Assembly (NCBI GenBank): GCA_963765625.1
Contig: CAVXXD010000005.1
Location: forward strand, 191,113-255,112
Length of the DNA stretch: 64,000 nt
Direction of reading: 5' to 3'
From: an uncultured bacterium
GTDB lineage: Bacteria > Actinomycetota > Geothermincolia > Geothermincolales > Geothermincolaceae
The position numbers were made by a program, and so were the translations under genes. Within the stretch, counting starts at the first letter, position 1, and each line of letters begins with the position of its first letter. The notes beneath the pieces are model-generated. The model ran no database searches, was not told the origin of the DNA, and worked only from the letters and a program-made list of their open reading frames with translations. This document shows, in pieces, positions 1 through 64,000 of this stretch.

Positions 1-68
1 ATCCCGCTCCTGGTTTCCGCTTCCCTGAAATCAAGCATCTCGTCGTAAAGACCTTCTTGCACCGGGCC

Positions 69-491
69 TTATTCGGGAGGGGCTTCGGGCTGGATGTCAC
101 GGATGAGGTGGCCAAGCACCCCATTGATGAACTTACCCGACTCCTCGGTTGAGAAGCGCTTGGCCAGCTCGACGCATTCGTTGACGGATACGCTGGGGGG
201 GATGTCCGGCCGGAATTGTATCTCGGCGATTCCCATGCGCAGCAGGCTGCGGTCGATGATGGGCATGCGCTGGATGGACCAGCGGTTGGCATACCCCTCG
301 ATGATCTCGTCTATACGGCTGCTCTGGCCCTCGATGAGGCGCAGCAGCTCAACCGTGTAAGAGGGAAGCCCTCCTCCCCCCGACAGCTCCTTCTGGAGCG
401 ACACGATCAACTCATCCAGTGACTCACCCGTCACTTCCCGGGTGTAGAGGATGCGCAACGCCAGGTACCTGGCTTTTCTCCGTTCTTTCAA
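69..491 (-). CDS. nusB: Transcription antitermination factor NusB
   Basis: 140 aa; NusB-family motifs (ARYLALRILY...VSVNECVELAKRF..GKFINGVLG); sits in the conserved efp-...-nusB neighbourhood. Confidence 0.85.
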   Translation of the reverse strand: MKERRKARYLALRILYTREVTGESLDELIVSLQKELSGGGGLPSYTVELLRLIEGQSSRIDEIIEGYANRWSIQRMPIIDRSLLRMGIAEIQFRPDIPPSVSVNECVELAKRFSTEESGKFINGVLGHLIRDIQPEAPPE

Positions 492-515
492 CCTGCCTTC
501 TCCTCCAGCGCCTTT

Positions 516-863
516 TCAGGGCGCGTTGACCCCGACCACGCTGACGTTTACTTCGCTGACGGAATATCCGGTCATGGCCTCCAGGGCATCGCGGGTAAGC
601 TCCTGAGCCCGGCTCGCCACTTTCAGGGCGTCCTGGCCGTAATCGACGTTAAGGTCGAGGAGCAGGCTCAGTTTCTCCCCCTCGGAAGTTACTTTAACCC
701 CTTTGACAAGGTTTTTCTTTTTCTGGCGGTCTTCCGGGTGGTCCATGCGCAGACCGCTCCCGCTCCCGCCCTCCAGCTTAAGAAGGGCCATCCCGGCGAT
801 CAGTTCCAGTATGCCGGCATGCAGCTTGAAACTCTCCTCTCCCACGACACCGTCCCCTTTCAC
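516..863 (-). CDS. Asp23/Gls24-family alkaline shock protein
   Basis: 115 aa; Asp23-like C-terminus (SEVNVSVVGV); conserved position immediately upstream of nusB as in Firmicutes and Actinobacteria. Confidence 0.75.
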   Translation of the reverse strand: MKGDGVVGEESFKLHAGILELIAGMALLKLEGGSGSGLRMDHPEDRQKKKNLVKGVKVTSEGEKLSLLLDLNVDYGQDALKVASRAQELTRDALEAMTGYSVSEVNVSVVGVNAP

Positions 864-869
864 TAGCCC

Positions 870-1430
870 TCAGGTAACCCGCTCCATGTATTCTCCGGTG
901 CGAGTGTCCACCTTGATAACGTTCCCAGCCTCCATGAACAGGGGCACCTGGACCGTGGCGCCGGTCTCCAGCACGGCAGGCTTGGTGCCCCCGCTGGCGG
1001 TGTCGCCTTTCACTCCCGGAGCGGCTTCCACTACCTCGAGCTCCACGAAGAAGGGCAGCTCCACCCCGATCGGTTTGCCCTCGTACAAGGAGATTTCCGC
1101 CACGGTCCCTTCCTTGAGGAAGCGGACCGCCTCCCCCAGGTCATCCGCGGTGACGGCCATCTGGTCGAAGGTCTCGTTGTCCATGAAATGGTAACTCCCG
1201 CCCTCCTCGTACAGGTACTGCATCTTGCGCTTGTCCAGCATCGCCTGCTCCACCTTCTCCCCGGCGCGGAAGGTCTTCTCGACCACCGCCCCCGTCTTGA
1301 GGTTCTTGAGCCGGCTGCGGACGAAGGCGCCTCCCTTGCCCGGTTTCACGTGTTGAAAATAGACGATGTTGTAAAGGGTCCCGTCCATCTCTATGGTCAT
1401 GCCGTTACGAAAATCCGCCGTCGAAGCCAT
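870..1430 (-). CDS. efp: Elongation factor P
   Basis: 186 aa; EF-P signature (KPGKGGAFVRSRLKNLKTG, GATVQVPLF). Confidence 0.92.
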   Translation of the reverse strand: MASTADFRNGMTIEMDGTLYNIVYFQHVKPGKGGAFVRSRLKNLKTGAVVEKTFRAGEKVEQAMLDKRKMQYLYEEGGSYHFMDNETFDQMAVTADDLGEAVRFLKEGTVAEISLYEGKPIGVELPFFVELEVVEAAPGVKGDTASGGTKPAVLETGATVQVPLFMEAGNVIKVDTRTGEYMERVT

Positions 1431-1442
1431 ATTCCTTCCTTT

Positions 1443-2528
1443 CTAGGTATACTCCATCTCCGTGGGCAGTGAAGTAAGCAGGCGAGGCCCGTCCGGGTCC
1501 AGCCTGACCATGTCTTCCACCCTGACCCCGCCCACGCCCGGCAGGTATACGCCCGGCTCCAGCGTGAAGACCATCCCCTCCCGCAGCCTTTCCTTGCTGT
1601 TGATGCTGAGGTAAGGAGGCTCGTGCACTTCCAGGCCGACGCCGTGCCCCAGAGAATGGGATATGAAGGCGCCAAACCCGGCTTTTTCGATTGTGTCGCG
1701 CGCCAGGCAGTCCATGTCCGCGGCTCGCACACCGGGACGCAGGGCCTCAAGCACTCTTTCCCTGCTTTCGAGAACGGCAGCGTAGGCTTTCCGCAAGCGC
1801 CCGCGCGGCCGCCCCAGCCAGATGGTACGGGTCAGGTCCGCCTGGTAGCCGTTGTACCCGGCTCCCCAGTCAATCAGCAATACCGTGCCCTCCTTCAAAC
1901 GGCTGGAAGTGCTGCGTCCGTGCGGCAGGGCGCTGCGGGGCCCGGACACGGCGATGGTGGGAAAAGCGCGGTCCTCCGCCCCCAGCCTTCTCATGCAGGC
2001 TTCCATCTCCGCCGCCACGTCCCTCTCGCGCCAGGTAAGCAGGTCTTTCTTTTCCAGTAGAGACTTTAGAGCCGCTTCGCTGAGGCGGGCCGCCTTGCGC
2101 ATCAGGTCGACTTCGCCTGCTTCCTTCAACGCTCGGGGCCTGGATGCCCTGCCGGGCATGGCCACCAGCCGCGCCCCGCCCTTGAGCTCCTTTCGCAGGG
2201 CCGAAAGAAAAGCGCAGCTGAGGGCGGCGGGTTCAAAGCCGATACGTCCATACCCTTTATCGGCGCAGACCTTCGCGATGGTGCCGTAGAGGCCGGTTTC
2301 GTATACAATTATTTCCGCTTGGTCCGCTTCTTCCGGCGCTTGCAGACGATAACGCGGATCGGTGATCAGGCATGCGCCCCCCGCGTCCACCAGCGAAAAA
2401 CCGGAGGATCCCGAGAAGCCGGTATAATACCTTACGCCTGGAGCATCGGCAAGCAGGAACGCGTCCAGACGCCGCCCCTCCAGCTCTTCCAGCAGCCTGG
2501 CACACCTGGCATTATGATCTAGCTTCAT
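1443..2528 (-). CDS. pepP: Xaa-Pro aminopeptidase (M24 family peptidase)
   Basis: 361 aa; M24 metal-binding motifs (HGVGLEVHEPPYL, GMVFTLEPG); conserved pepQ-efp pairing. Confidence 0.85.
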   Translation of the reverse strand: MKLDHNARCARLLEELEGRRLDAFLLADAPGVRYYTGFSGSSGFSLVDAGGACLITDPRYRLQAPEEADQAEIIVYETGLYGTIAKVCADKGYGRIGFEPAALSCAFLSALRKELKGGARLVAMPGRASRPRALKEAGEVDLMRKAARLSEAALKSLLEKKDLLTWRERDVAAEMEACMRRLGAEDRAFPTIAVSGPRSALPHGRSTSSRLKEGTVLLIDWGAGYNGYQADLTRTIWLGRPRGRLRKAYAAVLESRERVLEALRPGVRAADMDCLARDTIEKAGFGAFISHSLGHGVGLEVHEPPYLSINSKERLREGMVFTLEPGVYLPGVGGVRVEDMVRLDPDGPRLLTSLPTEMEYT

Positions 2529-2602
2529 GCCCGTATATTACCATAGAAAGGAGCGCGCCTTCCGGGCGCGCCCCTTTTATGGCCGTCTTCGGACATCGTG
2601 GA

Positions 2603-4222
2603 TCACTGAATGACTTTCCACGATTTTACCTGGAAGGGTATGGGGAAACCGGCGACCGGCACGGAAGGCCGGCGATAGGTGATGCCGGTGCCCGTCCAGA
2701 GGGACAGGTCCGCGTCGCGCAACATGATCGAGCCCTTGGCGGTGATCTGTCCCAGGATATCCTTGAAGAACTGCAGGGGATAGTCTACCGCATAATCGCT
2801 GCCGTTGTACCCCGAGTAGATGAAGAGGGTATCCATGGGGGACAGGTTCCAGTCGATGCCGCTGCTGAACCTGACCTTGCCCTGGGCGATAACCTGATAC
2901 TCGCAATTCTCCTCCATCCACCAGCCGGAATTTATGGTGACGTCCCCCAGCGCCACGAACACCCCCTTGGTGTTGGCCTTCAGATCCGTACTGTCGATCA
3001 ACAGGTTGCCCTCGCTGAAACATATCCAGCCGTTGAAGAGGGCCTGGGTGGACTCGTTGATCTCTATGGGGTCAGGAGTGGCGGTCCCGCCGTTGGAACT
3101 ATTCCAGTACTGGGCACTGTCGTCGGAGCTGAAATAGTGCTTCTCGGAATACCCGTTATCCTCCGCCCAGACGTCCTGTATCTTGGCCTGGGCGCGGTAC
3201 CAGTCCCAGTCAGGCTCGGGCAGGACGACTTCGGGCACGATGCTGCTGCCCTGATATTCGCTTCTAGTGCCCAGGATGGTCAGGTAGCCGCCGAGCTTTA
3301 TCCCGAATATCGAGATGGGATTGTCGATATCGGCCGTATCCAGGTCACCTCCGGCGATGCAGTTGCCGTCAATGGTTATGTAGGAAGATGCCAGAAGCCA
3401 TGTCTCGGCGTCCAGGTCTATCTCCCCGCCGGCAAAGACACCCTCCCCGAGGGCCTCGAACTGGGCCGAGTCGAAGGAACTGCCCCCGGTCACCCTCACC
3501 GCCGAGCTGGCGGCTATGCCGGAAAACGCCCTCAGGTGGCAGTAATCCCTGGCGTAGACGTTACCGTTGATCTGCAACCCCACGCCGAAGCCCAGGATCA
3601 GTTTTTCATTGAGAAAATCCAGGTTCCTGCCGTAGACGTTGCCGTTGACCTTGAAGTCCGTGTAGCCCAACAAGCCCCCGGAATCGAGGTATATGGTTCC
3701 GGACTCGGAAAAGAGCACGTAATTCAGGGCATCGAAATACTTGTCGGTCCCTGCGAAAGCCACCTTCTCCTCCAGTTTGCGGGTGAAGGTCGTGCCGTCG
3801 TCATTGGTGTAAGTGCCCGTGGAAGTGATCGTCCAGTCCTTGGAGCCGTTGAGGGGATCGCTGTTTTCGATGGTGGCGATGAAGTAAGGGTTGGCGTCGA
3901 GGCGCGGGTCGTCCGGATCCTCGGGGATCGTCTTTCCGGAAACGGGCACCAGTTCCCTGGACAACTCGGCATGAGCCGCCGATATGCCGCTCTCGGCTGC
4001 GTCGAAAGCCTTGCCGGACGCCATGAGGCCCTGGGCGTTCATCAGGGAGTAGAGGGCCATGATCATTGCCGTAGCGCCCAGAACGGCCAGCATGGAGATG
4101 ATAAAGAGCACCATGACCATGGCAAACCCCTCTTCACTCCGCTCAACTGTCCCCGTCCGGCCTTCTCGAGCCGGCGTCCGCGCCTGCGTGATCCTCTTGT
4201 ATCTTCTCATGTAGCCTCTCAT
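2603..4222 (-). CDS. PilX-like minor pilin / pilus-associated protein (PilX_N-type N-terminal TM segment)
   Basis: 539 aa; basic leader then hydrophobic EGFAMVMVLFIISMLAVLGATAMIMA segment typical of the PilX N-terminal domain; last gene of the minor-pilin operon. Confidence 0.55.
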   Translation of the reverse strand: MRGYMRRYKRITQARTPAREGRTGTVERSEEGFAMVMVLFIISMLAVLGATAMIMALYSLMNAQGLMASGKAFDAAESGISAAHAELSRELVPVSGKTIPEDPDDPRLDANPYFIATIENSDPLNGSKDWTITSTGTYTNDDGTTFTRKLEEKVAFAGTDKYFDALNYVLFSESGTIYLDSGGLLGYTDFKVNGNVYGRNLDFLNEKLILGFGVGLQINGNVYARDYCHLRAFSGIAASSAVRVTGGSSFDSAQFEALGEGVFAGGEIDLDAETWLLASSYITIDGNCIAGGDLDTADIDNPISIFGIKLGGYLTILGTRSEYQGSSIVPEVVLPEPDWDWYRAQAKIQDVWAEDNGYSEKHYFSSDDSAQYWNSSNGGTATPDPIEINESTQALFNGWICFSEGNLLIDSTDLKANTKGVFVALGDVTINSGWWMEENCEYQVIAQGKVRFSSGIDWNLSPMDTLFIYSGYNGSDYAVDYPLQFFKDILGQITAKGSIMLRDADLSLWTGTGITYRRPSVPVAGFPIPFQVKSWKVIQ

Positions 4223-4237
4223 CTTCCATCACTCCCT

Positions 4238-4900
4238 TTATGGGTACACTGCCAGCTGGTTGCGGATGGACACCGATTCAGTTCCTGAGGTGGTCACGTA
4301 TTGGTCGGATTCATACATCCTGTGGCCTTCCGAGCCTGAGCCTACCGCGATCTGGTAGCCGCGCGTGATGGTCATGTTGATCTCCACGCGCTCGATAACG
4401 GTGGTATCGACTACGCCATCTTCTCCGGTTTCGTACGCGGTTATTATTTTGCCGTCCGCATCGTAGTAACTAAAGGCGAGGCTCTCTACGTCAGTGACGA
4501 TGGTTTCCGCGGCTTCCCCTTCCGCCTGGGAGACCTGCAGTTCGGTCCCGTTCAGCGTGAAAGTGATCAGGCGGGTCTGGGTCGCATCGGCATACGCGTA
4601 GAAGCTGACGCTGCTCCCGCCCGGCACGCACCCTCCCGGCACGAAGTAATGGGCCACTCTCATCTGCCAGGTCATCTTATCCATGGCCTGGCGCCATTCC
4701 TGATTGATCTCGGCATTGTACATGGTCGTCCTGGTCAGAGAGACCCCGGTCTGCGAGAAGTTGAAGGCGGCGTAGGTGAGCACGAACAGGAGCATTATCC
4801 CGACCAGCAGCTCGGCTATGGAGAAGGCATCCTCTCGCGCCAGCCGCTCCCGGCAACCTGCCTTGACCGCCTGGAACCTGTTCACTTTCGCGTCTTTCAT
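4238..4900 (-). CDS. PilW-like minor pilin (prepilin-type N-terminal domain)
   Basis: 220 aa; EDAFSIAELLVGIMLLFVL resembles the prepilin cleavage/methylation segment, with Glu at +5 but Ala instead of Gly at -1. Confidence 0.5.
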   Translation of the reverse strand: MKDAKVNRFQAVKAGCRERLAREDAFSIAELLVGIMLLFVLTYAAFNFSQTGVSLTRTTMYNAEINQEWRQAMDKMTWQMRVAHYFVPGGCVPGGSSVSFYAYADATQTRLITFTLNGTELQVSQAEGEAAETIVTDVESLAFSYYDADGKIITAYETGEDGVVDTTVIERVEINMTITRGYQIAVGSGSEGHRMYESDQYVTTSGTESVSIRNQLAVYP

Positions 4901-4913
4901 ATCCTCACTTCCC

Positions 4914-7724
4914 CTACCATGTCTGCCCGCTCGGGTTACCAGAGGTCAGACTCTTTATCGTCCACCGGTTGGTGTACGGCGTAGACTGACTGTCGATACT
5001 ATTCGTCAAGGTGATGTCGTAGTCGCCCGTGCCGGAGTTCACGTTCCAGTTCGGGCTGAAAGAACCGTGGCTGTTCCAGTTCGCCAGTGTGCTGTCGGGC
5101 ACCGTGTAGAGCAGCACACTGTGGTTGACGCGATCGACGATCGCCACATACTGCCCGGTCATGTCCACCCCGTTGCTGCCGTCAGCTTCTATGTTGATAC
5201 TGGTATTGGAGCCCGTAGTGGAGTCGAGAAAACCCTTGCCCTTGAGCATCATCTTGATGTCACCATAACGTTTGCCCCAGGCTTTGGCGGACGCCGTTTC
5301 GACAGTATAGTAGTAGTTGTTCGCGAAAAGCCAGTAGTAATACCTTATGGTCACCGCGCCGGAGCTGGCGGCAAGAAGTGTCGGTGCGCCATATTGCACC
5401 GTGAAGGTCGACCCCACGTACTCCCCTGGCTCGTAAGGGTCCACGACCCATAGTTTATACAGAGTCCCGCCAACCACACAGGGGACCTGGATGAGATTGA
5501 GTTCTCCCGCCACGGTTGTCGTCGTAATGGCCGCTGCCGCTTCCCCGTCACCTACCCCGATCTCGTAACGCGTCCCGGTGCCGTCGTTCTTCTGGTAGTA
5601 GACCTTGTCCGTAGGCAGGAACCCGGTGCCGGTCACCGCCAGCCCCAGGTCGTAGTAGTTATAGTACCAGCCGGAATTAGCACCGGTTGCAGTGTTCCTG
5701 ATAGTAGTGATCGTCGGCTTGTTGCGCACCAGGTAGGCGTATGTCGTCGTGCTGTCCATAACGGCATCCAGATAGGCCTGCTGGTGTGTCACGGTATTAT
5801 ACAGGTACAGCCAGCACTCGGAAGGCGATACCTGCGCGTTGAACCCGTTAAGGTTGAAGTTCGCCTCAATCAGATCGGAGCTCAGGTACTGGATGTCACC
5901 TGCCGCGACGTACTCCGGCAGCGTGCCTCCCCATTCGTCGATAGGCTCCCAGGTCTCAGGGTCGTATCCCACCGACGGCAAGGGCATGTCCACGATTCCC
6001 GCCGCCCCGAGGTAGACCTTTACCTCGTCCCAGTTATCCTGCACGTCCAGGCTCTTGCCCTCGATGGTCAGGTTGTACGTCTTGTTCTTGAAGCCCCAGT
6101 TGCGCCTGAACCCGCCAAAAGCAGTATAAACACTCGTGTCGTACATACGATAGACGCTCAGCTGCGGCTCCTCCACGTCGACATAGAACGTGGAGATACC
6201 CACCCTGTCCCCGAGTTGCCCGACCCTGTCGTAGTCCCGGCAGTTCCAGACCTCGACGTAGTACCGCTGGTAATTCTTGGTCGTGACGACGCCATCTTCA
6301 TCCACCACGGTCTTCTCGAAGGGGTAGTCCCAGCCTTCAGTCGAACGTCCCCTGAGGTTGAACTGGTCGGTGATGGTGTCGCTGTCCGCGCCGCCCGTGT
6401 AATTATTGCCGCTGACGATGCTGGTCGGGGTGGATTGGATGTCTTCCTTGCTCAGGTAGCGGTCCTGGATCACCCTGGTGCGGTCTACGGTACCGTCGGC
6501 ATTGCACCAGACCAGTTGCATCACCGCATAGCATCGCCGCAGGCGGACGGGGTACGTCGCGCTGCTGTTCCAGGCCAGTATGGGATTGCCCTTGATGGTA
6601 GCCGCGAAACTGCCTACACTTCCGGCGACATCCTGGAAATTACCCTCCGCGGTGACGGGGAAGATCTCCCCGTTGGTCTCGCTGCTCACGGCCTCATCTA
6701 TCACGGGTTCGGGGAACTCCACCACGAATCCCTGGTAGAGTATGGCATAAGCCGATTCCTTGTCGAGCCTCACATCCCATCCCCCCGGCTCGGCGTAGCT
6801 GCCGAAACTCGCCCAGGGCATGGTCTCGAGATTGTTGACGCTCGCAAGGTTGACGGACCCCCACAGAATGCCGTCCTGCACCTCGCTGGTATCCGTCAGG
6901 GTGATCGGGATGTCATCGTGACCCTGCATCGTCAAGCAGGCCGTGCTGCTGGCATCGAACCCGTATCCGGTTATCTTCAAGGGTATGCTGTTGACGTTAT
7001 GCGGCGCGGAGTTGGAAGTGGAGCCCTGCTTGCTCGTATCCCCGCCCTGGCTGATAACCTCGATCGCGGATACGCCCAGGTTGGCCTGGGCCTGGGTCCG
7101 CGTCATGACCGACGTGGTCGAATTGCTCTTCTCCGCTCCGTTGTCATCCATGTAGTAAGCCTTCACCTCGAACTTGATGAGGTTGATGGGCATGTTCGTA
7201 TCGTCACTCGGATCGTCGGTATTGGCGCTGGCGTAGGTGCTGCTCTTGCCTTTTGGCCCCCAGTATCCCCACATGGACGCCAGGGTCATGTCGTCATTGA
7301 GGAAGGCCATGTTGACGGTAATGCGGAATTGGGGATAGGGATCCTGATCGTAATCCTTGACCTCGACTTCGTACTGGTCGTCCCACGAGTTATCGAGGCC
7401 CCTGGACCCGGAGACCGCTTCCCAGTAGAAATCGTCCATATCCGTTTCCCCTACTTCTGAGTTGTAGGGCGTGTAGAACGACCTTGACCAGACGATTTCC
7501 GAGTAGTTGCGCAGGCACACCTCGGCCTTGTTCAGGTCCGCGGCCGTGGAAGATAACCTGATGGAAGTACCAAAGAGCTGCATCAGGGGCAGGGTGACCA
7601 TGGTCAGCACCAGCCCGGCTACGAGCACTTCAACGATGCTGAAGCCTCCCTGGTTGCGCCCAGGCGTCATCGTCTTTCTGAGCATCCTTTTCCAGCGCTT
7701 CATCTGTCTCACCCTTCCACTCAA
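4914..7724 (-). CDS. Giant modular type IV pilin-like protein (class III signal peptide + ~880-aa C-terminal module), putative pilus-tip adhesin
   Basis: 936 aa; basic leader ...GRNQG|FSIVEVLVAGLVL with Gly-1/Phe+1/Glu+5. ORF-track start 7724 is TTG; ATG at 7703 preceded by an AGGGTGAG SD is an alternative. Large Ser/Thr/Asn/Tyr/Trp-rich extracellular portion. Confidence 0.65.
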   Translation of the reverse strand: MSGRVRQMKRWKRMLRKTMTPGRNQGGFSIVEVLVAGLVLTMVTLPLMQLFGTSIRLSSTAADLNKAEVCLRNYSEIVWSRSFYTPYNSEVGETDMDDFYWEAVSGSRGLDNSWDDQYEVEVKDYDQDPYPQFRITVNMAFLNDDMTLASMWGYWGPKGKSSTYASANTDDPSDDTNMPINLIKFEVKAYYMDDNGAEKSNSTTSVMTRTQAQANLGVSAIEVISQGGDTSKQGSTSNSAPHNVNSIPLKITGYGFDASSTACLTMQGHDDIPITLTDTSEVQDGILWGSVNLASVNNLETMPWASFGSYAEPGGWDVRLDKESAYAILYQGFVVEFPEPVIDEAVSSETNGEIFPVTAEGNFQDVAGSVGSFAATIKGNPILAWNSSATYPVRLRRCYAVMQLVWCNADGTVDRTRVIQDRYLSKEDIQSTPTSIVSGNNYTGGADSDTITDQFNLRGRSTEGWDYPFEKTVVDEDGVVTTKNYQRYYVEVWNCRDYDRVGQLGDRVGISTFYVDVEEPQLSVYRMYDTSVYTAFGGFRRNWGFKNKTYNLTIEGKSLDVQDNWDEVKVYLGAAGIVDMPLPSVGYDPETWEPIDEWGGTLPEYVAAGDIQYLSSDLIEANFNLNGFNAQVSPSECWLYLYNTVTHQQAYLDAVMDSTTTYAYLVRNKPTITTIRNTATGANSGWYYNYYDLGLAVTGTGFLPTDKVYYQKNDGTGTRYEIGVGDGEAAAAITTTTVAGELNLIQVPCVVGGTLYKLWVVDPYEPGEYVGSTFTVQYGAPTLLAASSGAVTIRYYYWLFANNYYYTVETASAKAWGKRYGDIKMMLKGKGFLDSTTGSNTSINIEADGSNGVDMTGQYVAIVDRVNHSVLLYTVPDSTLANWNSHGSFSPNWNVNSGTGDYDITLTNSIDSQSTPYTNRWTIKSLTSGNPSGQTW

Positions 7725-8269
7725 TATGTGACATTACCCAGTTCGTTGATGCTTACCGTCTTGGATTTACCACCACAACTTATCGTAACCGACGCGGGTG
7801 TGATGTTCATGAGGACGCCCTGAGGCTGGATGACGATGGTAGCTGCGCTTTCGATGCTCAAATCAGACTGGCCATCCAGTAATTTGTTGATGTATTTGCC
7901 GCCCTCTTCGTCATAGGAAACACCGGCGGGCGGTTGTTCCGAGGTAGTGATAGTCGTGCCGTAGGGATCGACATACGAAGTGCTCACCTCGTAGGTGTTA
8001 TTACTATCGTTGAAGGTCAATGTAACCGTGCGATTCTGGTTGACGGCCAGGTTCACCGCATTGTCCATGGCTGCCTTGACCTGTTCGGCCGCGGCGTTGA
8101 GCTGGCTGGTTTCCCGCATGTTCATGTAGTTGAATACCGCGAGGCCGCTGATGATGGAAAGAATGAGGATGTAGGCTATCAGTTCGACCAGGGTGAATCC
8201 GCTTTCTTCCCTGGACCTGGCAGACAGTTTCTCGATCACGTTTTCCTCCCCCGGTTTATATCCAACCAT
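7721..8269 (-). CDS. FimT/GspH-like minor pilin (prepilin-type N-terminal cleavage/methylation domain)
   Basis: 182 aa; ...REESG|FTLVELIAYILILSII canonical G/FTLxE prepilin motif; first gene of the operon; stop overlaps next gene start. Confidence 0.6.
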   Translation of the reverse strand: MVGYKPGEENVIEKLSARSREESGFTLVELIAYILILSIISGLAVFNYMNMRETSQLNAAAEQVKAAMDNAVNLAVNQNRTVTLTFNDSNNTYEVSTSYVDPYGTTITTSEQPPAGVSYDEEGGKYINKLLDGQSDLSIESAATIVIQPQGVLMNITPASVTISCGGKSKTVSINELGNVTY

Positions 8270-8520
8270 TACCTATATTTTACCATTTCGCCTGATAGGC
8301 CTTTTGTGGGTAGACTTGCCTGAAAAGCCGCTCCGTTTCCGCTCTAACCAGTACTTTTATCGTCACGATCACTCTGTTTCCTTTAGCTCAATCAATATAT
8401 AGCAATGCAAAAGCTGTGCAAAGTATGTTACGTTTATGTTACGCTCAAATTATAATACCTGTTCAATGGCGGTTTTATCAATATTCTTACACTATCCCTA
8501 TTATATTAGTATATTATTTC
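8270..8520 (-). promoter_or_regulatory. AT-rich intergenic island, presumed promoter region of minor-pilin operon
   Basis: ~250 bp at ~30% GC inside a ~65% GC genome, directly upstream (minus strand) of the FimT-like gene; no convincing -35/-10 pair resolved by eye. Confidence 0.3.
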
Positions 8521-8964
8521 TTACAGCTTTTTTCCCTGTAATATCGCCTCCAGTGCAAGCAGGTAGGAAAGGTGCCCGAAACCGCTGATCACGCCGTATG
8601 CCGCCGGGGATATCACCGACCTGCTCCGCCACTCCTCCCGGGAGAAGATGTTACTGAGGTGCACCTCCACCACCGGAACGGAGATAGCGCGCACCGCATC
8701 ATGCAGGGCATAGCTGTAATGGGTCAGGGCTCCGGGGTTCAGTATCACTCCCGCATAACCTTCCCGGGCTTCCTGCAGCCAGTCTACCAGGGTTCCTTCA
8801 TGATTACTCTGGCGGATGTCGATCTCGCATCCCAGTTCCTCTGCCCGGCGGAAAAGCCCTTCCTCCATCTCCACCCAGGAAACCAGGCCGTAAAGTTCCG
8901 GCTCCCGCTCTCCCAGCAGGTTGAGATTCGGGCCGTTCAACAGCATCACCTTCAATGAGCCCAC
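8521..8964 (-). CDS. aroQ: 3-dehydroquinate dehydratase, type II
   Basis: 147 aa; type II DHQase motifs (LLNGPNLNLLG, HLSNI). Confidence 0.9.
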   Translation of the reverse strand: MGSLKVMLLNGPNLNLLGEREPELYGLVSWVEMEEGLFRRAEELGCEIDIRQSNHEGTLVDWLQEAREGYAGVILNPGALTHYSYALHDAVRAISVPVVEVHLSNIFSREEWRSRSVISPAAYGVISGFGHLSYLLALEAILQGKKL

Positions 8965-10112
8965 TTCCCGTCACCCCTTTCCTCGATGATCCCGGCATCC
9001 TCCTCCAGGACCGTCCGGATGGCTGAGACCATCTCCCGGTCCGGGTTCCGGCATAAAGTCACAGGTTGGCCGATGTTCTCGAGCAGCACCAGGCGCAGTC
9101 CTCCTTCTTCCCGCTTCTTGTCGAAGGACATGCTTTTCACCATGTCCCCGGCAAGCCCTTCCGCGTCAGGCCCCTGTTGTATCAGGCCGGTCAGGCCCAG
9201 GCTTCTCAGCAATTCCATATGATTCAGATAAAGCCCTCTTCCGGCCAACTCGAGTGACTCCGACAGTCGCGCGGCCATGCGCATTCCCACCGCCACGGCT
9301 TCCCCGTGCAGGAAAGAAGAGAAGGCCGTGGCCGTTTCCAGCGCGTGGGCAAAGGTGTGCCCGTAGTTCAGCAGGATGCGGCGCCCACTCATATCTCGCT
9401 CGTCCTCCTCGACGAGCCTGGCTTTGATGGCGGCGCAAGCCGATATGGCCCTGACCAGCTCCACCTCCCGCCGATCCAGGAGCGCCGTCCCCTTCTCCTT
9501 CAGCCAGGCATGAAAGGCAGGGTCGAATACCATGGCATATTTCGCCACTTCTCCGAAGCCTGAGACATATTCCCGCTCCGGCAGGGTGGAAAGGAGGGCG
9601 GTGTCGCAAAAGACGCCGGCCGGCTGGTAAAAAAACCCCACCAGATTCTTCCCCTGAGGCATGTCCACTCCCACCTTACCCCCGATGCTTGAATCCACCA
9701 TGGCCATGAGAGTGGTCGGCACCTGGAAGTATCTGATCCCGCGCAGATAGGAAGCGGCAACGAATCCGCCCAGGTCGCCCGCTACTCCCCCGCCCCAGGT
9801 TATCAGGGCGTCGGAGCGTTCCACCCCCAGGCCCAGCATTTCACGGTATATACGGTTGACGGTGTTGAGGTTCTTGTGTTTTTCACCGGGCGGGAAAAGC
9901 ACCGGGTGGAGACTCCGCCCTCCCGCCCCCAGCCGTTCAGCCAGTTCGCTCCATTGACGGCGGTGCTTCTTCTCCAATGTAGTGTGGCTGATCAGAACGA
10001 CCTTCCGGCATCCGGCCAGGCCTGTCACCGAACCAGACAGGTGCTCCAGCATGCCCGAGCCGATGGTTACGTCGTACTCTCGTCCCGGCAGGTTTACCGC
10101 GATCTTCTCCAT
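8952..10112 (-). CDS. aroB: 3-dehydroquinate synthase
   Basis: 386 aa; DHQ synthase family, Gly-rich NAD-binding region. Confidence 0.9.
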   Translation of the reverse strand: MEKIAVNLPGREYDVTIGSGMLEHLSGSVTGLAGCRKVVLISHTTLEKKHRRQWSELAERLGAGGRSLHPVLFPPGEKHKNLNTVNRIYREMLGLGVERSDALITWGGGVAGDLGGFVAASYLRGIRYFQVPTTLMAMVDSSIGGKVGVDMPQGKNLVGFFYQPAGVFCDTALLSTLPEREYVSGFGEVAKYAMVFDPAFHAWLKEKGTALLDRREVELVRAISACAAIKARLVEEDERDMSGRRILLNYGHTFAHALETATAFSSFLHGEAVAVGMRMAARLSESLELAGRGLYLNHMELLRSLGLTGLIQQGPDAEGLAGDMVKSMSFDKKREEGGLRLVLLENIGQPVTLCRNPDREMVSAIRTVLEEDAGIIEERGDGKWAH

Positions 10113-10603
10113 ATTTCCTCGATCTCCGCCGCTACTTCCCCGGGTTCCCTGCCGTCCGTATCGATGGAATGGTCGGCTGTCTCCCGGTAATACGGTTCTC
10201 TCTCTTCGAGCATCTTCCTGATCTTGTCAAGCCGCCCGTCTCCCGCCAGTAAGGGGCGGGTATTGTCTTTTTCGAGCCGGCGCAGTATCGCCTCCGGTGA
10301 TGCCAGGAGATGGAACACTTCTCCCGAGTTTCGAAGGGCCACCCGGTTGCCGGCCCGCAGTACCGCTCCGCCTCCACAGGAGACGACTTTCGGAGCTTCT
10401 TCGATCAGGCCGTGGATGACCTCGCCCTCCTTATCCCGGAAGGTTTCTTCACCCAGGTCCCGGAATATGTCAGCCACCGTCATGCCCGTGTCTTCCTCCA
10501 CCCTGGAGTCCGTGTCCGCGAAAGGCATTCCCAGGCGGTCAGCCAGGTCCCTGCCCACGCTGCTCTTTCCGGTCCCCATGAAGCCTATGAGAATCAGGTG
10601 CAC
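10094..10603 (-). CDS. aroK: Shikimate kinase
   Basis: P-loop LILIGFMGTGKSSVGRDLA plus shikimate kinase core. The ORF-track 371-aa form runs out of frame through aroC and is rejected. GTG at 10603 gives ~170 aa just after the aroC stop. Confidence 0.8.
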   Translation of the reverse strand: MHLILIGFMGTGKSSVGRDLADRLGMPFADTDSRVEEDTGMTVADIFRDLGEETFRDKEGEVIHGLIEEAPKVVSCGGGAVLRAGNRVALRNSGEVFHLLASPEAILRRLEKDNTRPLLAGDGRLDKIRKMLEEREPYYRETADHSIDTDGREPGEVAAEIEEIWRRSR

Positions 10604-10611
10604 CCCGCGCC

Positions 10612-11772
10612 TCAGAAGGCTCTCAGTGTTTCCAGGTAATGGCGGTACCTGCTTTCCACTTCTTCCATGCAGTCGCCCCCGGTCTTCTCCAGCAAGGCGT
10701 CGGCCAGGACCCAGGCAACCATACTCTCGGCCACGACCCCCCCGGCAGGGACCGCGCAGACATCGGAGCGCTCGGGTAATGCCCCGGCTGCTTCTTTCGT
10801 CTCGATATCCACGGTAGGAGCGGGCTTGCCAAGGGTAGGTATGGGCTTCATGGCCGCCCGAACCCGTATAGTCTCGCCGTTGCTTACACCGCCCTCTATG
10901 CCGCCGCCGTGGTTTTCCAGGCGGTGAAACCCTTCGCCCCGGGTGTAAGCAATCAGGTCCAGAGAAGAGCTCCCTGGAGACAGCGCGAGAGTAAGGCCGT
11001 CTCCTATCCCTACTTCTTTCACGGACTGGATGGACAATAGCGCTTGCCCCATCAATCCGTCCAGCCGCCGGTCCCAGTGAACATGGCTCCCGAGGCCGGG
11101 GGGCACGCTGAATGCAAGCACCTCGAAAACACCGCCCAAAGTATCCCCCGCTTCGGCCGCCTGGTCGATACTCTTTATCATCTCCCGCGACGCACTCTCG
11201 TCCAGGCATCGCAGATCGTTTTCTTCCGCTTTAGCCAGGTCCTCCAGTCCGGGGGCCCGGTTCAGGTCAGCCGCAATGCCTCCGATGGACAGTACGTGTG
11301 AGCGTACCTCGATCCCTAGCCGGCGCAGGATGAGCCTGGCCACGCTGCCGGCGCATACTCTGCCCACGGTTTCCCTGGCCGAAGCTCTCTCCAGGATGTC
11401 CCGGATGTCCCTGGTGCCATATTTCTGTGCTCCCGCCAGGTCGGCATGTCCGGGCCGGGGAGCAGTGACTTTCTTCCCTGTCTTCCCCATCTCCCGGGGT
11501 TCTGCCCCCATCAGCTCGAGCCAGTTGGCGTGGTCCCGGTTCTCAACCCATAAAGTGATGGGGCTTCCCAGCGTGTTTCCGTGACGGACTCCGCTCAAAA
11601 TCTCCACCCGGTCCCCTTCAATGGCCATACGCTTGCCGCGTCCATAACCGCGCCGCCGGCGATCCAGTTCTTCATCGATGTACTCATGCCGCACCCCCAG
11701 GGATGCCGGGCAACCTTCAACGATGGTGCAGACGCCGCGTCCGTGCGACTCTCCCGCGTCAAGAAACCTCAC
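10612..11772 (-). CDS. aroC: Chorismate synthase
   Basis: 386 aa; MRFLDAGESHGRG N-terminus and chorismate synthase signatures. Confidence 0.92.
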   Translation of the reverse strand: MRFLDAGESHGRGVCTIVEGCPASLGVRHEYIDEELDRRRRGYGRGKRMAIEGDRVEILSGVRHGNTLGSPITLWVENRDHANWLELMGAEPREMGKTGKKVTAPRPGHADLAGAQKYGTRDIRDILERASARETVGRVCAGSVARLILRRLGIEVRSHVLSIGGIAADLNRAPGLEDLAKAEENDLRCLDESASREMIKSIDQAAEAGDTLGGVFEVLAFSVPPGLGSHVHWDRRLDGLMGQALLSIQSVKEVGIGDGLTLALSPGSSSLDLIAYTRGEGFHRLENHGGGIEGGVSNGETIRVRAAMKPIPTLGKPAPTVDIETKEAAGALPERSDVCAVPAGGVVAESMVAWVLADALLEKTGGDCMEEVESRYRHYLETLRAF

Positions 11773-11842
11773 TTAACAAGCTCCTCCAAAATAATAAGGC
11801 GGCATTACCGGTAATGCCGCCCCGCCTAGCGTTTTCCGGTTT

Positions 11843-12559
11843 TCAGATCCTTCTCAGCTGGCCTTTCTGCAGTTCGTAGGTCTCGTCTCCGCACATCAGC
11901 ACGAGAACGGTGCTGGACTTGAACTCTACGATCTTATAATTGTTGCCGAAGCTCACGCCCGCTTTTATGTTCTCGTAGCTCGTGTCCCCGACCTTTATCT
12001 TGGCGTATTTGATGCCGCGGCTCTCGAAGATGTCCTGAACCAGTATGACCTGCCCGCTGCTGACCTCCGCCGTCACCGGTACGGTCGAAGAAGGAGTGGT
12101 GGTTGGAGCTGTTGATGAACCTGCCGTTCCCTCGTCCAGATCACGGTTCAGTATCAAGCCTAGTTTTGAGTCCAGTGTCCCTTCGTTATCGACCAGCGCC
12201 CCCACATCACCCATCAGCGGCATGAAGGGGTCGTTCAACACCCACACGTCCGAATAAGGTATCTCTCCCGGATAGGACGACTCGACCAGCTGGATGTTGA
12301 AGTGCTGTTCGATCGTCCGGGATACTATGGCATCCGACTCCAGCGCTCCGGCATTCTGGCCGGGCGCTAAAGACTGCGCGAGCGACCTGTCGATCGTCGT
12401 GTTGTCATTGTCGCCGAAGCTGGTTGAAAGGAACAGGAGTGACGCTATCAGAGCAACGGCAAGACTGCCGAACAGCCTTATCCTTCTGTTGGCCTCGACC
12501 TCCATGGCTTCCTGCTTCTTTCTATTCGCGCTGTTTTCGGTTCTTTTCATCATATCCAC
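11843..12559 (-). CDS. Membrane-anchored hypothetical protein, possible PilP-like pilus assembly component
   Basis: 238 aa; one N-terminal TM helix, Ser/Thr/Pro linker, C-terminal beta-rich ~80 aa; directly follows pilM-pilN-pilO in what looks like the same operon. Confidence 0.35.
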   Translation of the reverse strand: MDMMKRTENSANRKKQEAMEVEANRRIRLFGSLAVALIASLLFLSTSFGDNDNTTIDRSLAQSLAPGQNAGALESDAIVSRTIEQHFNIQLVESSYPGEIPYSDVWVLNDPFMPLMGDVGALVDNEGTLDSKLGLILNRDLDEGTAGSSTAPTTTPSSTVPVTAEVSSGQVILVQDIFESRGIKYAKIKVGDTSYENIKAGVSFGNNYKIVEFKSSTVLVLMCGDETYELQKGQLRRI

Positions 12560-12574
12560 CTCGGCTATACGATT

Positions 12575-13138
12575 CTACTTGGTCAAGAGCAGCTCGACGC
12601 CGTTGGGCGTTGTAAAGAATATCTTGAAAGTAACGGTTATTTGCAGGTAGGGCAAGGTATCTTCGCCGGCCGAGACGGCCAGGATCACTGGCTTTATGGA
12701 GCGAGGCAGTTTTTCAACCTGGTTGAAAAACTCAACCATGTTGAAATAACGGCCGTTTAAAACCGTTGCGATCGAGGATACGTAGAACTTTCCCTGCTGT
12801 ACAGGCATTTCCGGCGTAAGGCTGAAGAAATCCAGCCCTGCTTTTTCCGCGGCGTAGTCCAGCTGCTGGACGACGTCGGCCAGGTCGACGTTCTCGGGTA
12901 TCTTGCCGTCCAGGGCGCTGATCTGGCGCGTGAACTGCTCAGGGTCCTTGTTGTATGCTTCCAGCTGGGCTTGACGGCCCTGTTCTTTGCTGTATTCGGA
13001 TTTTACGCTGCTGATCTGTCCATCAAGGTCGCTGACTTTGTTCTTTTCAGGCAATACGATAAACGCCACTCCGATCGCCAGAAGTATTATGGCTACGACT
13101 ACCACGATAATCAGGTAAAAGCGCGGATTGATTTTCAT
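12575..13138 (-). CDS. pilO: Type IV pilus assembly protein PilO
   Basis: 187 aa; N-terminal TM + coiled coil + PilO-like C-terminal domain; position after pilN. Confidence 0.7.
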   Translation of the reverse strand: MKINPRFYLIIVVVVAIILLAIGVAFIVLPEKNKVSDLDGQISSVKSEYSKEQGRQAQLEAYNKDPEQFTRQISALDGKIPENVDLADVVQQLDYAAEKAGLDFFSLTPEMPVQQGKFYVSSIATVLNGRYFNMVEFFNQVEKLPRSIKPVILAVSAGEDTLPYLQITVTFKIFFTTPNGVELLLTK

Positions 13139-13974
13139 TTCCCACTACCTCCGGTGGTGGTTCCCGTTTCTTCGGCATTCTTAGACTTGAGGTCCCATGG
13201 CGCCTTTTCAGTATTCCAGTAACCATCGATCTCGAAGGCGATGGCCCAGTCCTGATAAGATTCATCCACAACGGTCTGGGTGCCGTTTTCGTCCACTTCT
13301 TCGTGCTGCACCGTTATGGTCACCGGCTCCTGGGTGGAACTCACTATCCACAGGTTGCTCCATTCCTCCATGTTTTGCAGCCTGACATAGAATTCAGCTA
13401 CCTTTGGCTGGCCACGGAAATAGTAGTAGTAGGGATAGGCGTCAAGAAAGCCGTGAGCCTTGAAGTCGCTGGCCCGGGGCAGCCATGTTTGAATGCAGAG
13501 CCAGGCCGGAGCAGCGTATCCAGTCATGGTTATCGAGGGTGACGAACTAGTCTCGGCTCCTCCCTCGAGTGGCGTCGCATCGATATTCAGGCTGGTCAGC
13601 CAGATGGCCGGTGCGCGCGAATTGCTCGCGGTAGTCAAACCTTCAGGCACATAAAGTGCCAGGTCGTTCAGCATGCTCGCCCAGCCGACCCTGCCGACGT
13701 TACAGGCTGCGTAAAGATCCTGGATGCTCTGGAGTTCGGCAGCCTGCTCTTCATAGACCTGGAGCGGCTCCTCGACCTTTTTCTGAAGTTCCTGCAACTC
13801 GGCTTCCTGGTCCTTGAGATCTGCCTCCTTACTGGTAACCTGGTTATGGAAGAAGAGCCAGCCCACTCCCACCAGTACCACTACCGCCAGCAGCGATATA
13901 ACGATCCAGGGAATGAGGTTTACCCTTTCGGCCTTTCCCTTTATCTCGGGAGGAAGCAGGTTTATGCGCGTCAT
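13135..13974 (-). CDS. pilN: Type IV pilus assembly protein PilN (with C-terminal extension)
   Basis: 279 aa; conserved N-terminal INLLPPE motif, TM helix, coiled coil. Confidence 0.75.
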   Translation of the reverse strand: MTRINLLPPEIKGKAERVNLIPWIVISLLAVVVLVGVGWLFFHNQVTSKEADLKDQEAELQELQKKVEEPLQVYEEQAAELQSIQDLYAACNVGRVGWASMLNDLALYVPEGLTTASNSRAPAIWLTSLNIDATPLEGGAETSSSPSITMTGYAAPAWLCIQTWLPRASDFKAHGFLDAYPYYYYFRGQPKVAEFYVRLQNMEEWSNLWIVSSTQEPVTITVQHEEVDENGTQTVVDESYQDWAIAFEIDGYWNTEKAPWDLKSKNAEETGTTTGGSGK

Positions 13975-15044
13975 TATTCCATCACCTCTCTGAGGGCAAG
14001 GCCGATACAGACGGCAACTGAAGGTTCGATGTCGGCCAGCTCTTCAGCCGCGAAGGGAAGCTTGCCCATCTGGAGATTCTGGAAAGGTTTCCCCATCTCC
14101 ACCGGAATCCGCAGCCCGCGGTTCATCTCCTGAGAGAGGTTGAGGGTTTTTGACCCGCTTCCGGAGAGAATGACCTTCGAGAGGTTTCTCTCCTGGGTCT
14201 GCGCGACATAGTAATCGATGGATCGACGGACTTCACCGACGAAATTGAAGATCTCCTGCTGGAGTATCTTGTTCGCCTCTTCGTGGACCTGTTTGCCGGT
14301 CCTGATCTCTTCCGCTTCTCCTGCATCCATGTTCATGCGGTCCATGATGATGGAGGTAAAGTCGTTCCCTCCCCGCAGCAGGAAGCGCGCGAACCTGGGT
14401 ATCCGGTCCTTGAGAATGACTATATTGGTGATACCGGCTCCGATATTGACGATGCAGACGCTCTCTTCCTCCCCCGCCTCTTCCATCAGCTGCACCTCTC
14501 TCTTGATGAGGGAGCGGGGCAGGGCGAACGCCTTGAGGTCGATCGCCACCGGCACCAGGCCGGCGCTCTGCAGGACCCCGACGAAGCTCTGGATCATGTC
14601 CCGGTGGGCTGCCACCAGAAGCACCGTGAGCATCCGTTCTTCTTCGGCCGTCATGAACTCCTCGATGACTTCGAAATCAAGGACGGCATCCTCGGTGGGG
14701 ATGGGTATGAATTCCTGCACCTGGAAGCGGAGAGCCGAATCCAGCTCTTCCCTCTCCATGTACGGCAGTTCGATGGGGCGGACTATCACCTTCTGGTTGG
14801 CGATTCCCAGGATGACCTTTTTCCCTTTCAAGCCGGACCGGGTCCAGAGCTCCTTGAGCAGGTTGGAAAGGGACTCCGGGTCCTCGATCTCGCCGTCACG
14901 GATCACGCCTTCAGGGAGTTGGATGAACCCCAGGTTCGATAGAATGGCATCTCCCCGGTCGATCTCGACCTCCGAGACCTTGACCGAGCTATTGCTGATG
15001 TCCAGGCCAATTGCAGTCGTCTTCTTCTTTGGACTCATCATCAT
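13974..15044 (-). CDS. pilM: Type IV pilus assembly ATPase-like protein PilM (actin/FtsA fold)
   Basis: 356 aa; IGLDISNSSVKV N-terminus and actin-like ATPase fold motifs. Confidence 0.85.
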   Translation of the reverse strand: MMMSPKKKTTAIGLDISNSSVKVSEVEIDRGDAILSNLGFIQLPEGVIRDGEIEDPESLSNLLKELWTRSGLKGKKVILGIANQKVIVRPIELPYMEREELDSALRFQVQEFIPIPTEDAVLDFEVIEEFMTAEEERMLTVLLVAAHRDMIQSFVGVLQSAGLVPVAIDLKAFALPRSLIKREVQLMEEAGEEESVCIVNIGAGITNIVILKDRIPRFARFLLRGGNDFTSIIMDRMNMDAGEAEEIRTGKQVHEEANKILQQEIFNFVGEVRRSIDYYVAQTQERNLSKVILSGSGSKTLNLSQEMNRGLRIPVEMGKPFQNLQMGKLPFAAEELADIEPSVAVCIGLALREVME

Positions 15045-15062
15045 CCCCCGCTATCGGCGTCC

Positions 15063-15242
15063 TCACGAACCCTTGGTGAGGTATTTATTGACATCGCTCT
15101 CTTTGATCCGGTAATTCTTGCCTACACGAATGGCCGGGATCTGGCCTCCCTTTACCAGGCGGTAGACCGTCATATTGGATACCCTTAGTATATCGGCCAC
15201 TTCGTTCACCGTCAGCAGTTTGTTGCTAATCTTTTCTCTCAT
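15063..15242 (-). CDS. Small helix-turn-helix DNA-binding protein, excisionase/MerR-like HTH_17 family (not in ORF track)
   Basis: 59 aa translated by hand: MREKISNKLLTVNEVADILRVSNMTVYRLVKGGQIPAIRVGKNYRIKESDVNKYLTKGS; GGAG SD 7 nt upstream; stop 18 nt before pilM. Confidence 0.7.
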   Translation of the reverse strand: MREKISNKLLTVNEVADILRVSNMTVYRLVKGGQIPAIRVGKNYRIKESDVNKYLTKGS

Positions 15243-15450
15243 CTCTCAACTCCACGTTCTTGTCGATGTGAGCTGGTACAATGCCCGATCTATTTTACCT
15301 TCGCCTCGTATGAAAAACCCGAACCGATCACATGCCGTAATGAGAGAATCTTAAACTAACACGAATCTATTCAAATTGTCAATACTATCTTTCGTCAACT
15401 ACAGTTACATCCTTTAGCACAATTTACATTCTTCAACATTACTATACACT

Positions 15451-15479
15451 ATTATAATTTAATATCAGTAGTTGTCAAT
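15451..15479 (-). promoter_or_regulatory. Sigma70-type promoter (TTGACA-17-TATAAT) for the HTH-pilMNO operon
   Basis: Minus-strand -35 TTGACA (plus coords 15474-15479), 17-nt spacer, perfect TATAAT (15451-15456), in an AT-rich island. Confidence 0.5.
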
Positions 15480-15490
15480 AGTTTATTTTA

Positions 15491-16270
15491 CTACCGCATC
15501 ATTGAGCGATATAGCTCGATTATCCACCCCCCCACAAATATCGATATCCAACTTCCTGCGATCAGATACGGTCCAAATGGTATCTTCGACTTCCACTCCT
15601 TTTTCCCTGTAAGAATTGGTGGGATTGACGCAATGCTTCCCAGAAGGAAACCGAGAAAGAGCGCGGGGATGACGTCCCAGCCCAGCACAACGCCTGAAAA
15701 TGCCATCAACTTGGCGTCACCCATGCCCATCCCTTTCGGATACAGCAGAGAGATCAGGCCCAGCGGCCCCCCGCCGATGAGCAGGCCGGCCCCCTGTTCC
15801 ACCAGGACCTGGCTGTCCCAACGGACCAGGGCGATCACTCCCACGTAGACCACGGCGATCAGAAGGGAAGGAAGGATGATGGCATTGGGGATTATCAGCT
15901 CCTTCAGGTCGATCATGCCGACCATCAGGGTCACCGTGACGAAAAAGAGATAGAGCGGCAGGAAGGCGTCCCATCCGAACCCGAAATGGGCGAAGACCGC
16001 CACGTACATGGCCGCGTTGGTGAACTCGACCAGGAGGTATACGGGGGAGATGCGGCAACCGCAACGGCGGCAGCGTCCGCGCAGTAACAGCCAGCTCAGC
16101 AGGGGTATATTGTCGTACCATTCGATGGGCGTGTCGCAACCCGGGCAGAACGACCTCGGCTTGACCACGGACAGGCCGCGAGGAACCCGGTAGATCACGA
16201 CATTGGCGAAACTGCCGATGGCCGAGCCCAGCAGGAACAGAACCACTGAAAAAAAGATAGCAGGTAACAT
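15491..16270 (-). CDS. pilD: Prepilin peptidase PilD (A24 family) with tetracysteine zinc motif
   Basis: CPGC...CRRCGC motif and 8 TM core. The ORF-track start 16348 (TTG) lies inside the pilA1 terminator hairpin, so the start is set at ATG 16270 (MLPAIFF...). TATAAT sits 9 nt upstream of that ATG, suggesting a leaderless mRNA. Confidence 0.85.
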   Translation of the reverse strand: MLPAIFFSVVLFLLGSAIGSFANVVIYRVPRGLSVVKPRSFCPGCDTPIEWYDNIPLLSWLLLRGRCRRCGCRISPVYLLVEFTNAAMYVAVFAHFGFGWDAFLPLYLFFVTVTLMVGMIDLKELIIPNAIILPSLLIAVVYVGVIALVRWDSQVLVEQGAGLLIGGGPLGLISLLYPKGMGMGDAKLMAFSGVVLGWDVIPALFLGFLLGSIASIPPILTGKKEWKSKIPFGPYLIAGSWISIFVGGWIIELYRSMMR

Positions 16271-16310
16271 GTTGGCCCAATTATAAGGAGGGCAGGTGAC
16301 AAAATCCCTG

Positions 16311-16338
16311 GCATCGAAAAGGGCCCCTGGGTGGGGCC
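16311..16338 (-). terminator. Rho-independent terminator downstream of pilA copy 1
   Basis: Minus-strand GGGCCCC-ACCCA-GGGGCCC hairpin followed by TTTTCG. Confidence 0.5.
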
Positions 16339-16374
16339 CTTTCTTCAATAACCGTTCTTCACACTCATCAGCTC

Positions 16375-16698
16375 TTAATCGCCATAAGTGTGTCCCAGAT
16401 CACAGACCGCGTACGGCGGCGTGCCGGTTACGACTTCGTAGGTGCCCCCAGCGGGGCACTCCGGCCAGTCCTTGAGGAGCTCGGGCACGTAGTCGGCGGA
16501 ATCCAGGGAGTAATCGTCAGCCCCCGCCCGATACTGTATGACGCAGCCGTCGATGGTCCTAAGGTTGTCCTTGCAGGCGCCTTCCTCCGCATTGCTCTGC
16601 GCGCTGAAGAACACCGGCACGGCAATGGCTACCAGTATACCGATGATAAGAATAACGACCATCAACTCGATGAGGGTGAACCCTTCCTGCTTTTTCAT
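16375..16698 (-). CDS. pilA: Type IV major pilin PilA, copy 1
   Basis: 107 aa; MKKQEG|FTLIELMVVILIIGILVAIAVP canonical prepilin signal; Cys pairs in C-terminal globular domain; strong GGAGGTG SD. Confidence 0.88.
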   Translation of the reverse strand: MKKQEGFTLIELMVVILIIGILVAIAVPVFFSAQSNAEEGACKDNLRTIDGCVIQYRAGADDYSLDSADYVPELLKDWPECPAGGTYEVVTGTPPYAVCDLGHTYGD

Positions 16699-16726
16699 AT
16701 CTCTTTCACCTCCTCCCTCTAGCCTT

Positions 16727-16755
16727 CAAACAGAAAAGGCCCCTAAATGGGGCCC
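16727..16755 (-). terminator. Rho-independent terminator downstream of pilA copy 2
   Basis: Minus-strand GGGCCCC-ATTTA-GGGGCC hairpin followed by TTTTCTGTTT. Confidence 0.5.
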
Positions 16756-16790
16756 TTCCTTCAATAACCGTTCTTCACACTCATCAGCTC

Positions 16791-17114
16791 TTAATCGCCA
16801 TAAGTGTGTCCCAGATCACAGACCGCGTACGGCGGAGTGCCGGTAACGATCTCATAGGTGCCGCCAGCGGGGCACTCCGGCCAGTCCTTGAGGAGCTCGG
16901 GCACGTAGTCACCGGAATCCAGTGAGTAATCGTCAGCCCCGGCACGGTACTGCATTACGCAGCCGTCGATGGTCCTCAGGTTGTCCTTGCAGGCGCCTTC
17001 CTCCGCATTGCTCTGCGCGCTGAAGAACACCGGCACGGCAATGGCTACCAGGATACCGATGATAAGAATAACGACCATCAACTCGATGAGGGTGAACCCT
17101 TCCTGCTTTTTCAT
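16791..17114 (-). CDS. pilA: Type IV major pilin PilA, copy 2
   Basis: 107 aa from ATG 17114 with the same GGAGGTG SD; the ORF-track upstream extension is ignored; 3 aa substitutions relative to copy 1 (V/M, A/G, V/I). Confidence 0.88.
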   Translation of the reverse strand: MKKQEGFTLIELMVVILIIGILVAIAVPVFFSAQSNAEEGACKDNLRTIDGCVMQYRAGADDYSLDSGDYVPELLKDWPECPAGGTYEIVTGTPPYAVCDLGHTYGD

Positions 17115-17233
17115 ATCTCTTTCACCTCCTCCCGTCACAATCTCTTTCCTGTTCACTTTCTTTAATAACAATATCGGGCTTGCCAGGAAATACCTTTAGG
17201 GTATTTTTCGTCTTCTGGTGAGACTAGACCCAT

Positions 17234-18460
17234 CTAGCTGCCGCCGGCGAACTGGCCGATGAGGGAGAAAATGGGCATGTAAAGGGAGATGACGATGGTT
17301 CCGACAACCCCTCCCAGGAGGACCATCATCAGGGGCTCCATCAGGGAGGTCAGAGACTCCACCGCTGCTTCGATCTCGGAGTCATAGAAGTCGGCGACCT
17401 TGTTGAGCATGGTATCCAACGCCCCGGTCTCTTCGCCGATGGCCAGCATCTGGGTGACCATGGGTGGGAACAGCGGGTTAGTTGCCAGCGGCTGTGCGAT
17501 GGACTCTCCCTCCTTGACGCCCATGCGAACGCTTTCGACGGCATCCGCGACCAGCCTGTTCCCGACGGTCTCGGAGGTGATCTCGAGGGCTTGCAGGATG
17601 GGTACGCCGGAAGAGACCAGGGTTCCCAGGGTACGGGAGAACCGGGACATGGCCATCTTGTGGAAGAGCGTGCCGAACACCGGCATTTTCAGCTTGAAAG
17701 CGTCCACTTTCCTTCTGCCGCTATCGGTTTTCTTCCATCTCCTGAAGAAATAGATGCTGAAGCCTACCACGAAGTAGAAGACCAGGCCGGCTAGGCTCTT
17801 GATGAAGTTGCTCAGGTTGATGATGAACTTGGTCAGTGCCGGCAGCGTCGCCCCCATCTGCTCGAACATGTTCACGAAGGTGGGGACCACCACTACCAGC
17901 ATGACTACCAGCAGATGCATGGAGATACCCAGCATGGCGATGGGGTAGGTCATGGCTGATTTTATTTTACGCCTGATGTTGTCTTCGTTCTCCAGGGTCA
18001 GGGCTACACGCAGCAGGACGTCGTCGAGCACGCCGCCGATCTCGCCGGCCTTGACCATGCTGGTATAAAGCTGTTTGAAGGTGTCGGGGTGCTTGCTCAT
18101 GGCCTCGGACAGGGAACGGCCCATCTCCACCTCGTGCTGGACATCCTGCACGACGCTGGCCAGTACCGGGCTGTCTGTCTGCTCGGCCAGAATGGCCAGG
18201 CATTTTACCAGCGGCAGGCCGGCATTGATCATGGTCGCGAACTGGCGGGTGAATACCGTTACGTCCTTGCCCTTGACCTTGGGCTTGAAGATGTGGAGTT
18301 CCTTCTTGCCCATGGCTGCCTTTTCCTTGTCTACCCCGATGACGAAGTAGCCCATCTGGCGCAGCCGCTGCGATACGTTGGCTTCGCTGTCCGCTTCCAG
18401 GGTGCCGGTTATGATCTTTCCCTGGCGGTCTCTCACCCTATAGGAATAAGTATCTGCCAT
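17234..18460 (-). CDS. pilC: Type IV pilus inner-membrane platform protein PilC (GspF family)
   Basis: 408 aa; two GspF-like repeats and TM segments. Confidence 0.9.
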   Translation of the reverse strand: MADTYSYRVRDRQGKIITGTLEADSEANVSQRLRQMGYFVIGVDKEKAAMGKKELHIFKPKVKGKDVTVFTRQFATMINAGLPLVKCLAILAEQTDSPVLASVVQDVQHEVEMGRSLSEAMSKHPDTFKQLYTSMVKAGEIGGVLDDVLLRVALTLENEDNIRRKIKSAMTYPIAMLGISMHLLVVMLVVVVPTFVNMFEQMGATLPALTKFIINLSNFIKSLAGLVFYFVVGFSIYFFRRWKKTDSGRRKVDAFKLKMPVFGTLFHKMAMSRFSRTLGTLVSSGVPILQALEITSETVGNRLVADAVESVRMGVKEGESIAQPLATNPLFPPMVTQMLAIGEETGALDTMLNKVADFYDSEIEAAVESLTSLMEPLMMVLLGGVVGTIVISLYMPIFSLIGQFAGGS

Positions 18461-18532
18461 GCGCCTTTACATCCCCTTTCAAACACATTTTAGATAGGTA
18501 ATCGGCCCTGGCGCAAAGGAACTTTAGTTAAC

Positions 18533-18561
18533 ATCTAAACCAATAATATCACTTTTGTCAA
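18533..18561 (-). promoter_or_regulatory. Putative promoter/operator upstream of pilC sharing the TAAACTATTGACAA..TGATATTA motif with the pilM-operon promoter
   Basis: Minus-strand TTGACA (plus 18556-18561) with a weak -10 (TTAGAT) 17 nt downstream; 14/14 identity to the motif at 15472-15485. Confidence 0.3.
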
Positions 18562-18614
18562 TAGTTTACAAAATCAACAGAATTTTCAGGGCCGCAACGG
18601 TTTCTTTGTTTATT

Positions 18615-19358
18615 CTAGTCACCTGCTTGATCTTCCTCCCCGGAAACAGGTTCAGCAATGGTTTTCCGCAATTCACTGATCCGGTCCTCCAGAAGATTGA
18701 TCTTGGTGACAACGAACTTCCTGGCGGCCTGGTCCAGCCCTTCACGCATCAAGGCCAAACGGTAGTAGTCCAGTTGCTCCCGCAGGGCAGCAATGGCTCC
18801 GGCCGGGTCTCCCAGGGCGTTGCTGGTCACGGCGATCCCGGCGGTCAGGTACATCATGTCCACGAATTCCAGCCGCTTGCCGATGGCTTCCCGGTAGGCC
18901 TCCCGGGCTTGTTGGTATTTTTCCTGCCTCATGTAGAGGTCGGCCAGGCTGGCGTAAAGATCGCCGTTGTCCGGGTTGTTGGCTATCCCCTCCAGGGTGA
19001 AATCTATGGCCTCCTGCTCGCTGCCGGCGTAGAAGATGGTCGCTCCGCCCACGTAATACGCGTCGATATAGTGGGGGTCGAGGTAGCTTATCAGCTTATA
19101 ATACGGGATCAGCTCGGATTCAGAGCTGAGGCTTTCATAATAGCCGTGATGGAGGCTTTCCGTCCTGATCCAGAGGACGTAGGCCAGGAACTGCCTGACA
19201 CCACCGAGAAAGTCCAGGTAGTTGACGCTGGCGGAAGCCCCCTCGCCGGCCCGGCTTTCCTCGCCGCCCAGGTCCGACCGCCCCAAAGCCACCTGTGCGA
19301 AAGAGCCCGCCAGGATAAGAGCGGCCAGGATGACGCAGAGAACAGCCCTCTTCCTCAA
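18615..19358 (-). CDS. Secreted TPR-repeat protein (PilG-like accessory partner of the ABC transporter?)
   Basis: 247 aa; signal peptide (MRKRAVLCVILAALILAGSFAQVALG), TPR-like Tyr/Ala-rich helical repeats; start overlaps the permease stop. Confidence 0.55.
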   Translation of the reverse strand: MRKRAVLCVILAALILAGSFAQVALGRSDLGGEESRAGEGASASVNYLDFLGGVRQFLAYVLWIRTESLHHGYYESLSSESELIPYYKLISYLDPHYIDAYYVGGATIFYAGSEQEAIDFTLEGIANNPDNGDLYASLADLYMRQEKYQQAREAYREAIGKRLEFVDMMYLTAGIAVTSNALGDPAGAIAALREQLDYYRLALMREGLDQAARKFVVTKINLLEDRISELRKTIAEPVSGEEDQAGD

Positions 19359-20140
19359 ATCTCCTTCCTCCGGAATATCTCTCCACCGATGAGGATGAAG
19401 ACGGTGGAGAAGACGGCTGCCAGGATGGCCAGCATGAGCATGTCCAGGGCGGTGACGGGGTAGGTCCTCTCCCCGTGCGCCACCGTCTCGTTTATGTTGA
19501 AGAAGCTCAGGTTGGGCAGGATGTAATAGAAGAGCCCGGCTATCCCCCGCAGCAGGAAGTTGTGGGCACCGTCGGCCATTATGTCGTGCAGGAACTCACC
19601 TTTCAGGTGGCAGACCACGTAGAAGGCGGTGGTCCCGAAGAAGGAGACCACCGGGCTGGCGAAGGTGGTCAGCATGAGGGTGAAGGCCGCCAGTATGGCC
19701 GACTCCATGTATATGGCCAGCACTGCTTTGTACAGCCCGGGGTTGAAGACGTTGAACTTGAGATAGATAAAAGCCACCGCCACCAGCCAGGAGAAGGCCA
19801 GGGTGACCGCCATCACCAGCATCACCCCGGTATAACGGCCAGTGTAATACGTCCAGCGGGAGATCGGCTTGGAGAGGATGTAGTAGACGGCCCGCCGCTC
19901 GACTTCCACGGAGATGGCCATTGCCGCCAGGACCACGGTCAGCACCAGGGACATCAGGGAGATGAGGCCGAGGAAGCCGTCGCGCATGAGGTCTATCTGC
20001 ACGCCCACCCGCGCGCTGGGCAGGACCGGCACCATCAGGACCAGTATCAGGGTAATGGCCACCAGCGCATAATAGAGCTTGCGGTGTACGGCATCTTCGA
20101 TGACGCTGCGCACGATGGCGGTGAAAGCCCGGAGCCTCAT
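19355..20140 (-). CDS. ABC-2 type transporter permease (PilI-like)
   Basis: 262 aa from ATG 20140 (MRLRAFTAIV...), ATGA overlap with the ATPase stop; 6 TM; the ORF-track 364-aa N-terminal extension is rejected. Confidence 0.7.
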   Translation of the reverse strand: MRLRAFTAIVRSVIEDAVHRKLYYALVAITLILVLMVPVLPSARVGVQIDLMRDGFLGLISLMSLVLTVVLAAMAISVEVERRAVYYILSKPISRWTYYTGRYTGVMLVMAVTLAFSWLVAVAFIYLKFNVFNPGLYKAVLAIYMESAILAAFTLMLTTFASPVVSFFGTTAFYVVCHLKGEFLHDIMADGAHNFLLRGIAGLFYYILPNLSFFNINETVAHGERTYPVTALDMLMLAILAAVFSTVFILIGGEIFRRKEI

Positions 20141-21066
20141 TCCCTTTCCCTCCTGCTGCTGACGTGCGCCAGAAAATACTCCTCCAGGGTGATCCTTCGA
20201 GGCTTGACCTCGAGGATGCGCGCCGGCTTCGTCGACAGTTCCCGCAGGAATAGATCGAGATTGGGGCGGGGCACGATGAACCCGGGAGCGCCTTCCGTCT
20301 TCCTGGCCCCCAGCAGCTCGAGCTTTTCTGCCTCCAGTTCTTCTTCTCCATCCAGGGTGACCTGATAAGTCTCCTCCCGGCCCAGCAGGTCGGATATGGA
20401 GCCCTGGGCCACCTCCCTGCCCCGGTCGATGATGCAGAGGTGGTCGCATATCTCTTCCACTTCGGAGAGCTGGTGGGAGCTTAAAAGAATGGTGGTCCCC
20501 TGCTCACTGGTATCCTGCAGGATCTTCCGGACCTCCATCTTTCCCAGGGGATCAAGCCCGGTGGAGGGTTCATCCAGGATCAGCAGCGAGGGCTGGTTTA
20601 ACAGCGCCTGGGCGATGCCCAGCCTCTGCAGCATACCTTTGGAGAAACGGCTGAGTGCCAGGTCGCGCTCCCTGGAAAGCCCTACTAGAGACAGTAGGTG
20701 GGAGACACGCACGTCAATCTCGGGATCCGGCATGTACATCAGCCTGCCCAGGTAGCGCAGGATACGGTTGGGCGTCAGGTAATAATAGAAATACGGCTGT
20801 TCCGGCAGGAACCCCATGCGCTGCCGCGCCCGGGGCTCGCGCCAGTCGTCCCCGAAGATGCGCACCTCCCCTTCGTCTGGAACGAGGAAGTCCATGATTA
20901 TCTTGAGGGTGGTGGTTTTACCCGCTCCGTTGGGGCCCAGCAAGCCCATCACCTTTCCGGCAGGCAGAGTGAAGCTCAGCCCGTTCAAGGCCTGACGGCG
21001 CTCCTTGTGAAAACCTATGCGATAGCTCTTGCCCAGGCTCTTGACGTCAAGTGCCACATCGGACAT
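20137..21066 (-). CDS. ABC transporter ATP-binding protein (PilH-like)
   Basis: 309 aa; Walker A GPNGAGKTT, ABC signature, Walker B ILDEP. Confidence 0.88.
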   Translation of the reverse strand: MSDVALDVKSLGKSYRIGFHKERRQALNGLSFTLPAGKVMGLLGPNGAGKTTTLKIIMDFLVPDEGEVRIFGDDWREPRARQRMGFLPEQPYFYYYLTPNRILRYLGRLMYMPDPEIDVRVSHLLSLVGLSRERDLALSRFSKGMLQRLGIAQALLNQPSLLILDEPSTGLDPLGKMEVRKILQDTSEQGTTILLSSHQLSEVEEICDHLCIIDRGREVAQGSISDLLGREETYQVTLDGEEELEAEKLELLGARKTEGAPGFIVPRPNLDLFLRELSTKPARILEVKPRRITLEEYFLAHVSSRRERE

Positions 21067-21083
21067 CCAGGTTTGCCTCCCGA

Positions 21084-22208
21084 TCAGCCGATCAGACGTT
21101 GCATCTCGTCACGGTTGGCGCAGCGGGCCATGGCTACCTCGAAAGATACGATGCCGTTCTTGTAGAGAGCGGCGATAGAGTGGTCCATAGTCTGCATGCG
21201 ATATTGTCCGCCCGCCTGCATGGCTGAGTAGATCTGGTGGGTTTTGCCTTCCCGGATCATGTTGCGGATGGCCGAGGTGGCGATCATGATCTCCACCGCC
21301 GGAACCCGGCCCTTGCCGTCACGTGTAGGCAGGAGCTGCTGGGTGATGATGGCCTGCGTCGTGCCCGCGAGCTGGATGCGCACTTGCGCTTGCTGGTAGG
21401 TGGGGAAGACGTCGATGATGCGGTCGATGGTCTGGGGGGCATCCTGGGTATGCAGGGTGGCGAATACCAGGTGGCCGGTTTCCGCCGAGGTTAAAGCGGT
21501 GGATATGGTTTCCAGGTCTCGCATCTCACCCACCAGGATAACATCGGGGTCCTGGCGCAATACATACTTCAAGGCATTGCCGAAAGAATGGGTGTCCGCG
21601 CCGACTTCGCGCTGGTTGATGATGCAGCGTTTGTGAACGTGGAGGAACTCGATAGGGTCCTCGACGGTGATGATGTGGTCGTTGCGGGTCTCGTTGATCA
21701 GGTCGATAATGGCGGCCAGCGTGGTGGATTTGCCCTGGCCGGTGGGCCCCGTGACCAGGACGAAACCGCGTGGCAACTGGGTGAGGTCCTTGATTACCGG
21801 AGGCATGTTTAGCTCCTCCACCGTCTTGATGCGATAAGGGATGATGCGGAAGGCGGCGCCCAGGCTGTTTCTCTGGAAGTAGGCGTTGACCCTGAACCGG
21901 GCGCTGCCCGGCACCGAGTAGGAGAGGTCGTATTCCAGGTTGGCTTCCAGCTGCTCCCTCTGGCGGGCCGTGAGGATGCTGTAGATCATGTCCCGCGTGT
22001 CGTTGCCGGTAAGCCTGGGGTACTCCTCGATCCGCTGCAGTACGCCGTTGATGCGCATGACCGGTGGTGCTCCCACGGTTATGTGTAGGTCGGAAGCCCC
22101 ACGGACCAGGACTTCTTCCAGCATTTCGTTGATATCGATCTTCTTCTTGGTCGTGGTCAATTCAAAAACCTCCCTTATCCGGCAAGCCGCCTCGAAGACA
22201 TTCGACAA
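21084..22208 (-). CDS. pilT: Twitching motility / pilus retraction ATPase PilT
   Basis: 374 aa; ASDLHI, Walker A GPTGQGKSTT, PilT family motifs. Start could instead be the internal MLEEVL... Confidence 0.9.
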   Translation of the reverse strand: MSNVFEAACRIREVFELTTTKKKIDINEMLEEVLVRGASDLHITVGAPPVMRINGVLQRIEEYPRLTGNDTRDMIYSILTARQREQLEANLEYDLSYSVPGSARFRVNAYFQRNSLGAAFRIIPYRIKTVEELNMPPVIKDLTQLPRGFVLVTGPTGQGKSTTLAAIIDLINETRNDHIITVEDPIEFLHVHKRCIINQREVGADTHSFGNALKYVLRQDPDVILVGEMRDLETISTALTSAETGHLVFATLHTQDAPQTIDRIIDVFPTYQQAQVRIQLAGTTQAIITQQLLPTRDGKGRVPAVEIMIATSAIRNMIREGKTHQIYSAMQAGGQYRMQTMDHSIAALYKNGIVSFEVAMARCANRDEMQRLIG

Positions 22209-22251
22209 TCCGTAGAAATATTATAAACCAATCTCCCTCGTAAAGCATGGG

Positions 22252-23910
22252 CTACATAACAACCCTCAACACTTCATCCAGTGAAGTCACGCCCTGCAGC
22301 ACCTTGGCAAAACCGTCCTCTCTCAGGGTTACCATTCCCTCGGCTTTCGCCAGTTTGGCGATCTCGATATGCGGAGCGTTCTTGGCCACCAGTTTCTCGA
22401 TCTCCTCGCTGACCCTCAATATCTCGTAGACTCCGACCCGCCCCTTGAACCCGGTATTGTTGCAGGCTGCGCAACCGACCGGTTTATAGAGCGTCATTTT
22501 TTCCTGTATGGGAAACCTGATCTCCTGGAGGTATTTCTCCTCCGGCTCGATGGGCTCCTTGCAGCGCTCGCATAACCTGCGGGTAAGACGCTGAGAGGTG
22601 ATGCAATCGATGGCTGAGGCGATGAGGAAAGGTTCGATGCCCATCTCCAGCAGGCGGGTCAGGGCGCTGGGGGCATCATTGGTGTGCAGGGTAGCCAGCA
22701 CCAGGTGCCCGGTGAGGGCCGACTCGATGGCGATCTGGGCCGATTCCTGGTCACGGATCTCACCAACCAGGATGATGTCGGGGTCACAGCGGAGGAAAGA
22801 GCGCAGGGCTCCCGCGAAGGTCAGCCCGGCCTGGTAATGCACCTGCACCTGGTTGATAAGGGGAAGCCGGTACTCCACCGGGTCCTCCACCGTCATGATG
22901 TTCTTGGCGATATCGTTCAGGACGTTAAGGGTGGCGTACAGGGTGGTGGTCTTGCCGCTGCCCGTAGGCCCGGTGACCATGATGGCGCCATAGGGCTTGG
23001 TAAAGCTTTCCTTGAAGTTGTCGAGAGATTCGGGCGTAAAGCCCAGGTCCGACAGGGTCAACAGCGCATTGCTCTTGTCCAGGATGCGCAGCACCACTTT
23101 CTCGCCGTGGATGGTGGGGAGAGACGCGACACGGATATCCACGGGCTTCCCCAGCACGTCCATGGCGGCCCTGCCGTCCTGGGGCAGTCGCTTCTCGGCG
23201 ATGTTCATGTCCGCCATGACCTTGATCCTGGCAACCACGCCCGGCTGGAGCTTCTTGGGAGAACGCCTGATCTGGTGGAGCACGCCGTCTATGCGGTAGC
23301 GGATACGTACGTCGTCCTCCATGGGCTCGATGTGGATGTCGCTGGCCCTTTCCCGAACGCCCTCGCTGATCAGCAGGTTCACGTACTTGACGATCGGGGC
23401 CTCAGCCGCCGCGTCGTCGCTCTCGTCGATATCTTCGATGTCGTCATCAAGCTCGCTCAGGTCGATGTTGGTATCGGTTCGGCAGAATCGATTGATGGCG
23501 CCGATGATGTCGTCCTTGGTGCTGACGGCAGGCTCGACTTCCAGGCCGGTCATGATACGTATGTCGTCCAGGGCAAAGACGTTGGTGGGGTCGGCCATGG
23601 CCACCAGCAGCTTGCCGTCCTCTATGGAGATGGGGATTATGTTGTATTTGCGGGCCGTCTCGGCGTCCACCAGGGACGTGGCGGCGATGTCCACCTGGTA
23701 ACTGCTGAGGTCGACGTACTTCATGCCGATCTGCTGTGCCAGGATGGCGGTGAGTGCCCCTTCGCTGACTATCTTCAGCTCTATGAGTACGCGGCCCAGA
23801 GACTTGCCGCTGGCTTGCTGCTTCTCCAGCGCTTCGGCCAGCTGGTCTTCGTTTATGATCTGGTTCTGAAGCAGGATCTGTCCGAGTTTGTCCTGTTTAG
23901 GCTTTTCCAT
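22252..23910 (-). CDS. pilB: Type IV pilus assembly ATPase PilB (GspE family, N-terminal GSPII domain)
   Basis: 552 aa; N-terminal GSPII-type domain, Walker A GPTGSGKTTT, tetracysteine motif. Confidence 0.92.
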   Translation of the reverse strand: MEKPKQDKLGQILLQNQIINEDQLAEALEKQQASGKSLGRVLIELKIVSEGALTAILAQQIGMKYVDLSSYQVDIAATSLVDAETARKYNIIPISIEDGKLLVAMADPTNVFALDDIRIMTGLEVEPAVSTKDDIIGAINRFCRTDTNIDLSELDDDIEDIDESDDAAAEAPIVKYVNLLISEGVRERASDIHIEPMEDDVRIRYRIDGVLHQIRRSPKKLQPGVVARIKVMADMNIAEKRLPQDGRAAMDVLGKPVDIRVASLPTIHGEKVVLRILDKSNALLTLSDLGFTPESLDNFKESFTKPYGAIMVTGPTGSGKTTTLYATLNVLNDIAKNIMTVEDPVEYRLPLINQVQVHYQAGLTFAGALRSFLRCDPDIILVGEIRDQESAQIAIESALTGHLVLATLHTNDAPSALTRLLEMGIEPFLIASAIDCITSQRLTRRLCERCKEPIEPEEKYLQEIRFPIQEKMTLYKPVGCAACNNTGFKGRVGVYEILRVSEEIEKLVAKNAPHIEIAKLAKAEGMVTLREDGFAKVLQGVTSLDEVLRVVM

Positions 23911-24784
23911 CCCGTCCTCCCGCGCACAACCTTCCGCTCATCAATTCCTCCTCGAGGGCACGACGCATCTTGGCCAGGGGCGGCTCTGTCCCCGTCCATA
24001 TGCGGAAAGATCCCGCCGCCTGGTACAGGAGCATGGGGCGGCCGTTCACGGCCATCGCCCCCCTCTTCTCGGCCTCCCGCAAGAAGGCCGAGCGGTGCGC
24101 CAGGTAGCCCAGGTCCAGTGCTACCTGCCCCGGAGTGAACATGCCGTAGTCGACGGGCAGTTCACCCGGTACGTCCCGATCAAGGGGAGTGGAGTTCACT
24201 ATACAGGAGCATTCCCGCAATACGCGAGCTCCAGCTTCCTCATATTCCTGGATGTATATTTCGTCAAAGATGCCTTTACTCTTTAAGATTCCTCGCAATT
24301 CCTCCGCCCTTTCCCTGCTGCGGTTGAAAATATGGAGCGAGTCGGCCCCCATTCGGGATAGCGCCAGGGCGGCCGCCCTGGCCGCTCCGCCCGCGCCGAT
24401 CAGGAACGCCGGCCCCGCCGGGTCGGCCCCTGCTTCCCGCAGAGAGCGCAGGAGGCCTTCGGCGTCGGTGTTGTAACCGATCATCATGTCCCCCTCGTAA
24501 CTGACGGTGTTCACTGCGCCCAGGACCAGGGCGTCATCTCTCACCTCGTCCACCAGCCCACAGGCTTCCACCTTATGGGGGATGGTTACGTTCAAGCCGC
24601 GGAAGCCGGAGGAGCGCAACCCCTCAAGCGCCGGCTTCAGACAACCCGGCTCCACCCTGAGGGGCAGGTAGGCCCAGTTCAGGCCGAGAGCCTCGAAGGC
24701 GGCATTGTGCATGGCGGGAGAAGGCGATCTGCCGATATCCCCGCCCACCAGGCCCGTCAGAACCGTCTGTCCGTCTATCCTCAT
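23897..24784 (-). CDS. aroE: Shikimate dehydrogenase
   Basis: ~295 aa from ATG 24784 (MRIDGQTVLTGLVGGDIGRSPSPAMHN...). The ORF-track 363-aa form overlaps the GTPase gene and is rejected. NADP-binding GAGGAARA. Confidence 0.8.
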   Translation of the reverse strand: MRIDGQTVLTGLVGGDIGRSPSPAMHNAAFEALGLNWAYLPLRVEPGCLKPALEGLRSSGFRGLNVTIPHKVEACGLVDEVRDDALVLGAVNTVSYEGDMMIGYNTDAEGLLRSLREAGADPAGPAFLIGAGGAARAAALALSRMGADSLHIFNRSRERAEELRGILKSKGIFDEIYIQEYEEAGARVLRECSCIVNSTPLDRDVPGELPVDYGMFTPGQVALDLGYLAHRSAFLREAEKRGAMAVNGRPMLLYQAAGSFRIWTGTEPPLAKMRRALEEELMSGRLCAGGRDGKA

Positions 24785-24884
24785 GTGGTACTCCGGGTTC
24801 CTTTCTTTCCTTTGATTATACTCTCCGAGCACAGCCCGGCAGACCGGAGAAATAGCGGTCACGGTACGAGATTTTCCGGAGGTC

Positions 24885-25418
24885 TTACTTGTCGAGGGTC
24901 TTGAGGATGTCGTACAGCAGGCCAAGGAGGACCTTCTTGACGTCTTCCTTTTCCTTGGCATCGCAGGCGATGATCTGGATCTCTCCATCCATGTTCAGTT
25001 CCTTGCGGATCTTCTCGATGATGGAGTCCTTGTCGTTCTCGGGAATGCTCCTGGCCCCGATCACGTATGGGGTATCGGACAGTGTGGCAAAGAACTCCAG
25101 GATGCGCCGGGCTTCCGCGAAGGTCTCGTCCCTGCTGGCATCGACCATGATGATGTAACCCAGCATGCCTTCGGAGAGGATCTGCCACATGAAATCGAAA
25201 CGCTCCTGTCCTGGAGTTCCGAAGAGGTACAGGACGATGTCCTTGGATATGGTGATGCGGCCGAAGTCCATGGCCACGGTGGTTTCCTGTTTTACGGAAC
25301 GGGTATGGTCGGATATCGACCTCTCAGTGGAGACTATGGCGATCTCCGAGATGGTCTTGATGAATGTCGTCTTACCGGCACTGAAGGGACCGGTCACAAC
25401 GATCTTGAATGAACGCAA
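24885..25418 (-). CDS. Small Ras-like GTPase of the roadblock-associated MglA/CvnD (conservon GTPase) family
   Basis: 177 aa; G1 GPFSAGKTTF, TVAMDFGRI, G3 LYLFGTPGQERF; close match to Streptomyces CvnD-type GTP-binding proteins. Confidence 0.8.
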   Translation of the reverse strand: MRSFKIVVTGPFSAGKTTFIKTISEIAIVSTERSISDHTRSVKQETTVAMDFGRITISKDIVLYLFGTPGQERFDFMWQILSEGMLGYIIMVDASRDETFAEARRILEFFATLSDTPYVIGARSIPENDKDSIIEKIRKELNMDGEIQIIACDAKEKEDVKKVLLGLLYDILKTLDK

Positions 25419-25430
25419 TTACCCTACTCC

Positions 25431-28400
25431 TTACAGTTTCTTGATCCCATCGATGATGCGCACGATGATGCCCTTGGTGACAGTCTTGTCGCGCTTCACC
25501 TTGGGGACCGGTTTTCCCTTGGCCATTTCCTGCATAGGGCTCTCTCCTTCCTTTACGGGCGTCCCGGGCTTGACCGGGATCTTGATCTTCTTGGTCGGCT
25601 GAGGGGCTCCGGCACCGGTCAGTTCCGCCAGTTCCCTCTCCAGCGAGAAGGAGCCTGTGTCATAAGACTTCTGTCCTCCCGGAGCAGCCTCTTCAAACTC
25701 AAGAGCCTGTTCCATGGCCGGCGACGCGGTCGCAGCCACCTGGGGCTCCTCTAATGTTTTCGGCACGACATCCTCTTTCACCTCGGGGATATTTGCCGTG
25801 GGGGGTGCGCCTGCCGCAGCGGAAGGCCGGGCCACCGCCCTGGGCGCAGCCGTCGGCCTGGGCGCAGCGGCCACAGGCGGGGCCTCAATGGGCGGCACGG
25901 GCGTGGGTACGGTGGCGGCGGGCGCTACGGGCTCCGGCCTCGGCGCAGCGGCCACAGGCGGGGCCTCCATGGGCGGCACGGGCGTGGGTACGGTGGCGGC
26001 GGGCGCTACGGGCTCCGGCATAGGCGCAGCGGCCACAGGCGGGGCCTCCATGGGCGGCACGGGCGTGGGTACGGTGGCGGCGGGCGCTACGGGCTCCGGC
26101 ATAGGCGCAGCGGCCACAGGCGGGGCCTCCAGCTCGGGCTCCGGCATAGGCGCAGCGGCCACAGGCGGGGCCTCCATGGCCGGCACGGGCGTGGGTACGG
26201 TGGCGGCGGGCGCTACGGGCTCCGGCATAGGCGCAGCGGCCACAGGCGGGGCCTCCAGCGAGCGCTCCAGCAACTCCAACTCCATCTCGGTAGTCTGTGG
26301 CGCGGCGGGAGCCGGGGCCTCTTCAACCGTCTCCGTAGCCCCCAGGAGGTTCTCCAGCATGTCCAGCTCGCCGGCCTGTGGCGCGGTAGGAGCCTCTGCC
26401 TCCTCCACCGCTTCCGGCATATCGATTATGCGTTCCAGCATGTCCAATTCGGAGGGCTGGGGCCCGGTGGCAACCGGTGTTTCCTCCTCCACCGTTTCCG
26501 GCGCCTCCAGGAGGTGCTCCAGCATGTCCATGTCGTAGGGGGCAGGCGCGGCATAAGGTGAAGGTTCGGGAGAAACGGTGGGTGCGCTGGGCGCTTCCGC
26601 CACTTCCGGCGCTCCCATCAGGTGTTCCAGCATGTCCAATTCGGAGGGCTGCGCGGCAGGTTCGGGCTCTTCGAAGACCACGGCCCTCTCCGGCGCCTCC
26701 TCCGTTACTTCCGCCGCTTCCATGAACTGTTCCATCATCTCGGTCTCGGACGGTCCGGTTACAGCGGGGGCCGCCGGCTCAGATTCCTCGAGGACGACGG
26801 CCGGCTCAGGGACCTCCTCTGCCGTCTCCTCTTCCGCCAGGCTCTTCTCGATCTCTTCTATGTCGGTGAGGATATCCTCCTCGAGGGCGATTTCTTCTCC
26901 AGAAAACAGCTCCTTCTCCAGAGCGGCTAGATCGTCTTCCAGCCCTTCCAATCCTTCCAGCTCTTCAGGCAGCCGGGCGACTTTCTCTTCAGCTTCCTCG
27001 ACGGCCGGGGCAGCCCCGGAGATGGCTTCTCCGGCTTCGTAGTCGACCAGCATGTCGTCTTCCAGTTCCTTGATGCTCAAGCTCTCCGATGGCGCGCCGG
27101 CAGCCGTAGCCCCTACCTCCACGGGTACCCTGGCTTCTTCCATGGGCTCTGTCACTTCTTCTAACCTGGTGGCCGCATCTGCCGCCGTCTCCAGCTCGAC
27201 CAGGTCCTCCTCGATCACTCCCTCCAGCATATCCATCTCGAGTTCCTCGATGCGGAGGAAGGTGTCGTCGATGACAGGCGCTTTGGCCTTTTCAGCCCCG
27301 GCCTGTTCCGCTTCCTCGGTCACGGACGCCGGCGCGGCCACAGCTGGTTCCAACGGCTCCGCCTCTTCCCCAACGTCCTCGAGCATCTCTTCTTCGAGCA
27401 GCTCGATGGGGTCCCGGGTGGAAGTGAAACCGGCTGCGCGAGGATGCCCTTCGGCTATTCCGGTCCCCTCCAGGGCTTCCTCGTCCTCGATCGTGCCGGT
27501 GCCATAATCTCGCGACGTCCTCTCCGCCATGGCGACGGATGCTTCCGTGTCCCCCATGCGGTCCCTGAGGCTCTCGGCCATGTCCGGCCCCAGTTCTTCC
27601 ACCAACTTCTCGATGGAGATACTGCCGGTGGGCCTCTTCAGGCTGACGACGTTCTCGCCGTAGACATTCTCGCCTTCTTCTTCCCCCTGTTCGCCGCCCC
27701 GGAACGCGGCGCCCAGGATTTTGGTGGGGTCGATGCCGCGCCCTCCCGGGACGCCTATCTCCGCCTTGCCGGACGGCAGTCCCCCCACCAGGTCGTCCTC
27801 AGCTTCATGCCGGTGGGATATACGGTCAAGGTGTCCGCTCCACTCCATGGGGATCTCTTCCGGCTCCATCTCGGCCGGGCTTTCCTGGTCCGCGAGCTTG
27901 CCGATCTTCCCGTATCTTTTCTCGAGGTAGGCGCGTTTGGCCGCCTGGGCCTCGATGCTCTCTTCGGTTATGCTCTTGTGGTGGTAGGAAGGCGGCTGCT
28001 TCTCTCCGGCAGCGGCGTCCGCGCCAGGCGCCTCCTCCTCTTTTTCCCCGAGGCCCATGCCTTCCGGCAGGAGGGAGATGATCTTTTCCTTGAGGATGTT
28101 CAGTTCTTCTTCCTTTTCCCCCAGCTTTATCTCGGCGACGGCTTCCTGGCTGTCTTCAAGGGTAGCCCCCCTCATCTCGCTTATCGCGCTGGTCTCTTCC
28201 GCCTCTATCTCCTCAAGCAACTTCTTGCCCACGCCTGGCAGGTCACCCAGACCTTCCAGCGGTATCTCCTCCAAGGCTCCTTCTACCCCGGCGGGAGCTT
28301 CGGCCTCCTCTTCCGTTTCCAGCACGTCCGACAGCATATCCGCTTCAAGTTCTTCCACCTGGCCCAACGGCTCGGACGCCGCCTGTTCGGTCAAGGCAGT

Positions 28401-29828
28401 CACGTCGACGGCTTGTTCCACCATTCCGAAATCCACTACCTGCTCGGCGGCTTCCGCCACCAGGTCCTCCAGCTCAACGACAGGCTCTTCTACTGCAATC
28501 GGCTCCTCGACCACCGGCAGTTCCGCAACGACCGCCTCTTCCGGAACCTGCGTTTCGGCCTCTTCTTCTTCAGCCAGGACGTCCTCGGCTATCTCTTCGC
28601 TGATCTCTTCGATGCCCTCTACTTCCTCGGCTTCCTCGATCCCGATGATCTCTTCGTCGACCGGGATTTCCTCTATGAGGATCTCCCCTTCCATGTCTTC
28701 TTCGATCTCGACTTCCATTGCTTCCGCAAAGGACTCTTCCGGCTCGACGGCAACGACCTTCTCCATTGCCGGAGAGGCTTCGACGGTTTCTTCCTCGATC
28801 TCTTCGACGACTTCTTCCCCGATCTCTGCAGCAGCCTCTGGTTCGGTTTCTTCCGAAACCGGGGTCCCGACTTCGACCATCAGTTCCTGAACCTGTTCCA
28901 GCAAGGTGGTCTTGGATACCTCTCTGACCGGCTTGGTCGGCGGTGCTTCTTCAGCCGCGGTGAAGTCCACTTCAGGCTCTTCCGCTACTATGGGGGCCAG
29001 CTCTTCCTCACTGGGAGCGGGAAAGACGGGTTTCACGTCCGCCTTCTCTTCGAGCTGCATCAACTCTTCGGCCATCCGCTCCAGTTCCTGCTCCACCTTG
29101 GCGTCGGTCTTGTCGGGGGAGACGTTCTCCAGCAACCCCGAAGAGATCAGTCCGTAGACTATCTTGCAGGTCTGCAGGGTGCCCATGCCGGCCATGTCCA
29201 CGATGTCCTTGACCGTACGCTCTCCGTCCACGAAGGTGAGGACCATCCACTCCTCCGGGGTCAGGCTGATCTGCGCGGCTAGCCTCTCATTCATGGACTT
29301 CATCTTGAAGATGACGTCAAGGTCGGGGATTTTCTTCTCTATGCGGTTCCACTCGTCCAACCGGCGGGACCCCTCCATGATCAGCTCCTCGGTGCTGATG
29401 GACAGGCCGATGTCTTCCTCCGGGAAGACCACGCCGGGCTGGAATTCGAATTCGCCTTCCGTCCAGCGCAACAGTTCAAAGACGGCATCCTGGATCTGCT
29501 CCTGCACGAAAAGCTCGAGTTTGTCCTTGGTCAGATAGCCCAGGCGGATGAGCAACTGCCCCAGGCGTTGACCGCGGGCGGTGGTCCTCTGCAGTTCGAG
29601 GGCCTCGTCCACCTGTGCCTTGGTCACGATACCTACCTGCAGCAGCTTTACGCCCAGTGGCTTCCTCTTCCAGTTGGTGGTAGCGAAGAACACCTCCCCG
29701 TTCCGGAAACAGACATAGCCCCTGGCATTGCCGCGCAGCAAGTTGAGGGTTCCGTTCTTCTTGCTGAAATTGAGCAGCTGGAAGAGGTCTGGCAAGCTGA
29801 AATCCTTGAGGCTACCTTTTAAGGCCAT
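25431..29828 (-). CDS. Giant DUF4388 (PATAN-like, MglA-partner) domain protein with ~1200-aa acidic repetitive low-complexity region
   Basis: 1465 aa single ORF; N-terminal SLKDFSLPDLFQLLNFSKKNGTL...ELLRWTEGEFEF matches the DUF4388 consensus. The remainder is E/A/P/V-rich with 27-aa APPVAAAPMPEPVAPAATVPTPVPPME tandem repeats and recurrent ELDMLExLL motifs; short basic C-terminus. Confidence 0.75.
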   Translation of the reverse strand: MALKGSLKDFSLPDLFQLLNFSKKNGTLNLLRGNARGYVCFRNGEVFFATTNWKRKPLGVKLLQVGIVTKAQVDEALELQRTTARGQRLGQLLIRLGYLTKDKLELFVQEQIQDAVFELLRWTEGEFEFQPGVVFPEEDIGLSISTEELIMEGSRRLDEWNRIEKKIPDLDVIFKMKSMNERLAAQISLTPEEWMVLTFVDGERTVKDIVDMAGMGTLQTCKIVYGLISSGLLENVSPDKTDAKVEQELERMAEELMQLEEKADVKPVFPAPSEEELAPIVAEEPEVDFTAAEEAPPTKPVREVSKTTLLEQVQELMVEVGTPVSEETEPEAAAEIGEEVVEEIEEETVEASPAMEKVVAVEPEESFAEAMEVEIEEDMEGEILIEEIPVDEEIIGIEEAEEVEGIEEISEEIAEDVLAEEEEAETQVPEEAVVAELPVVEEPIAVEEPVVELEDLVAEAAEQVVDFGMVEQAVDVTALTEQAASEPLGQVEELEADMLSDVLETEEEAEAPAGVEGALEEIPLEGLGDLPGVGKKLLEEIEAEETSAISEMRGATLEDSQEAVAEIKLGEKEEELNILKEKIISLLPEGMGLGEKEEEAPGADAAAGEKQPPSYHHKSITEESIEAQAAKRAYLEKRYGKIGKLADQESPAEMEPEEIPMEWSGHLDRISHRHEAEDDLVGGLPSGKAEIGVPGGRGIDPTKILGAAFRGGEQGEEEGENVYGENVVSLKRPTGSISIEKLVEELGPDMAESLRDRMGDTEASVAMAERTSRDYGTGTIEDEEALEGTGIAEGHPRAAGFTSTRDPIELLEEEMLEDVGEEAEPLEPAVAAPASVTEEAEQAGAEKAKAPVIDDTFLRIEELEMDMLEGVIEEDLVELETAADAATRLEEVTEPMEEARVPVEVGATAAGAPSESLSIKELEDDMLVDYEAGEAISGAAPAVEEAEEKVARLPEELEGLEGLEDDLAALEKELFSGEEIALEEDILTDIEEIEKSLAEEETAEEVPEPAVVLEESEPAAPAVTGPSETEMMEQFMEAAEVTEEAPERAVVFEEPEPAAQPSELDMLEHLMGAPEVAEAPSAPTVSPEPSPYAAPAPYDMDMLEHLLEAPETVEEETPVATGPQPSELDMLERIIDMPEAVEEAEAPTAPQAGELDMLENLLGATETVEEAPAPAAPQTTEMELELLERSLEAPPVAAAPMPEPVAPAATVPTPVPAMEAPPVAAAPMPEPELEAPPVAAAPMPEPVAPAATVPTPVPPMEAPPVAAAPMPEPVAPAATVPTPVPPMEAPPVAAAPRPEPVAPAATVPTPVPPIEAPPVAAAPRPTAAPRAVARPSAAAGAPPTANIPEVKEDVVPKTLEEPQVAATASPAMEQALEFEEAAPGGQKSYDTGSFSLERELAELTGAGAPQPTKKIKIPVKPGTPVKEGESPMQEMAKGKPVPKVKRDKTVTKGIIVRIIDGIKKL
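25864..26260 (-). repeat. 81-bp tandem repeat array (4 full + 1 partial + degenerate units) inside the giant gene
   Basis: Unit gcagcggccacaggcggggcctccatgggcggcacgggcgtgggtacggtggcggcgggcgctacgggctccggcataggc repeats at 25864, 25945, 26026, 26152; 45-bp partial unit at 26107. Confidence 0.85.
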
Positions 29829-29868
29829 ACTGCATCATCTTCCGGTAAGGGTTGGTATCCACATTTCT

Positions 29869-30264
29869 CTACTCATATTCGATACGAAACTCCTGCTTGA
29901 TGATCTCCGCGATCTTTGTCGCGGCTCCCTTGACGTCGTACAGGACCAGCCCCAGCTTGCTACCCTTGCGCACCAGGGCGGTCAGCACCGCATCCTCCCC
30001 GGCGGACATCAGGAAGACGTAACCCGCCTTCCCTTCCACGAAGACCTGGGCCAACTCACCCCTGCCCAGTTCCTCGGAGGTACGTTCACCAAGGCTGAGG
30101 AGTGCGGCGGACATCGCTCCGAGTCGATCCTCTTCCAGGGTATTGGGGAGCACCGAGGCCATGACCAGGCCATCCATGCTCACAACCGCGGCGGCATCGA
30201 CTTCAGCGGAACGTTGAATCAGCTCGGTTAGAGCGCTTCGCAGCATTTCCTCTCTATCTGCCAA
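29869..30264 (-). CDS. Roadblock/LC7 (MglB/CvnB-like) domain protein, paralog 1
   Basis: 131 aa; Roadblock/LC7 fold pattern (AAVVSMDGLVMAS...GYVFLMSAGEDAVLTALV). Confidence 0.7.
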   Translation of the reverse strand: MADREEMLRSALTELIQRSAEVDAAAVVSMDGLVMASVLPNTLEEDRLGAMSAALLSLGERTSEELGRGELAQVFVEGKAGYVFLMSAGEDAVLTALVRKGSKLGLVLYDVKGAATKIAEIIKQEFRIEYE

Positions 30265-30293
30265 ACAGCTACCTCCTGCCTATAACGCCTTGA

Positions 30294-30668
30294 TCATGCC
30301 GAAAACAGTTCCGCCAGTTCGTCGGCGGTTTTTTTAGTCTCCATGAAGAGCACGCCCAGTTTCGCTGAAAGGTTGACCAGTACCGCCAGGATGGCTTCGG
30401 GCCCGCAGTTCATGACCAGGAGATAGCCCAGGTCTCCCTTGATGTATACCTGGTCCAGCACACCCCGCTTCAACTCCCTGGCGGCCCTTTCCCCCAAGCT
30501 CAGCACGGAGGCGGCCATGGCACTGATCTGGTCCTCGTTCAGGTCCCCCCCGACATCCGACGCCAGGGCCATGGCGTCGCCGCTCAACAGCACCGCGGCT
30601 TCCACGTCCGCGATGTTGGCCCTGAGGTCGTGAAGGATGGTATTCATTTTCTCGACTTTGTCCGCCAA
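30294..30668 (-). CDS. Roadblock/LC7 domain protein, paralog 2
   Basis: 124 aa; same fold pattern (AAVLLSGDAMALAS...GYLLVMNCGPEAILAVLV). Confidence 0.7.
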   Translation of the reverse strand: MADKVEKMNTILHDLRANIADVEAAVLLSGDAMALASDVGGDLNEDQISAMAASVLSLGERAARELKRGVLDQVYIKGDLGYLLVMNCGPEAILAVLVNLSAKLGVLFMETKKTADELAELFSA

Positions 30669-30750
30669 CGTTTCACCTCCAAAACCGGTTCATCGATAAT
30701 GCCCGCGGGCACCGCCCGGGAGCACCGAGTCTGTTCCTTGCCTCGTCCAG

Positions 30751-31104
30751 CTACAGGGATTTCTCAATGGCGGGGAGAAATTTCCTGAGATCGTAACGCG
30801 CTTTCCCCAGGTTCGCGGCTGAGGGCAGGATGGAGACCAGTATGGCATCAGACCCTACCGCGCTCATCAGGATGGCCCCCTTCTCAAACTCGAACATCGC
30901 CTGGGCCATGGGGCCCTGGGACAGTTCCAGCCCGATCACTTCAGCCGCTCCCAGCGAGCTCGGCGCGATAGCTCCGACCGCCTCCAACTGGCCGGACTCG
31001 TCTCCGGCAGTCTCGATTATAAAGCCGTCTCTCCCGACAACCAGGCAGGACCGCACCGTACCGGCAGTAACCAGTTCCTCGAGGATCCTTCTTAGATCTG
31101 CCAA
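30751..31104 (-). CDS. Roadblock/LC7 domain protein, paralog 3
   Basis: 117 aa; same fold pattern (SCLVVGRDGFIIETAG...ILMSAVGSDAILVSIL). Confidence 0.7.
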   Translation of the reverse strand: MADLRRILEELVTAGTVRSCLVVGRDGFIIETAGDESGQLEAVGAIAPSSLGAAEVIGLELSQGPMAQAMFEFEKGAILMSAVGSDAILVSILPSAANLGKARYDLRKFLPAIEKSL

Positions 31105-31231
31105 TCCACACCATCTCCTTCCGCCAAAAGAGGGTTTCTCATGAATCAGACTCTCTTCCGAATAATTGCTCCTTGTAGGATATATTCATCTTATACAAAT
31201 TTAAAGTGCTTGCTGTTGTTTCTGTTGTTTA

Positions 31232-31260
31232 ATTATACAAAAGTTAATTATTCTTGCCAA
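31232..31260 (-). promoter_or_regulatory. Sigma70-type promoter (TTGGCA-17-TATAAT) upstream of the roadblock x3/DUF4388/GTPase operon
   Basis: Minus-strand -35 TTGGCA (plus 31255-31260), 17-nt spacer, perfect TATAAT (31232-31237) in an AT-rich island between the ferredoxin stop and the roadblock start. Confidence 0.5.
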
Positions 31261-31278
31261 CATCCAGTAACTATTTCT

Positions 31279-31563
31279 TCAATACTCGCCCCTTACCTTT
31301 CGTAAGACCTCAGGATCCTGCGATGAAAGGAGTATCCTTCTTGTGCCCTCGATGCTGATGGCACGGCCCCGGCATGCTTCGACGCAACTGAAGCACCGTA
31401 TGCAGTTTTCCGGATGCACCACCCTTGCGGTCTCACCCTTTCCCCCTTGCAGCACTGGCTTCTCAAGCCCTTTCACCTGCGGGCACGCATCCACACACTC
31501 ACCACATTTGCGGCAGAAGGATTCTCTTATCTCGATGCTGACCAGAGATATTTCCTCTTCCAT
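31279..31563 (-). CDS. 2x[4Fe-4S] ferredoxin
   Basis: 94 aa; two CxxCxxCxxxCP-type motifs (CRKCGECVDACP, CIRCFSCVEACR). Confidence 0.75.
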   Translation of the reverse strand: MEEEISLVSIEIRESFCRKCGECVDACPQVKGLEKPVLQGGKGETARVVHPENCIRCFSCVEACRGRAISIEGTRRILLSSQDPEVLRKVRGEY

Positions 31564-31604
31564 GGGCTTATCGTCATTGCCTCCTGATCACTTTATGCTT
31601 CGAA

Positions 31605-32930
31605 CTAATGTATTCCACACGGCAGGCAGGGGGCATAGGCCCGCACCACCATTTCCAACCGGTTGCGCATCACTTCCTGGGCCTCCAGGACTCCTCCCAT
31701 CTGGCTTGCGCCGCTCTTCAGGCTCTCCTGCAGGGAAAGCAGGTTGCACTGGAGGGGCGAAAGGATGTTGAGCCTTTCCAGCACGCCATTTTCGCTTATC
31801 TCGATGTAGTAAGCCATGGTGCCTTCGGGTGATTCGACCACTCCCACGCCGGTTCCGGCAGCCGCTTTAACCGGTGCCTTTACTTCCCCGCCCGAGATGG
31901 AGGCGTCACCCAATAGCGCCACCATGCGTTCCCATGCATAAGTCATCTCGATCATGCGGGCAGCGTGGTTAAGAAGAATTTTCTGTAGCTTACCGCCCCA
32001 CTGGGCCTTGAGCTCCTCGAGTTCCGCCTCGGCCTGGGGCGTTCCCAGCCGGGTGGCCACGTTAAGCCTGGAGAGGGGGCCGACCCGGAAAGTGGTCCCG
32101 TCCGCCAGGCGGGCCGTCTTGACCTGAGTGTACGGCTGTGGCTCCTCGACTAGGTGCTCGAACACAGCGTGTTCCGCTATTTCCTCCTTGACCTCTCCGT
32201 TGGCACCGACCAGCCGGAGTTTCCCTCCCTCCAGCGCCAGCCCATCTTCCCTGTGGAGGGCCAAGTGGCATGTTTCGATATCGCCCAGTGACTGTACCAG
32301 CTCGGAGTTGCGTTTGAGGAGCATCTTGACGAGCCGGGACATCTCGTCCAGCAGCGATTCCGACCTGGTCAGCAGCTCCAGCAGCTGCAGCCTCTTGTCT
32401 TCAGCCAGGGGCTTGAGCACCCCTCCCGGGACGATGTTCACTGGATGGACGGGGTTTCCCCCCGCCGCCTCAACTACCATGACTCCGAGGGCACGGAGAG
32501 AAAACACCTTGCGGACGATCTCTTCCTCCACGCGATAGATGGAGAGCATGTTACGCACGGTCACGTCGGACGTGGGAAAGAGCAGGTCAGGCAGGCTGTG
32601 CATGGTGAGGGAGAGGGCGTGGCTGCCCAGCAGCTGGCCCAGCATGATGAGCTCTCTCAACTTTACCGCCGTCTCCGGCACCTTCACTCCCAGCGCGTTC
32701 TCGACGGCCCGGGCGGCAGCCTCCTGGTGTGAGACTGCGCAGGTCCCGCAGATGCGGGAGACCAGGGGCACTACGTTTTCGAGTCGCGCGCCCTGCACCA
32801 GGCGCTCGAAGCCCCGGAAACCGGATGCGCGGAAATGGACATCCCCCAGGCTGCCGGCCTCATCGAAGATGATTTCGATGGCGGCATCCCCGGTTATCCG
32901 GGTCACCGGGTCTATCCTGATGGGGTCCAA
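31605..32930 (-). CDS. [NiFe]-hydrogenase large subunit (group 3-like, e.g. MvhA/FrhA-type)
   Basis: 441 aa; N-terminal RICGTCAVSH (RxCGxCxxxH) and C-terminal APCLPCGIH (CxxCxxH) Ni-binding motifs. The protein ends at the His, so there is no C-terminal maturation peptide. Confidence 0.8.
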   Translation of the reverse strand: MDPIRIDPVTRITGDAAIEIIFDEAGSLGDVHFRASGFRGFERLVQGARLENVVPLVSRICGTCAVSHQEAAARAVENALGVKVPETAVKLRELIMLGQLLGSHALSLTMHSLPDLLFPTSDVTVRNMLSIYRVEEEIVRKVFSLRALGVMVVEAAGGNPVHPVNIVPGGVLKPLAEDKRLQLLELLTRSESLLDEMSRLVKMLLKRNSELVQSLGDIETCHLALHREDGLALEGGKLRLVGANGEVKEEIAEHAVFEHLVEEPQPYTQVKTARLADGTTFRVGPLSRLNVATRLGTPQAEAELEELKAQWGGKLQKILLNHAARMIEMTYAWERMVALLGDASISGGEVKAPVKAAAGTGVGVVESPEGTMAYYIEISENGVLERLNILSPLQCNLLSLQESLKSGASQMGGVLEAQEVMRNRLEMVVRAYAPCLPCGIH

Positions 32931-32972
32931 CCTCTCTCCTTCCCTGTTCCGTATGGTCTAAAGGCCCGCGCT

Positions 32973-33890
32973 TCAGCGTACGGTCTCGCCCAGCCTCTTC
33001 AGGTAACGGGCCGTTCCTCCCTGCCCCTTCTTCCGCTGCAGCGGCTCGGCGAAGACGTATTTAAAAAATGTGTGCGGCGTGTCGGTCACGGCGGTCTCGA
33101 GCTCCTTGCGGGTCAGTTTGCCAGCCCTGGCCACACGGCGCAGGATATCGATGCTTATGCTGCGTATGGGCTCCAGTAGTACCTGGAGAGAGGGGCCCCG
33201 GCATCCCGTGCAGGGTGAACCCCATTCCGTGGTGCAGGCCGCGTGGCATCCACCCCGCGTCACCGGCCCAAGGCATATGAACCCCTGCTCCAGCAGGCAT
33301 TCGCCGGGGCTGGGACGGTCGGCAAGGATATCTTTGAGCCCTCCTCCCCCAGAGGTACCGCAATCCAGCCGGCACTCCGAGCAGACGTTCATCTCCTCGT
33401 CGGCGAACGGCGCCGCCAGCCCCTCCCCTTTGCCGGAAAGTTTGAGCAGGATCCAGGCCAGCGCGTCCCGGGGAGGCGGACAGCCCGGCAGCTTCAGGTC
33501 CACGTCCATGTAAGAATCAAGCGGGAGCAGCCTTCCGTACCCCTCCGGCAGGCCGACAAAACGGTGGTCGTCGTAGGAGCGCCGGAAGAGCCCTGCTTCG
33601 GAGATCTGGTTGCCCAGACCGGGAACGCCGCCGTAAACGGCGCAGCTTCCCAAGGCTATGACGCGCGAAGCCGCGGCGCGCAGGGCCAGGGCAGCCTCCA
33701 GCTGCCTCTCGTCCCGTATGCCGCCCTCGATGATGGCCAGATCGCACTCGGTCGGGCTTTTCTTGTCCATGAGGAAAGGTACGTATACCAGCTGGTTCTC
33801 CCCGATGATCTGGAAGAGCGTCTCCCCCATGTCCAGCATTGTCAACTGGCAGCCCAGGCAGGCGCTGAATGATGCTATCGCTATCTTCAT
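32973..33890 (-). CDS. [NiFe]-hydrogenase small subunit (NuoB-like fold with C-terminal Fe-S cluster domain)
   Basis: 305 aa; N-terminal FSACLGCQ and GSCAVYGG motifs, Cys-rich C-terminus. Confidence 0.7.
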   Translation of the reverse strand: MKIAIASFSACLGCQLTMLDMGETLFQIIGENQLVYVPFLMDKKSPTECDLAIIEGGIRDERQLEAALALRAAASRVIALGSCAVYGGVPGLGNQISEAGLFRRSYDDHRFVGLPEGYGRLLPLDSYMDVDLKLPGCPPPRDALAWILLKLSGKGEGLAAPFADEEMNVCSECRLDCGTSGGGGLKDILADRPSPGECLLEQGFICLGPVTRGGCHAACTTEWGSPCTGCRGPSLQVLLEPIRSISIDILRRVARAGKLTRKELETAVTDTPHTFFKYVFAEPLQRKKGQGGTARYLKRLGETVR

Positions 33891-33908
33891 CCCGTCTTCT
33901 CTCTCGCT

Positions 33909-34436
33909 TTAATCCAGGGTGGTCTCGAATACGAGCATGCAGGCACCCGGCCCCGCATGATCGGTCCTGATATCGACCTTGCGTTCAAAGATCCGCTCCA
34001 GGGCTCCGGCCAGGTACCCGTGGGTGATCTGGCAGACCACTCCGTCCATGCGTACCCCGGATGCCAGGCAGGCTTCACGAATCGGGCAGGCCGAGAAGAG
34101 GAGGTGCATCTTCATCTCCAGGCCCTCGCCGAAGACGTATTCCTCGTCTTCCGCGTTTTTCCACAGCGTAGCGTGCCAGACCTCTCCGGGCGGCCCATAG
34201 ATGGACTCCAGGGCTTCCTCGATGTCTTCGGTGGCGTCAAGCCTGTTCCCTTCCTCCCTGCCCAGGTCCTTGCCGGTGATGTACATGAGGTGAGGGGCGG
34301 CCTTGCCGATTACTTCCTTGCTGGCCAGGTCGACGTAAGAGAGGGTGCGCATCAGAGCGAGCATACTCTCCTGGAGGGTCTCTTCTTCCAAGCTTTTCTC
34401 CCTTACTTGCCACCTGCCCGAGGCGCGCCAGCCCAC
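33909..34436 (-). CDS. V4R (4-vinyl reductase-like) domain protein
   Basis: 175 aa; C-terminal FSACPIREAC...CQITHGYLAGALERI...GPGACMLVFE matches the V4R Cys/Gly pattern. Start uncertain; internal MLALMRT... is possible. Confidence 0.5.
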   Translation of the reverse strand: MGWRASGRWQVREKSLEEETLQESMLALMRTLSYVDLASKEVIGKAAPHLMYITGKDLGREEGNRLDATEDIEEALESIYGPPGEVWHATLWKNAEDEEYVFGEGLEMKMHLLFSACPIREACLASGVRMDGVVCQITHGYLAGALERIFERKVDIRTDHAGPGACMLVFETTLD

Positions 34437-34524
34437 GGCCGTCCGTACGTATCCGCCTTCTTTTTTACAACTACCATCTTTTTCTTATTCTACCTTGAAA
34501 AAGCGGTGGAAGGTATAGCATCCG

Positions 34525-35517
34525 TCAGTTATTCCGGGCTTCGCCTTTGGCTTTGAGAAACTCATTGTAATCGGCGGTGAAGAAGTGGCGGTTTCCTTCT
34601 CCCGTGGCCACGAAATAGAGGTATTCCACCTGGGCGGGGTAGAGGGCGGCCTCGATACTGGCGAGGCCGGGATTGCAGATGGGGGCCGGCGGCAGGCCGT
34701 TGTGCAGGTAGGTATTATACGGTGAGGGTATCTCGAGGTCATCGTAGGTGAGCACGTCCTTCTGTTCGGGCAGAAGGTATTCCACGGTGGAGCACATCTG
34801 CAGGCGCATCCCCTTGTCAAGACGGTTGTAGATGACCGCGGCCACCAGTGAACGCTCCTCGGGCAGCACCGCTTCCCGTTCGATGATGGAGGCGGCTATC
34901 AACACCTGGTAGGGGGTGACCCCCAGCGCTTCCGCCCGGGACCAGTCGAGATCGGCGGTCTCCGCCTGGAACTGCGTCAGAAGCATGCTTACCAGGTCAG
35001 CCGGCTGCATCCCCTCCGTAAGGTCGTAGGTTTTGGGGAAGAGGTAGCCCTCGAGGTTGTTCTGTTGTTCGGGCGGCAGGTTCGGCACCTCATAGTCGCC
35101 CCGCGCCGCCGCGGCGAGGAATTCTTCGGCGGTCACGGTCCCGGCCGATGCCACCCGGGTGGCGGTCTGCCGGTTGGTGAAACCCTCCGGTACGGTGACC
35201 CGGGCAACCACCACCGGGCTCTTCTCAAGCTCCTCGAACACCTCTCCGTAATGCATTCCACTGAAAAGGACGTGGTCGCCGGCCTTGATCTTATCCCCCT
35301 TGCCCTCCAGCCAGGCCAGGAAGCGAAAGACGGTCGCGCTGGTCACGATGTCCTGCCCGGCCAACCGGGAAGCTATGGAGGACACGCTCTCGCCTTCCGA
35401 GACGTTGAAGTGGATGGGCTGATCGCCCCGGCTGGGGTTGAAGTAGTGGAAAATTAGAGGGATCGAGATCACCAGCAGCAGCAATACGGCGATGATGGCG
35501 AAGAATCTTTTTTTCAC
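34525..35517 (-). CDS. mltG: Endolytic murein transglycosylase MltG (YceG-like)
   Basis: 330 aa; N-terminal TM, LysM-like region, YceG catalytic core (LIAASIIEREA...YNTYLHNGLPPAPICNPG). Confidence 0.85.
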   Translation of the reverse strand: MKKRFFAIIAVLLLLVISIPLIFHYFNPSRGDQPIHFNVSEGESVSSIASRLAGQDIVTSATVFRFLAWLEGKGDKIKAGDHVLFSGMHYGEVFEELEKSPVVVARVTVPEGFTNRQTATRVASAGTVTAEEFLAAAARGDYEVPNLPPEQQNNLEGYLFPKTYDLTEGMQPADLVSMLLTQFQAETADLDWSRAEALGVTPYQVLIAASIIEREAVLPEERSLVAAVIYNRLDKGMRLQMCSTVEYLLPEQKDVLTYDDLEIPSPYNTYLHNGLPPAPICNPGLASIEAALYPAQVEYLYFVATGEGNRHFFTADYNEFLKAKGEARNN

Positions 35518-35557
35518 TATGTATTTTTTTCCGGCTATCTTCAGGCTGGCTATGTCG

Positions 35558-35971
35558 TCATCCCCTTTCCGAGCGCAAGTACGCCTCCAGCAGGAGCGCT
35601 GCGGCGGCGCTGTCCATTTTGACGCGCGCGCCCCGTCCCGACGTTCCCGCTTCCCGCAGGCGTCGAGCGGCTTCGGTGCTGGTGTAACGTTCGTCTACGA
35701 AGGTCACTTTGACACCGGGAAGCCCTTCGAGACAGGCAGCATAGTCCCGCACCCAGCCTGCCTGCTGGCCTTCCTGCCCCTTCAGGGTATAGGGCATGCC
35801 GACGACAACTTCGTCCACGCCCTCGAGGGCGATGAGTTGTTCCAGGTAGGCACGGAGACCGGGGGGGTCGGTGCCGGTCAGCACCTCCAGGGGAGAGGCC
35901 AGTATGCCCAGGGGGTCGGTGATGGCCACCCCGATGCGCTTGCTCCCCAGGTCCAGGCCGACCTTACGCAT
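35558..35971 (-). CDS. ruvX: Holliday junction resolvase-like protein RuvX/YqgF
   Basis: 137 aa; GLDLGSKRIGVAITD RNase H-like motif. Confidence 0.88.
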   Translation of the reverse strand: MRKVGLDLGSKRIGVAITDPLGILASPLEVLTGTDPPGLRAYLEQLIALEGVDEVVVGMPYTLKGQEGQQAGWVRDYAACLEGLPGVKVTFVDERYTSTEAARRLREAGTSGRGARVKMDSAAAALLLEAYLRSERG

Positions 35972-38612
35972 CTCCAGCGGCGAGTACCGCGGCGGCCGCC
36001 TGCGTCACCTTCTCTAGCGCTTCATCGATGCCTTCGCGGCGGGTGCCGCCGCCCACCGCCATGTGCGGCTTACCGCCGCCACTGCCCCCCAGGGAGGCGG
36101 AACCGGTTTTCACCAGATCCCCCGCCTTCAACCCCGACGCTACCAGTTCCTTCGATACCGCCACCACCATGTCGATCTTTTCACCTTCGGCGACCAGTGC
36201 GACCACGCCGGGCTTGATCCTTTCGAGGGCCCGGTCCGCCAGGTCACGCAGGAGGTCCTTGGGGACCCCGCCGGCCCGCGCCGTGAGGATAGTGGCCTTG
36301 CCGTCCGTCCATCGGCCGCCCTTTTCCAGCACTTCCTCCAGGACGCCGGACAGGGCCTGCACCGAACTCTTCTCAATTTCCTTCTCCAACTCACGCTGGT
36401 GCTGGAGGAGTTTTTCCAGGCGGGACAGTACCTGCCCGCTATCCGCCTTGATCAGGCCGGAAACGCCGTCCAGTACCGCGGCCGTCTCTTTGACCCGGAG
36501 GTAGGCGGCCGTCCCGGTGACGGCCTCCAGGCGGCGGAGGTTGGCCCCCACGCTGCCTTCGGAGGTGAAGAGACAGAGGCCGATCTCGCCAGTGCGGCCG
36601 ACATGGGTGCCGCCACACAGTTCGCGGCTGAGTTCGTCCACCTCCACCACGCGCACCTGGTCCTCGTACTTCTCCCCGAAGAGAGCGACGGCGTCGATGC
36701 TCCGGGCGTAGTCATAGGTGGTGATATAGGCGCGCACGGGGTAGTCGGCGATGATCATGCGGTTGACCCGGGCTTCCATATCACTCAACTCTTCCGGGGT
36801 GGGCTGGGCGTAGTGGGTAAAGTCGAAGCGCAGGTGCTCCGGGTCGACCAGGGAACCCGCCTGGCGGGCGTGTTCCCCCAGCACTTCTCGCAGCGCCCTG
36901 TGGATAAGGTGAGTGGCGGTGTGGTTGCGCCGGATGGCGTCGCGGCGTTCCTCGTCCACCTCCACGCAGACTTCCTGTTCAGGCTCCAGGACACCGCGGA
37001 CCACGCGCCCACGGTGTACGGTGAGGCCCTTGACGGGGTGCTGGGCGTCGGTGACCTCCACCTCCACCCGGTCCGATGAAAACTTTCCGTGATCGCCTAC
37101 CTGGCCACCCATCTCCCCGTAGAAGGGGGTGCGGTCCAGGACCACTTCCACTTCCTCGCCCTGGGCGGCGGAAGAGACGAAGCGGTCCCTGACGATGACC
37201 GCCTTGACGCGGGCGTTCTCCGCTGTCACCTGGTAGCCGTCGAAGAGGGTGGTGCCGAAGTTGTCCAGCACCTCGAGGTAGACTTCCTTCTCGGCCACGG
37301 AGTAGCCTTCTTCCACCCTGGCCTGGCGGGCCCGCTCCTTCTGCTGGCGCATCAGCCCGGTAAAGCCTTCCTCGTCCAGGCTGAAGCCCTGCTCCAGAGC
37401 TATCTCCCGTGTCAGCTCCAGGGGGAACCCCAGGGTGTCGTGGAGGTGAAAGACTATCTCTCCCGGCACGGCCGCCGCGCCGTCTTCTTTTAAAGAAGAC
37501 AGGGAGTCCTCGAGGTAGGAGAGCCCGCCGCGCAGGGTCTCGAGAAAACGCTCTTCCTCGCTTCGGACCATACTGACGATGAAGGCCCGGTTGCGTTTGA
37601 GATCGGGGTAGGCCTCGCCCATCAGCTCGACGACAGCCTCCACCATCTCCGGCAGGAAGACCTTGTCCGCCCCCAGGCTCCGCCCGTGGCGAACGGCCCG
37701 GCGGATGATGCGGCGCAGGATGTAACCTCGCTCCTCGTTGGAGGGAAGGACGCCGTCGCTGATAAGGAAAGTCATGGCCCGGGCATGGTCGGCCACGATA
37801 CGCAGGGAGGTGTCGGTGGTGGCGTCCCTGCCGTAGGCCGTCCCGGCCAGGCCGGCCATGCGATCCATGAGCGAACGGAGCTGGTCCGTCTCGAAATTAT
37901 TGGGCACTCCCTGCAGGACCGAGGCCACCCGCTCCAGGCCCATGCCGGTATCGATGTTTTTTCTGGGCAGGGGGGTCAGGCCGCCCTGCTGATCACGGTC
38001 ATACTGCATGAAGACCAGGTTCCAGAGCTCCAGGTAGCGATCGCAGTCGCAGCCGGGCGCGCACTCAGGGCGTCCGCAGCCGGCCTCGGGGCCCTGGTCG
38101 TAGAGTATCTCGGAACAGGGGCCGCAGGGGCCGGTCTCCCCCATGTCCCAGAAGTTGTCTTCCTTACCCAGCTTGACGACACGGTCGGCGGGAACGCCCA
38201 CCTCGTCGCGCCAGATGGCCAGCGCCTCGTCGTCCTCCTCGTAGACGGTGAAGTAGAGGCGCTCCAGGGGGAGGCCCAGTTCGCCCACCAGGAAGTCGTA
38301 GGCGAAACGAGCGGCTTCGCTTTTGTAATAGTCGCCGAAGCTGAAGTTGCCCAGCATCTCGAAGAAGGTCAGGTGGCGCGCGGTATGGCCCACGCGGTCG
38401 ATGTCAGTGGTGCGCACGCATTTCTGGGCCGAGGTGGCACGGGTGAACTCCGGGGTCAGTTCTCCCAGGAAATAGGGCTTGAACTGGACCATGCCCGCGG
38501 TGGTCAGCAGGAGGGTGGGGTCGTCGGGGATGAGGGAGGAACTCTCCACCACCCGGCACCCCCGCTCCGCGAAGAACTCCAGGAACCTGCGCTTGATGTC
38601 GTCGCTCTTCAA
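35964..38612 (-). CDS. alaS: Alanine--tRNA ligase
   Basis: 882 aa; class II aaRS motifs, editing HxxxH, C-terminal DHHA1 GGGKPHMAVGGG. Confidence 0.95.
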   Translation of the reverse strand: MKSDDIKRRFLEFFAERGCRVVESSSLIPDDPTLLLTTAGMVQFKPYFLGELTPEFTRATSAQKCVRTTDIDRVGHTARHLTFFEMLGNFSFGDYYKSEAARFAYDFLVGELGLPLERLYFTVYEEDDEALAIWRDEVGVPADRVVKLGKEDNFWDMGETGPCGPCSEILYDQGPEAGCGRPECAPGCDCDRYLELWNLVFMQYDRDQQGGLTPLPRKNIDTGMGLERVASVLQGVPNNFETDQLRSLMDRMAGLAGTAYGRDATTDTSLRIVADHARAMTFLISDGVLPSNEERGYILRRIIRRAVRHGRSLGADKVFLPEMVEAVVELMGEAYPDLKRNRAFIVSMVRSEEERFLETLRGGLSYLEDSLSSLKEDGAAAVPGEIVFHLHDTLGFPLELTREIALEQGFSLDEEGFTGLMRQQKERARQARVEEGYSVAEKEVYLEVLDNFGTTLFDGYQVTAENARVKAVIVRDRFVSSAAQGEEVEVVLDRTPFYGEMGGQVGDHGKFSSDRVEVEVTDAQHPVKGLTVHRGRVVRGVLEPEQEVCVEVDEERRDAIRRNHTATHLIHRALREVLGEHARQAGSLVDPEHLRFDFTHYAQPTPEELSDMEARVNRMIIADYPVRAYITTYDYARSIDAVALFGEKYEDQVRVVEVDELSRELCGGTHVGRTGEIGLCLFTSEGSVGANLRRLEAVTGTAAYLRVKETAAVLDGVSGLIKADSGQVLSRLEKLLQHQRELEKEIEKSSVQALSGVLEEVLEKGGRWTDGKATILTARAGGVPKDLLRDLADRALERIKPGVVALVAEGEKIDMVVAVSKELVASGLKAGDLVKTGSASLGGSGGGKPHMAVGGGTRREGIDEALEKVTQAAAAVLAAGDA

Positions 38613-38702
38613 CTGTGTATTCCTCCAAATTTAAAGGGGTTCCGGCCCGCGCCGGAACCCCACTATTCTAGCATACGGATAAATGTAGATGGCCGGGCGG
38701 TT

Positions 38703-39122
38703 TTACTCCGCGGCCTCCTCCGCCGCGGGTGCCGCGGCCTCCACCGCTTCTTCTTCCTCCTTTTTCCCGCCGGGAGAGATGGCCTTCTGGATGCCCGCGC
38801 CCACCCCGATTATTTTCACCACGGGTGAGGAAACCACCTGCTGGGCCAACTTGGTCATGGAGTTAACGCGGTTGGTGATGGACTCCCCGGTGGACACCAC
38901 CCGCTCGACCATCTCCAACTCGGTGTTGACGTGGTCCATGGTGGTCTGGAAGCGCGTCATCAGCGGGATGGTCTGCTTGCGTACGTCGTCCAGGAAGTTA
39001 TTGGTGATGGAGAGGGTCTTGGCCAGCTTGAGCATGACCCATGTGGCTGTGAGCATGAACAGGGTAAAAGAAATTGCGATGGCCAGCCAGGTGATGGCAC
39101 CTGCCACAGTAACTCCGAGCAT
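38703..39122 (-). CDS. DUF948 family membrane protein
   Basis: 139 aa; N-terminal TM + coiled-coil pattern typical of DUF948; acidic Ala/Glu C-terminus. Confidence 0.55.
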   Translation of the reverse strand: MLGVTVAGAITWLAIAISFTLFMLTATWVMLKLAKTLSITNNFLDDVRKQTIPLMTRFQTTMDHVNTELEMVERVVSTGESITNRVNSMTKLAQQVVSSPVVKIIGVGAGIQKAISPGGKKEEEEAVEAAAPAAEEAAE

Positions 39123-39160
39123 CGAACTACCTCCCTTGCCTTGAAAAGATCGGGGGCCCG

Positions 39161-39532
39161 TTATTCGCCCTTCCTGGAGCGGTAATCCTCGATGGCGGCA
39201 CGTATGCCGTCCGCTGCCAGGTTGGAGCAGTGCATCTTCTCGGGGGGCAGCCCGCCCAGGGCTTCCGCCACCGTGGAGTTGGTGATCTCCAGGGCTTCGT
39301 CCAGGGTTTTACCTATGACCATCTCCGTCCCCATGGAACCCGAAGCCACCGCCGCCGTGCACCCGAAGGTCTTGAACTTCACATCGGCCAGGCAGTCATC
39401 CTGTACCTTGATGGATATACGGATCATGTCGCCGCAGACGGGGTTGCCGATCTCGCCGATCCCGTCGGCGTCCTCAATCTCCCCCACGTTGCGAGGATTT
39501 TTAAAATGGTCGATCACTGCATCACTATACAT
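39161..39532 (-). CDS. Fe-S cluster assembly scaffold NifU/IscU-like
   Basis: 123 aa; conserved Cys ligands (GNPVCGD, FGCTAAVAS, HCSNLA). Confidence 0.85.
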   Translation of the reverse strand: MYSDAVIDHFKNPRNVGEIEDADGIGEIGNPVCGDMIRISIKVQDDCLADVKFKTFGCTAAVASGSMGTEMVIGKTLDEALEITNSTVAEALGGLPPEKMHCSNLAADGIRAAIEDYRSRKGE

Positions 39533-39564
39533 GCATCAAAACATATCAAACGGCCTGTTGGGTG

Positions 39565-40875
39565 TCAATGAAGCAGGCGGCGCCATTTCTCGGTCATGGC
39601 CGCTTCCTGCCCGTTCTCCGAGGACTCGTAGAAGACCTTGCCCCGCAGGTTCTCCGGCAGATAAGCCTGCTCCACGTAATGGCCCGGATAGTTGTGCGGG
39701 TAGAGGTAGCCCGCGCCGTGGCCGAGCTCCTCCGCCCCGCTATAGTTGGATCCGCGCAGATGGAGAGGGACGGTAGCGACCTCCCCCTGTTTGACCTCGC
39801 GCATGGCCAGGCCCAGGGCTACGGTGGTGGAGTTACTTTTGGGAGCGAGGGCCAGGTAGGTGGTGGCGTGGGCCAGGTTGAGCTGGGCCTCGGGCAGGCC
39901 GACGAACTCCACCGCCCGGGCCGCCGCATCCGCCACCAGCAGAGCCCGGCTGTCGGCCAGCCCCACGTCCTCGGAAGCGAAGATGACCATCCGGCGGGCG
40001 ATGAAACGGGCGTCCTCCCCGGCATAGAGCATGCGGGCCAGCCAGTAGAGGGCTGCCTGGGGGTCGGAGCCGCGCATGGATTTGATGAAGGCGGAGATGG
40101 TGTCGTAGTGGTTGTCCCCCCACTTGTCGTAGAGGAGGGCTTTGCGCTGGGCCGCCTCTTCGGCAACTTCCAGGGTGATACGGCCGCATTTCCCTTCCCG
40201 GGCCAGGAAGGCGGCTGCCTCCAGGGTGTTCAGGGCCACCCGGGCGTCTCCCCCGGACAGGTCGATCATGTGCTCGAAGGCGTCGTCGTCCACCTCGAGG
40301 TGGAGGTCCCCCAGCCCCCTCTCGCTGTCGGTGAGGGCTGAGCGCAGTACCCGCGCCAGGTCTTCTTTTGAAAGAGATTCCAGCCGGAAGATCTTGGAGC
40401 GGGAAACCAGGGCCGGGTTGACCTCGAAATAGGGGTTCTCGGTGGTGGCGCCGATGAGGACGATGATGCCGTCCTCCACCGCGGGAAGGAGGGCGTCCTG
40501 CTGGGCTTTGTTGAAGCGGTGTATCTCGTCGATGAAGAGGATGGTGCGGGTGGTGTACATGGACTTGCGCTCCGCCGCCTCGGCGATGACTTTGCGCACG
40601 TCCGCCACCCCGCTGGTCACCGCCGAGAGTTGCTGGAAATGGGCGCGGGTAAGGTTGGCGACGATGCGCGCCAGGGTGGTCTTCCCCGTGCCGGGAGGAC
40701 CCCAGAAGATGGCAGTCCGCAGCATGTCCGCCTCTATGGCGTTGCGCAGGAAGGTGCCCTCCCCCACCACGGCCTGCTGACCCGCGAATTCGTCCAGGGT
40801 GCGGGGGCGCATGCGCACGGCCAGGGGGGCGTCGCGCTTTATCGATTCCTCGAGGTTGTTCTCGAAAAGGTCCAT
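39565..40875 (-). CDS. rarA: Replication-associated recombination protein A (RarA/MgsA AAA+ ATPase)
   Basis: 436 aa; Walker [14 protein letters not shown], MgsA helical lid and C-terminal domains. Confidence 0.9.
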
Positions 40876-41219
40876 TTCTTTTCTTCTCTCATCATTACCG
40901 GGGGGTGTTCGTGTCTTATTTCATTACACCGCCAGGCGACGACAAAACCCTTTTCTCGCGGCTTTGTCAACGGCTATCAAGCCTGCATGTGGAGTGATAG
41001 TATGATGGAGAGAAGTTTGAAAAAGGCTCTGCCTTGTACGTTATTCCCTGTGATTATCTTTGAGCCAACACCTTGAACAAGCGGGACCGGAATCCGCGAG
41101 TGGACGTAATGCCCCCGCCCGGGTGGGGGACCACGGAAGCGAGTGGCAGGTCCCCACCTGCTTTTAAAGCAGGTTCAAAGATAACGGAGGAGACGGCAAG
41201 GCGGAGTTTTGCTTTGGGG

Positions 41220-44204
41220 TCAGGGAGAGTAGCCGATGGAGTCGTGGGCCCAGGACCTGCCATTGCCGTAGACGGCCCGCTCGCAGATGACCGCCCCGCT
41301 CGCTTCCACCCGGGTGGAGACGTCCCAGTCGGTGACGTAGTCGTTGGCCTTGAAGGTGCGGCGGCTTCCGGCGGGAATGATGGCGTCCCGCGGCCCGGTC
41401 TGCTCACCCGCCGAAGTCATGAAGGTGAGGTTCGCGCTCACCTCGGTGTCCCCGGGGTTCTGGACCAGGATGAAGGTCTCGAAGTCCCCGCCGGTGCAGC
41501 CTTCGGCCAGATACCAGTCCCGCGCTGCCCACGCCGCCCCTATCGATTCGTGCGCCCAGGTACGGTCGTTGCCGTACATGGCCCGCTCGCAAACCACCGC
41601 TCCGCTAGTCGCGGTAACGCGGGTGGAGACGTTGTAGGTGGCAACGTAGTCGTTCACCCTCAAGGTCACGCGAGATCCCTTCGCGACGTTCAAACCTTGC
41701 AGGGTTAACGGCGCCACTTCTCCATTATCAGTCTGAAAAACAACGTCCACGACGGCATCGGTTCTGGGGTCGGGAGCCTGTATGAGGACGTAAGTCTCCA
41801 TGCCCCCGTCAGTCGAACCTTCCGCCAGGTACCATTCCCTGGCGGCTTGCGTCGTCCCGATGCTGTCATGCGCCCATACGCCTCCCGGCCCGTACATGGC
41901 CCGCTCGCAGACCACCGGCAAGCCCGCCGCCATGACCGTGGTGGAGACATTGTAGTCGGTCACATAGTCGTTGAGCCTGAACGAGCGGCGGGAATTGGCG
42001 GGGACCTGGTCATCGACTGCGATGTATTCCGAAGAAGTGCCCAGTGCCAGTATTACGTCGACCGCTTCCGCATTGGGATTCTGCACCAGTATCCAGGTCT
42101 CCATGCCTCCATCGGTACATCCTTCGGCGAAGTTCCAGCCGATGGACGGGACGGTCACCCCGATGGAGTCGTGGGCCCAGGACCTGCCATTGCCGTAGAC
42201 GGCCCGCTCGCAGATGACCGCCCCGCTCGCTTCCACCCGGGTGGAGACGTCCCAGTCGGTGACGTAGTCGTTGGCCTTGAAGGTGCGGCGGCTTCCGGCG
42301 GGAATGATGGCGTCCCGCGGCCCGGTCTGCTCACCCGCCGAAGTCATGAAGGTGAGGTTCGCGCTCACCTCGGTGTCCCCGGGGTTCTGGACCAGGATGA
42401 AGGTCTCGAAGTCCCCGCCGGTGCAGCCTTCGGCCAGGTACCAGGTGGTTGGCTCTATCGTGAATGCTCCCGGCAGAGTGGCTGCCTGGCCGTCGGGATT
42501 GGTGACCACCACGTCCCAGGCCCCCGGCGCGGCACCGGCGAGGTCGAAGGCGCAGTTGACCCGGGTGGGCGAGGCCACCGTCACGCCCGTCGCCACTACG
42601 TCCGGCTGGCCGGATTTTCTCAAGATGACTACCGGAACGCCCCCCACGTCGAAGAAGCCTGTGCCGGCCAGGTCGGTGATGCCGACAACGGTCCCGTTCG
42701 GAGCGGCTACGGGGGTGATGCCGGTCACCGTGGGCGCCTGCCGGGAGACCCGCTGAGCGTAGATGTCGGACCTGGAACCGGAGCGAAGGTCTTCCCAGGC
42801 GACTATGGCACCTCCGGCGCCGTCGGCGGCCATGTTCACCGAGAACTGGTCATCGACGGCGCCACAGACCACCAGGCCGCTCGCGGGCCAGTTCGGGTAG
42901 AGCGTCCCATCGGCCAGCACCCGCTGGGCGTAGATATCGTAGTTGGGTGCAGGGCGGTCATCTTCCCAGACGATGATGGCACCGCCGGAACCGTCGGATG
43001 CTATGTCGGGGGCATACTGGTTGCTGGCGGCGTCGCAGACCGCGCGTCCGTTCGCCGGCCAGGCCGGGTCCACCGTCCCTCCCGCCAGCAACCGCTGGGC
43101 ATACACGTCATAGTTGCCCGAACGTTTGTCCCTCCAGGTGATGACGGCTCCCGTGGAGCCATCGGATGTAATACGGGGTCCGGACTGCTCATCGGCGGTG
43201 TCACAGACAGCCCGCCCGTTAACCGGCCAGGCCGGGTCCACCGTGCCACTCGCGAGCACTCGCTGGGCGTAGACGTCGGGGTTGGGGCCTGAGCGATGGT
43301 CCTCCCAGGTGATGATGGCGCCGCCGGAGCCGTCCGGGATCATCCGTGGTCCGAACTGACCGTTCGCCGCTATGCACACCGCCCGCCCGTTAACCGGCCA
43401 GGCCGGGTCCACCGTGCCACTCGCGAGCACTCGCTGGGCGTAGATGTCGTCACCAAGCATGGAGCGTCCGTCCTCGTAGGCGATGATGGCGCCGCCGGAA
43501 CCATCCGGGGTTATCCGGGGGTTACCCTGGCCGTTGGGCAGGGCGGTGCAGACCGCCAGGCCGTTGGCGGGCCAGGCTGGGTCCACCGTGCCGCTCGCGA
43601 GCACCCTCTGGGCGTAGATATTGTAGTTGGTGGTAGAGCGGCGGTCCGGCCAGGTGATGATGGCGCCGCCCAGGCCGTCGGAAGCCAATTGAGGACCGTT
43701 CTGGTAATCGGGGTCGGTGCAGACGGACAGGCCGTTAGCGGGCCAGGCCGGGTCCACCGTCCCGTTGGCGAGCACCCGCTGAGCATAGATATCGGGGATG
43801 CCCGCCCGGTTGTCATCCCAGGTGATGATGGCTCCGCCCGAGCCGTCAGCTATTATCTGGGGGCTGCCCGCATCGCCCGAGAGGCCGCTGCCGCGGACCT
43901 CCACTCCGTTGGCAGTCCAGGCCGGGTCCACCGTCCCGTTGGCGAGCACCCGTTGAGCGTAGATATCCGACTGGCCGTTGCGCTTATCCGCCCAGGTGAT
44001 GATGGCCCCGCCGGAGCCGTCCGAGAGTACCCGGTGTGAATACGCGTCCCCGATGAGACCGGTGCCCCGCACCTCTATGCCGTCGGCGGTCCATCTTACC
44101 CCGGCCGGGCAGGCCGTTGCCAGCACCAGCATCAGTAACACCAGCACCATCACTGGTAGTATTTTACGAATATAACTGTGGCTCGCGTTGGTTGATAGCC
44201 TCAT
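41220..44204 (-). CDS. Secreted multi-repeat surface protein: signal peptide + 8 x ~55-aa beta-propeller-like repeats + IPT/TIG-like domain + 4 x ~93-aa C-terminal repeat modules
   Basis: ~994 aa from ATG 44204 (MRLSTNASHSYIRKILPVMVLVLLMLVLATA), GGAGG SD. N-terminal YAQRVLA.GTVDPAWPANG..VC repeats; C-terminal WYLAEGCTGGDFETFILVQNP...WAHDSIG modules. Confidence 0.6.
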   Translation of the reverse strand: MRLSTNASHSYIRKILPVMVLVLLMLVLATACPAGVRWTADGIEVRGTGLIGDAYSHRVLSDGSGGAIITWADKRNGQSDIYAQRVLANGTVDPAWTANGVEVRGSGLSGDAGSPQIIADGSGGAIITWDDNRAGIPDIYAQRVLANGTVDPAWPANGLSVCTDPDYQNGPQLASDGLGGAIITWPDRRSTTNYNIYAQRVLASGTVDPAWPANGLAVCTALPNGQGNPRITPDGSGGAIIAYEDGRSMLGDDIYAQRVLASGTVDPAWPVNGRAVCIAANGQFGPRMIPDGSGGAIITWEDHRSGPNPDVYAQRVLASGTVDPAWPVNGRAVCDTADEQSGPRITSDGSTGAVITWRDKRSGNYDVYAQRLLAGGTVDPAWPANGRAVCDAASNQYAPDIASDGSGGAIIVWEDDRPAPNYDIYAQRVLADGTLYPNWPASGLVVCGAVDDQFSVNMAADGAGGAIVAWEDLRSGSRSDIYAQRVSRQAPTVTGITPVAAPNGTVVGITDLAGTGFFDVGGVPVVILRKSGQPDVVATGVTVASPTRVNCAFDLAGAAPGAWDVVVTNPDGQAATLPGAFTIEPTTWYLAEGCTGGDFETFILVQNPGDTEVSANLTFMTSAGEQTGPRDAIIPAGSRRTFKANDYVTDWDVSTRVEASGAVICERAVYGNGRSWAHDSIGVTVPSIGWNFAEGCTDGGMETWILVQNPNAEAVDVILALGTSSEYIAVDDQVPANSRRSFRLNDYVTDYNVSTTVMAAGLPVVCERAMYGPGGVWAHDSIGTTQAAREWYLAEGSTDGGMETYVLIQAPDPRTDAVVDVVFQTDNGEVAPLTLQGLNVAKGSRVTLRVNDYVATYNVSTRVTATSGAVVCERAMYGNDRTWAHESIGAAWAARDWYLAEGCTGGDFETFILVQNPGDTEVSANLTFMTSAGEQTGPRDAIIPAGSRRTFKANDYVTDWDVSTRVEASGAVICERAVYGNGRSWAHDSIGYSP
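41234..41511 (-). repeat. 278-bp perfect direct repeat, copy A (inside the repeat-protein gene)
   Basis: Identical to 42162-42439; encodes an identical ~93-aa module. Confidence 0.85.
42162..42439 (-). repeat. 278-bp perfect direct repeat, copy B
   Basis: Identical to 41234-41511. Confidence 0.85.
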
Positions 44205-44273
44205 AGCCTCCCCCTTCGGCTTCGGCAGAAACGGCGCCATATGTCCTGATTCTAACACCAGGACCATCGTTAT

Positions 44274-46031
44274 CTATAAAATCTTGAGGTGGAGTTCGCG
44301 CATCTGCTGCGGGTAGAGCACGTCGGGGGCGCCGGTGAGCAGGCAGGCGCCCGACTGGGTCTTGGGAAAAGCGATGACGTCGCGGATGTTGTCCCGGCCG
44401 GCCAGCAGCATCACCAGGCGGTCCAGCCCGAAGGCCAGCCCGCCGTGGGGCGGCGCGCCGAACTCAAGGGCCTCGAGCAGGTGTCCGAACTTCTCCCGCG
44501 CCTCCGCCTCGTCTAAGCCCAGCAGTTTGAAGATGCGCTCCTGCACGTCGCGGCGGTGGATACGGATACTTCCGCCTCCCACCTCGTTGCCGTTCATCAC
44601 CAGGTCGTAGGAGTCGGAGAGGGCCGCGGTGGGGTCCTCTTCCAGCTTGTCCAGGAACTCGGGTGAGGGGCTGGTAAAGGGGTGGTGGTTGGACTTGTAG
44701 CGCTTTTCCTCCTCGTCCCACTCAAAGAGGGGGAAATCCACCACCCAGAGGAAGGACCATTCCGTCGAGGGCTCGAGGGAGAACTTCTCCACACAGTGCT
44801 TGCGCAGCCGTGCCAGCCATTCGGAGGTCTTGCGGAAATTGCCCACCATCAGCAGGCCGACGTCCCCGGTTTCCAGGGCCAGGGCCTCACGGAGCGCGGC
44901 TTTCTCTCCGTCCGAGAAGAACTTGGCCATGGGCGATCGCAGTTCCGTGCCTTGGTCCGCGACCACCCAGATGAGGCCGGAGGCACCCAGGCCCTTGGCG
45001 TAGTCCACCAGTTCGTCCAGGACCTTGCGGGAGGGCGCCTTGGCCCCCTCCACCTTGAAGCCCCGGATGAGTTCGCCGGCGGCCAGGGCCGACTGGAAGA
45101 GCTGCACGCCGCTCTGGTCGAAGACAGCGGTCAGGTCTGAGATGAGCATGCCGTAGCGGGGGTCGGGGCGATCGTCGCCGTAGAGTTCCATGGAACGCTG
45201 CCAGGTGATGCGCTCGATGGGCAGGGGGAGTTCCTCTCCCTTGACCTCTCGGAAGAGGTGGGCGAACATCCCCTCCATGCAGGAGATAACGTCGCCTGCG
45301 TCGACGAAGGACATCTCCAGGTCGATCTGGGTGAACTCGGGCTGCCGGTCGGCCCGCAGGTCCTCGTCACGAAAGCACTTTACGATCTGGTAGTAACGGT
45401 CGTATCCGGCTACCATCAGCAGCTGCTTGTACAGCTGAGGAGACTGGGGAAGGGCGTAGAAATGACCGGCCTGCAGGCGGGAGGGAACCACGAAGTCGCG
45501 GGCGCCTTCCGGGGTGCTCTTGCCCAGCACCGGTGTCTCGATGTCGATGAAGCCCTCGCCGTCGAGGTAGTTGCGGACGGCGCGGGTCACCGCGGCGCGC
45601 AGCATCATAACCTGCTGCATCTCGGGGCGGCGCAGGTCCAGGAAACGGTGGCGCAGGCGCACGGATTCGTCCACCCCGACGCCGTCCAGGATCTCGAAGG
45701 GCGGGGTGCGGGATTCGGAGAGCACCTCCACCTCCGACACCCACAGCTCGACTGAGCCGGTGCCCAGGTTGGGGTTGACCGCGTCGGCCGGACGCGCCTT
45801 GACTTCGCCGCGGCACGCCAGCACGTACTCGCCGCGCACGCCGTGAGCCATGCCGTGCGCCGTCTCGCTGGCCGCGGGATTGAAGACCACCTGCACCAGC
45901 CCGGTGCGGTCGCGCAGGTCGATAAAGATGACCCCACCGTGATCGCGCCTGGTGTGGACCCAGCCGCAGACCGTTACTTCCTGCCCGGTATGATCGGAGC
46001 GCAGTTCCCCGCACATCAGTGTTCTTTTCAT
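44274..46031 (-). CDS. aspS: Aspartate--tRNA ligase
   Basis: 585 aa; OB-fold N-terminus, class II motifs (FRDEDLRADRQPEFTQID, GGGSIRIH). Confidence 0.95.
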   Translation of the reverse strand: MKRTLMCGELRSDHTGQEVTVCGWVHTRRDHGGVIFIDLRDRTGLVQVVFNPAASETAHGMAHGVRGEYVLACRGEVKARPADAVNPNLGTGSVELWVSEVEVLSESRTPPFEILDGVGVDESVRLRHRFLDLRRPEMQQVMMLRAAVTRAVRNYLDGEGFIDIETPVLGKSTPEGARDFVVPSRLQAGHFYALPQSPQLYKQLLMVAGYDRYYQIVKCFRDEDLRADRQPEFTQIDLEMSFVDAGDVISCMEGMFAHLFREVKGEELPLPIERITWQRSMELYGDDRPDPRYGMLISDLTAVFDQSGVQLFQSALAAGELIRGFKVEGAKAPSRKVLDELVDYAKGLGASGLIWVVADQGTELRSPMAKFFSDGEKAALREALALETGDVGLLMVGNFRKTSEWLARLRKHCVEKFSLEPSTEWSFLWVVDFPLFEWDEEEKRYKSNHHPFTSPSPEFLDKLEEDPTAALSDSYDLVMNGNEVGGGSIRIHRRDVQERIFKLLGLDEAEAREKFGHLLEALEFGAPPHGGLAFGLDRLVMLLAGRDNIRDVIAFPKTQSGACLLTGAPDVLYPQQMRELHLKIL

Positions 46032-46068
46032 GATCGGATCTTTCTCGCTAATCTTGCTACGTACTTCC

Positions 46069-47307
46069 CTACATTATATGGTCCCACAAGGACTCGTGGG
46101 AGACCTGCTCCTGGCTCGAGGACACCATGTCGCGAACACTGTAGAACCCGCTGGCCAGTTCGTCCTCACCGATCACCACTACCCAGCGGTAACCGGAACG
46201 GTCCGCCGCCTTCATCTGTGCTTTGACGCTTCGCTCCAGGCTGTCGAGCTCCGCCGGCAGGCCGCGCCGGTGGGCTTCCTCCAGCAGGGCGAAAGCGCGG
46301 TGCCGGGGCTCACCGGGCATGGCTACTATGTAAGCGCCCTCGAGGGTCTCTTCTTCTTCCTTCTCGAGATGCTCCACCACACGCTCGATGCCGATGGAGA
46401 ATCCGGTGGAGGGGGTGTCTTTGCCGCCGTAGGAAGCGATGAGATCGTTGTAGCGCCCGCCAGCCGCCAGGGTGTTCTGAGCGCCCTCGCCGGGGCGTTG
46501 GAATTCGAAGACGGTGCGGGTATAGTAGTCGAGGCCGCGCACCAGCCCGGGCTCCAAGGTGTAGTCCACTCCGGCCATGTCCAGATAACCCCGGAGGTCC
46601 TCCAGGTGCTCACGGCATGCTTCGCAAAGGTGCCCGGTGATACGGGGGGCGTCCCCGATGGCCTTGCGGCAGGCCTCCACCTTGCAGTCGAAGATGCGAA
46701 GGGGATTGACCTCCAGGCGCCGCTTGCAGTCACCGCAGAGATCTCCGCTGATGCCCGAGAAATAGTCGCGCAGGGCCGCGACGTAGGCGGGGCGACACTC
46801 GCGGTCTCCGACGCTGTTGACCAGGAGCCTGAGGTCCCCGATACCCAGTTGCTTGAAGAAGCGGTCGCAGAGAGCGATGACCTCGGCGTCGGCCACGGCC
46901 TGGGCGCTGCCGATGAGCTCCACGCCCAGCTGATGGAACTGGCGGTAGCGGCCGGCCTGGGGACGTTCGTGCCTGAACATGGGCCCGTGGTAATAGAGTT
47001 TCACGGGCAGGCCCCGCTCGGCCAGGTTGTGTTCGACGAAGGCGCGCGCCACTCCCGCCGTGGCTTCCGGCCGCAGGGTCAGGGAGCGGCCCCCTTTGTC
47101 TTCGAAGGTAAACATCTCCTTGGAGACGATGTCGGAGCCTTCGCCTATGCCGCGGACGAAGACCTCGGTGGCCTCCATAACCGGCAGGATGATCTCGCGA
47201 AAGCCATATAACCGGAAGAGTTCCTGCGCCGTGCCCATGACCCGGCGCCAGGCCTCACTCTCGGGGGGGAGTACGTCCTTGATCCCCTTGGGCGCCGACC
47301 ACTTCAC
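46069..47307 (-). CDS. hisS: Histidine--tRNA ligase
   Basis: 412 aa; HisRS motifs (YHGPMFRHERPQAGRYRQFHQ). Confidence 0.92.
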   Translation of the reverse strand: MKWSAPKGIKDVLPPESEAWRRVMGTAQELFRLYGFREIILPVMEATEVFVRGIGEGSDIVSKEMFTFEDKGGRSLTLRPEATAGVARAFVEHNLAERGLPVKLYYHGPMFRHERPQAGRYRQFHQLGVELIGSAQAVADAEVIALCDRFFKQLGIGDLRLLVNSVGDRECRPAYVAALRDYFSGISGDLCGDCKRRLEVNPLRIFDCKVEACRKAIGDAPRITGHLCEACREHLEDLRGYLDMAGVDYTLEPGLVRGLDYYTRTVFEFQRPGEGAQNTLAAGGRYNDLIASYGGKDTPSTGFSIGIERVVEHLEKEEEETLEGAYIVAMPGEPRHRAFALLEEAHRRGLPAELDSLERSVKAQMKAADRSGYRWVVVIGEDELASGFYSVRDMVSSSQEQVSHESLWDHIM

Positions 47308-47951
47308 GACAGCCTCCTGCGGTCCAGCCCCACCAGGTAGGGATTGCTCTTCTTCTCCTTGCCCAGGGTGGTCTCCGGACCGTGCCCGGGATGGATGACG
47401 GTGTCGGGGGGCATGTCCCAGACTTTTTCGTAAACTGCGTCCAGCAAGGCCTCCAGTGAACCGCCGCGTAGGTCGGTCCGGCCGATGGAACCTTCGAAGA
47501 TGAAGTCGCCGCAGAAGAGATGGCCGGGCAGGTGGAACGATACGCCACCCGGGGTGTGGCCGGGCGTGTAAAGCGTCTTCAGCACCAGCTGCCCTACCAT
47601 GAACTCGTCACCTTCCTGTAGTTCCTGCACTTCCCGGGGGCGGTTGGGTATGACCCCGGCCTGCAACCCCAGCAGGAGGTGCCGGCGACTGGCCACCCCG
47701 CTCGCGTCCAGCGGGTGTATGAAGACAGGCGCCCCGGTGGATTCGGACAGGGACCCGGCCCCGGCAGCGTGGTCGGCATGGCCGTGGGTGAGCAGGATGG
47801 CCTTGAGCTTGAGGTCGTGCTCCCGCAAGGCCGCGGATATCCTCTTCACTTCACCCGCCGGGTCGATGACCACAGACTCTCCGCCCGGCGTGTCCGCCAG
47901 GACGTAGCAATTGGTCTCGAGCATGCCCAGCACCAGGCGCTTTAATATCAC
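47304..47951 (-). CDS. MBL-fold metallo-hydrolase (glyoxalase II-like)
   Basis: 215 aa; THGHADHAAG metal-binding motif. Confidence 0.75.
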   Translation of the reverse strand: MILKRLVLGMLETNCYVLADTPGGESVVIDPAGEVKRISAALREHDLKLKAILLTHGHADHAAGAGSLSESTGAPVFIHPLDASGVASRRHLLLGLQAGVIPNRPREVQELQEGDEFMVGQLVLKTLYTPGHTPGGVSFHLPGHLFCGDFIFEGSIGRTDLRGGSLEALLDAVYEKVWDMPPDTVIHPGHGPETTLGKEKKSNPYLVGLDRRRLS

Positions 47952-47985
47952 TTTTTCCTCCGTTCACCGTCCGGGTTCTGGATAA

Positions 47986-48447
47986 TTATAAACCAACCCC
48001 CGGTTGCTGTCTGCTGTCGAGCATGAGGGTGACCGGGCCGTCGTTGACCAGCTCCACCCGCATGTGGGCGCCGAAAACACCGGCCGCGGGCTCGAGCCCT
48101 CGTTCGCGCAGCTTCTCCAGGAAGAGCAGGTAGAAGGGTTCCGATTTTTCCGCCGGGGCCGCCCGGACATAGCTGGGGCGGCGGCCTTTGCGGGCATCGC
48201 CGTACAGGGTGAACTGTGACACCACCATGATCTCGCCTTCCACGTCGGCCAGGGAGAGGTTCATCTTCCCCTCGCCGTCTCCGAAAACGCGGAGGGAGAG
48301 TATCTTTTCGACCATCCAATCCAGGTCTCTCTCTTCATCTTCGACGGAGACCCCCAGCAGTACCAGCAGCCCCGGCCCGATGCGGGAGATCTCTTCCCCG
48401 TCCACCGCGACGGTACTATTACTTACACGTTGTAATAATGCTCGCAT
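47986..48447 (-). CDS. dtd: D-aminoacyl-tRNA deacylase
   Basis: ~153 aa from ATG 48447 (MRALLQRV...) with GAAGGAG SD; SQFTLYGD motif. The ORF-track upstream extension overlaps rel and is rejected. Confidence 0.85.
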   Translation of the reverse strand: MRALLQRVSNSTVAVDGEEISRIGPGLLVLLGVSVEDEERDLDWMVEKILSLRVFGDGEGKMNLSLADVEGEIMVVSQFTLYGDARKGRRPSYVRAAPAEKSEPFYLLFLEKLRERGLEPAAGVFGAHMRVELVNDGPVTLMLDSRQQPGVGL

Positions 48448-48460
48448 GGGCGCTCCTTCG

Positions 48461-50626
48461 TCACTTGGAGGGGATAACGCGGTAGGCACTGAAGATGTTC
48501 TCGATCTTGGTGATGTTGCGCAGGATGTCTTCCAGGTGTGCGATATTGCCCAGCTCGAAGGTGAAGCGGCTGATGGAGAGGCCCTCCCGGTTAATGGTCA
48601 TGGTGGCGGAGATGATGTTGACGTGGAACTCCCCCATCACCGTGGTGATGTCGCGCAGCAGGCGCGGCCGGTCCATGGCCTCGACCTTGATCTCCACCTG
48701 GAAGGTGGTGGACTGCGCCGCATCCCAGCTGACGTCGATCTCGCGGTAGTCCTGCTCGCGCATGTGCATGGCATTGGGGCAGTCGCCGCGGTGTACGCTC
48801 ACCCCGCTGCCGCGGGTGACAAATCCGACGATCTGGTCGGGAGGGACGGGGTTGCAGCAGCGCGCGATGCGCACCAGCACGTTTTCCACTTCCTCCACCT
48901 TGACCCCGCGGCTGAAGGCGGGGAGCTTGTGGGGCAGGATGGGCTTGGACGGCTGCGGCTCCTCCACCTCTTCCGGCAGAAGCCGGGAGCCGATGCGGGC
49001 CGAGACCTGTATGGGGGAGGTCTTGCCCGCCCCGATACTGGCCAGGAGATCGTCTGTGGAGAGGAAGTTGTAATCGTCTTTGGCCACTTCCCCCAGGAGG
49101 CCGCCGGTAAAGACCTTCTGCAGGGGCAGGTGAGCCTTGCGCAGGGCCTTCTGGAGCATCTCACGGCCCTCCGCCGCATCCTCCACCTTGCGATCCCGGC
49201 TGAACCACTGGCGGATCTTGGTCCTTGCCCGGGGGGAGACAGCTATTTTCATCCAGTCCTGGGAGGGGCCGGTGGAGGTCTTGGAGGTGATGATCTGGAC
49301 GATGTCGCCGTTGTTGAGCTGGTATTCCAGGGAGACGATGCGATCGTTGACCTTCGCTCCCACCAGGGCGTGACCTACCTCGGTATGGATGGCGTAGGCG
49401 AAGTCGATGGGGGTGGAACCACGCGGCAGGGTAACCACGTCCCCCTTGGGGGTAAAGACGAAGACCTCCGCCTGGAAGAGGTCCATCTTCAGGCCCTCCA
49501 TGAACTCCCGGGGGTCGCGCAGGTCGCTCTGCCACTCCAGTATACCCTTGAGCCAGCCGAGCCTCTCCTTGATCTGGTCACGCGAGCGCTGGGTCTCCTT
49601 GTACTTCCAATGGGCGGCGATGCCGTATTCCGCCGTGCGGTGCATCTCCTCGGTGCGTATCTGTATCTCCAGGGGGCGCCCTTGCGGCCCCACCACCGTG
49701 GTGTGCAGGGACTGGTACATGTTGAACTTGGGCATGGCGATGTAGTCCTTGAACCGCCCGGGCAGGGGTTTCCAGAGGGCATGGGCCACCCCCAGCACCG
49801 CGTAGCAATCCTTGACGTTGCGGGTTATCACCCTCACCGCGAAAAGGTCGTAGATCTCGTCGAACTCCAGTCCGCTGGTTATCATCTTGTTGTAGATGCT
49901 GTAGAAATGCTTGACCCGGCCGCTGATCTCCGCATCGATCTTTAAGGACTTGAGCTGCTTCTGGAGGTTCTCGGCAACTTCCTTGACGTAGGCCTCCCGC
50001 TCCGGCCGCCGCTGATTGACCATCTGCTGGATCTCCTGGTAACGCAGTGGGAAGAGGGTGGCGAAGGCCAGGTCCTCGAGCTGCCAACGTAACTGGGTGA
50101 TACCCAGGCGGTGGGCGATGGGGGCATAGATGTCCAGGGTCTCGCGCGCCTTCTGCCGCTGCTTCTCCTCCGACAGGTGATATATAGTGCGCATGTTGTG
50201 CAGGCGGTCAGCCAGTTTTATAAGGATGACCCGGGTGTCCTCGGCCATGGCCACGAAGAGTTTGCGCAGGGTCTCGGCCTGGGCCGCCTCCCTGCTCTCG
50301 AAGTTGATCTGCTCCAGCTTGGTGACCCCGTCGATGATGGAGGCGACCTCCTCGCCGAAGAGCTCGCGGACATCGTCCAGACCCGCGCTGGTGTCCTCCA
50401 CCACGTCGTGCAGGAGGGCCGCAGCGATGGTGATGGAGTCCAGGTGAAGGTCGGCCAGAGTCATGGCCACCTCCAGGGGGTGCTGGATGAAGTCCTCGCC
50501 ACTGTAGCGGTACTGGTTCTGGTGATGAGTGCTGGCGTACTCGAAGGCCTCCTTTATCAGTCGGAGGTCACCTTTGCTGTCGTATGACTTGACCTTGCCG
50601 GTAAGGCTCTCGATGGTCTGGGGCAC
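48461..50626 (-). CDS. rel: Bifunctional (p)ppGpp synthetase/hydrolase Rel
   Basis: 721 aa; HD hydrolase, synthetase, TGS and ACT domains. Confidence 0.92.
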   Translation of the reverse strand: MPQTIESLTGKVKSYDSKGDLRLIKEAFEYASTHHQNQYRYSGEDFIQHPLEVAMTLADLHLDSITIAAALLHDVVEDTSAGLDDVRELFGEEVASIIDGVTKLEQINFESREAAQAETLRKLFVAMAEDTRVILIKLADRLHNMRTIYHLSEEKQRQKARETLDIYAPIAHRLGITQLRWQLEDLAFATLFPLRYQEIQQMVNQRRPEREAYVKEVAENLQKQLKSLKIDAEISGRVKHFYSIYNKMITSGLEFDEIYDLFAVRVITRNVKDCYAVLGVAHALWKPLPGRFKDYIAMPKFNMYQSLHTTVVGPQGRPLEIQIRTEEMHRTAEYGIAAHWKYKETQRSRDQIKERLGWLKGILEWQSDLRDPREFMEGLKMDLFQAEVFVFTPKGDVVTLPRGSTPIDFAYAIHTEVGHALVGAKVNDRIVSLEYQLNNGDIVQIITSKTSTGPSQDWMKIAVSPRARTKIRQWFSRDRKVEDAAEGREMLQKALRKAHLPLQKVFTGGLLGEVAKDDYNFLSTDDLLASIGAGKTSPIQVSARIGSRLLPEEVEEPQPSKPILPHKLPAFSRGVKVEEVENVLVRIARCCNPVPPDQIVGFVTRGSGVSVHRGDCPNAMHMREQDYREIDVSWDAAQSTTFQVEIKVEAMDRPRLLRDITTVMGEFHVNIISATMTINREGLSISRFTFELGNIAHLEDILRNITKIENIFSAYRVIPSK

Positions 50627-50727
50627 CGCCGCACCTTCTTCTAACGCAATATTGTTACAGTATGAATAATTTTAGCTCTTTTTATCTATGATACCCCATA
50701 AGTAAAGGTTCGTCCCTGACGCTTATG

Positions 50728-50755
50728 TTGACCCATGAGTAACTTATGTGATAAT
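50728..50755 (+). promoter_or_regulatory. Putative sigma70 promoter for the plus-strand acyl-CoA dehydrogenase pair
   Basis: TTGACC (50728-50733), 16-nt spacer, TGtGATAAT extended -10 (50750-50755) in the divergent AT-rich region between rel and the first ACAD. Confidence 0.4.
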
Positions 50756-50872
50756 ATTTCTTCGTCGTGTTGCAAGGAAGTAGCTTATCAGGCATATTAA
50801 TTGGGTATATTGATCGGGTAATAAGGCTGTTCCGCACTTTTAACAACGAGGGAAGAAAAGGAGGGAGTGTTT

Positions 50873-51982
50873 ATGGTTTCGTTCGATCTTAGCGACGAAC
50901 AACGCATGGTTCAGGAGACCGTGGCCTCATTCGCTGTCGACCAGATCGAGCCGCTGGCGCACGAGAGCGAGGAGGGGCACGCGGTCCCCGAGGAGGTCAT
51001 CGCCAAGGGATGGGAGCTCGGCCTGGTGGGCGGCTGCATCCCCGAGGAATACGAGGGCTTCGGTGATGGTTTGTCGGCCCTCACCAACATCATCGCCATG
51101 GAGGAACTGGCCGCCGGGGACATGGCCATCGCCATGCACCTGATGTCCCCCACCGCCTTCGCCTACGCCGTGCTGGACCAGGGCACCGAGGAGCAGAAGA
51201 AGGAATTCCTCCCCGGTTTCTGCGGCGAGGCCTTCAAGCCCTCCAGTTGCGCCCTGGTTGAGCCCAAGTACGACTTCTGCCCTTCCGCCATCTTCACCAC
51301 GGCGGAGAGGGAATATGGCGAATACGTCCTCAACGGCCAGAAGTGCCTGGCCGTGCTGGCCGCCGAGTCCGACCTGCTGCTGGTCTTCGCGGCGACCGCC
51401 CCGGGCATGGGCTTCGCCGGTGTGGATGCCTTCATCCTGCCGGGCGGCACCAAGGGCATGGAGATCGGCGAGCGCGAAAAGAACATGGGCCTGAACGCCC
51501 TCTCCACCTACCCCGTCACCTTCAAGGACTGCCGCGTCCCCGCCACGTCCAAACTGGGCGGCGAGTCCGGCAGCGACTTCCTGCGGCTTCTTTCCCGCTC
51601 CCGCCTGGCCCTGGCCGGCCTGGCGGTGGGCATGAGTAAAAGAGCCGTGGCCCACTCCCGCGATTACGCCCGCGACCGCGTGGCCTTCGGAGAGCCCATC
51701 GGCAGCCGCCAGGCCATCGCCTTCATGCTGGCGGAGATGGCCATCGAAGTTGACGCTACCCGCTTGCTCGCCTGGGAAGCTGCCTGGCGGGCCGACGGCG
51801 GTATGGACTTCACCAGGGAAGCAGCCATCGCCAAGAACTACGCGGCGGACATGGCCATGATGGTGGGCGACCGCAGTGTGCAGATCATGGGCGGCCACGG
51901 CTACATCCGGGAGAATCCGGTGGAGTTGTGGTTCCGCAACGCACGCGGCATGGCCACCTTCGAAGGCATGGTAATGGTATAA
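50873..51982 (+). CDS. Acyl-CoA dehydrogenase family protein (subunit 1)
   Basis: ~369 aa from ATG 50873 (GGAGGGAG SD 6 nt upstream; ORF-track GTG 50867 less likely); ACAD N-terminal, middle and C-terminal signatures. Confidence 0.8.
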   Translation: MVSFDLSDEQRMVQETVASFAVDQIEPLAHESEEGHAVPEEVIAKGWELGLVGGCIPEEYEGFGDGLSALTNIIAMEELAAGDMAIAMHLMSPTAFAYAVLDQGTEEQKKEFLPGFCGEAFKPSSCALVEPKYDFCPSAIFTTAEREYGEYVLNGQKCLAVLAAESDLLLVFAATAPGMGFAGVDAFILPGGTKGMEIGEREKNMGLNALSTYPVTFKDCRVPATSKLGGESGSDFLRLLSRSRLALAGLAVGMSKRAVAHSRDYARDRVAFGEPIGSRQAIAFMLAEMAIEVDATRLLAWEAAWRADGGMDFTREAAIAKNYAADMAMMVGDRSVQIMGGHGYIRENPVELWFRNARGMATFEGMVMV

Positions 51983-51999
51983 GGGAGGGGGATGGAATA

Positions 52000-53250
52000 A
52001 TGATAGATTTCGAACAATCACCGAAGATCCGCGCCACCAAGAACATGATCCACATGTTCGCCGAAGGCGCCATGCGTCCCGTCGCCCGCCAGTACGACGA
52101 GCAGGAGCATGAAAAGCCCCGCGAACTCTTCAAGATGGTCCAACAGGTTATGAAGGGCGGCCTGGGCGGAATGGGCGGCGGAGGCGACAAGAAGGCCGAG
52201 GGCGATAAGCCCGAAGGGCCGAGGAAGCCCCGCGAAACCCAGATGCTCAATTCCATCACCGTGGAGGAGATATTCTGGGGAGACGCCGGCATCGCCCTGG
52301 CCATCCCAGGCGGCGGCCTGGGCGGCGCGGCGGTGGAAACCAGCGGCACCCCGGAGCAGAAGGAGAAGTTCCTGGCCCGCTTCGCGGGGGACGAACCCTG
52401 CTGGGGCGCCATGGCCATCACCGAGCCCGAAGCAGGTTCCGACTCCGCCGCCATCAAGGCCACCGCGGTACTGGACGGCGACGAGTGGGTGCTCAACGGC
52501 GAGAAGATCTTCGTCACCTCGGGCAAGAGCGCCCTGGAGGACTCCGAGGGCTTCGTGGTAGTCTGGGCCACCATCGACCGTTCGGCCGGCCGCGCCGGCA
52601 TCAAGCCCTTCATCGTGGAAGGCGGCGCCCCGGGACTGCAGATAACCAAGATCGAGGACAAGATGGGCATCCGCTGCTCGGACACCGTCTCCCTCTCCCT
52701 GATGGACTGCCGCATCCCCAAGGAGAACATCCTGGGGAGCGCGGAGGTAATGGACAAGACCAAGACGGAAGGCTTCAAGAAAGTCATGGCCACCTTCGAC
52801 GCCACCCGCCCCATGGTGGCGGCCATGGCCATCGGGGTGGGACGCGCCGCGCTCGACTTCCTCAAGGCGCACCTCTCGGAGCAGGGAGTGGAGATCCGCT
52901 ACGGCATCAACCCCAACAACATGACCGTGCTGGAGCGGGAGATCATCCAGATGGAGGCTAACCTCAAGGCGGCCCGCCTGCTGACCTGGCGGGCGGTGTG
53001 GATGCTGGACAACGGCATCCGCAACGACCTGGAGGCTTCCATGGCCAAGGCCAAGGCGGGTTCGGCCGTCTCCCACATCACCCAGAAAGCGGTGGAGCTG
53101 ATGGGGCCGCTGGGCTACTCCCGCGAGCTGCTGCTGGAGAAATGGATGCGCGACTCCAAGATCAACGACATCTTCGAGGGCACCGGCCAGATCCAGTTGC
53201 TGATCACCGCCCGCCGCCTGCTGGACTTCGGACGCGACCAGTTGAAGTAA
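52000..53250 (+). CDS. Acyl-CoA dehydrogenase family protein (subunit 2, with Gly-rich insertion)
   Basis: ~416 aa from ATG 52000 (MIDFEQSPKI..., AGGGAGGGGGA SD). The ORF-track N-terminal extension overlaps the upstream gene. ACAD fold with inserted GGLGGMGGGGDKKAEGDKPEGPRKP segment. Confidence 0.8.
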   Translation: MIDFEQSPKIRATKNMIHMFAEGAMRPVARQYDEQEHEKPRELFKMVQQVMKGGLGGMGGGGDKKAEGDKPEGPRKPRETQMLNSITVEEIFWGDAGIALAIPGGGLGGAAVETSGTPEQKEKFLARFAGDEPCWGAMAITEPEAGSDSAAIKATAVLDGDEWVLNGEKIFVTSGKSALEDSEGFVVVWATIDRSAGRAGIKPFIVEGGAPGLQITKIEDKMGIRCSDTVSLSLMDCRIPKENILGSAEVMDKTKTEGFKKVMATFDATRPMVAAMAIGVGRAALDFLKAHLSEQGVEIRYGINPNNMTVLEREIIQMEANLKAARLLTWRAVWMLDNGIRNDLEASMAKAKAGSAVSHITQKAVELMGPLGYSRELLLEKWMRDSKINDIFEGTGQIQLLITARRLLDFGRDQLK

Positions 53251-53261
53251 ACGACGCGGAT

Positions 53262-53295
53262 ACGAGAGAGGCGGGCCGGAAGGCCCGCCTCTTTT
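53262..53295. terminator. Bidirectional rho-independent terminator between convergent ACAD operon and secF
   Basis: AGGCGGGCC-GGAA-GGCCCGCCT hairpin followed by TTTTCTTT on the plus strand; lies between the plus-strand stop (53250) and the minus-strand secF stop (53340). Confidence 0.45.
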
Positions 53296-53339
53296 CTTTG
53301 TGATATTCTCTCCCCGCGAGGACTCTCGCCCCGTAAGGG

Positions 53340-54833
53340 TTATTTCTTCTTTTTCTTCTTCTTCTTGGAAGAAGACGTCGGCCCCTTGGTGGTCTTTTTA
53401 GTTCCGGGCTTGGCGGCAGGCTTCTTGGTGGTGGCCTTGGGCGCGCTCTGGGAAGCCGGCTTCTTCTTTGCGACCGCTTCCGTCTCTTCTTCGTCAGGTA
53501 CCATCTCCGCCTTGGTGGCCGACGGCGGTTTTGCGCTTACTTTCTCACCCTTCTTGTTCAGCACCACCTCGCGGGCGCCATGCTTTTCGGCCTTGGCCTT
53601 GAGCGAGGCGTACTTGGGCTCGGTCTCCTTCCAGAAGGTCAGGATGGGCGGGGCTACGAAGATGGACGAGTAGGCCCCCAACATGACCCCGATGAAGAGG
53701 GCGAAGGCGAAGTCCTTCAAGGTGTCCCCGCCGAAGATGAGGATGGTGAAGATGGGCAGCAGGGTGGTGAGGGTGGTGCCGATGGAGCGCATCAGGGTCT
53801 GGTTGATGCTGTCGTTGACCACGTCGCGGTAGGTCCGCCGCCCGGTGCGGTCCATGAGGTTGGCGTTCTCAGCGATGCGGTCGAAGACCACGATGGTGTC
53901 ATAGAGGGAGTACCCCATGATGGTGAGGAAGGCAATGACCGTGGCCGGCGTCACCTGCCTCCCGGTGAGGGCGTAGATGCCCACGGTGATCACTATGTCG
54001 TGGACCAGGGCCACGATGGACGGGACGGCCATCTTGAACTCGAAGCGGAAGGAGATGTAGATGAGGATAACGGCCAGGAAGACGGCCAGGCTGATGAGGG
54101 CCTTGCGGCTGACCTCCTTGCCCCATTCCGATCCCACCTGCTCCTCCGACTTGGTGATGATGTTGTAGGGGCTGCTGGTCAGGTCCTCGACCAGGGCCGC
54201 CTGAACCTGTTCGGCTTGGGCCGCCTGGTCGGCCGAGGCAGCCTCGCCGGTCAGGTCGAAGGTGACGATGATGTATTCACGGTCTTCGCCATTGACGCTC
54301 TCGGAGCCGCTGCTCACGCTGTACTGGCCGACACCCAGGTCGGTGTATCCGGCCATCAGGTCCTCCACGTAAGACGCGGGCGTGACGCTCTTCATGAACA
54401 CCTTGAGTACCCACTGGCCGTTCTCGTTCGGGGCCAGGGAGGCTACCTCCGGAGCATTCTCGTATCTGGCGATGAGGTCGTTCTTGACGCCGGAGATGAT
54501 GGCGCTGCGCGCCGCCTCGTCCTCGATGTAGGGCATGCGGATGGTGAGGGTGGTGCCGTCCTCGGAGACCTGAACGATGTGCTCGCTCAGCCCCTGATCG
54601 CTGTAGGTTTCGAGCAAGTCGTTGATCTCCGGCACGGTGGTGGGATTGTCCAGCTCCACCTTGAGCAGGTAGCCGCCCTCGAACTCGATGCCGAAATTTA
54701 TACCCTTGAAAGAGAGAGCCAGGATGGCCACCAGCAGGGCCACCGCGGAGAACATGAGGCCTTTCCAGATCAGGCCGGAGAACTTCTCCCGGCCGATGAA
54801 GTTGAACTTGTGCTCCTTCCCCTTGATGTACAT
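53340..54833 (-). CDS. secF: Protein translocase subunit SecF (with enlarged periplasmic domain and Lys-rich C-terminal tail)
   Basis: 497 aa; SecF TM core; C-terminus ends KKKKKKKK after a Lys/Pro/Thr-rich tail. Confidence 0.85.
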   Translation of the reverse strand: MYIKGKEHKFNFIGREKFSGLIWKGLMFSAVALLVAILALSFKGINFGIEFEGGYLLKVELDNPTTVPEINDLLETYSDQGLSEHIVQVSEDGTTLTIRMPYIEDEAARSAIISGVKNDLIARYENAPEVASLAPNENGQWVLKVFMKSVTPASYVEDLMAGYTDLGVGQYSVSSGSESVNGEDREYIIVTFDLTGEAASADQAAQAEQVQAALVEDLTSSPYNIITKSEEQVGSEWGKEVSRKALISLAVFLAVILIYISFRFEFKMAVPSIVALVHDIVITVGIYALTGRQVTPATVIAFLTIMGYSLYDTIVVFDRIAENANLMDRTGRRTYRDVVNDSINQTLMRSIGTTLTTLLPIFTILIFGGDTLKDFAFALFIGVMLGAYSSIFVAPPILTFWKETEPKYASLKAKAEKHGAREVVLNKKGEKVSAKPPSATKAEMVPDEEETEAVAKKKPASQSAPKATTKKPAAKPGTKKTTKGPTSSSKKKKKKKK

Positions 54834-56231
54834 CTAGGCCTCCTCCCCCTGTGCTTCCCGTCCCACGCCGAGCATGGCGGGCTTGCGGAAGATGTCCAGG
54901 CGGCCCAGCAGCACTACCACGTTGTGGGTGAAGCAGTAATTGATGAAGACATCCAGGACGGTGGAGAGGCCCAGGGTGAAGGCGAAGCCGCGCACCGGGC
55001 CGATGGCCAGCATCCACAGGATGAGGGCGGCGATGAAAGTGGAAAAGTCGGCGGCGATGACCGTGCGGAAGGAGTTCTTAAAGGCACGGTCGGCGGAAGA
55101 GCGCATGGTCTTGCCCATGCGTACTTCCTCCTTCAGCCGTTCGAAATAGACCACGCTGGAGTCGGCGGCGATACCGACGGAGACTATGATACCGGCGATA
55201 CCGGCCAGGGTCAGGGTCCAGCCGGCCCACTCGCCCAGCAGGCAGATGATGCCGTAGGTGAGGGCGCCGAAGAGGGCCATCTGCCCGATGGCCACCATGC
55301 CCAGGCCGCGATAGATGATCAGCATGTAGAGGAGCACGAGGATAAGGCCGGCGAGGCCGGCCAGCAGGGCCTTGTCGAGGGATTCGCGTCCCAGGGTGGG
55401 GCTGACCACCTCGGAAACCGGCATGGTGAAGTCCACCGGCAGGGCGCCAAGCTTGAGCACCAGGGCCAGGTCCTGCGCATGCTGCTTGTCAAAATCTCCG
55501 GTGATCTCCCCTTTGCCGTCGGTGATGGCGCTCTGAACCGCCGGATGCGACTCGATACTGTAGTCCAGCACGATGGCCAGCTGGTTCATGGGGGAGGTCT
55601 GCGGCTGCAGCTCAGTGGTCAGGTCGCCGAACTGCTTGGTGGCGGCGTCGGTCAGGGTGAAATTGATGAGCCAGCCGTTCTCGTTCTGGTTAACCGCCGC
55701 GGTGGCTGTGTTGATGACGTCGCCGGTGAGTCGGGTGGGCCCCAGCTTTATTTTGTAAACGTTGCCGTTTTCCTCTTTCTCCAGCACGATCTCCTGGTCC
55801 TTGAGGGCCTGGTAGGCCTGTTCGTCGGTGGAGTCGACCTGGGTGACTTCGGTGGTATCGTAGGCCGCGTCGCCCGCGGCCAGTATCTCCAGCACCTGGC
55901 GGAACTGGAGCTGAGCGGTGGAGCCGATGATCTTTTTGACGCGGTCGACATCCTTCTCGCCGGGTATCTGCACCAGCACACGGTTCTCTCCCTCCGCCGC
56001 CACCACCGGTTCGGTGAGGCCCAGGGCATTGATACGGTTGCGGATGATCTCCGCCGCTTTTTCCATGGTGTCGGCGTCGGTCTCCCCCACCGCCTGCATG
56101 GTGATGCTGATGCCGCCCTCCAGGTCCAGGCCCAGCTTGGGGCTCATATCCCCGATGATGACGGGGATATAGATGGCCAGCAGCACTCCCAGCACCAGCA
56201 CCAGCCATCCGACGTTATTTTTCAGCTTCAC
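54834..56231 (-). CDS. secD: Protein translocase subunit SecD
   Basis: 465 aa; SecD periplasmic domain and 6-TM RND-like core. Confidence 0.9.
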   Translation of the reverse strand: MKLKNNVGWLVLVLGVLLAIYIPVIIGDMSPKLGLDLEGGISITMQAVGETDADTMEKAAEIIRNRINALGLTEPVVAAEGENRVLVQIPGEKDVDRVKKIIGSTAQLQFRQVLEILAAGDAAYDTTEVTQVDSTDEQAYQALKDQEIVLEKEENGNVYKIKLGPTRLTGDVINTATAAVNQNENGWLINFTLTDAATKQFGDLTTELQPQTSPMNQLAIVLDYSIESHPAVQSAITDGKGEITGDFDKQHAQDLALVLKLGALPVDFTMPVSEVVSPTLGRESLDKALLAGLAGLILVLLYMLIIYRGLGMVAIGQMALFGALTYGIICLLGEWAGWTLTLAGIAGIIVSVGIAADSSVVYFERLKEEVRMGKTMRSSADRAFKNSFRTVIAADFSTFIAALILWMLAIGPVRGFAFTLGLSTVLDVFINYCFTHNVVVLLGRLDIFRKPAMLGVGREAQGEEA

Positions 56232-56317
56232 TGTGCACCTCCGTCTATCCCTCCATAATCGATGACCGGGTGATTGACCCGGCCATGGATGTAAACCATT
56301 CCAAGGACATCTCCGCC

Positions 56318-56848
56318 CTAGGCTTTGCCGCCCTTTTTGTTCTGCTTCCCGGCCTTCTCTTCGTCCCCGGCCGGTTCCGCTTCCACGGCATCCTCTTCCG
56401 GAACTTCCTCCGCTTCCTCGAGAGCCGCGGCTTCTGTCTCCTCGACGGGCTCTTCCTCGGACTCTTCAGCCTCTTCTTCTTTCGCCTGCTCCTTCTCCGC
56501 CTGCCTCTCGGCCTTCCTCTCCAGGGCGGTGAGGTTGCGGGCGACGGAACTCTTGGCGATGCGGACCTCCACTCCTTCGCTCACCTCGATGAGCATGGTG
56601 TCGTCCTCGAGCTCGGTGATGAACCCGTAGATCCCGCCCTGGATGATGACCTCGTCACCCGTCTTGGCGGTGTCGATAAGCTCCGCCTGGTCGCGCATGC
56701 GCTTCTGCTGCGGGCGCCAGAGCATGAAATAGAAGATCACCGCGAAGAGCACGATGATGATGATGAAGCTGTAGGAACTGGAACCGCCCGAGGTTTCTTC
56801 TTGAGCGAGCACCATGGCCTGCTGAGCCAGTAACATGGCCGTTAACAT
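56318..56848 (-). CDS. yajC: Preprotein translocase subunit YajC (with long acidic C-terminal extension)
   Basis: 176 aa; single TM + YajC core (GDEVIIQGGIYGFITELED) followed by a ~70-aa Glu/Ala-rich tail. Confidence 0.8.
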   Translation of the reverse strand: MLTAMLLAQQAMVLAQEETSGGSSSYSFIIIIVLFAVIFYFMLWRPQQKRMRDQAELIDTAKTGDEVIIQGGIYGFITELEDDTMLIEVSEGVEVRIAKSSVARNLTALERKAERQAEKEQAKEEEAEESEEEPVEETEAAALEEAEEVPEEDAVEAEPAGDEEKAGKQNKKGGKA

Positions 56849-56899
56849 CCGTATGTACCACCTTTCATTCCCGAGCCGCCTACGCTTGAGACGGCCGAA

Positions 56900-58003
56900 T
56901 TATTCCGCACGGTTCCAGCCTTTCCAGGCGGAAACGAACTGGTCCATTCTACCAGCTTTTATCGCGCTTCTGCAATCCGTCAGAAGTGCCTGCATAAAGG
57001 CGAGGTTGTGCTCCGTTAAAAGCATGTGGGCGAGGATCTCATTGTTTAAGAAGAGGTGGCGGATGTAAGCCCGGCTGAAGCCCCGGCAGGCGGCGCACCC
57101 GCAACCATCCTCCAGGGGCGAGAAGTTGTCGCGATGGATGGAATTACGCAGGTTGAGACGGCCCTGCCGGGTGAGAGCGGACCCGTTGCGGGCCAGGCGG
57201 GTGGGGAGGACGGAGTCGAACATGTCCACTCCCTGGGCGACGGCCTCCACCAGGCCCTCGGGGTCCCCCACCCCCATGAGGTAACGGGGCTTCCCGGCCG
57301 GCAGGTACCCGATCTGACCAGCCAGCGTTTCCAGCATCAGCTCCCGCGGCTCACCTACGCTCAGGCCGCCAATACCGTAGCCGGGGAAATCGAGCTCCAC
57401 CGTGAGCTCGGCCGAGCGCCGCCGCTCCGCCGGCCAGGTGCCTCCCTGCACTATGGCGAAGAGAGCCTGCCGGGGATGGCGATGAGCCTGCCGGCAGCGC
57501 TTGGCCCAGCGCCAGGTGAGGTCCACCGAGTCCCGAACGTAGGCCTGCTCGCAGGGCCAGGGGGCGCATTCGTCCAGCACCATGGCGATGTCGGAGCCGA
57601 AGGCCTCCTGGGCCCGCACCGCTTCCTCGGGGGAGAAGAAGACCTCCGCGCCGTCGTAGACCGATCGGAAAGTCACGCCTTCTTCCGAGAGCTTAAGAGT
57701 TTTAGAGAGAGAGAAGACCTGGTAGCCACCGGAGTCGGTGAGGAGGGCACCGCTCCAGCCGTTGAAGGCGTGCAACCCGCCGGCCGCCTCGATGACCTCG
57801 AGGCCGGGGCGGAGGTAGAGGTGGTAGGTGTTGGCCAGCACCAGGCCGTATCCCATCTCCCTCACCCGCTCCGGCATGACCGCCTTGACCGAGCCGCGTG
57901 TGCCCACCGGCATGAACACCGGGGTTTCCACGTCGCCGTGGGCGGTGTGGAGTACGCCGCAGCGGGCGGCCGTTCTGCTGTCTTTCGCGGTTATGGTAAA
58001 CAT
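56900..58003 (-). CDS. tgt: Queuine tRNA-ribosyltransferase
   Basis: 367 aa; TGT catalytic motifs and zinc site CGCAAC. Confidence 0.92.
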   Translation of the reverse strand: MFTITAKDSRTAARCGVLHTAHGDVETPVFMPVGTRGSVKAVMPERVREMGYGLVLANTYHLYLRPGLEVIEAAGGLHAFNGWSGALLTDSGGYQVFSLSKTLKLSEEGVTFRSVYDGAEVFFSPEEAVRAQEAFGSDIAMVLDECAPWPCEQAYVRDSVDLTWRWAKRCRQAHRHPRQALFAIVQGGTWPAERRRSAELTVELDFPGYGIGGLSVGEPRELMLETLAGQIGYLPAGKPRYLMGVGDPEGLVEAVAQGVDMFDSVLPTRLARNGSALTRQGRLNLRNSIHRDNFSPLEDGCGCAACRGFSRAYIRHLFLNNEILAHMLLTEHNLAFMQALLTDCRSAIKAGRMDQFVSAWKGWNRAE

Positions 58004-58007
58004 GTTT

Positions 58008-59038
58008 TCACATTATAAGCATGGCGTCGCCGAAGCTGAAGAAGCGATAACATTCTTCGACCGCTTCACGGTAGGCGCGCATCACCAGTTCCCGCCCCCG
58101 AAGGCGCAGGCCAGCATGAGCAGCGTGGAGCGCGGCAGGTGGAAGTTGGTGAGCAGCACGTCGACGGTGCCAAAGGAATATCCCGGGTAGATGAAGAGGC
58201 TGGTGCCGCCGCGGAAGGGCCGCAGCGCCCCCTCGCTCCAGGCCGTCTCCAGGGAGCGCACCACCGTCGTGCCCACCGCCACCACCCGGCCGCCCTCCCG
58301 GCGTGTCCGGTTTACCAGGGAGCATGTCTCCTCCCCCACTTCTACCTCCTCGGAGTGCATGGGATGGTCCTCCACTATCTCGGACCGCACCGGGCGGAAG
58401 GTGTCCAGGCCGATCTCCAGGTCGACGTAGCCCGTCTCCACCCCCATGGCCCGCGCTTCCTCGAGGGTGCCCGGGGTAAAGTGGAGACCGGCGGTGGGGG
58501 CGGCCACCGACCCGGTGCGCGCGGCGTAGACGGTCTGGTAGCGCTCCCCATCCTCGAGTTCTTCTTTGACATAAGGGGGCAGGGGCACCCGGCCCAGTTC
58601 CTCGATGAGCTCATCCGGCGGCTCCCCGGACCTGGGAAGAAGCTCCACCCGCAGCTCACCCGAGCCCAGGTTCTCCGCCACCCTGACCTCGAGACGCCCA
58701 GCTTCCACCACCACGATGTCACCGGAGCGCAGGCGGCGGGAAGGCCGCCCCAGAGCCTCCCACTTCAGGTGGGCCCGGTCCAGGGGGCGCAGCAGGAGTA
58801 TCTCCGCCCGCCCTCCTCCGCGCAGCTTGCCGGGCAAGCGTGCCTTACGCACCCGGTTGCGGTTGAGGACCAGGGCGTCGCCCTTAGCCAGGTGGGACGC
58901 GAAATCCGTGAAGGCAAGGTGCTCGATACTGCCCCCGTCCCGCCTGACCACCAGCAGCCGTGAGGCGTCCCTGGGCTCGACGGGGTGCTGGGCGATGAGC
59001 TCGGGGGGCAGCTCGTAGTCGAACAGGTCTACCCGCAT
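58008..59038 (-). CDS. queA: S-adenosylmethionine:tRNA ribosyltransferase-isomerase QueA (reading frame interrupted by an apparent 1-nt indel near 58085-58100)
   Basis: N-terminal 318 aa in one frame (58082-59038, MRVDLFDYELPPELIAQHP...LACAFGGGNW*). The conserved QueA C-terminus ...GRELVMRAYREAVEECYRFFSFGDAMLIM continues in another frame (58008-58325). The shift lies in a gggggcggg run. Confidence 0.75.
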
Positions 59039-59574
59039 GTTTTTTTCTTGTCGTAACGCTCCCGCTCACTGAAGATACAGCCGCAGTAAGGCTGGGCGTA
59101 GAGGGCGCGCGAACGCGCATCCTGCAGGCCTTCGCGGTAGTAACCGCGGCCGTCCCAGGCCAGGAAGCGCTGGCCCCGGCTGGCCGCGATGGACTCGCCC
59201 AGCAGCTTGAGCATGTCGTGCTTCTGCCAGGGGCTGGCCAGCAGGGTGGTGGTGAAGGTGTTGAAGCCTTCCTCCATGGCATAGTCGGCCGTCCTCCGCA
59301 GGCGCAGGCGGTAGCACATCTCGCAGCGGTTCTCCTCACGGAAGGAGACGGCGCGGATCCAGTCCTCCGGTTCCCACGGGAGCACTTCGTAGCTGAAGCC
59401 CTCCGAGTCCATGTAGGACTGGAAGGAATCGAGCCGCATCTTGTATTCGCTCCAGGGGTGGATGTTGGGGTTGTAGAAGATGAACCGGGTAGTGTCGCGC
59501 TCCACCGCCATCTCGTGGTCGAGGACGAGGGAGCAAGGCCCGCAACAAGCGTCGATGAGCAATCTCTCCGCCAC
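59029..59574 (-). CDS. queH: Epoxyqueuosine reductase QueH (DUF208)
   Basis: 181 aa; IDACCGPCS Cys cluster and DUF208 core. Confidence 0.8.
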   Translation of the reverse strand: MAERLLIDACCGPCSLVLDHEMAVERDTTRFIFYNPNIHPWSEYKMRLDSFQSYMDSEGFSYEVLPWEPEDWIRAVSFREENRCEMCYRLRLRRTADYAMEEGFNTFTTTLLASPWQKHDMLKLLGESIAASRGQRFLAWDGRGYYREGLQDARSRALYAQPYCGCIFSERERYDKKKTCG

Positions 59575-59576
59575 GT

Positions 59577-60599
59577 TCAGAAGAGCCTTTCTCTTTCCGC
59601 CCCGCCGCCGCCCGCCAGTCCCAGGTGGCGGTAGGCGTTCTCGGTCACCACCCGGCCCCGCGGGGTGCGCTGCAGGAAGCCCTCCTGCATGAGGAAGGGC
59701 TCGTAGACCTCCTCGATGGTGTCGATCTCCTCGCCCACCGAGGCCGCCAGGGTGTTGATGCCCACCGGCCCCCCGCCGAACTTGACGATGATGGCCTCGA
59801 GGATCATTTTGTCCACCTTGTCCAGGCCGCGGGCGTCCACCTCGAACAGCTCCAGGGCCTCGTCGGCCACCTTGCGGTCGATGAAACCCTCCGCCTTCAC
59901 CTGGGCATAATCCCGCACCCGTCGCAGCAGCCGGTTGGCGATGCGCGGCGTGCCGCGCGAACGCAGGGCTATCTCCCCCGCACCTTCGACATCGGCATCC
60001 ACGCCCAGGATGCGCGCCGAACGCTCGACGATGCGGGCCATCTCGGCGTGGTTATAGTAGTCGAAGCGGGAATGGACGCCGAAGCGGTCGCGCAGTGGGG
60101 CCGTAAGCAGGCCGGAACGGGTGGTGGCGCCCACCAGTGTGAAGCTGGGGAGGTCCAGCCGGATGGAGCGGGCCGCCGGCCCCTTGCCGATGATGATGTC
60201 CAGTTTGCGGTCCTCCATGGCCGGGTAGAGCACTTCCTCCACCGTACGGTTGATGCGATGGATCTCGTCGATGAAGAGGACGTCACCGTCGACCAGGTTG
60301 GTGAGGATGGCCGCCAGGTCGCCTGCCCGCTCCATGGCCGGCCCCGAGGTCTGCTTCATCCCCGCCCCCATCTCGTTGGCGATGATCGTCGCCATGGTGG
60401 TTTTACCCAGTCCCGGGGGGCCGGAGAGGAGGACGTGGTCCAGGCTCTCTCCCCGTTCCCGCGCCGCCGAGATGAATATGTGGAAATGCTCGCGCAGGCG
60501 GTCCTGGCCGATGAACTCGTCCAGGTGGCGCGGACGCAGGGTGAGGTCGAGCTCGCGTTCTTCTTCGGTCAGCTGGGGGTCGAGGAGGCGGTCTTCCAT
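59577..60599 (-). CDS. ruvB: Holliday junction branch migration ATPase RuvB
   Basis: 340 aa; AAA+ Walker [10 protein letters not shown] and RuvB C-terminal domain. Confidence 0.95.
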
Positions 60600-60611
60600 G
60601 GCTCCTGCCCC

Positions 60612-61205
60612 TTACTCCCCGCCCAGGTGGGTCAGGGCGTAGCGGATGAGCTGCTCGACCTCGGGCTCCCCGTCGCCGGTGTAGCCCTCCAGGGCCTTTG
60701 CCGCCTCGGCCGGGGAGTAACCCAGGCCACGCAGGGCTTCGCGAGCGTCCCGCAGCGTCTCGCCGGAGACCGGGCCGGCCATCCCGGCCAGTTCCTCGGG
60801 GAAAGGGCCCAGCCTGTCCTTCAACTCCATCAGCAGGCGCTGGCCGGACTTTTTCCCCACCCCGGGGATGGTGGTAAGGGAGTCCAGGTCCCCGGTGGCC
60901 ACCACCCTCAACAGGTCGTCCGGCTTGAAGGCCGAGAGTATGACCAGGGCCATGCGCGGCCCCACTCCGCTGACGCAGATGAGCTGGAGGAAGAATTCCT
61001 TCTCGCGGGGGTCGGCGAAACCGTAGAGTTGCAACAGGTCCTCCCGCACGTGGAGGTGGCTTAAGAGCCTGACCTTCGACCCGAGCTGCGGCAGGCTCTC
61101 CAGAGTGCGGCCGGAGACGAAGAGCTGCAGGCCCAGGCCACCCACTTCCACCACGGCCGAGTCCTCCCGCTTTTCTGCCAGCTTTCCTTCCACCGAGGCT
61201 ATCAA
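60612..61205 (-). CDS. ruvA: Holliday junction DNA helicase RuvA
   Basis: 197 aa; OB + HhH2 + C-terminal domain III pattern. Confidence 0.9.
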   Translation of the reverse strand: MIASVEGKLAEKREDSAVVEVGGLGLQLFVSGRTLESLPQLGSKVRLLSHLHVREDLLQLYGFADPREKEFFLQLICVSGVGPRMALVILSAFKPDDLLRVVATGDLDSLTTIPGVGKKSGQRLLMELKDRLGPFPEELAGMAGPVSGETLRDAREALRGLGYSPAEAAKALEGYTGDGEPEVEQLIRYALTHLGGE

Positions 61206-61233
61206 TACTCCGTTGCTCCTTATCCCGGCAGGG

Positions 61234-61731
61234 CTAGGTCGCCCCGTCGATATACTTTTTCATATTGGCGGACTGCAGGTGGCAAAGGGCCAGGGCCAGG
61301 GCGTCCGAAGCATGGGAGGAAGGCAGCTTGCCTTCGATCCCCAGCAGGGCCTTGACCATGTACCCGACCTGGTCCTTGCTGGCCCGCCCGTTGCCCACCA
61401 TGGACATCTTTACCTCCAGGGGCGTGTACTCGCCCACCTCCACCCCGGCGCGCTGAGCGGCCAGGATGATGACGCCCCGGGCCTGGCCCACGTTCATGGC
61501 GCTACGGACATTGGCATTGAAGAAGAGCTGCTCCACTGCCACTGCCTGAGGGGCGTAGGTGCGCAGCAGTTCCTCGGTCTCCGTGAATATCTTATCCAGG
61601 CGCTCCGACAAAAGGGCCCCGGGGGAGGTCTGGATGCCTCCGTATCCCAGGGTCCGTACGCGGTTTCCTTCCGACTCCACCACCCCGTAGCCGGTGTTGG
61701 CCAGGCCGGGGTCGATGCCCATGACTATCAC
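61234..61731 (-). CDS. ruvC: Crossover junction endodeoxyribonuclease RuvC
   Basis: 165 aa; MIVMGIDPGLANTGYGV RNase H-like catalytic motif. Confidence 0.9.
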   Translation of the reverse strand: MIVMGIDPGLANTGYGVVESEGNRVRTLGYGGIQTSPGALLSERLDKIFTETEELLRTYAPQAVAVEQLFFNANVRSAMNVGQARGVIILAAQRAGVEVGEYTPLEVKMSMVGNGRASKDQVGYMVKALLGIEGKLPSSHASDALALALCHLQSANMKKYIDGAT

Positions 61732-61737
61732 CAGCGG

Positions 61738-62496
61738 TTACCCTTCCTGCGAGAGCTCCTCCATCACTTCGTCGGAGATGTCGAAGTTGGAGTAGACCTC
61801 CTGCACGTCGTCGTTTTCTTCCAGGGCGTCGATGAGCCTGAGGATCTTCTTGGCCGTGTCCTTTTCCAGCTGGACGGTGTTTTTAGGCAACATGGTGATC
61901 TCGGCCGAGGCGAAGGCGATATCCCTGGCCTGCAGGCTCTCCAGCACCCCCCGAAAACTCTCGGAGTCGGTGGTGATCTCAAAGAGGTCGTCTTCGGCGC
62001 TCATGTCCTCTGCTCCCGCCTCCAGGGCGATCTCCAGCAGGTCGTCCTCTTCCACCCCGGTGTCCCGGTTCACGGTGATTACCCCCTTGCGCTCGAACAT
62101 CCAGGCGACGCTTCCGGTGGTACCCAGGGAGCCCCCGGCCCGGTTGAAGATGCGCCGGACGTCGGCGGCGGCGCGGTTGCGGTTGTCGGTCATGACGTCG
62201 ACCATCACCGCCACGCCGTTGACGCCGTAACCCTCGTAGGTGATGTTCTCGAAGATGACCCCGCCGGACTCCCCGGTGCCCCGCTTGATGGCCCGCTCGA
62301 TGTTTTCCTTGGGCATGGAGTAGCTCTTGGCTTTTTCGATGGCGTTGGCCAGCGAGACGTTCATGTCCGGATTGCCCCCGCCGTCCTTCGCCGCCACCAT
62401 GATGGCGCGGGAAAGCTTCGAGAACAACTGCCCCCGCTTGGCGTCTTCGGCGCCTTTCTTGTGCTTGATGGATGACCACTTGGAATGTCCGGACAT
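61738..62496 (-). CDS. yebC: YebC/PmpR family DNA-binding transcriptional regulator
   Basis: 252 aa; MSGHSKWSSIKHKKG signature N-terminus. Confidence 0.88.
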   Translation of the reverse strand: MSGHSKWSSIKHKKGAEDAKRGQLFSKLSRAIMVAAKDGGGNPDMNVSLANAIEKAKSYSMPKENIERAIKRGTGESGGVIFENITYEGYGVNGVAVMVDVMTDNRNRAAADVRRIFNRAGGSLGTTGSVAWMFERKGVITVNRDTGVEEDDLLEIALEAGAEDMSAEDDLFEITTDSESFRGVLESLQARDIAFASAEITMLPKNTVQLEKDTAKKILRLIDALEENDDVQEVYSNFDISDEVMEELSQEG

Positions 62497-63101
62497 GACT
62501 CCTCCTTCTTATGCTTATACTCCTCCACCATGTGGATGAAATAGCGGTGTATCCGGTCGTCGTCGGTGAGCTCGGGGTGGAAAGCGCCGGCCAGCAACCG
62601 CCCCTGGCGCGCCATGACCACACGGTCCCGGCAGATTGAGAGCACTTCCACGCCCTCTCCCGTCTCTTCTATCCAGGGAGCCCTTATGAAGATCGCCCGG
62701 AAGGGACGGTCCGCCTGTTCTATTCCTTTGACTTCCAGGTCGGCCTCGAAGCTGTCCACCTGCCGCCCGAAGGCATTGCGGCGGGCTACCATGTCCATCA
62801 GGCCCAGAAGCGGCTGCTCACCTTCGGCCACCCGTTTCGCCAGCACGATGAGGCCGGCGCAGGTGCCGAAGATGGGCAGGCCGTCCGCCGCGCGCTCCCG
62901 CAGCTTGTCACCGAAGCCGTCCCGCACGATGAGCTTGCCGATGGTGGTGCTCTCCCCGCCCGGGATGATCAGGCCATCACAGGAAAGAAGCTCTGAGGGA
63001 TACTTGACCTCGGTCCCTCGAGCTCCGCAGCGCTTGAGCATGTTCAGGTGCTCGCGCACCGCCCCCTGCAGGGCCAGCACGCCGATGGTCGTTACGCTCA
63101 T
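62361..63101 (-). CDS. pdxT: Pyridoxal 5'-phosphate synthase glutaminase subunit PdxT (3' end uncertain)
   Basis: Class I glutamine amidotransferase (GTCAGLIVL, HPELT). Homology ends near ...MVEEYKHKKEE at ~62490, but the ORF runs a further ~45 codons with no stop, overlapping the yebC start by ~136 nt. Confidence 0.75.
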   Translation of the reverse strand: MSVTTIGVLALQGAVREHLNMLKRCGARGTEVKYPSELLSCDGLIIPGGESTTIGKLIVRDGFGDKLRERAADGLPIFGTCAGLIVLAKRVAEGEQPLLGLMDMVARRNAFGRQVDSFEADLEVKGIEQADRPFRAIFIRAPWIEETGEGVEVLSICRDRVVMARQGRLLAGAFHPELTDDDRIHRYFIHMVEEYKHKKEESCPDIPSGHPSSTRKAPKTPSGGSCSRSFPAPSWWRRRTAGAIRT

Positions 63102-63129
63102 GTGCCTCCCGCGTTTCTCGCCCCGCGGC

Positions 63130-63996
<867 letters not shown>

Positions 63997-64000
63997 GGTC

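Follow-up and report, generated by a model that had tools for sequence, protein, structure and literature searches.

In the window (the whole 64-kb stretch of DNA that was analysed, from a deep-branching actinobacterium), a short gene on the minus strand was located between two genes of type IV pilus assembly. Its open reading frame (15063..15242) encoded a winged-helix protein of 59 amino acids from the excisionase family (HTH_17), hereafter HTH, and the translation was identical to the one given in the initial annotation. The ORF started with ATG. Since an in-frame stop codon was read one codon 5' of this ATG, the gene had no alternative upstream start. The Shine-Dalgarno sequence GGAG ascribed to it was indeed present on the same strand (15250..15253), 7 nt ahead of the start codon. 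The upstream neighbour was pilD, encoding the prepilin peptidase (15491..16348, minus strand; PF06750 and PF01478). On the other side, pilM (13974..15044, minus strand; PF11104 at 2.3e-57, TIGR01175 at 221 bits) followed 18 nt 3' of the HTH stop, a previously reported spacing that held when measured to the first pilM ATG at 15044. Further downstream on the minus strand were a pilN-like gene without a Pfam match (13135-13974), pilO (12575-13138), and a conserved 238-aa gene of unassigned family (11843..12559), which had no Pfam match. The order pilM-pilN-pilO was the same in every locus examined, and the 238-aa gene came after pilO in loci L001-L007, L052-L055 and L058. HTH was the first cistron before pilM-pilN-pilO, which agreed with its proposed place at the head of the pilMNO operon; the operon would consist of HTH, pilM, pilN and pilO, and then the conserved gene of unassigned family.

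We compared 44 HTH orthologues in pairs. The differences at the first, second and third codon positions numbered 5999, 2049 and 22965, respectively, and there were 21026 synonymous versus 4569 non-synonymous codon differences. The codon-position pattern and the synonymous excess indicated that the ORF was more than a product of chance, and by these comparisons it is a genuine gene that is translated and under purifying selection. The gene had been presented as unannotated, which was correct for the ORF track used at the time but not for the public records, since an identical protein was present at NCBI, ENA and Logan. Generic calls for the gene already existed in public MAGs, and the database homologues were named 'excisionase family DNA binding protein' or 'helix-turn-helix domain-containing protein'.

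A small HTH ORF upstream of pilM was expected to recur in related genomes, and in the PilM-anchored GTDB loci an HTH homologue was directly 5' of pilM in all of the related species genomes (38/38), with further lineages beyond them. The same arrangement was observed in metagenome and MAG contigs that were reached from the HTH side. Four more distant lineages (L050, L051-L055, L058/59 and L060; 67-75% identity) also had HTH before pilM, and one of these was on a contig with 41% GC. The gap between the two genes was -4 to +24 nt in most group 1 and group 2 loci and 48-89 nt in most group 3 loci, with an overall range of -4 to +190 nt. In L002, L007 and L015 the HTH stop overlapped the pilM start by 4 nt (-4), and in L052 and L054 the two abutted. 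Between the window and lineage 2, HTH was 69% identical, whereas the identity was 34-37% for PilM, 37-40% for PilD, 28% for PilN and 25-29% for PilO. Judged by sequence identity, HTH is the most conserved protein of the pil cluster. The recognition helix was invariant among the orthologues and, therefore, there was no protein/DNA co-variation to exploit: a test for co-variation of protein and operator had nothing to correlate.

Close relatives of HTH were also found in non-pilus contexts, namely before a DUF5719-like gene (74% identity) and after proC (64% identity). Thus, fold and family alone do not specify a pilus function. Since the 74%-identical non-pil relative was closer to the HTH of the window than the pil-linked lineage 2 (69%), monophyly of the pil-linked members was not resolvable. 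The wider family contained 10352 representatives at E<=1e-3 and 269 at <=1e-10. One pil-linked relative used as a query retrieved 3466 related sequences at E<=0.001, and the three for which the context was examined were all pil-linked.

The family assignment made from the sequence was borne out by an HMM search, where PF12728 (HTH_17) matched with 66.6 bits (E=2.3e-18, cut-off 27) over profile positions 1-50 of 51, and TIGR01764 ('excise') matched with 68.2 bits (cut-off 28.8). The winged helix-turn-helix (wHTH) domain occupied residues 9-58 of 59; the orthologues were 56-71 aa long, with variable tails. An AF2 model (pLDDT 88.2) had strands at 9-11, 38-40 and 43-47 and helices at 12-19, 23-31 and 48-57. 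In this model the protein is predicted to have the winged helix-turn-helix fold, that is, a strand, two helices, a beta-hairpin wing and a C-terminal helix. The top Foldseek matches were BldC, Xis, RacA and RdfS. By structure and sequence, the best PDB matches were the BldC entries 6AMA and 6AMK, with 38-40% identity, an rmsd of 0.9-1.6 Å and a TM of 0.83-0.90 normalised to the BldC chain. We also considered MAD1 of the MADS defence system. The PADLOC mad1 match (E=2.5e-11) was at the domain level, NF047737 gave 47.7 bits versus a cut-off of 80, and the neighbours were pil genes and not methylation or defence genes, so this candidate was rejected.

The comparison with BldC residues was made by mapping a HMMER alignment onto the residues of PMC5859096, and was a residue mapping only, not a structural test. 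The head-to-tail interface residues L11, E16, R22, V23, I40 and G44 of BldC were identical in HTH (L9, E14, R20, V21, I38 and G41), and two others were conservative replacements (F21 to L19 and L43 to V40). BldC Arg30, which contacts guanine in a YpG step, corresponded to R28. The mapped interface residues and R28 were invariant in alignment A4 of the HTH orthologues. Among the DNA contacts of BldC, R30, T27, K33 and R48 were retained and four were changed (K26M, W31L, H46N and R47Y). Since K26, W31, H46 and R47 were replaced, the AATTxxxx(C) specificity of BldC is not transferable to HTH, which must recognise DNA differently. The NCBIfam BldC model NF033787 scored HTH at 28.5 bits, below its cut-off of 77, and the pil-linked relatives P0262, P0265, P0302, P0487 and P0524 at 24-31 bits.

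The 248-nt control region 5' of HTH had 34.7% GC compared to 61.1% for the window, and judged from the aligned loci this AT-rich region is deeply conserved. On the minus strand, 13 nt after the pilD stop, there was a putative sigma-70-type promoter, P1, TTGACA-16-TATAAT (15451..15478). It had been described as a near-consensus promoter with a 17-nt spacer; the promoter was there and its hexamers were in fact perfect (12/12), but the spacer was 16 nt. The position of P1 was kept in the orthologous loci, and its -35 was exactly 60 nt upstream of a GCTAAAG block in groups 1 and 2. The P1 -10 ended 208 nt before the HTH start codon, with conserved promoter-like blocks in between. The extended -35 of P1 was the 14-mer TAAACTATTGACAA (15472..15485, minus strand). 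The 64 kb contained two exact copies of it, 15485-15472 and 18568-18555, each on the minus strand, where 0.08 were expected. The second, identical copy was before pilC. At the HTH locus the motif was kept in the closest relatives (L008-L010); before pilC no relatives other than the closest ones retained it, in the form TAAACTAGTTGACAA, and the earlier idea of a shared TAAACTATTGACAA motif was only partly upheld.

The deepest-conserved upstream block was GCTAAAG-N12-GTTG(A/G)CGA-N7-TATTGAC, not TAAACTATTGACAA. Its spacing was invariant in 36 loci from three subclades. In the window, this flagellar/WhiG (sigma-28)-type promoter-like block (15389..15418, minus strand; consensus from PMC8325347) consisted of GCTAAAG at 15418-15412, a 12-nt spacer and GTTGACGAAAG at 15399-15389, with the -10-like GACGAAAG. 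In the orthologues the spacer contained a conserved GTTG that the search pattern had not included; the GTTG of the second block followed at a distance of 9 nt. The block had self-similarity peaks at lag 9 and lag 16 in addition to its information content, and the candidate repeats were the conserved GTTG at +10 and +19 (9-nt spacing) and a further TTG at +36. Next to it was a putative promoter P2 (15353..15384, minus strand), with TATTGACAA at 15384-15376 and a weak -10-like TAGTTT at 15358-15353 (spacer 18). In group 3 orthologues, the P2 block was followed by CATAAT at 17-18 nt.

A leader of about 105 nt separated P2 from the HTH start codon (15243..15346, minus strand) and had no significant structure in the genome of the window: its RNA fold had a z-score of -0.33, no better than shuffles. 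Rfam gave nothing at E<=1 in 14000-17500, and two chance-level matches elsewhere. Group 3 leaders contained a 9-bp hairpin with modest covariation (3/9 pairs). With no Rfam match, z=-0.33 and covariation of only 3/9 pairs, a riboswitch-like leader RNA was not supported.

Patterns of the same type preceded other pilus units. CTAAA-N15-17-..CGA.., a pattern defined post hoc, occurred four times in the window against 0.29 expected, each time before a pil unit: in addition to HTH it preceded pilC, a pilin gene and the minor-pilin operon. In the loci there were 42 copies of the CTAAA-type pattern on the pil strand and none on the other strand. The pilC control region (18499..18578, minus strand) contained GTTGA at 18578-18574, TAAACTATTGACAA at 18568-18555, a -10-like TTAGAT and CTAAAG-N16-GCCGATTA at 18527-18499. 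GTTGA stood 16 nt before TTGACA at the pilC promoters too, and all three copies of ATTGACAA in the 64 kb were in pil promoters. The candidate sigma-28-type promoter elements were GACGAAAG, GCCGATTA, CCCGATAT and GACGATAA. We also applied an a-priori criterion from PMC8325347, a -35 TAAA and a -10 GCCGATAA with at most two mismatches in total. Three blocks passed with 1-2 mismatches, those ahead of pilC, the pilin gene and the minor-pilin operon; the HTH block of the window, TAAA..GACGAAAG, failed with 3. Its orthologues passed, with two mismatches in group 2 (GGCGATGA) and one in lineage 2 (GCCGATAC). Across the window the a-priori criterion was not enriched (8 matches versus 7.1 expected); the statistical support for the sigma-28-type pattern comes from the pattern refined after seeing the sites.

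The conserved block was rejected as a pure operator because the same two-block pattern preceded pilC, the pilin gene and the minor-pilin operon and matched the published flagellar/WhiG consensus. A pure sigma-28 promoter was likewise insufficient, since the spacer carried a conserved GTTG and GTTGA-N11-ATTGACA recurred at sigma-70-type pil promoters without the CGA core. By sequence, the deepest-conserved block resembles, at least in part, a flagellar/WhiG-type promoter rather than an operator. Of the window ORFs that were scanned, none encoded a sigma or anti-sigma factor. Flagellar clusters are present in most genomes of these basal classes (PMC10746217), and in Rubrobacter and Actinoplanes pil genes are transcribed from WhiG-type promoters (PMC8325347).

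We infer from the fold, the synteny and the conserved upstream DNA that HTH regulates pilus genes or itself; its DNA targets, multimeric binding mode and direction of regulation, as well as the sigma factor used, we likewise infer. The reading that we prefer, in which we have about even confidence, is that HTH is a BldC-like protein that autoregulates the pilus operon via (G/A)TTGA elements and probably co-regulates pilC. BldC proteins bind cooperatively as multimers to 9-bp direct repeats and distort the DNA (Schumacher 2018, PMC5859096). Since HTH has no dimerisation or effector domain, we propose that it would work similarly, forming multimers that line up head to tail along short direct repeats within AT-rich promoters. 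Its likeliest targets would be the repeated (G/A)TTGA(C) elements of its own control region. The candidates are the TATTGACAA of P1, the GTTG-N5-GTTGACGA pair overlapping the sigma-28/WhiG-type promoter and the TATTGACAA at P2. A further likely target would be the GTTGA-N11-ATTGACAA element before pilC. Transcription appears to be driven by tandem promoters of the sigma-70 and flagellar/WhiG types, and HTH would feed back on its own operon, the one for the pilus alignment platform, probably with co-regulation of pilC. Several observations weigh against this reading. The conserved blocks are largely explicable as promoter elements (-35 TTGACA and sigma-28-type -35/-10), with no operator strictly required, and the TTGA elements, spaced 9 and 16 nt apart, do not form a regular array. 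HTH also fails the NCBI BldC subfamily model. Finally, local regulators are not usually conserved to such an extreme, and this degree of conservation fits additional partners or a wider regulon equally well.

Such a wider regulon is the core of the likeliest alternative, which we consider rather unlikely: HTH might resemble BldC in regulating pleiotropically, globally or as a nucleoid-associated protein. It would then be no dedicated pilus autoregulator but merely co-transcribed with pilMNO, with its main targets elsewhere, for example in a WhiG/FliA-type regulon or among motility and c-di-GMP genes. The conservation of HTH far above the pilus proteins, the large size of its family and the very similar members in non-pilus contexts all fit this possibility. 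Moreover, BldC controls a broad regulon (PMC5859096), and attempts to delete the HTH_17 protein Mlut_14660 of Micrococcus luteus did not succeed, and more than one process has been proposed to involve it (PMC8467076). On the other hand, the place right before pilM was strictly kept where the rest of the cluster was rearranged, and the TTGA-type elements were shared with the pilC promoter; our view of the regulon covers 64 kb of this genome.

It is improbable that HTH is instead a DNA-binding accessory of the pilus machine, kept in fixed proportion to PilM by translational coupling and serving, for example, to tether DNA or pass it on at the cytoplasmic platform when DNA is taken up with the help of the pilus, or acting through contact with PilM. 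The linkage specifically to pilM, and not to pilin or ATPase genes, would suit such a role, as would the overlapping or abutting stop and start codons in several lineages, a conservation exceeding that of the machine proteins and the tie of the M. luteus HTH_17 protein to competence. However, the variation of the HTH-pilM gap up to +190 nt, with 48-89 nt in most group 3 loci, means that translational coupling is not conserved. Outside the 50-residue wHTH core, moreover, there was no conserved PilM-binding surface and the tails were variable. We know of no DNA-binding component of type IV pili of this kind, and small regulators are often the first cistron of an autoregulated operon.

Much weaker still was the notion of HTH as a recombination directionality factor, which a prophage or integrative element could have left behind or which could control an invertible, phase-variable pilus promoter. 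The 'excisionase' names (TIGR01764 and the PHROG excisionase families) and the presence of Pukovnik Xis among the best structural matches invite this notion, and an actinophage-like contig encodes a 56%-identical relative. Pukovnik Xis (4J2N, from a mycobacteriophage) and RdfS (8DGL) have the same HTH_17/TIGR01764 domain and fold as HTH. Unlike their genes, the HTH gene has no partner recombinase among its annotated neighbours and no evident att-like context, and its synteny is kept across classes. No inverted repeats were noticed on either side of the promoter region. No integrase or recombinase was present among the neighbours annotated at 1.4-62 kb of the window and no tRNA in its 64 kb, and these neighbours were core-chromosome genes for pili, shikimate, translation, secretion and repair. 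HTH is therefore not the excisionase of a mobile element (the initial annotation had not taken it for an obvious one either), and a mobile element would not keep the same synteny in 38 species and other lineages. Among 2.9 million viral contigs there was one weak match, the 56%-identical one; a phage origin was rejected, as this single match was a 125-aa protein on an actinophage-like contig without pil genes. Finally, the idea of a chance open frame in intergenic DNA that encodes nothing, to which the short length of 59 aa and an overlapping opposite-strand ORF of equal length (15175..15354, plus strand) might lend colour, has a negligible probability, being refuted by the comparative data (the codon-position pattern and synonymous excess, and a protein near-invariant over lineages with diverged DNA), with the strong family match, the properly spaced Shine-Dalgarno sequence and the predictions by gene callers in public assemblies also opposing it.

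To our knowledge, the type IV pili of Actinomycetota are little studied, and the only control described is by WhiG-RsiG-c-di-GMP in Rubrobacter and by FliA-type sigma factors in Actinoplanes. In the literature text that we searched, no description was found of this gene or of its link to pilM. Always located before pilM and the most conserved in its cluster across deep lineages, HTH clearly qualifies as a candidate for a core regulator of these pili that has so far gone undescribed. The system is also compact, with 59 residues, a control region of about 250 nt and blocks at fixed spacing, and annotators have reason to drop the name 'excisionase' for this subfamily. A bolder and unlikely reading is that a BldC-like protein has been integral to the type IV pilus module of actinobacteria since ancient times, that it would act at the pil promoters jointly with a WhiG/FliA-type sigma factor, and that Streptomyces BldC descends from it or parallels it. 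This would resemble the co-option of the WhiG-RsiG-c-di-GMP switch from pilus control to sporulation, with the HTH gene as the missing DNA-binding component. The conservation of HTH, twice that of the pilus proteins, would then stem from its touching DNA, other copies of itself and RNA polymerase or sigma all at once. A true link to BldC would bear on the evolution of the developmental regulators of Streptomyces.

Among the known systems, BldC of Streptomyces (6AMA and 6AMK; Schumacher et al. 2018, PMC5859096) is, like HTH, a small single-domain MerR-like winged helix. Both are actinobacterial and have neither a coiled coil nor an effector domain. They differ in that HTH has a one-residue deletion in the wing and its gene sits in a pilus operon, whereas bldC is a stand-alone developmental gene. 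At the promoter of whiI, which depends on WhiG, BldC occupies direct repeats (PMC5859096), and the HTH gene is itself preceded by a WhiG/flagellar-type promoter-like block. Classical MerR regulators have the N-terminal winged-helix fold in common with HTH, but HTH ends right after the wHTH domain, without the dimerisation helix and sensor domain, and PF00376 scored it at 18.1 bits, below the threshold of 28.2. In the WhiG-RsiG-c-di-GMP system of Rubrobacter and the FliA-type control of Actinoplanes (PMC8325347), pil units are preceded by TAAA/GCCGATAA-type promoters. In the window the pattern was the same ahead of pilC, a pilin gene and the minor-pilin operon, and it was weaker ahead of HTH-pilMNO; PMC8325347 mentions no small HTH gene in the cluster.

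Among experimentally studied proteins, the closest precedent for a regulator with this fold and a link to pili or competence is Mlut_14660 of M. luteus, an HTH_17 protein beside pilus-assembly-like genes that affects com expression and transformation (PMC8467076). Its point mutations change the comEA/EC promoter activity as well as transformation, and its DNA binding is putative (PMC8467076). Compared by description, Mlut_14660 is divergent from Tad/Flp-type genes, while HTH is in line with the pilM of a T4a system. Both are small actinobacterial HTH_17 proteins of the 'excisionase family' with pilus-assembly-type neighbours, a CpaB/CpaE-like operon in the case of M. luteus (PMC8467076), and both genes have a long 5' UTR.

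The minus-strand ORF at 15063-15242 encoded a small BldC/Xis-like winged-helix protein in a hitherto undescribed, deeply conserved association with pilM. It had 59 codons, started with ATG and translated as MREKISNKLLTVNEVADILRVSNMTVYRLVKGGQIPAIRVGKNYRIKESDVNKYLTKGS, exactly as read in the initial annotation; this ATG was the sole possible start because an in-frame stop lay one codon upstream. The GGAG proposed as its SD motif was found 7 nt ahead of the ATG, and 18 nt separated its stop codon from the first pilM ATG, also as proposed. The excisionase-family assignment was borne out by Pfam HTH_17 (PF12728; E=2.3e-18, 66.6 bits vs 27, full profile) and by TIGR01764, 'excisionase family DNA-binding protein' (68.2 bits, cut-off 28.8). 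The gene had been called unannotated, which needed correction: an identical protein was already present in public assemblies, with a generic annotation because NCBIfam has no curated model of this subfamily. Public assemblies held 605 homologues, the best 120 of which were 75-100% identical; names among the homologues (Candidatus Geothermincola, Solincola, Anoxymicrobiaceae) placed the organism with uncultured deep-branching Actinomycetota. Small BldC/Xis-like winged-helix proteins were already known, so that the novelty lay in the pilM association; no description of a small HTH gene ahead of pilM in Actinomycetota was found in the literature covered, which was incomplete.

The linkage was established by a scan anchored on PilM, not on the HTH gene, with one genome per GTDB species. 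A homologue stood directly 5' of pilM in 38 of 38 loci, in one of which it was cut by an assembly gap. Among 1.84 billion cluster representatives, 269 relatives were found at E<=1e-10, many of them 60-100 aa long and 56-75% identical. Several were pil-linked: P0265 (75% identical to the window protein; HTH-pilM-pilN-pilO in locus L050), P0262 (72%; pilD-HTH-pilM, L051), P0397 and P0487 of the more distant lineage 2 (69%; pilB-T-C, pilins, pilD, HTH, pilMNO, unknown, pepP, efp, nusB, L052-L055), P0524 (in a 67% cluster; pilD-HTH-pilMNO-aroCKBQ, L058/L059) and P0302 (67%; pilD-HTH-pilM, L060). The last was on a contig of 40.7% GC (1-1703), and thus the association may reach beyond high-GC Actinomycetota. 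Two other relatives had non-pilus contexts. Namely, P0388 (in a 74% cluster; L047-L049 at 5715-5924 / 6001-6210) preceded a DUF5719-like gene of 730-800 aa, and P0516 (in a 64% cluster; L056, an Acidimicrobiales MAG, at 7001-7195) lay 3' of proC, with an RsiG-family gene 5 kb upstream. With P0262 as query, 3466 related sequences were obtained at E<=0.001, and all three whose context was checked (P0262, P0397 and P0487) were pil-linked. The pilM-linked proteins were thus part of a wider family of small, highly conserved actinobacterial winged-helix proteins, within which a single pil clade would be beyond the reach of 59 residues.

The HTH proteins of the window and of lineage 2 shared 69% identity, compared with 34-37% for PilM, 37-40% for PilD, 28% for PilN and 25-29% for PilO; in the first clade the values were 70-97% for HTH vs 56-85% for PilM. 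Thus, no other protein of the cluster was conserved as strongly; for a local regulator this is unusual and calls for explanation. The main rival to local control was a pleiotropic, BldC-like role, with a regulon reaching far outside the cluster. Such a role would be consistent with so extreme a conservation and with paralogues in non-pilus contexts; we considered it rather unlikely, though the strongest of the alternatives. A machine-associated role as a DNA-binding accessory of PilM was improbable, since the HTH-pilM spacing was not conserved (-4 to +190 nt) and no conserved surface was present outside the wHTH. A role as an excisionase was effectively refuted despite the family name: viral relatives were limited to one weak match in 2.9 million viral contigs; no recombinase was found among the annotated neighbours (1.4-62 kb), in agreement with the initial annotation, and no tRNA in the 64-kb window, the rest of which was core chromosome (ruvAB, yebC, queA-tgt, yajC-secDF, relA, dtd, hisS, aspS, alaS, mltG, hydrogenase).

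That the ORF is not a gene at all was the least credible alternative and was likewise effectively refuted: pairwise differences over a 46-codon core in 44 sequences fell on codon positions 1/2/3 as 5999/2049/22965, with 21026 synonymous vs 4569 non-synonymous codon differences. Start codons differed among orthologues (ATG, GTG, TTG), and the core NKLLTVNEVAxILRVSNMTVYRLVKxxQIPAIRVGKNYRIKExDV was near-invariant. The GC content of the ORF (47.8% vs 61.1% for the window) was below expectation for a chromosomal gene here, possibly an effect of its Lys/Asn/Ile-rich composition.

The minus-strand gene order was three Roadblock/LC7 genes, a 1465-aa DUF4388 protein, an MglA-like GTPase, aroE, pilB, pilT, an ABC transporter with a TPR protein, pilC, two pilin-like genes, pilD, the HTH gene, pilM, a pilN-like gene, pilO, a conserved 238-aa unknown, aroC, aroK, aroB, aroQ, the minor-pilin operon and pepP. 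The entire pilus cluster (1443-24988) was flanked by aroE on one side and by aroC-aroK-aroB-aroQ-(minor pilins)-pepP on the other, all within the alaS-mltG-aroE...pepP-efp-nusB backbone that is conserved in actinobacteria; pilMNO adjoined aroCKBQ or pepP-efp-nusB in other lineages (L052-L055, L058). Directly 5' of aroE-pilB, the GTPase, the 1465-aa protein of DUF4388/PATAN type, whose long repeats are acidic and proline-rich, and the three Roadblock/LC7 (MglB-like) genes (24885-31104, minus strand) looked like a polarity/motility-type module; the first two recurred in L002, L003 and L005. The ABC ATPase, ABC-2 permease and TPR protein between pilT and pilC (18615-21066, minus strand) had the same position in Ca. 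Solincola sediminis (L005, 3906-6330). No Pfam match was obtained for the 279-aa pilN-position gene (13135-13974), the 238-aa gene always 3' of pilO (11843-12559), the 936-aa and 539-aa proteins (4914-7724, 2603-4222) 3' of the GspH-like minor pilin, or a 1015-aa ORF elsewhere in the window (41220-44267).

The pilD-HTH intergenic region comprised 248 nt of 34.7% GC, against 61.1% in the window. In an anchored comparison of 36 non-redundant loci from three subclades (groups 1-3), the block GCTAAAG-N12-GTTG(A/G)CGA-N7-TATTGAC had invariant spacing in all three. The promoter described earlier was present at 15478-15451 with perfect TTGACA and TATAAT hexamers, but its spacer was 16 nt and not 17; its -10 ended 208 nt ahead of the HTH start codon. 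It corresponded to the sigma-70-type TATTGACAA-N16/17-TAnAAT whose -35 in groups 1 and 2 stood exactly 60 nt 5' of the conserved block. A -10-like hexamer followed the block-terminal TATTGACAA in groups 1 and 3: TAGTTT in the window and CATAAT in group 3. A Rfam search of the HTH leader returned no family, and the window leader had no significant RNA structure. Group-3 leaders opened with a 9-bp hairpin, GTTAAGATAG...CTGTCTTAAC, right 3' of the CATAAT and ~35-75 nt 3' of the TATTGACAA block (alignment A3, columns 18-42; L027-L040, L045); its covariation was modest (three pairs with compensatory changes), and the leader in the window had no such hairpin.

The first two parts of the block resembled the flagellar/WhiG promoter consensus (-35 TAAA, -10 GCCGATAA), which drives the transcription of pil genes in Rubrobacter and Actinoplanes (PMC8325347). 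The pattern CTAAA-N15-17-[GC][ACG]CGA[TA].., refined after the sites had been seen, had four copies in the window vs 0.29 expected. All were on the minus strand, each just 5' of a pil unit: before pilC (CTAAA 18527, block 18499-18527, -10-like GCCGATTA), the pilin gene (17199, 17171-17199, CCCGATAT), HTH-pilMNO (15417, 15389-15417, GACGAAAG) and the minor-pilin operon (8386, 8357-8386, GACGATAA). The CTAAAG to -10-like spacing was N15/16 at pilC, the pilin gene and the minor-pilin operon, and lineage 2 carried CTAAAG-N16-GCCGATAC ahead of its HTH gene. In related loci, a marginally relaxed pattern, with any base at the second -10 position, had 42 copies on the pil strand and none on the opposite strand. 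The published criterion of <=2 mismatches was not enriched in the window (8 matches vs 7.1 expected); three of the four pil-unit sites passed it, and the HTH gene's own site had three mismatches. No sigma gene was present among the window ORFs scanned; in these basal classes, flagellar clusters are reported for the majority of genomes (PMC10746217). The mechanically called pilin ORF (16791-17171) had a TTG start coinciding with the end of its promoter-like block and an N-methylation motif from residue 20; its true start was probably further downstream. Solincola-like pilC promoters (L005, L007, L011-L016, L024, L026) had a well conserved TAAAGGAAT-N11/12-AACGATAT, in which the spacer was GC-rich and variable, ~1.7-1.85 kb 5' of the HTH anchor, then a sigma-70-type module with GTTGA repeats, in reversed order relative to the window's pilC region.

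Promoter elements alone did not account for all of the upstream conservation. The spacer of the sigma-28-like block contained a conserved GTTG (0.9-1.4 bits per position), outside the search pattern and 9 nt ahead of the second block's GTTG, and self-similarity peaked at lags of 9 and 16. Moreover, GTTGA-N11-ATTGACA, with two TTGA 16 nt apart, recurred in three places: the window's pilC promoter (18578-18555, minus strand), the pilC promoters and the sigma-70-type HTH promoter of group 2 and, in all loci, the C-D part of the conserved block. All three copies of ATTGACAA in the 64 kb fell in these pil promoters, out of 13 TTGACA overall. The 14-mer TAAACTATTGACAA, previously noted as shared, belonged to the same repeat set; its two exact copies (HTH, pilC) stood against 0.08 expected, but the pilC copy was retained only in the nearest relatives, as TAAACTAGTTGACAA. 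Each (G/A)TTGA repeat held a TpG step of the kind read by the BldC arginine, and these repeats were the best candidate HTH binding sites. Since the recognition helix never changes, there was no protein/DNA co-variation to exploit.

We put at about even the chance that the protein regulates transcription at pil promoters, its own among them. Encoded by the first cistron of the pilMNO operon, it would form head-to-tail multimers on TTGA-type repeats that overlap the pilC promoter and the tandem promoters of its own gene, and so set how strongly the pilus platform operon is expressed. For the sign, autorepression would be the simplest guess, because the sites overlap a -10/spacer and two -35 boxes.

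The AlphaFold model was confident (pLDDT 88) and had a strand-helix-helix-hairpin-helix order. Its closest matches among solved structures, in sequence as well as in fold, were Streptomyces BldC on DNA (6AMA, 6AMK; 38-40% identity, rmsd 0.9-1.6 Å, TM 0.83-0.90 normalised to the BldC chain), followed by mycobacteriophage Pukovnik Xis, RacA and RdfS. BldC, which is MerR-like and 68 residues long, lacks dimerisation and effector domains and forms head-to-tail multimers on 9-bp direct repeats (PMC5859096). When the sequence alignment was mapped on the residues named in that study, interface residues L11, E16, R22, V23, I40 and G44 were identical and F21 and L43 conservatively replaced; the guanine-contacting R30 was retained as R28, as were the phosphate/wing contacts T27, K33 and R48. 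In contrast, K26, W31, H46 and R47 were changed and the wing was one residue shorter. The protein was outside the BldC family as curated (28.5 vs a cut-off of 77 bits in the NCBI subfamily model), as were its pil-linked relatives. It very likely acts in the BldC manner, but its DNA specificity must differ. Proteins with up to eight tandem HTH_17 repeats (P0241-P0243 and others, e.g., 479 aa with 8 matched stretches) topped the representative search; such covalent arrays of one domain were reminiscent of BldC-type multimers. The nearest experimental precedent for function was Mlut_14660 of M. luteus, an HTH_17 protein beside pilus-assembly-like genes, mutations of which alter com gene expression and transformation (PMC8467076).

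Follow-up and report, generated by a model that had tools for sequence, protein, structure and literature searches.

Tandem duplication of pilA in the type IV pilus cluster of an uncultured actinobacterium and its probable concerted evolution

The type IV pilus cluster of an uncultured member of the Actinomycetota, related to Ca. Geothermincolia, carries two pilA genes in tandem. The duplication is genuine, and a 400-nt repeat at 95% identity cannot have arisen by chance. Both copies are intact and under strong purifying selection. The explanation that we favor, with a probability of about 0.7 for the whole of it, is that pilA was duplicated within this lineage, that the copies underwent concerted evolution, that they share one promoter and that their products are redundant.

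Results

We analyzed a window of 64,000 nucleotides from one contig; the positions of the features are collected in Table 1. The pilin pair lies in a complete type IVa pilus cluster with genes for PilB (T2SSE and MshEN), PilT, PilC, PilD, PilM and PilO. The pilin genes are encoded alongside the prepilin peptidase, the assembly ATPase and the platform protein. The PilC protein shares 71-79% identity with its counterparts in MAGs of uncultured Actinomycetota.

Table 1. Pilin genes, their putative control elements and neighboring genes in the window
Feature	Position	Strand	Basis and remarks
Pilin-like ORF	4914-7724		N-terminal motif scan alone; no Pfam match
GspH-like minor pilin	7721-8269		
pilD, prepilin peptidase	15491-16270	minus	Pfam A24_N_bact E=2.2e-33, Peptidase_A24 E=4.5e-11
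Hairpin after copy A, AAAGGGCCCC-ACCCA-GGGGCCCUUU, short U tail	16318-16342	minus	Putative terminator before pilD
pilA copy A	16375-16698	minus	324-nt ORF and translation; downstream copy, adjoins pilD
Shine-Dalgarno GGGAGGAGGTG of copy A	16707-16717	minus	Sequence and alignment; 5' edge of repeat
16-nt junction CTGTTTGAAGGCTAGA (minus-strand reading), unit B to unit A	16718-16733	minus	Period-416 match string and alignment
Hairpin after copy B, GGAAGGGCCCC-AUUUA-GGGGCCUUUUC, then UGUUUG	16733-16759	minus	Putative partial terminator between copies
pilA copy B	16791-17114	minus	324-nt ORF and translation; upstream copy, adjoins pilC and the putative promoter
Shine-Dalgarno GGGAGGAGGTG of copy B	17123-17133	minus	Sequence and alignment; 5' edge of repeat
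Putative pilA promoter TAAAGGTATTTCCTGGCAAGCCCGATA	17172-17198	minus	Conserved blocks; outside duplicated unit
pilC, platform protein	17234-18460	minus	Pfam T2SSF E=8.4e-68; immediately upstream of pilin pair

Tandem Repeats Finder reported an array of 2.0 copies with a 416-nt period at 16316-17133, with 94% matches and 0% indels, in agreement with an earlier note on this DNA that had described two tandem units of about 416 bp. A repeat search and blastn both aligned 16318-16717 with 16734-17133 at 94.75% identity over 400 nt. The two units differ at 21 positions over this length, the hairpin loop included, and the longest exact stretch that they have in common is 81 nt. The duplicated unit comprises the ribosome-binding site, the coding sequence (107 codons and a TAA stop in each copy), the 3'UTR and a hairpin; the putative promoter lies outside it. 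The Shine-Dalgarno sequence of copy B is kept in five orthologous loci. The 16-nt junction resembled the two outer flanks at 6/16 and 2/16 positions, which is no better than chance, and the mechanism of duplication thus does not appear to be explained by microhomology or flank homology at this site. Neither blastn nor tblastn found a third pilA copy or a partial cassette in the rest of the window.

The two products are type IV pilins of the T4a type with a class III signal peptide. Both prepilins begin with MKKQEG|FTLIELMVVILIIGILVAIAVPVFF (MKKQEG|FTLIELMVV... in copy B), in which the leader ends in Gly and is followed by Phe at +1, Glu at +5 and a hydrophobic stretch. The 6-aa leader leaves a mature pilin of 101 aa. 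The Pfam N_methyl domain was matched above the curated cut-off in both (E=3.1e-10 for copy B and 3.2e-10 for copy A). The AlphaFold2 (AF2) model of copy A, with a pLDDT of 89.8, had the 'lollipop' fold of pilins, with a long N-terminal helix (residues 9-59) and an unusually small C-terminal head containing strands 87-90 and 96-99. The best PDB matches to this model were pilins. The best of the solved folds was Thermus PilA4 (6xxd_A; TMq 0.62, 30% identity), with a weak Foldseek E-value of 0.057. The profile of the pilin family also matched Geobacter PilA-N, S. sanguinis PilE1 (8pfb_G, E=2.5e-14) and other pilins. A Cys3-His (Cys/Cys/Cys/His) pattern is conserved across this family of very small pilins.

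Exactly three of the 107 residues differ between the prepilins (97% amino acid identity), and residues 1-53 are the same. The number of replacements had been noted earlier, together with the A/G and V/I pairs; the third pair, given as V/M, is in fact I/M. The differences are I54M, A68G and V89I, so that copy A has I54, A68 and V89 and copy B has M54, G68 and I89. Each of these is a conservative replacement at a position that varies in the family. They also lie in three separate tryptic peptides: TIDGCVIQYR (A) or TIDGCVMQYR (B) for residue 54, AGADDYSLDS[A/G]DYVPELLK for residue 68 (copy versions AGADDYSLDSGDYVPELLK and ...SADYVPELLK), and the C-terminal peptide DWPECPAGGTYE[V/I]VTGTPPYAVCDLGHTYGD, which has EIV or EVV depending on the copy.

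The pair is the sole candidate for the major pilin in the complete cluster, which supports the earlier description of a duplicated major-pilin gene. Minor-pilin-like ORFs sit elsewhere in the window and the small pilin stands alone between pilC and pilD, where it is accompanied by a strong Shine-Dalgarno sequence and a hairpin. These features point to a major-pilin role.

A promoter-like layout, TAAAG-N16-CCGATAT, was found upstream of copy B at 17198-17172. The TAAAG and CCGATA blocks occur at an equal distance from the ATG in the orthologous locus L081, and looser versions are present in the other three orthologous loci (CCGAAA in L082, TTAAG in L084 and TCAAG in L001). The pattern TAAA-N16-18-CCGATA has a single match in the window, against 0.12 expected by chance. 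Promoters of the sigma-28/FliA/WhiG type have a consensus of TAAA-N15-GCCGATAA-like -35 and -10 elements. The pilA promoter candidate presumably resembles this type, with a spacer 1 nt longer than that of the consensus. Upstream of copy B, TGGCA...TTG might suggest a sigma-54 promoter, but by eye its spacing exceeds the required one by about 3 nt, and this reading was rejected. Within 16300-17140, a promoter scan of the minus strand returned no promoter-like site, and the conserved TAAAG...CCGATA blocks are missing from the junction between the copies. A search for known RNA families in 16200-17300 returned only chance matches below threshold and no riboswitch.

Each gene is directly followed by a GC-rich hairpin with a stem of 10-12 pairs. 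The 75 nt past the stop had a minimum free energy of -27.0 kcal/mol for copy A and -28.2 kcal/mol for copy B, with z-scores of -2.9 and -4.7 against shuffled sequences. Position and structure of the hairpin are kept across the orthologues (six sequences), with pair changes that preserve the stem. The loops differ, as had been reported, with ACCCA in copy A and ATTTA in copy B. Hairpin B has the longer U-rich tail (UUUUCUGUUUG); the U tract of copy A (UUUUCGAUG) is short, and three of its U residues are able to pair into the stem. A consensus terminator scan of the minus strand called neither hairpin, but their action as terminators is plausible. The view that each copy has its own Shine-Dalgarno sequence and terminator thus holds for the former and for the presence of a hairpin, and is plausible for termination. 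As copy A lacks a promoter-like site and a hairpin lies between the copies, it probably relies on read-through of hairpin B. This arrangement, in which the promoter-like blocks stand outside the unit and the downstream copy has no recognizable promoter, weakens the proposal that the duplication is a dosage strategy.

The downstream gene pilD starts at the ATG at 16270. The TTG start at 16348 in the ORF listing is an over-extension that overlaps hairpin A, and the annotated start should be moved to 16270. The sequence TATAAT (16280-16285) stands 9 nt upstream of the true start, and the TATAAT-N9-ATG layout is kept in four orthologous loci. Given this spacing, the pilD mRNA is probably leaderless.

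Between the two coding sequences we counted 13 synonymous and 3 nonsynonymous differences (dS 0.20, dN 0.012, dN/dS 0.06). The silent differences are distributed unevenly. From codon 1 to 45 dS was 0.035, against 0.46 from codon 46 to 93, and neither codons 94-107 nor the first 34 nt past the stop contained any difference. The unit is therefore a mosaic, whose first ~155 nt and last ~80 nt are almost identical and whose central ~140 nt differ at about one-third of silent sites. By a scan statistic on silent sites, CDS nt 138-279 hold 12 of the 14 differences, a clustering with a permutation p≈0.007. A max-chi permutation of all 21 differences of the 400-nt unit was not significant (p=0.10), so only the silent-site test of clustering reaches significance. 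Because the 3'UTR after pilA is not conserved among the orthologues, its identity between the copies is not explained by constraint.

Copy B usually keeps the state of the outgroups (codons 21, 54, 56, 84 and 89, and codon 46 in 3/4 outgroups). Derived changes therefore fall mostly in copy A, at these five informative codons and codon 46, versus one in copy B. Codon quality gave no sign of lower expression of copy A, with six codons favoring each copy.

The four closest orthologous loci have a single pilA each between pilC and pilD, and the duplication is thus lineage-specific. The closest orthologues are P0002 (77% identical; L081), P0003 (71%; L082/L083), P0004 (66%; L084) and the pilin of L001 (64%). 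Among 84 related loci there were no near-identical tandem pilins, and no pair exceeded 60% amino acid identity. Outside this sample, two further contigs gave pilin pairs at 71-76% amino acid identity. At this pilC-pilA-pilD slot, L107 (GCA_040961035.1) carries a tandem pair of pilins with 76% identity, and JGI contig 3300075153 carries three to four pilins. Both share the gene order pilB-pilT-pilC-pilA(n)-pilD-HTH-pilM-pilN-pilO and the pilin family with the studied locus. However, these pairs are old, with about 68% of silent sites different in L107, whereas the studied copies are 97% identical at the protein level. Their duplications arose independently of ours. The upstream regions differ as well. 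In L107 a separate long leader containing a c-di-GMP-I-type riboswitch precedes each pilin copy, while the studied pair has one promoter region and no riboswitch.

Discussion

The mosaic divergence fits gene conversion, which the earlier note had proposed as ongoing, or the import into one copy of a central segment from another allele. Concerted evolution, in which conversion between the copies homogenizes the ends of an older duplication, is the most likely reading. The description of the duplication as simply recent does not do justice to the central third, where the silent divergence reaches a dS of 0.46. A close alternative is a recent duplication whose copies were identical until one of them acquired a foreign center of ~140 nt by homologous recombination with a related strain's DNA. 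It predicts the same mosaic, and a low central dN/dS is what purifying selection on orthologous alleles would leave. Related small pilins, such as the fold match Thermus PilA4, serve DNA uptake, which may make recombination with foreign DNA plausible. However, no donor-like allele is known, the centers of the two copies stand at a similar distance from the nearest outgroup (65% for A and 69% for B to L081), and copy A has a derived change outside the center too, at codon 21. Taken as a full account of the pair, import is unlikely. Somewhat less likely again is that copy A is a poorly expressed spare, cut off by efficient termination at hairpin B and kept intact by conversion from copy B. Its missing promoter-like site, its larger share of derived changes and the longer U-rich tail of hairpin B are all consistent with this. 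Efficient termination would leave copy A nearly silent, a poor fit with purifying selection unless conversion alone preserves the gene. The central segment, which escaped homogenization, nevertheless has only 3 nonsynonymous against 12 synonymous differences. The rarity of nonsynonymous change there indicates selection on both products, and codon quality in copy A is not reduced.

Selection might instead keep two subunit variants, with the center shielded from the conversion that evens out both ends and the hairpin acting as a tunable attenuator that sets the pilin ratio of a heteropolymeric filament; we regard this as doubtful. More improbable still is an assembly artefact, in which variants of one pilA from two strains were assembled side by side or the count of two copies is wrong. 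Both pilins are on record from one metagenome-type contig of 460,508 bp only, and the copy number rests on that single assembly. Copy A is 100% identical to database protein P0001, which comes from the same contig. No entry turned up when both pilins were looked up by exact sequence or P0001 was sought on other contigs, and a metagenome scan with the pilin gave a best match of 59% identity, with no close relative and no second instance of the junction. At 74-81 nt, the exact runs common to both copies are longer than the k-mers usually chosen for short reads. These runs set off the isolated differences at CDS nt 63 and 138 from the central cluster, so that a short-read assembly could assign these two differences to the wrong copy. 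However, no exact repeat is longer than 81 nt, and paired reads or k>81 resolve the region. Joined strain variants would need a junction derived from the flanks, whereas the observed one is unique and unlike the pilC-side or pilD-side flank. The hairpins also differ in loop and stem, and more diverged tandem pilins are present at the same slot in relatives. A collapse or mis-join of strain variants is thus unlikely, since no exact run exceeds 81 nt and the junction is foreign to a single-copy locus. The least probable reading holds that the two pilins have distinct roles, or that they are substrates for variation of an antigen or phage receptor by recombination or a change in the number of copies. 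RecA acts well on direct repeats that share identical tracts of more than 70 nt, as these do. In S. sanguinis CGMH010, PilA3 cannot replace PilA1 despite 94% identity, so a few residues can matter (PMC11121087). Yet the dN/dS is 0.06 and the only replacements are three conservative ones between hydrophobic or small residues. Both copies are complete and translatable, the window holds no silent or truncated cassettes, and no inverted repeats or invertase-type elements surround the pair. The suggestion of antigenic variation is therefore not sustained.

The silent cassettes of Neisseria pilE/pilS are promoter-less and 5'-truncated, and conversion from them diversifies an exposed hypervariable region. 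The studied locus is similar in that repeated pilin sequences may be subject to gene conversion. However, both copies here are complete, each with a Shine-Dalgarno sequence and an ATG, no silent 5'-truncated donor was found in the 64-kb window, and any conversion would homogenize. The changes are not mainly exposed amino acid replacements but 13 synonymous against 3 conservative nonsynonymous ones.

A closer parallel is S. sanguinis, whose pilE1/pilE2 and pilA1-pilA3 are likewise adjacent, same-strand major-pilin genes in a monoderm type IVa cluster. There the N-terminal halves of the tandem pilins are nearly identical, and here two adjacent full-length genes encode the same residues 1-53. The pili of S. 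sanguinis contain two major pilins in comparable amounts and in stochastic order within one filament (PMC4832360, PMC10628169). Both are processed by PilD and built into one heteropolymer (PMC4832360, PMC10628169), as is predicted for our pair. The studied pilins are smaller (101 aa when mature, with a 6-aa leader, versus ~139 aa and an 18-aa leader) and closer to each other (97% amino acid identity), and their differences lie in the middle of the protein rather than in the C-terminal third. The host also differs, being an Actinomycetota MAG. In overall form the model resembles PilA4 of Thermus thermophilus, the major pilin of the wide type IV pilus, which is small and combines a long alpha-1 helix with a minimal head. 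In contrast to our pilins, PilA4 is not reported as a tandem duplicate.

In the reading that we favor, duplication with concerted evolution, one promoter upstream of copy B would drive transcription. Hairpin B may halt some transcripts, and those that read through would extend across copy A as far as hairpin A. Transcription of pilD would start from its own promoter. PilD is predicted to cut both prepilins after Gly6, and the mature pilins, being the same over residues 7-53, could then serve as near-equivalent subunits of one filament, like S. sanguinis PilE1/PilE2. The net effect would be redundancy with at most a modest rise in pilin supply, and no surface variation.

Conclusions

Annotation should keep the two pilA genes apart, as they are genuine paralogues. 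Duplicated major pilins are already known elsewhere, and the pair opens no new question; the side observations, namely the Cys3-His pattern, the conserved and presumably sigma-28-like pilA promoter candidate, the probably leaderless pilD and the c-di-GMP riboswitches of L107, may serve students of type IV pili in uncultured Actinomycetota more than the duplication does. If the doubtful reading of two selected variants were true, the pair (M54/G68/I89 and I54/A68/V89) would form a minimal type IV pilus with two subunits in a controlled ratio, in a lineage of uncultured Actinomycetota. As we read it, the pair most likely illustrates concerted evolution and adds an actinobacterial case to the few known duplicated major pilins of the S. 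sanguinis type. Together with the tandem pilins of the two relatives, it points to repeated, independent pilin duplication at one chromosomal slot across the clade.

The tandem pilin pair and its assembly

The window carries a complete type IVa pilus cluster with all genes on the same strand, and the major-pilin gene in it is tandemly duplicated. Tandem Repeats Finder placed an indel-free array of 2.0 copies, with a period of 416 and 94% matches, at 16316-17133, and the repeat search and blastn gave 94.75% identity across 400 nt (16318-16717 against 16734-17133). The 5' boundary of the repeat coincides exactly with the sequence GGGAGGAGGTG, which precedes each copy (at 16707-16717 and 17123-17133). 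The 3'UTR is the same in both copies for the first 34 nt past the stop codon, and a GC-rich hairpin comes next. The earlier note had described two tandem copies, each with its own ribosome-binding site (SD) and hairpin, whose products differ at three residues. This was confirmed apart from one residue: the differences between copy A and copy B are I54/M54, A68/G68 and V89/I89, so the A/G and V/I pairs stand, while the V/M pair should read I/M. An automatic call of copy B as a TTG-started 126-aa protein was rejected as starting too far upstream, since copy A and every orthologue have the same SD/ATG context.

For both pilins the sole recorded source is one 460,508-bp contig, and exact-sequence look-ups and a metagenome scan found no independent assembly of the pair. 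Three points speak indirectly against an assembly artefact: the longest exact run common to both copies is 81 nt, the two hairpins differ, and the 16-nt junction between the units (16718-16733) is unique sequence that has no place in a single-copy locus. If the assembly was from short reads, the phase of the isolated differences at CDS nt 63 and 138 could be wrong. Overall, the tandem duplication of this type IVa major-pilin gene is judged real and lineage-specific; its host is an uncultured actinobacterium of the phylum Actinomycetota.

Features of the pilus cluster and of the pilA repeat
Feature	Position	Strand	Remark
pilB	22252-23910	minus	T2SSE + MshEN domain
pilT	21084-22208	minus	
ABC ATPase/permease/TPR insert	18615-21066	minus	between pilT and pilC
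pilC	17234-18460	minus	
Putative pilA promoter element	17198-17172	minus	upstream of copy B, outside duplicated unit
pilA copies B + A	16375-17114	minus	
pilA copy B	16791-17114	minus	107 codons, adjoins pilC
Hairpin after copy B	16733-16759	minus	GC-rich, loop ATTTA
pilA copy A	16375-16698	minus	107 codons, adjoins pilD
Hairpin after copy A	16318-16342	minus	GC-rich, loop ACCCA
pilD	15491-16270	minus	
HTH_17 gene	15063-15242	minus	
pilM	13974-15044	minus	
pilN	13135-13974	minus	by position; no Pfam match
pilO	12575-13138	minus	
GspH-like minor pilin	7721-8269	minus	
936-aa pilin-like ORF	4914-7724	minus	motif scan only

Pilin identity and neighboring genes

Both products matched Pfam N_methyl, the prepilin N-terminal methylation motif (E≈3e-10), and retained the canonical processing site G|FTLIE. 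The AlphaFold2 model, built with 105 homologues (pLDDT 89.8), showed a helix over residues 9-59; the head was very small and contained two short strands. The top solved-structure match of the model was Thermus thermophilus PilA4 (TMq 0.62). The family profile matched Geobacter PilA-N, S. sanguinis PilE1 and M. xanthus PilA, among others. From position and size, we infer that the pair is the sole major-pilin candidate in the cluster. Among the 105 homologues, which make up a family of very small pilins, C42 (104/105), C99 (105/105) and H103 (100/105) were near-invariant, and position 81 was Cys in 89 and Glu in 15. This pattern of three Cys and one His with a Cys/Glu swap suggests that a structural metal site, perhaps zinc, and not disulfides, links helix alpha-1 with the small head. 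Both window copies have an extra Cys52, present in only 3/105 homologues.

The window PilC was 71-79% identical to PilC from uncultured Actinomycetota MAGs, and the Ca. Solincola tengchongensis protein (class Ca. Geothermincolia) was 73% identical to it. The insert between pilT and pilC encodes an ABC-transporter ATPase (20137-21066), a multi-pass membrane protein and a TPR protein (18615-19358); the same slot of the related locus L084 (1291-2758) holds an ABC ATPase and a DUF2705 permease. These genes might form an accessory module that is conserved with the pilus system. Genes of the shikimate pathway are interspersed among the pilus genes (8521-12559 and 23897-24988). Upstream of pilB is an aroE-like ORF, recognized by translation only. 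The stretch from pilO to the minor pilins holds a type II dehydroquinase (8521-8964, Pfam), a 3-dehydroquinate synthase-like ORF (8952-10112) and, by translation, ORFs resembling chorismate synthase and shikimate kinase. This interleaving recalls the pilMNOPQ-aroK-aroB linkage in proteobacteria. Elsewhere in the window, a 6S RNA (RF00013) was matched over its full length at 41023-41211 (+) with 81 bits.

Origin of the duplication

The closest orthologues each occur as a single pilA between pilC and pilD: P0002 (77% identity, locus L081) and P0003 (71%, L082/L083), followed by P0004 (66%, L084) and the L001 pilin (64%). Since the closest orthologous loci carry one pilA each, the duplication arose in this genome's own lineage. 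In some other close genomes both pilA and pilD are absent from this locus. One of them is L002 (CAZGWK010000039.1, 6221-6495), with a 77% identical PilC, where an HTH gene and pilM come directly after pilC. No pilin was found by tblastn in the related loci L003-L005, L007 and L063. The pilA-pilD module appears to have been gained, lost or relocated as one unit within the clade.

Pilin duplication in the pilC-pilD slot is recurrent across the wider clade. In the MAG locus L107 (GCA_040961035.1) the gene order is kept and the slot holds two tandem pilins with 76% identity; a JGI contig carries three to four there, two of them 71% identical; and the other tandem pairs among 84 related loci sampled showed ≤60% identity. 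The window pair is therefore not a new arrangement, but the youngest or most homogenized case among those compared. In L107 (JBFOMV010000248.1), a c-di-GMP-I-type riboswitch aptamer precedes each tandem pilin, the first (3103-3177) matching RF01051 with 54 bits and the second (3835-3909) the c-di-GMP-I-GGC variant RF03167 with 66 bits, and these paralogous pilins may respond to different ligands or thresholds. An RNA-family search found no such riboswitch in the window.

Divergence between the copies

The coding sequences differ at 16 nt, 13 synonymous and 3 nonsynonymous (dS 0.20, dN 0.012, dN/dS 0.06), and the three replacements are conservative and at family-variable positions. The divergence is unevenly distributed. 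The dS value was 0.035 over codons 1-45 and 0.46 over codons 46-93, and no differences occurred in codons 94-107 and the following 34 nt of 3'UTR. Because the pilA 3'UTR is unconserved among orthologues, its identity between the copies is not explained by constraint. A scan statistic on silent sites only, with a permutation that corrects for boundaries picked after the fact, located 12 of the 14 silent differences within CDS nt 138-279 (p≈0.007); a cruder test that took in all 21 differences of the unit gave no significance (p=0.10). Most simply, the pattern reads as an older duplication with ends held identical by gene conversion. Alternatively, a diverged central allele might have been imported after a recent duplication, which would equally leave near-identical ends around a divergent centre. 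The mosaic fits concerted evolution. The gene conversion proposed in the earlier note is supported, and the recent origin that it proposed only in part.

With four outgroups, copy B was ancestral at codons 21, 54, 56, 84 and 89 and, against three of them, also at codon 46; copy A was ancestral only at codon 87. Copy A thus seems to have changed more than copy B; no loss of codon quality was seen in it. Both copies are under purifying selection, and its strength in the unconverted centre indicates that both products matter.

Transcription of the pair

An alignment of the window with four orthologous loci revealed conserved TAAAG-like and CCGATA-like blocks about 55-80 nt ahead of the pilA ATG, with fixed spacing (TAAAG-N16-CCGATAT-like). 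L081 keeps these blocks at the same distance from its pilA ATG, and looser versions occur in L082, L084 and L001; a perfect TATAAT overlaps the CCGATA block in L084. The pattern TAAA-N16-18-CCGATA had one match only in 64 kb, the putative pilA promoter element. It resembles the consensus of sigma-28/FliA/WhiG-type promoters, with a spacer 1 nt longer. This likeness is a lead only and hints at an alternative sigma factor behind pilin expression in this clade.

In the junction ahead of copy A the conserved blocks are absent, and a promoter scan found no promoter-like site there. Copy A has a ribosome-binding site and hairpin of its own and apparently lacks a promoter; a single promoter seems to serve both copies. 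Copy A would then be expressed only from transcripts reading through hairpin B. With the promoter element outside the unit, the simple double-dose argument is weakened, and the dosage strategy suggested earlier was, in this simple form, not supported. The hairpins are thermodynamically unusual (folding z-scores -2.9 for A and -4.7 for B), and a hairpin is retained at the same position in four orthologous loci although its sequence changes. Because a consensus terminator scan called neither and the U-tract behind copy A is short, they are graded as likely but unproven terminators.

A perfect TATAAT lies 9 nt before the pilD ATG at 16270 (16270-16285, minus), just past hairpin A, an arrangement conserved in L081, L082, L084 and L001. 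This suggests a separate, leaderless pilD mRNA from its own promoter right after the pilA hairpin. The automatic pilD start, TTG at 16348, overlaps hairpin A and is probably wrong. A perfect sigma-70 consensus promoter (TTGACA-16 nt-TATAAT, 12/12 matches) occurs at 15451-15478 (minus), between the pilD stop and the HTH_17 gene preceding pilM-pilN-pilO, and a promoter-like site lies ahead of pilC at 18543-18571. Together these two sites suggest that the cluster comprises four or more transcription units.

Relation to described pilin systems

The antigenic variation suggested in the earlier note was not borne out. Unlike pilE/pilS-type systems, the pair has no truncated silent pilin cassettes in the window, as searched by blastn and tblastn, and its differences are overwhelmingly synonymous. 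The closest described analogue is Streptococcus sanguinis, and at the level of genes the window pair matches that type. The adjacent S. sanguinis genes pilE1 and pilE2 have almost identical N-terminal halves, and their PilD-processed products occur in comparable amounts and stochastic arrangement within one filament (PMC4832360, PMC10628169). Strain CGMH010 has three tandem genes, one pair being 94% identical but not interchangeable (PMC11121087). Tandem major pilins are thus already known elsewhere, and the window pair adds an actinobacterial case.

What the first reader, a model, noticed from the sequence alone, without database searches (positions are those of the whole stretch)
25431..29828. 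1465-aa protein: DUF4388 head plus ~1200 residues of acidic, proline/alanine-rich tandem repeats with recurring ELDMLExLL short linear motifs
Only the N-terminal ~250 aa look globular (DUF4388 plus a second conserved segment, [26 protein letters not shown]). The rest is ~40% Glu/Asp+Ala+Pro+Val. It contains five 27-aa APPVAAAPMPEPVAPAATVPTPVPPME repeats, encoded by a near-perfect 81-bp DNA tandem array at 25864-26260. It also contains at least six copies of an [ED]LDMLE[HNR][LI][LIM] motif spaced ~30 aa apart, and a short basic C-terminal tail (KGIIVRIIDGIKKL). This architecture looks like a multivalent scaffold with repeated docking motifs, possibly binding the adjacent roadblock or GTPase proteins. 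The perfect 81-bp repeats are also prone to length variation or assembly collapse.
Basis: seen in the sequence. Interest (0 to 1): 0.65.

Follow-up and report, generated by a model that had tools for sequence, protein, structure and literature searches.

The report
Giant-tailed PATAN regulator of type IV pili
This is a real 1465-residue cytoplasmic protein of an uncultured actinobacterium: a small folded pilus-regulator head joined to a very long, acidic, floppy tail that carries repeated short helical motifs and ends in a strictly conserved helix. It is an oversized member of a previously undescribed but widespread family that sits next to a small GTPase inside type IV pilus gene clusters.

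Summary
ORF 25431-29828 (-) is intact and encodes 1465 aa. The head (about residues 1-240) is a PATAN/DUF4388 domain whose helical insertion is an MshE-type c-di-GMP motif pair, followed by a winged-helix-like domain. The remaining ~1200 aa are acidic (net charge -230) and mostly predicted to be disordered.

The gene is not an oddity. In all 80 related genome loci, a Roadblock gene, this gene and a small MglA-like GTPase lie together inside a type IV pilus cluster. Every intact ortholog, from 327 to 1477 aa, ends in the same C-terminal helix (...RD..V.K..h.KIIDGIKKL).

The tail evolves fast: 28-72% identity to a relative whose head is 95% identical. It still keeps sequence islands. The ELDMLE motif is enriched (5 strict copies against 0.16 expected). 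It recurs 10 times in the closest relative and 1-2 times in eight others.

Best reading: a pilus-motor regulator or scaffold, in which a flexible multivalent tether links a PilB/PilC-binding head to docking helices. The binding partners are inferred, not shown. I rate it a new variant of a known kind, of moderate interest.

The parts
25431..29828 (-). Whole gene: 1465-aa PATAN-head protein with acidic disordered tail and conserved C-terminal helix
   Evidence: Intact ORF. Orthologs with the same N- and C-termini occur in 54 complete loci.
29346..29819 (-). PATAN / DUF4388 domain, residues 4-161 (a 122-position profile spread over 158 residues because of an insertion)
   Evidence: PF14332, E 3.9e-36, 124 bits against a cutoff of 25. 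AF2 of the ortholog P0002 gives pLDDT >90.
29466..29675 (-). Helical insertion in PATAN, residues 52-121: MshE-type tandem c-di-GMP motif pair (PLGVKLLQVGIVTKAQVDEALELQ - RTTARGQ - RLGQLLIRLGYLTKDKLELFVQEQ)
29121..29276 (-). Second folded domain, residues ~185-236 ([22 protein letters not shown]...): winged-helix-like
25674..29036 (-). Acidic, Glu/Ala/Pro/Val-rich low-complexity region, residues ~265-1385, predicted to be mostly disordered
   Evidence: Composition and net charge -230. Charge-hydropathy plot. 28-72% identity to L002 while the head is 92-100% identical. The equivalent linker of P0002 has pLDDT <50.
27669..28031 (-). Central conserved island, residues ~600-720 (KSITEESIEAQAAKRAYLEKRYGKI...EPEEIPMEWSGHLDRI)
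   Evidence: Covered by BLAST alignments to 64-100% of close orthologs. Only 22 matches among 1.84 billion representatives, mostly ~1000-1200-aa proteins that look like orthologs, plus fragments and a few weak multi-stretch hits. The IPxEW..HL motif occurs in 15/23 group A, 11/12 group B and 0/44 group C proteins.
26244..26732 (-). Cluster of ELDMLE-type acidic amphipathic motifs, residues ~1033-1195, encoded by a degenerate 81-108-bp tandem array. Further copies lie near residues 497, 814, 866, 925 and 984.
   Evidence: 5 observed against 0.16 expected; families D2 and D3.
25854..26293 (-). Young, near-perfect 81-bp (27-codon) tandem array encoding APPVAAAPMPEPVAPAATVPTPVPPME units: four full, one truncated, one partial
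   Evidence: TRF, 97-99% matches. The repeat finder family D1. Translation.
25434..25649 (-). Conserved C-terminal module, residues 1394-1465: SFSLERELAELTG helix, KKIKIP basic stretch, terminal helix
   Evidence: 94-100% identical to L002. Aligned across 41 family members. AF2 predicts helices at residues 2-11 and 59-71 of the 72-aa fragment.
25434..25481 (-). Terminal helix VTKGIIVRIIDGIKKL. Family consensus: RD..V[DT][KR].hh.[KR]II[DE]GI[KE][KR]L at the C-terminus
   Evidence: In 54 complete orthologs Ile-Ile at positions -8/-7 is invariant, Val is at -16 in 52 and Gly at -5 in 46. Also present in 327-420-aa family members.
29869..31104 (-). Three upstream Roadblock/LC7 genes (30751-31104, 30294-30668, 29869-30264)
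   Evidence: PF03259, E 1e-11 to 3e-19. Syntenic in all group A loci. The proximal copy is 90-98% identical among close relatives.
24885..25418 (-). Small Ras-superfamily GTPase, 177 aa, starting 12 nt after the stop codon and in the same frame
   Evidence: Pfam ATP_bind_1, Ras, Roc and Arf. PDB matches to Rab8, Arl8 and MglA. P-loop GPFSAGKT, G3 GTPGQ, no NKxD. Seen downstream wherever downstream sequence is available: 62 of 81 loci plus 6 wider-family loci; in L084 and L087 it is called from position and size, with faint or no Pfam support.
21084..23910 (-). pilB (22252-23910, with its own MshEN motif) and pilT (21084-22208). The rest of the pilus cluster follows at 12575-18460.
   Evidence: NCBIfam and Pfam. 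pilC, two pilins, pilD, pilM and pilO.

Best explanation
[quoted passage not shown] It belongs to a conserved Actinomycetota module made of Roadblock protein(s), a PATAN protein and a small MglA-like GTPase.

Shown here:
- The head is a PATAN domain carrying an MshE-type c-di-GMP motif pair, followed by a winged-helix-like domain.
- The tail is a fast-evolving, acidic region that is mostly predicted to be disordered.
- The tail ends in a strictly conserved helix.
- The tail contains conserved short motifs.
- The gene order inside pilus clusters is conserved.

Inferred mechanism:
- The PATAN head contacts the pilus extension motor (PilB and/or PilC), as PATAN domains do in Synechocystis, and may respond to c-di-GMP.
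- The terminal helix and the acidic amphipathic ELDMLE-type helices are docking sites for other members of the module. The universally co-encoded GTPase or PilB are the likeliest partners of the terminal helix. The Roadblock proteins are candidates for the lineage-specific islands.
- The disordered region acts as a long flexible tether. Tandem duplication has made it multivalent in this lineage, raising local concentration and avidity at the pilus base.
- The 81-bp (27-codon) repeats change tail length and motif number without breaking the reading frame.
For: Head:
- PF14332, E 4e-36.
- NF053729 scores above its cutoff.
- AF2 pLDDT is >90 for residues 1-264 of ortholog P0002.

Context:
- 80 of 80 genome loci, plus L001, place the gene beside Roadblock, GTPase and pilB/pilT wherever the contig extends that far.
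- Six wider-family loci show the same pilus cluster.
- The window holds a full pilus cluster.

Tail:
- Net charge is -230 and most of the tail lies on the disordered side of the charge-hydropathy plot.
- Identity to L002 is 28-72% in the tail, against 92-100% in the head and 94-100% in the last 65 residues.

Terminal helix:
- It is invariant in 54 of 54 complete orthologs spanning 48-95% head identity and is present in 327-420-aa relatives.

Motif:
- 5 copies against 0.16 expected, with 0 of 300 shuffles reaching five.
- A window-derived profile finds it in 9 of 19 close orthologs, 10 times in L002.

Co-variation:
- Roadblock gene number is 3, 2 and 1 in groups A, B and C, and tail medians are 948, 946 and 418 aa. 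The central island occurs only where there are two or more Roadblock genes.

Literature:
- The PATAN domain of PixE binds PilB1, and PatA-type regulators bind PilC (bioRxiv 10.1101/2021.06.11.447907).
- MglA/MglB homologs are often encoded next to PATAN genes (same paper).
- RomR consists of a receiver domain, a disordered region and an acidic helical C-terminus, and binds the Roadblock protein MglC through that C-terminus (PMC10329633).
Against:
- The terminal helix gets the same high pLDDT alone (83-94) as in a full-length ortholog (85-91). There is therefore no sign that it docks on the head.
- Roadblock genes are absent from 3 of 6 wider-family loci, which weakens Roadblock as a universal partner.
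- Motif I of the c-di-GMP pair lacks the Arg (Pro57 here; Ser, Ala or Leu in relatives). The spacer is 7 residues rather than 5. Only 6 of 81 orthologs meet the published relaxed motif, so ligand binding is uncertain.
- Similarity between the ELDMLE copies and the single DMAVFEQMMGAVL motif of Coriobacteriia-type orthologs is marginal with an unbiased profile: 2 of 83 exceed the 99th percentile of shuffles. The regex that links them was written after seeing both motifs.
- The correlation between Roadblock number and tail length rests on about three clades, which means very few independent events.
- High motif copy number is confined to the window and L002. It could be a neutral by-product of recent tandem duplication.
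Confidence: 0.55

Rival explanations
1. The tail is only an entropic spacer or 'bristle'. Its length and charge matter, but the ELDMLE copies are hitch-hikers of recent tandem DNA duplication and are not selected docking sites.
For: - The copies lie in tandem arrays with an 81-108-bp period.
- L002's copies are nearly identical to one another, which points to recent amplification.
- 10 of 19 close orthologs have no copy above threshold.
- The tail diverges quickly.
Against: - Motif-bearing units persist, degenerate elsewhere but conserved in the motif core (D2 copies are 64-75% identical overall yet keep CTCCAGCATGTCCA).
- The motif recurs outside the array at residues 497, 814, 866 and 925.
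- It recurs as PLDMLEKLVEAPP or PIDLLERLAEAPE in orthologs with 80-82% head identity.
- The young array in this window has in fact lost the motif. Amplification and motif are therefore separable.
Confidence: 0.25
2. The C-terminal basic patch plus amphipathic helix is a membrane-targeting sequence of the MinD/FtsA type. The protein would then be a membrane-anchored acidic brush at the pilus base.
For: - In the window the last 16 residues have a hydrophobic moment of 0.52 and net charge +3, preceded by KPVPKVKRDK. This is comparable to the FtsA membrane-targeting sequence (0.57, +3).
- PatA-type PATAN regulators localise to the inner membrane (bioRxiv 10.1101/2021.06.11.447907).
Against: - Across 54 orthologs the net charge of the last 16 residues is 0 or negative in 27.
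- Position -6 is Asp or Glu in 50 of 54, Gly at -5 occurs in 46 of 54, and Ile-Ile at -8/-7 is invariant.
- This degree of position-specific conservation, including an acidic residue, is typical of a protein-docking peptide and not of a generic lipid-binding helix.
Confidence: 0.12
3. The extreme length or the repeat number is an assembly artefact (repeat expansion, collapse or chimera), and the true gene is shorter or interrupted.
For: - Near-perfect 81-bp repeats.
- 10 of 23 close-relative contigs end inside the tail, and L001 and L013 are frame-broken.
Against: - The ORF is intact, with the conserved C-terminal module in frame.
- 18 independent complete orthologs of groups A and B are 1037-1477 aa.
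- L002, probably a long-read bin, gives 1470 aa.
- Only the exact copy number of the 81-bp unit is open to doubt, which amounts to a few times 27 aa.
Confidence: 0.05

Closest known systems
PatA-type PATAN regulators of cyanobacteria (PatA, PixE, PixG, LsiR)
   Same: They share a homologous N-terminal PATAN/DUF4388 domain with a helical insertion and a functional link to the type IV pilus motor. The PATAN domain of PixE binds PilB1, and PatA-type regulators bind PilC (bioRxiv 10.1101/2021.06.11.447907).
   Different: This protein has no receiver (REC) domain. Instead it has a winged-helix-like domain, a ~1200-aa acidic disordered tail and a conserved terminal helix. It is encoded with Roadblock and GTPase genes rather than with a chemotaxis-like system, and it comes from Actinomycetota.
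RomR of the Myxococcus xanthus polarity module (with MglA, MglB, MglC)
   Same: The layout is the same: a small folded N-terminal domain, a long disordered region and an acidic helical C-terminal part. RomR also works with a small GTPase and Roadblock proteins to control pilus polarity, and its acidic helical C-terminus binds the Roadblock protein MglC (PMC10329633).
   Different: The two are not homologous, since RomR's head is a receiver domain. RomR is about 420 aa. Here the very C-terminus is a basic or amphipathic helix rather than a Glu-rich one, and the acidic helices are internal and repeated.
MshE / PilF N-terminal c-di-GMP-binding domain (MshEN, GSPII)
   Different: The motif pair is inserted into a PATAN domain instead of sitting at the N-terminus of a secretion ATPase. 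Motif I starts with Pro instead of Arg, and the spacer is 7 residues instead of 5.
FtsZ C-terminal linker plus conserved C-terminal peptide (from general knowledge)
   Same: A globular head, a disordered linker of very variable length and poorly conserved sequence, and a short conserved terminal peptide that docks on partner proteins.
   Different: The fold and the process are unrelated. The tail here is up to about 10 times longer and carries internal motifs.
LAMTOR1/p18 in the Ragulator-Rag complex (from general knowledge; mentioned in PMC10329633)
   Different: There is no sequence homology. The structural hit is not significant (rmsd 11 A; Foldseek E 0.02). No wrapping interaction has been shown.

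Membership tests
PATAN / DUF4388 (PF14332) | Match to the Pfam model above the gathering score | tested here: met
   124.2 bits against a cutoff of 25, E 3.9e-36, full profile 1-122 over residues 4-161.
PATAN / DUF4388 (PF14332) | Alpha-helical insertion within the domain (title of Makarova et al. 2006, cited in PMC12448109) | tested here: met
   A 122-position profile spans 158 residues. AF2 predicts four helices at residues 58-120, between strands 45-51 and 126-131.
PatA-type response regulator | C-terminal CheY-like receiver (REC) domain after PATAN | tested here: not met
   No Response_reg hit at E <= 0.01 in 1465 aa. No NCBIfam hit either.
MshEN-type c-di-GMP receptor | Match to the curated c-di-GMP motif model NF053729 above its cutoff | tested here: met
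   42.8 bits against a cutoff of 38, residues 57-111, profile 1-53 of 53.
MshEN-type c-di-GMP receptor | Two tandem 24-residue motifs RLGxx(L/V/I)(L/V/I)xxG(L/V/I)(L/V/I)xxxxLxxxLxxQ joined by a 5-residue spacer (PMC5013675) | tested here: inconclusive
   Both motifs fit the authors' relaxed pattern. However, motif I begins with Pro instead of Arg, motif II has Tyr and Val at two positions, and the spacer is 7 residues. Only 6 of 81 orthologs fit the relaxed tandem pattern.
MshEN-type c-di-GMP receptor | Measured binding of c-di-GMP | not testable with these tools
   Needs ITC or DRaCALA on the purified head domain.
MglA/MglB-type polarity module | Roadblock/LC7-fold partner protein(s) encoded with the GTPase | tested here: met
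   Three PF03259 genes upstream, syntenic in relatives.
MglA/MglB-type polarity module | Membership of the MglB equivalog family (NF052242) and a GTPase of the MglA family | tested here: not met
   The best Roadblock hit to NF052242 scores 27.9 bits against a cutoff of 200. The GTPase matches only generic small-GTPase models. MglA structures match at E 2e-5 to 6e-3, behind Rab8 and Arl8. G3 is GTPGQ, lacking Asp as MglA does, but there is no NKxD.
RomR-like polarity scaffold | N-terminal receiver domain, disordered region and Glu-rich helical C-terminus | tested here: not met
   The head is PATAN, not a receiver domain. The C-terminus is a basic or amphipathic helix. This is an analogy of layout only.
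Membrane-targeting amphipathic helix (MinD/FtsA type) | Terminal amphipathic helix with net positive charge and no position-specific conservation beyond amphipathicity | tested here: inconclusive
   It is amphipathic in the window (moment 0.52, net +3). Across orthologs the net charge is <= 0 in 27 of 54, with conserved Asp/Glu and Gly.

The most novel reading that the evidence does not exclude
The tail may be a bacterial counterpart of a Ragulator- or RomR-type platform. A giant disordered protein would use many short acidic helices and lineage-specific islands to gather several different Roadblock dimers and a small GTPase into a multivalent, possibly condensate-like hub at the base of a Gram-positive type IV pilus. 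The c-di-GMP-sensing PATAN head would couple this hub to PilB. Tail length and motif number would then be an evolvable dial, changed in frame by 27-codon repeats, that co-expanded with Roadblock gene duplication.
Probability: 0.12. Interest if true: 0.75.

Novelty: new variant of a known kind. Interest (0 to 1): 0.45.

Why it matters
PATAN domains are widespread but poorly understood regulators of type IV pili. Outside cyanobacteria and Myxococcus almost nothing is known about them. I found no description of this Actinomycetota family, which public databases label only as 'DUF4388 domain-containing protein'.

This work defines the family in terms that can be tested:
- PATAN with an MshE-like insertion, a winged helix, a disordered tether of variable length and an invariant terminal helix.
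- The gene is always followed by a small GTPase and lies within pilus clusters.

The window's protein is the extreme case, with a tail of ~1200 aa and motifs amplified by in-frame tandem repeats. Together with its relatives it forms a natural series, with tails from about 90 to 1240 aa and 0 to 3 Roadblock genes. That series could show how linker length and motif valency tune a GTPase/Roadblock polarity module.

There is also a practical point. The gene is a recurrent assembly-break and frameshift site in metagenome-assembled genomes, so it is usually truncated in protein databases. All homologs returned by the large protein searches were 453 aa or shorter.

Tried and rejected
I used database proteins only (A5).

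2. I tested whether the terminal helix docks on the head by comparing pLDDT in context (85-91) and alone (83-94). There was no difference, so there is no evidence for intramolecular docking. Coordinates and PAE are not available to me.

4. BLASTP-short between the window tail and distant tails gave only low-complexity noise.

5. A profile of the five window ELDMLE copies searched against Coriobacteriia-type and wider family tails gave 2 of 83 above the 99th percentile of shuffles. Deep homology of the motif with DMAVFEQMMGAVL is therefore reported only as suggestive. I dropped the idea that the ELDMLE motif derives from the 'ELAELTG' motif because it is untested.

6. The relaxed MshEN regular expression failed for most orthologs, so I do not claim that the family binds c-di-GMP.

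7. Pfam scans of the central island and the C-terminal module alone found no family.

8. A secreted or cell-wall protein was considered and rejected. There is no hydrophobic N-terminal signal (MALKGSLKDFSLPD...), and the domains and neighbours are cytoplasmic.

9. The first alignment (A1) was too diverse for the locus search and was replaced by A2.
Full report

Yes. The ORF listing gives one uninterrupted ORF at 25431-29828 on the minus strand, 1465 aa with an ATG start.

Pfam places DUF4388 (the PATAN domain) at residues 4-161, E 3.9e-36.

The tail (residues 251-1465) is 21% Glu, 15% Ala, 11% Pro, 8% Val and 4% Asp. Net charge is -230 and pI 4.05. The last 135 residues are basic, pI 8.8.

Tandem Repeats Finder reports the 81-bp array at 25854-26259 with 97-99% matches, and a degenerate 81-bp array at 26317-26530. 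The repeat finder shows six copies spaced 81, 81, 81, 45 and 81 bp over 25773-26293. It also shows that the ELDMLE-coding units form a degenerate array of 81-108-bp period at 26272-26682, directly adjoining the young one. In protein terms the young array gives four full 27-aa units, one 15-aa unit and one partial unit.

Slightly relaxed forms give 5-6 copies, and DM[LI]-type variants about 8-11. Five copies of h-[ADEST]-h-h-[EDT]-x-h-h compare with 0.16 expected, and none of 300 shuffles of the tail reaches five.

Long antisense ORFs, for example 27444-29282 (+), are shadows of the Glu-rich coding strand. The minus-strand frame is the coding one because both its N- and C-termini are conserved in orthologs.

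**2. What the head is**

NCBIfam model NF053729 (the MshE-related c-di-GMP motif) matches residues 57-111 above its curated cutoff. phmmer against the PDB aligns residues 52-121 to the c-di-GMP-binding N-terminal domain of Vibrio MshE (5HTL, E 6e-8) and to Thermus PilF.

The PATAN 'alpha-helical insertion' is therefore an MshEN-type four-helix unit:
- motif I: PLGVKLLQVGIVTKAQVDEALELQ
- spacer: RTTARGQ
- motif II: RLGQLLIRLGYLTKDKLELFVQEQ

Both motifs fit the relaxed pattern used by Wang et al. (PMC5013675). However, motif I lacks the Arg that stacks on guanine, and the spacer is 7 residues rather than 5. Most orthologs fail the relaxed pattern (6 of 81 pass), although motif II residues R88, G90, L93 and Q111 are invariant. 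Ligand binding is plausible but unproven.

I predicted the structure of a 450-aa ortholog (P0002, 81% identical head) with AlphaFold2 and a 41-sequence alignment. pLDDT is >90 for residues 1-264. The fold reads as a beta-alpha-beta-beta-beta core, the four inserted helices, a further strand and helix, and then a three-helix-plus-strand unit at residues 191-236.

Weak Pfam hits to HTH_27 and MarR_2 agree.

**3. Genomic context**

On the same strand lie, in order:
- three Roadblock/LC7 genes
- this gene
- a 177-aa small GTPase, starting 12 nt after the stop codon
- aroE, pilB (with its own MshEN motif) and pilT
- an ABC transporter and a TPR protein
- pilC, two pilins, the prepilin peptidase, pilM and pilO

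A scan of one genome per species returned 80 loci, all from Actinomycetota. They include Candidatus Geothermincola and Solincola, Anoxymicrobiaceae and Coriobacteriia-type bins. The window therefore comes from a Geothermincolia-like organism.

tblastn of the window's neighbours shows the order Roadblock(s), PATAN gene, GTPase, flanked by pilB and pilT, wherever the contig reaches that far. There are:
- three Roadblock genes in group A (77-95% head identity)
- two in group B (59-64%; confirmed by Pfam in L025)
- one in group C (48-52%; L043)

Six loci of a wider family of 327-420-aa proteins show the same pilus cluster. Three of them (L084, L085, L087) have no Roadblock gene.

**4. What the tail is**

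The full-length proteins recovered from the loci fall into three length classes:

| Group | Complete orthologs | Length range (aa) |
|---|---|---|
| A | 11 | 1037-1470 |
| B | 7 | 1071-1477 |
| C | 36 | 538-839 |

Database homologs of the wider family are 327-420 aa.

*The terminal helix.* All of these proteins end in the same helix. Across 54 complete orthologs the Ile-Ile at positions -8/-7 is invariant. Val at -16 occurs in 52, Arg-Asp at -20/-19 in 42 and 45, Gly at -5 in 46, and Asp or Glu at -6 in 50. The consensus is RD..V[DT][KR].hh.[KR]II[DE]GI[KE][KR]L at the C-terminus.

Because the net charge of this peptide is zero or negative in half the orthologs, and it contains a conserved acidic residue and a conserved Gly, I read it as a protein-docking helix and not a generic membrane anchor.

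*Rate of change.* Against the nearest relative L002, identity is 92-100% in the head, 28-72% along the tail and 94-100% in the last 65 residues.

*Disorder.* The charge-hydropathy plot puts the tail on the disordered side. The exceptions are the Pro/Ala repeat, which at 33% Pro cannot fold compactly, and the C-terminal module. The equivalent linker of P0002 has pLDDT <50.

*Conserved islands.* Two islands survive in the tail:
- A central island, residues ~600-720 (KRAYLEKRYGKI ... EPEEIPMEWSGHL). BLAST alignments cover it in 64-100% of group A orthologs. Its IPxEW..HL core occurs in 15/23 group A and 11/12 group B proteins but 0/44 group C proteins. A full HMMER scan of 1.84 billion representatives finds it only 22 times, mostly in ~1000-1200-aa proteins that look like orthologs, plus short fragments and a few weak multi-stretch hits.
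- The C-terminal module SFSLERELAELTG ... KKIKIP ... terminal helix.

**5. Is the ELDMLE motif conserved?**

A profile built only from the window's five strict copies was searched against group A tails, with shuffled tails as the control. The results were:
- L002: 10 copies (SELDMLERIIEEP, in a different tandem unit)
- L003, L004, L018 and L022: 2 copies each
- L005, L007, L009 and L020: 1 copy each

That is 9 of 19 orthologs above the 99th percentile of shuffles. Other group A orthologs carry variants such as ILESVMLEDIP and PIDLLEQLAQAP.

Coriobacteriia-type orthologs have one conserved motif, [ST]xxDMAVFEQMMGAVL, about 70-100 residues after the head. It shares the h-x-h-h-E-x-h-h pattern. 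That pattern was written after seeing both motifs, and the unbiased profile gives only marginal scores there: 2 of 83 above the 99th percentile, and 12 of 83 above the 95th, most of them at that same site.

So the motif is conserved within Geothermincolia, and its deeper ancestry is only suggestive. High copy number is limited to the window and its nearest relative.

**6. Repeat instability and assembly**

The unit is 81 bp, which is 27 codons, so gains and losses keep the reading frame.

The window and L002 have 95% identical heads and similar total lengths (1465 and 1470 aa) but have amplified different units. The window amplified a Pro/Ala spacer unit, and L002 amplified motif-bearing units.

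Of the 23 group A loci, 10 contigs end inside the tail and 2 are frame-broken. L001 breaks at a homopolymer run. The large protein databases returned no homolog longer than 453 aa, which is consistent with systematic truncation.

The window's ORF is intact. Only the exact number of 81-bp copies remains uncertain.

**7. How it most likely works**

Shown here:
- the domain content of the head
- the tail composition, which is mostly predicted to be disordered, and its rapid divergence
- the conserved islands and terminal helix
- the invariant neighbourhood

From the literature:
- The PATAN domain of PixE binds PilB1, and PatA-type regulators bind PilC and localise to the membrane (bioRxiv 10.1101/2021.06.11.447907).
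- MglA/MglB homologs often neighbour PATAN genes (same source).
- In Myxococcus, RomR (receiver domain, disordered region, acidic helical C-terminus) binds the Roadblock protein MglC through its acidic helix and builds the polarity module (PMC10329633).
- MglA acts through adaptor proteins to recruit PilB (PMC11580455).

Inferred: the head engages the pilus motor and may sense c-di-GMP. The terminal helix and the acidic amphipathic motifs dock module proteins. The disordered region is a long tether whose valency was raised by tandem duplication.

For the terminal helix, the partners encoded in every locus are the GTPase and PilB. Roadblock is not universal.

For the central island, the co-occurrence with two or more Roadblock genes, and the parallel rise of tail length with Roadblock number, point to the extra Roadblock paralogs. 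This rests on very few independent events.

I could not test any interaction. The only test available, pLDDT of the terminal helix alone against in context, was uninformative.

**8. Comparison with known systems and novelty**

The protein is a bona fide PATAN-domain protein. It is not a PatA-type response regulator, because it has no receiver domain. It is not a RomR homolog. It resembles RomR, the linker-plus-terminal-peptide layout of FtsZ, and LAMTOR1 of Ragulator in design only.

The GTPase resembles MglA in lacking the G3 Asp (GTPGQ). It has no NKxD and matches no MglA-specific model.

The PATAN-MglA/MglB association and GspE_N-type annotations on some PATAN proteins were already noted in the literature. 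New here:
- the definition of the Actinomycetota family with its invariant terminal helix
- the winged-helix domain
- the lineage-specific islands
- the extreme, repeat-driven expansion of the tail

I rate this a new variant of a known kind, interest 0.45.

Noticed in passing
window 24885-25418 (-): The small GTPase downstream has a normal P-loop (GPFSAGKT) and an MglA-like G3 lacking Asp (GTPGQ). It has no NKxD/TKxD guanine-specificity motif; the nearest sequence is NDKD. Its best Pfam hit is ATP_bind_1, so nucleotide specificity may be relaxed.
   Followed up: partly
window 22252-23910 (-): PilB carries its own MshE-type c-di-GMP motif (NF053729, E 1.2e-15, residues 8-60). Two proteins of the cluster may therefore respond to c-di-GMP. 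Coriobacteriia-type loci have two pilB genes flanking the module.
   Followed up: partly
window 23897-24988 (-): aroE (shikimate dehydrogenase) is embedded in the pilus cluster and is syntenic in nearly all related loci. The listed ORF overlaps the GTPase gene by about 100 nt, and the Pfam match starts at residue 80, so the true start is probably internal.
   Followed up: no
window 31605-33890 (-): Mvh/Vhu-type [NiFe] hydrogenase large and small subunit genes lie directly upstream of the Roadblock genes. They are syntenic in Geothermincolia relatives, with a ferredoxin-like gene between in L001 and L025.
   Followed up: no
window 27444-29282 (+) and other + strand ORFs across 25700-29800: Long antisense ORFs (up to 612 aa) overlap the gene. 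They are stop-free shadows of the GAG/GAA-rich coding strand and could be miscalled as genes.
   Followed up: partly
window 18615-21066 (-): An ABC transporter ATPase and permease and a TPR protein sit between pilT and pilC. Distant PATAN homologs are fused to TPR repeats (P0016-P0024, P0123-P0145). This recalls the TPR adaptor SgmX of Myxococcus.
   Followed up: no
L001 10440-10900 (GCA_936414295.1): The ortholog is split into 221-aa and 893-aa gene calls by a frameshift at an A-homopolymer. This is probably a long-read error, and it shows how this gene is lost from protein databases.
   Followed up: yes
L084, L085, L087: Wider-family loci lack a Roadblock gene between pilB and the PATAN gene, yet keep the GTPase-sized downstream gene and the terminal helix. 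In L087 the downstream 177-aa gene has no Pfam hit at all.
   Followed up: partly
[not shown]
   Followed up: partly
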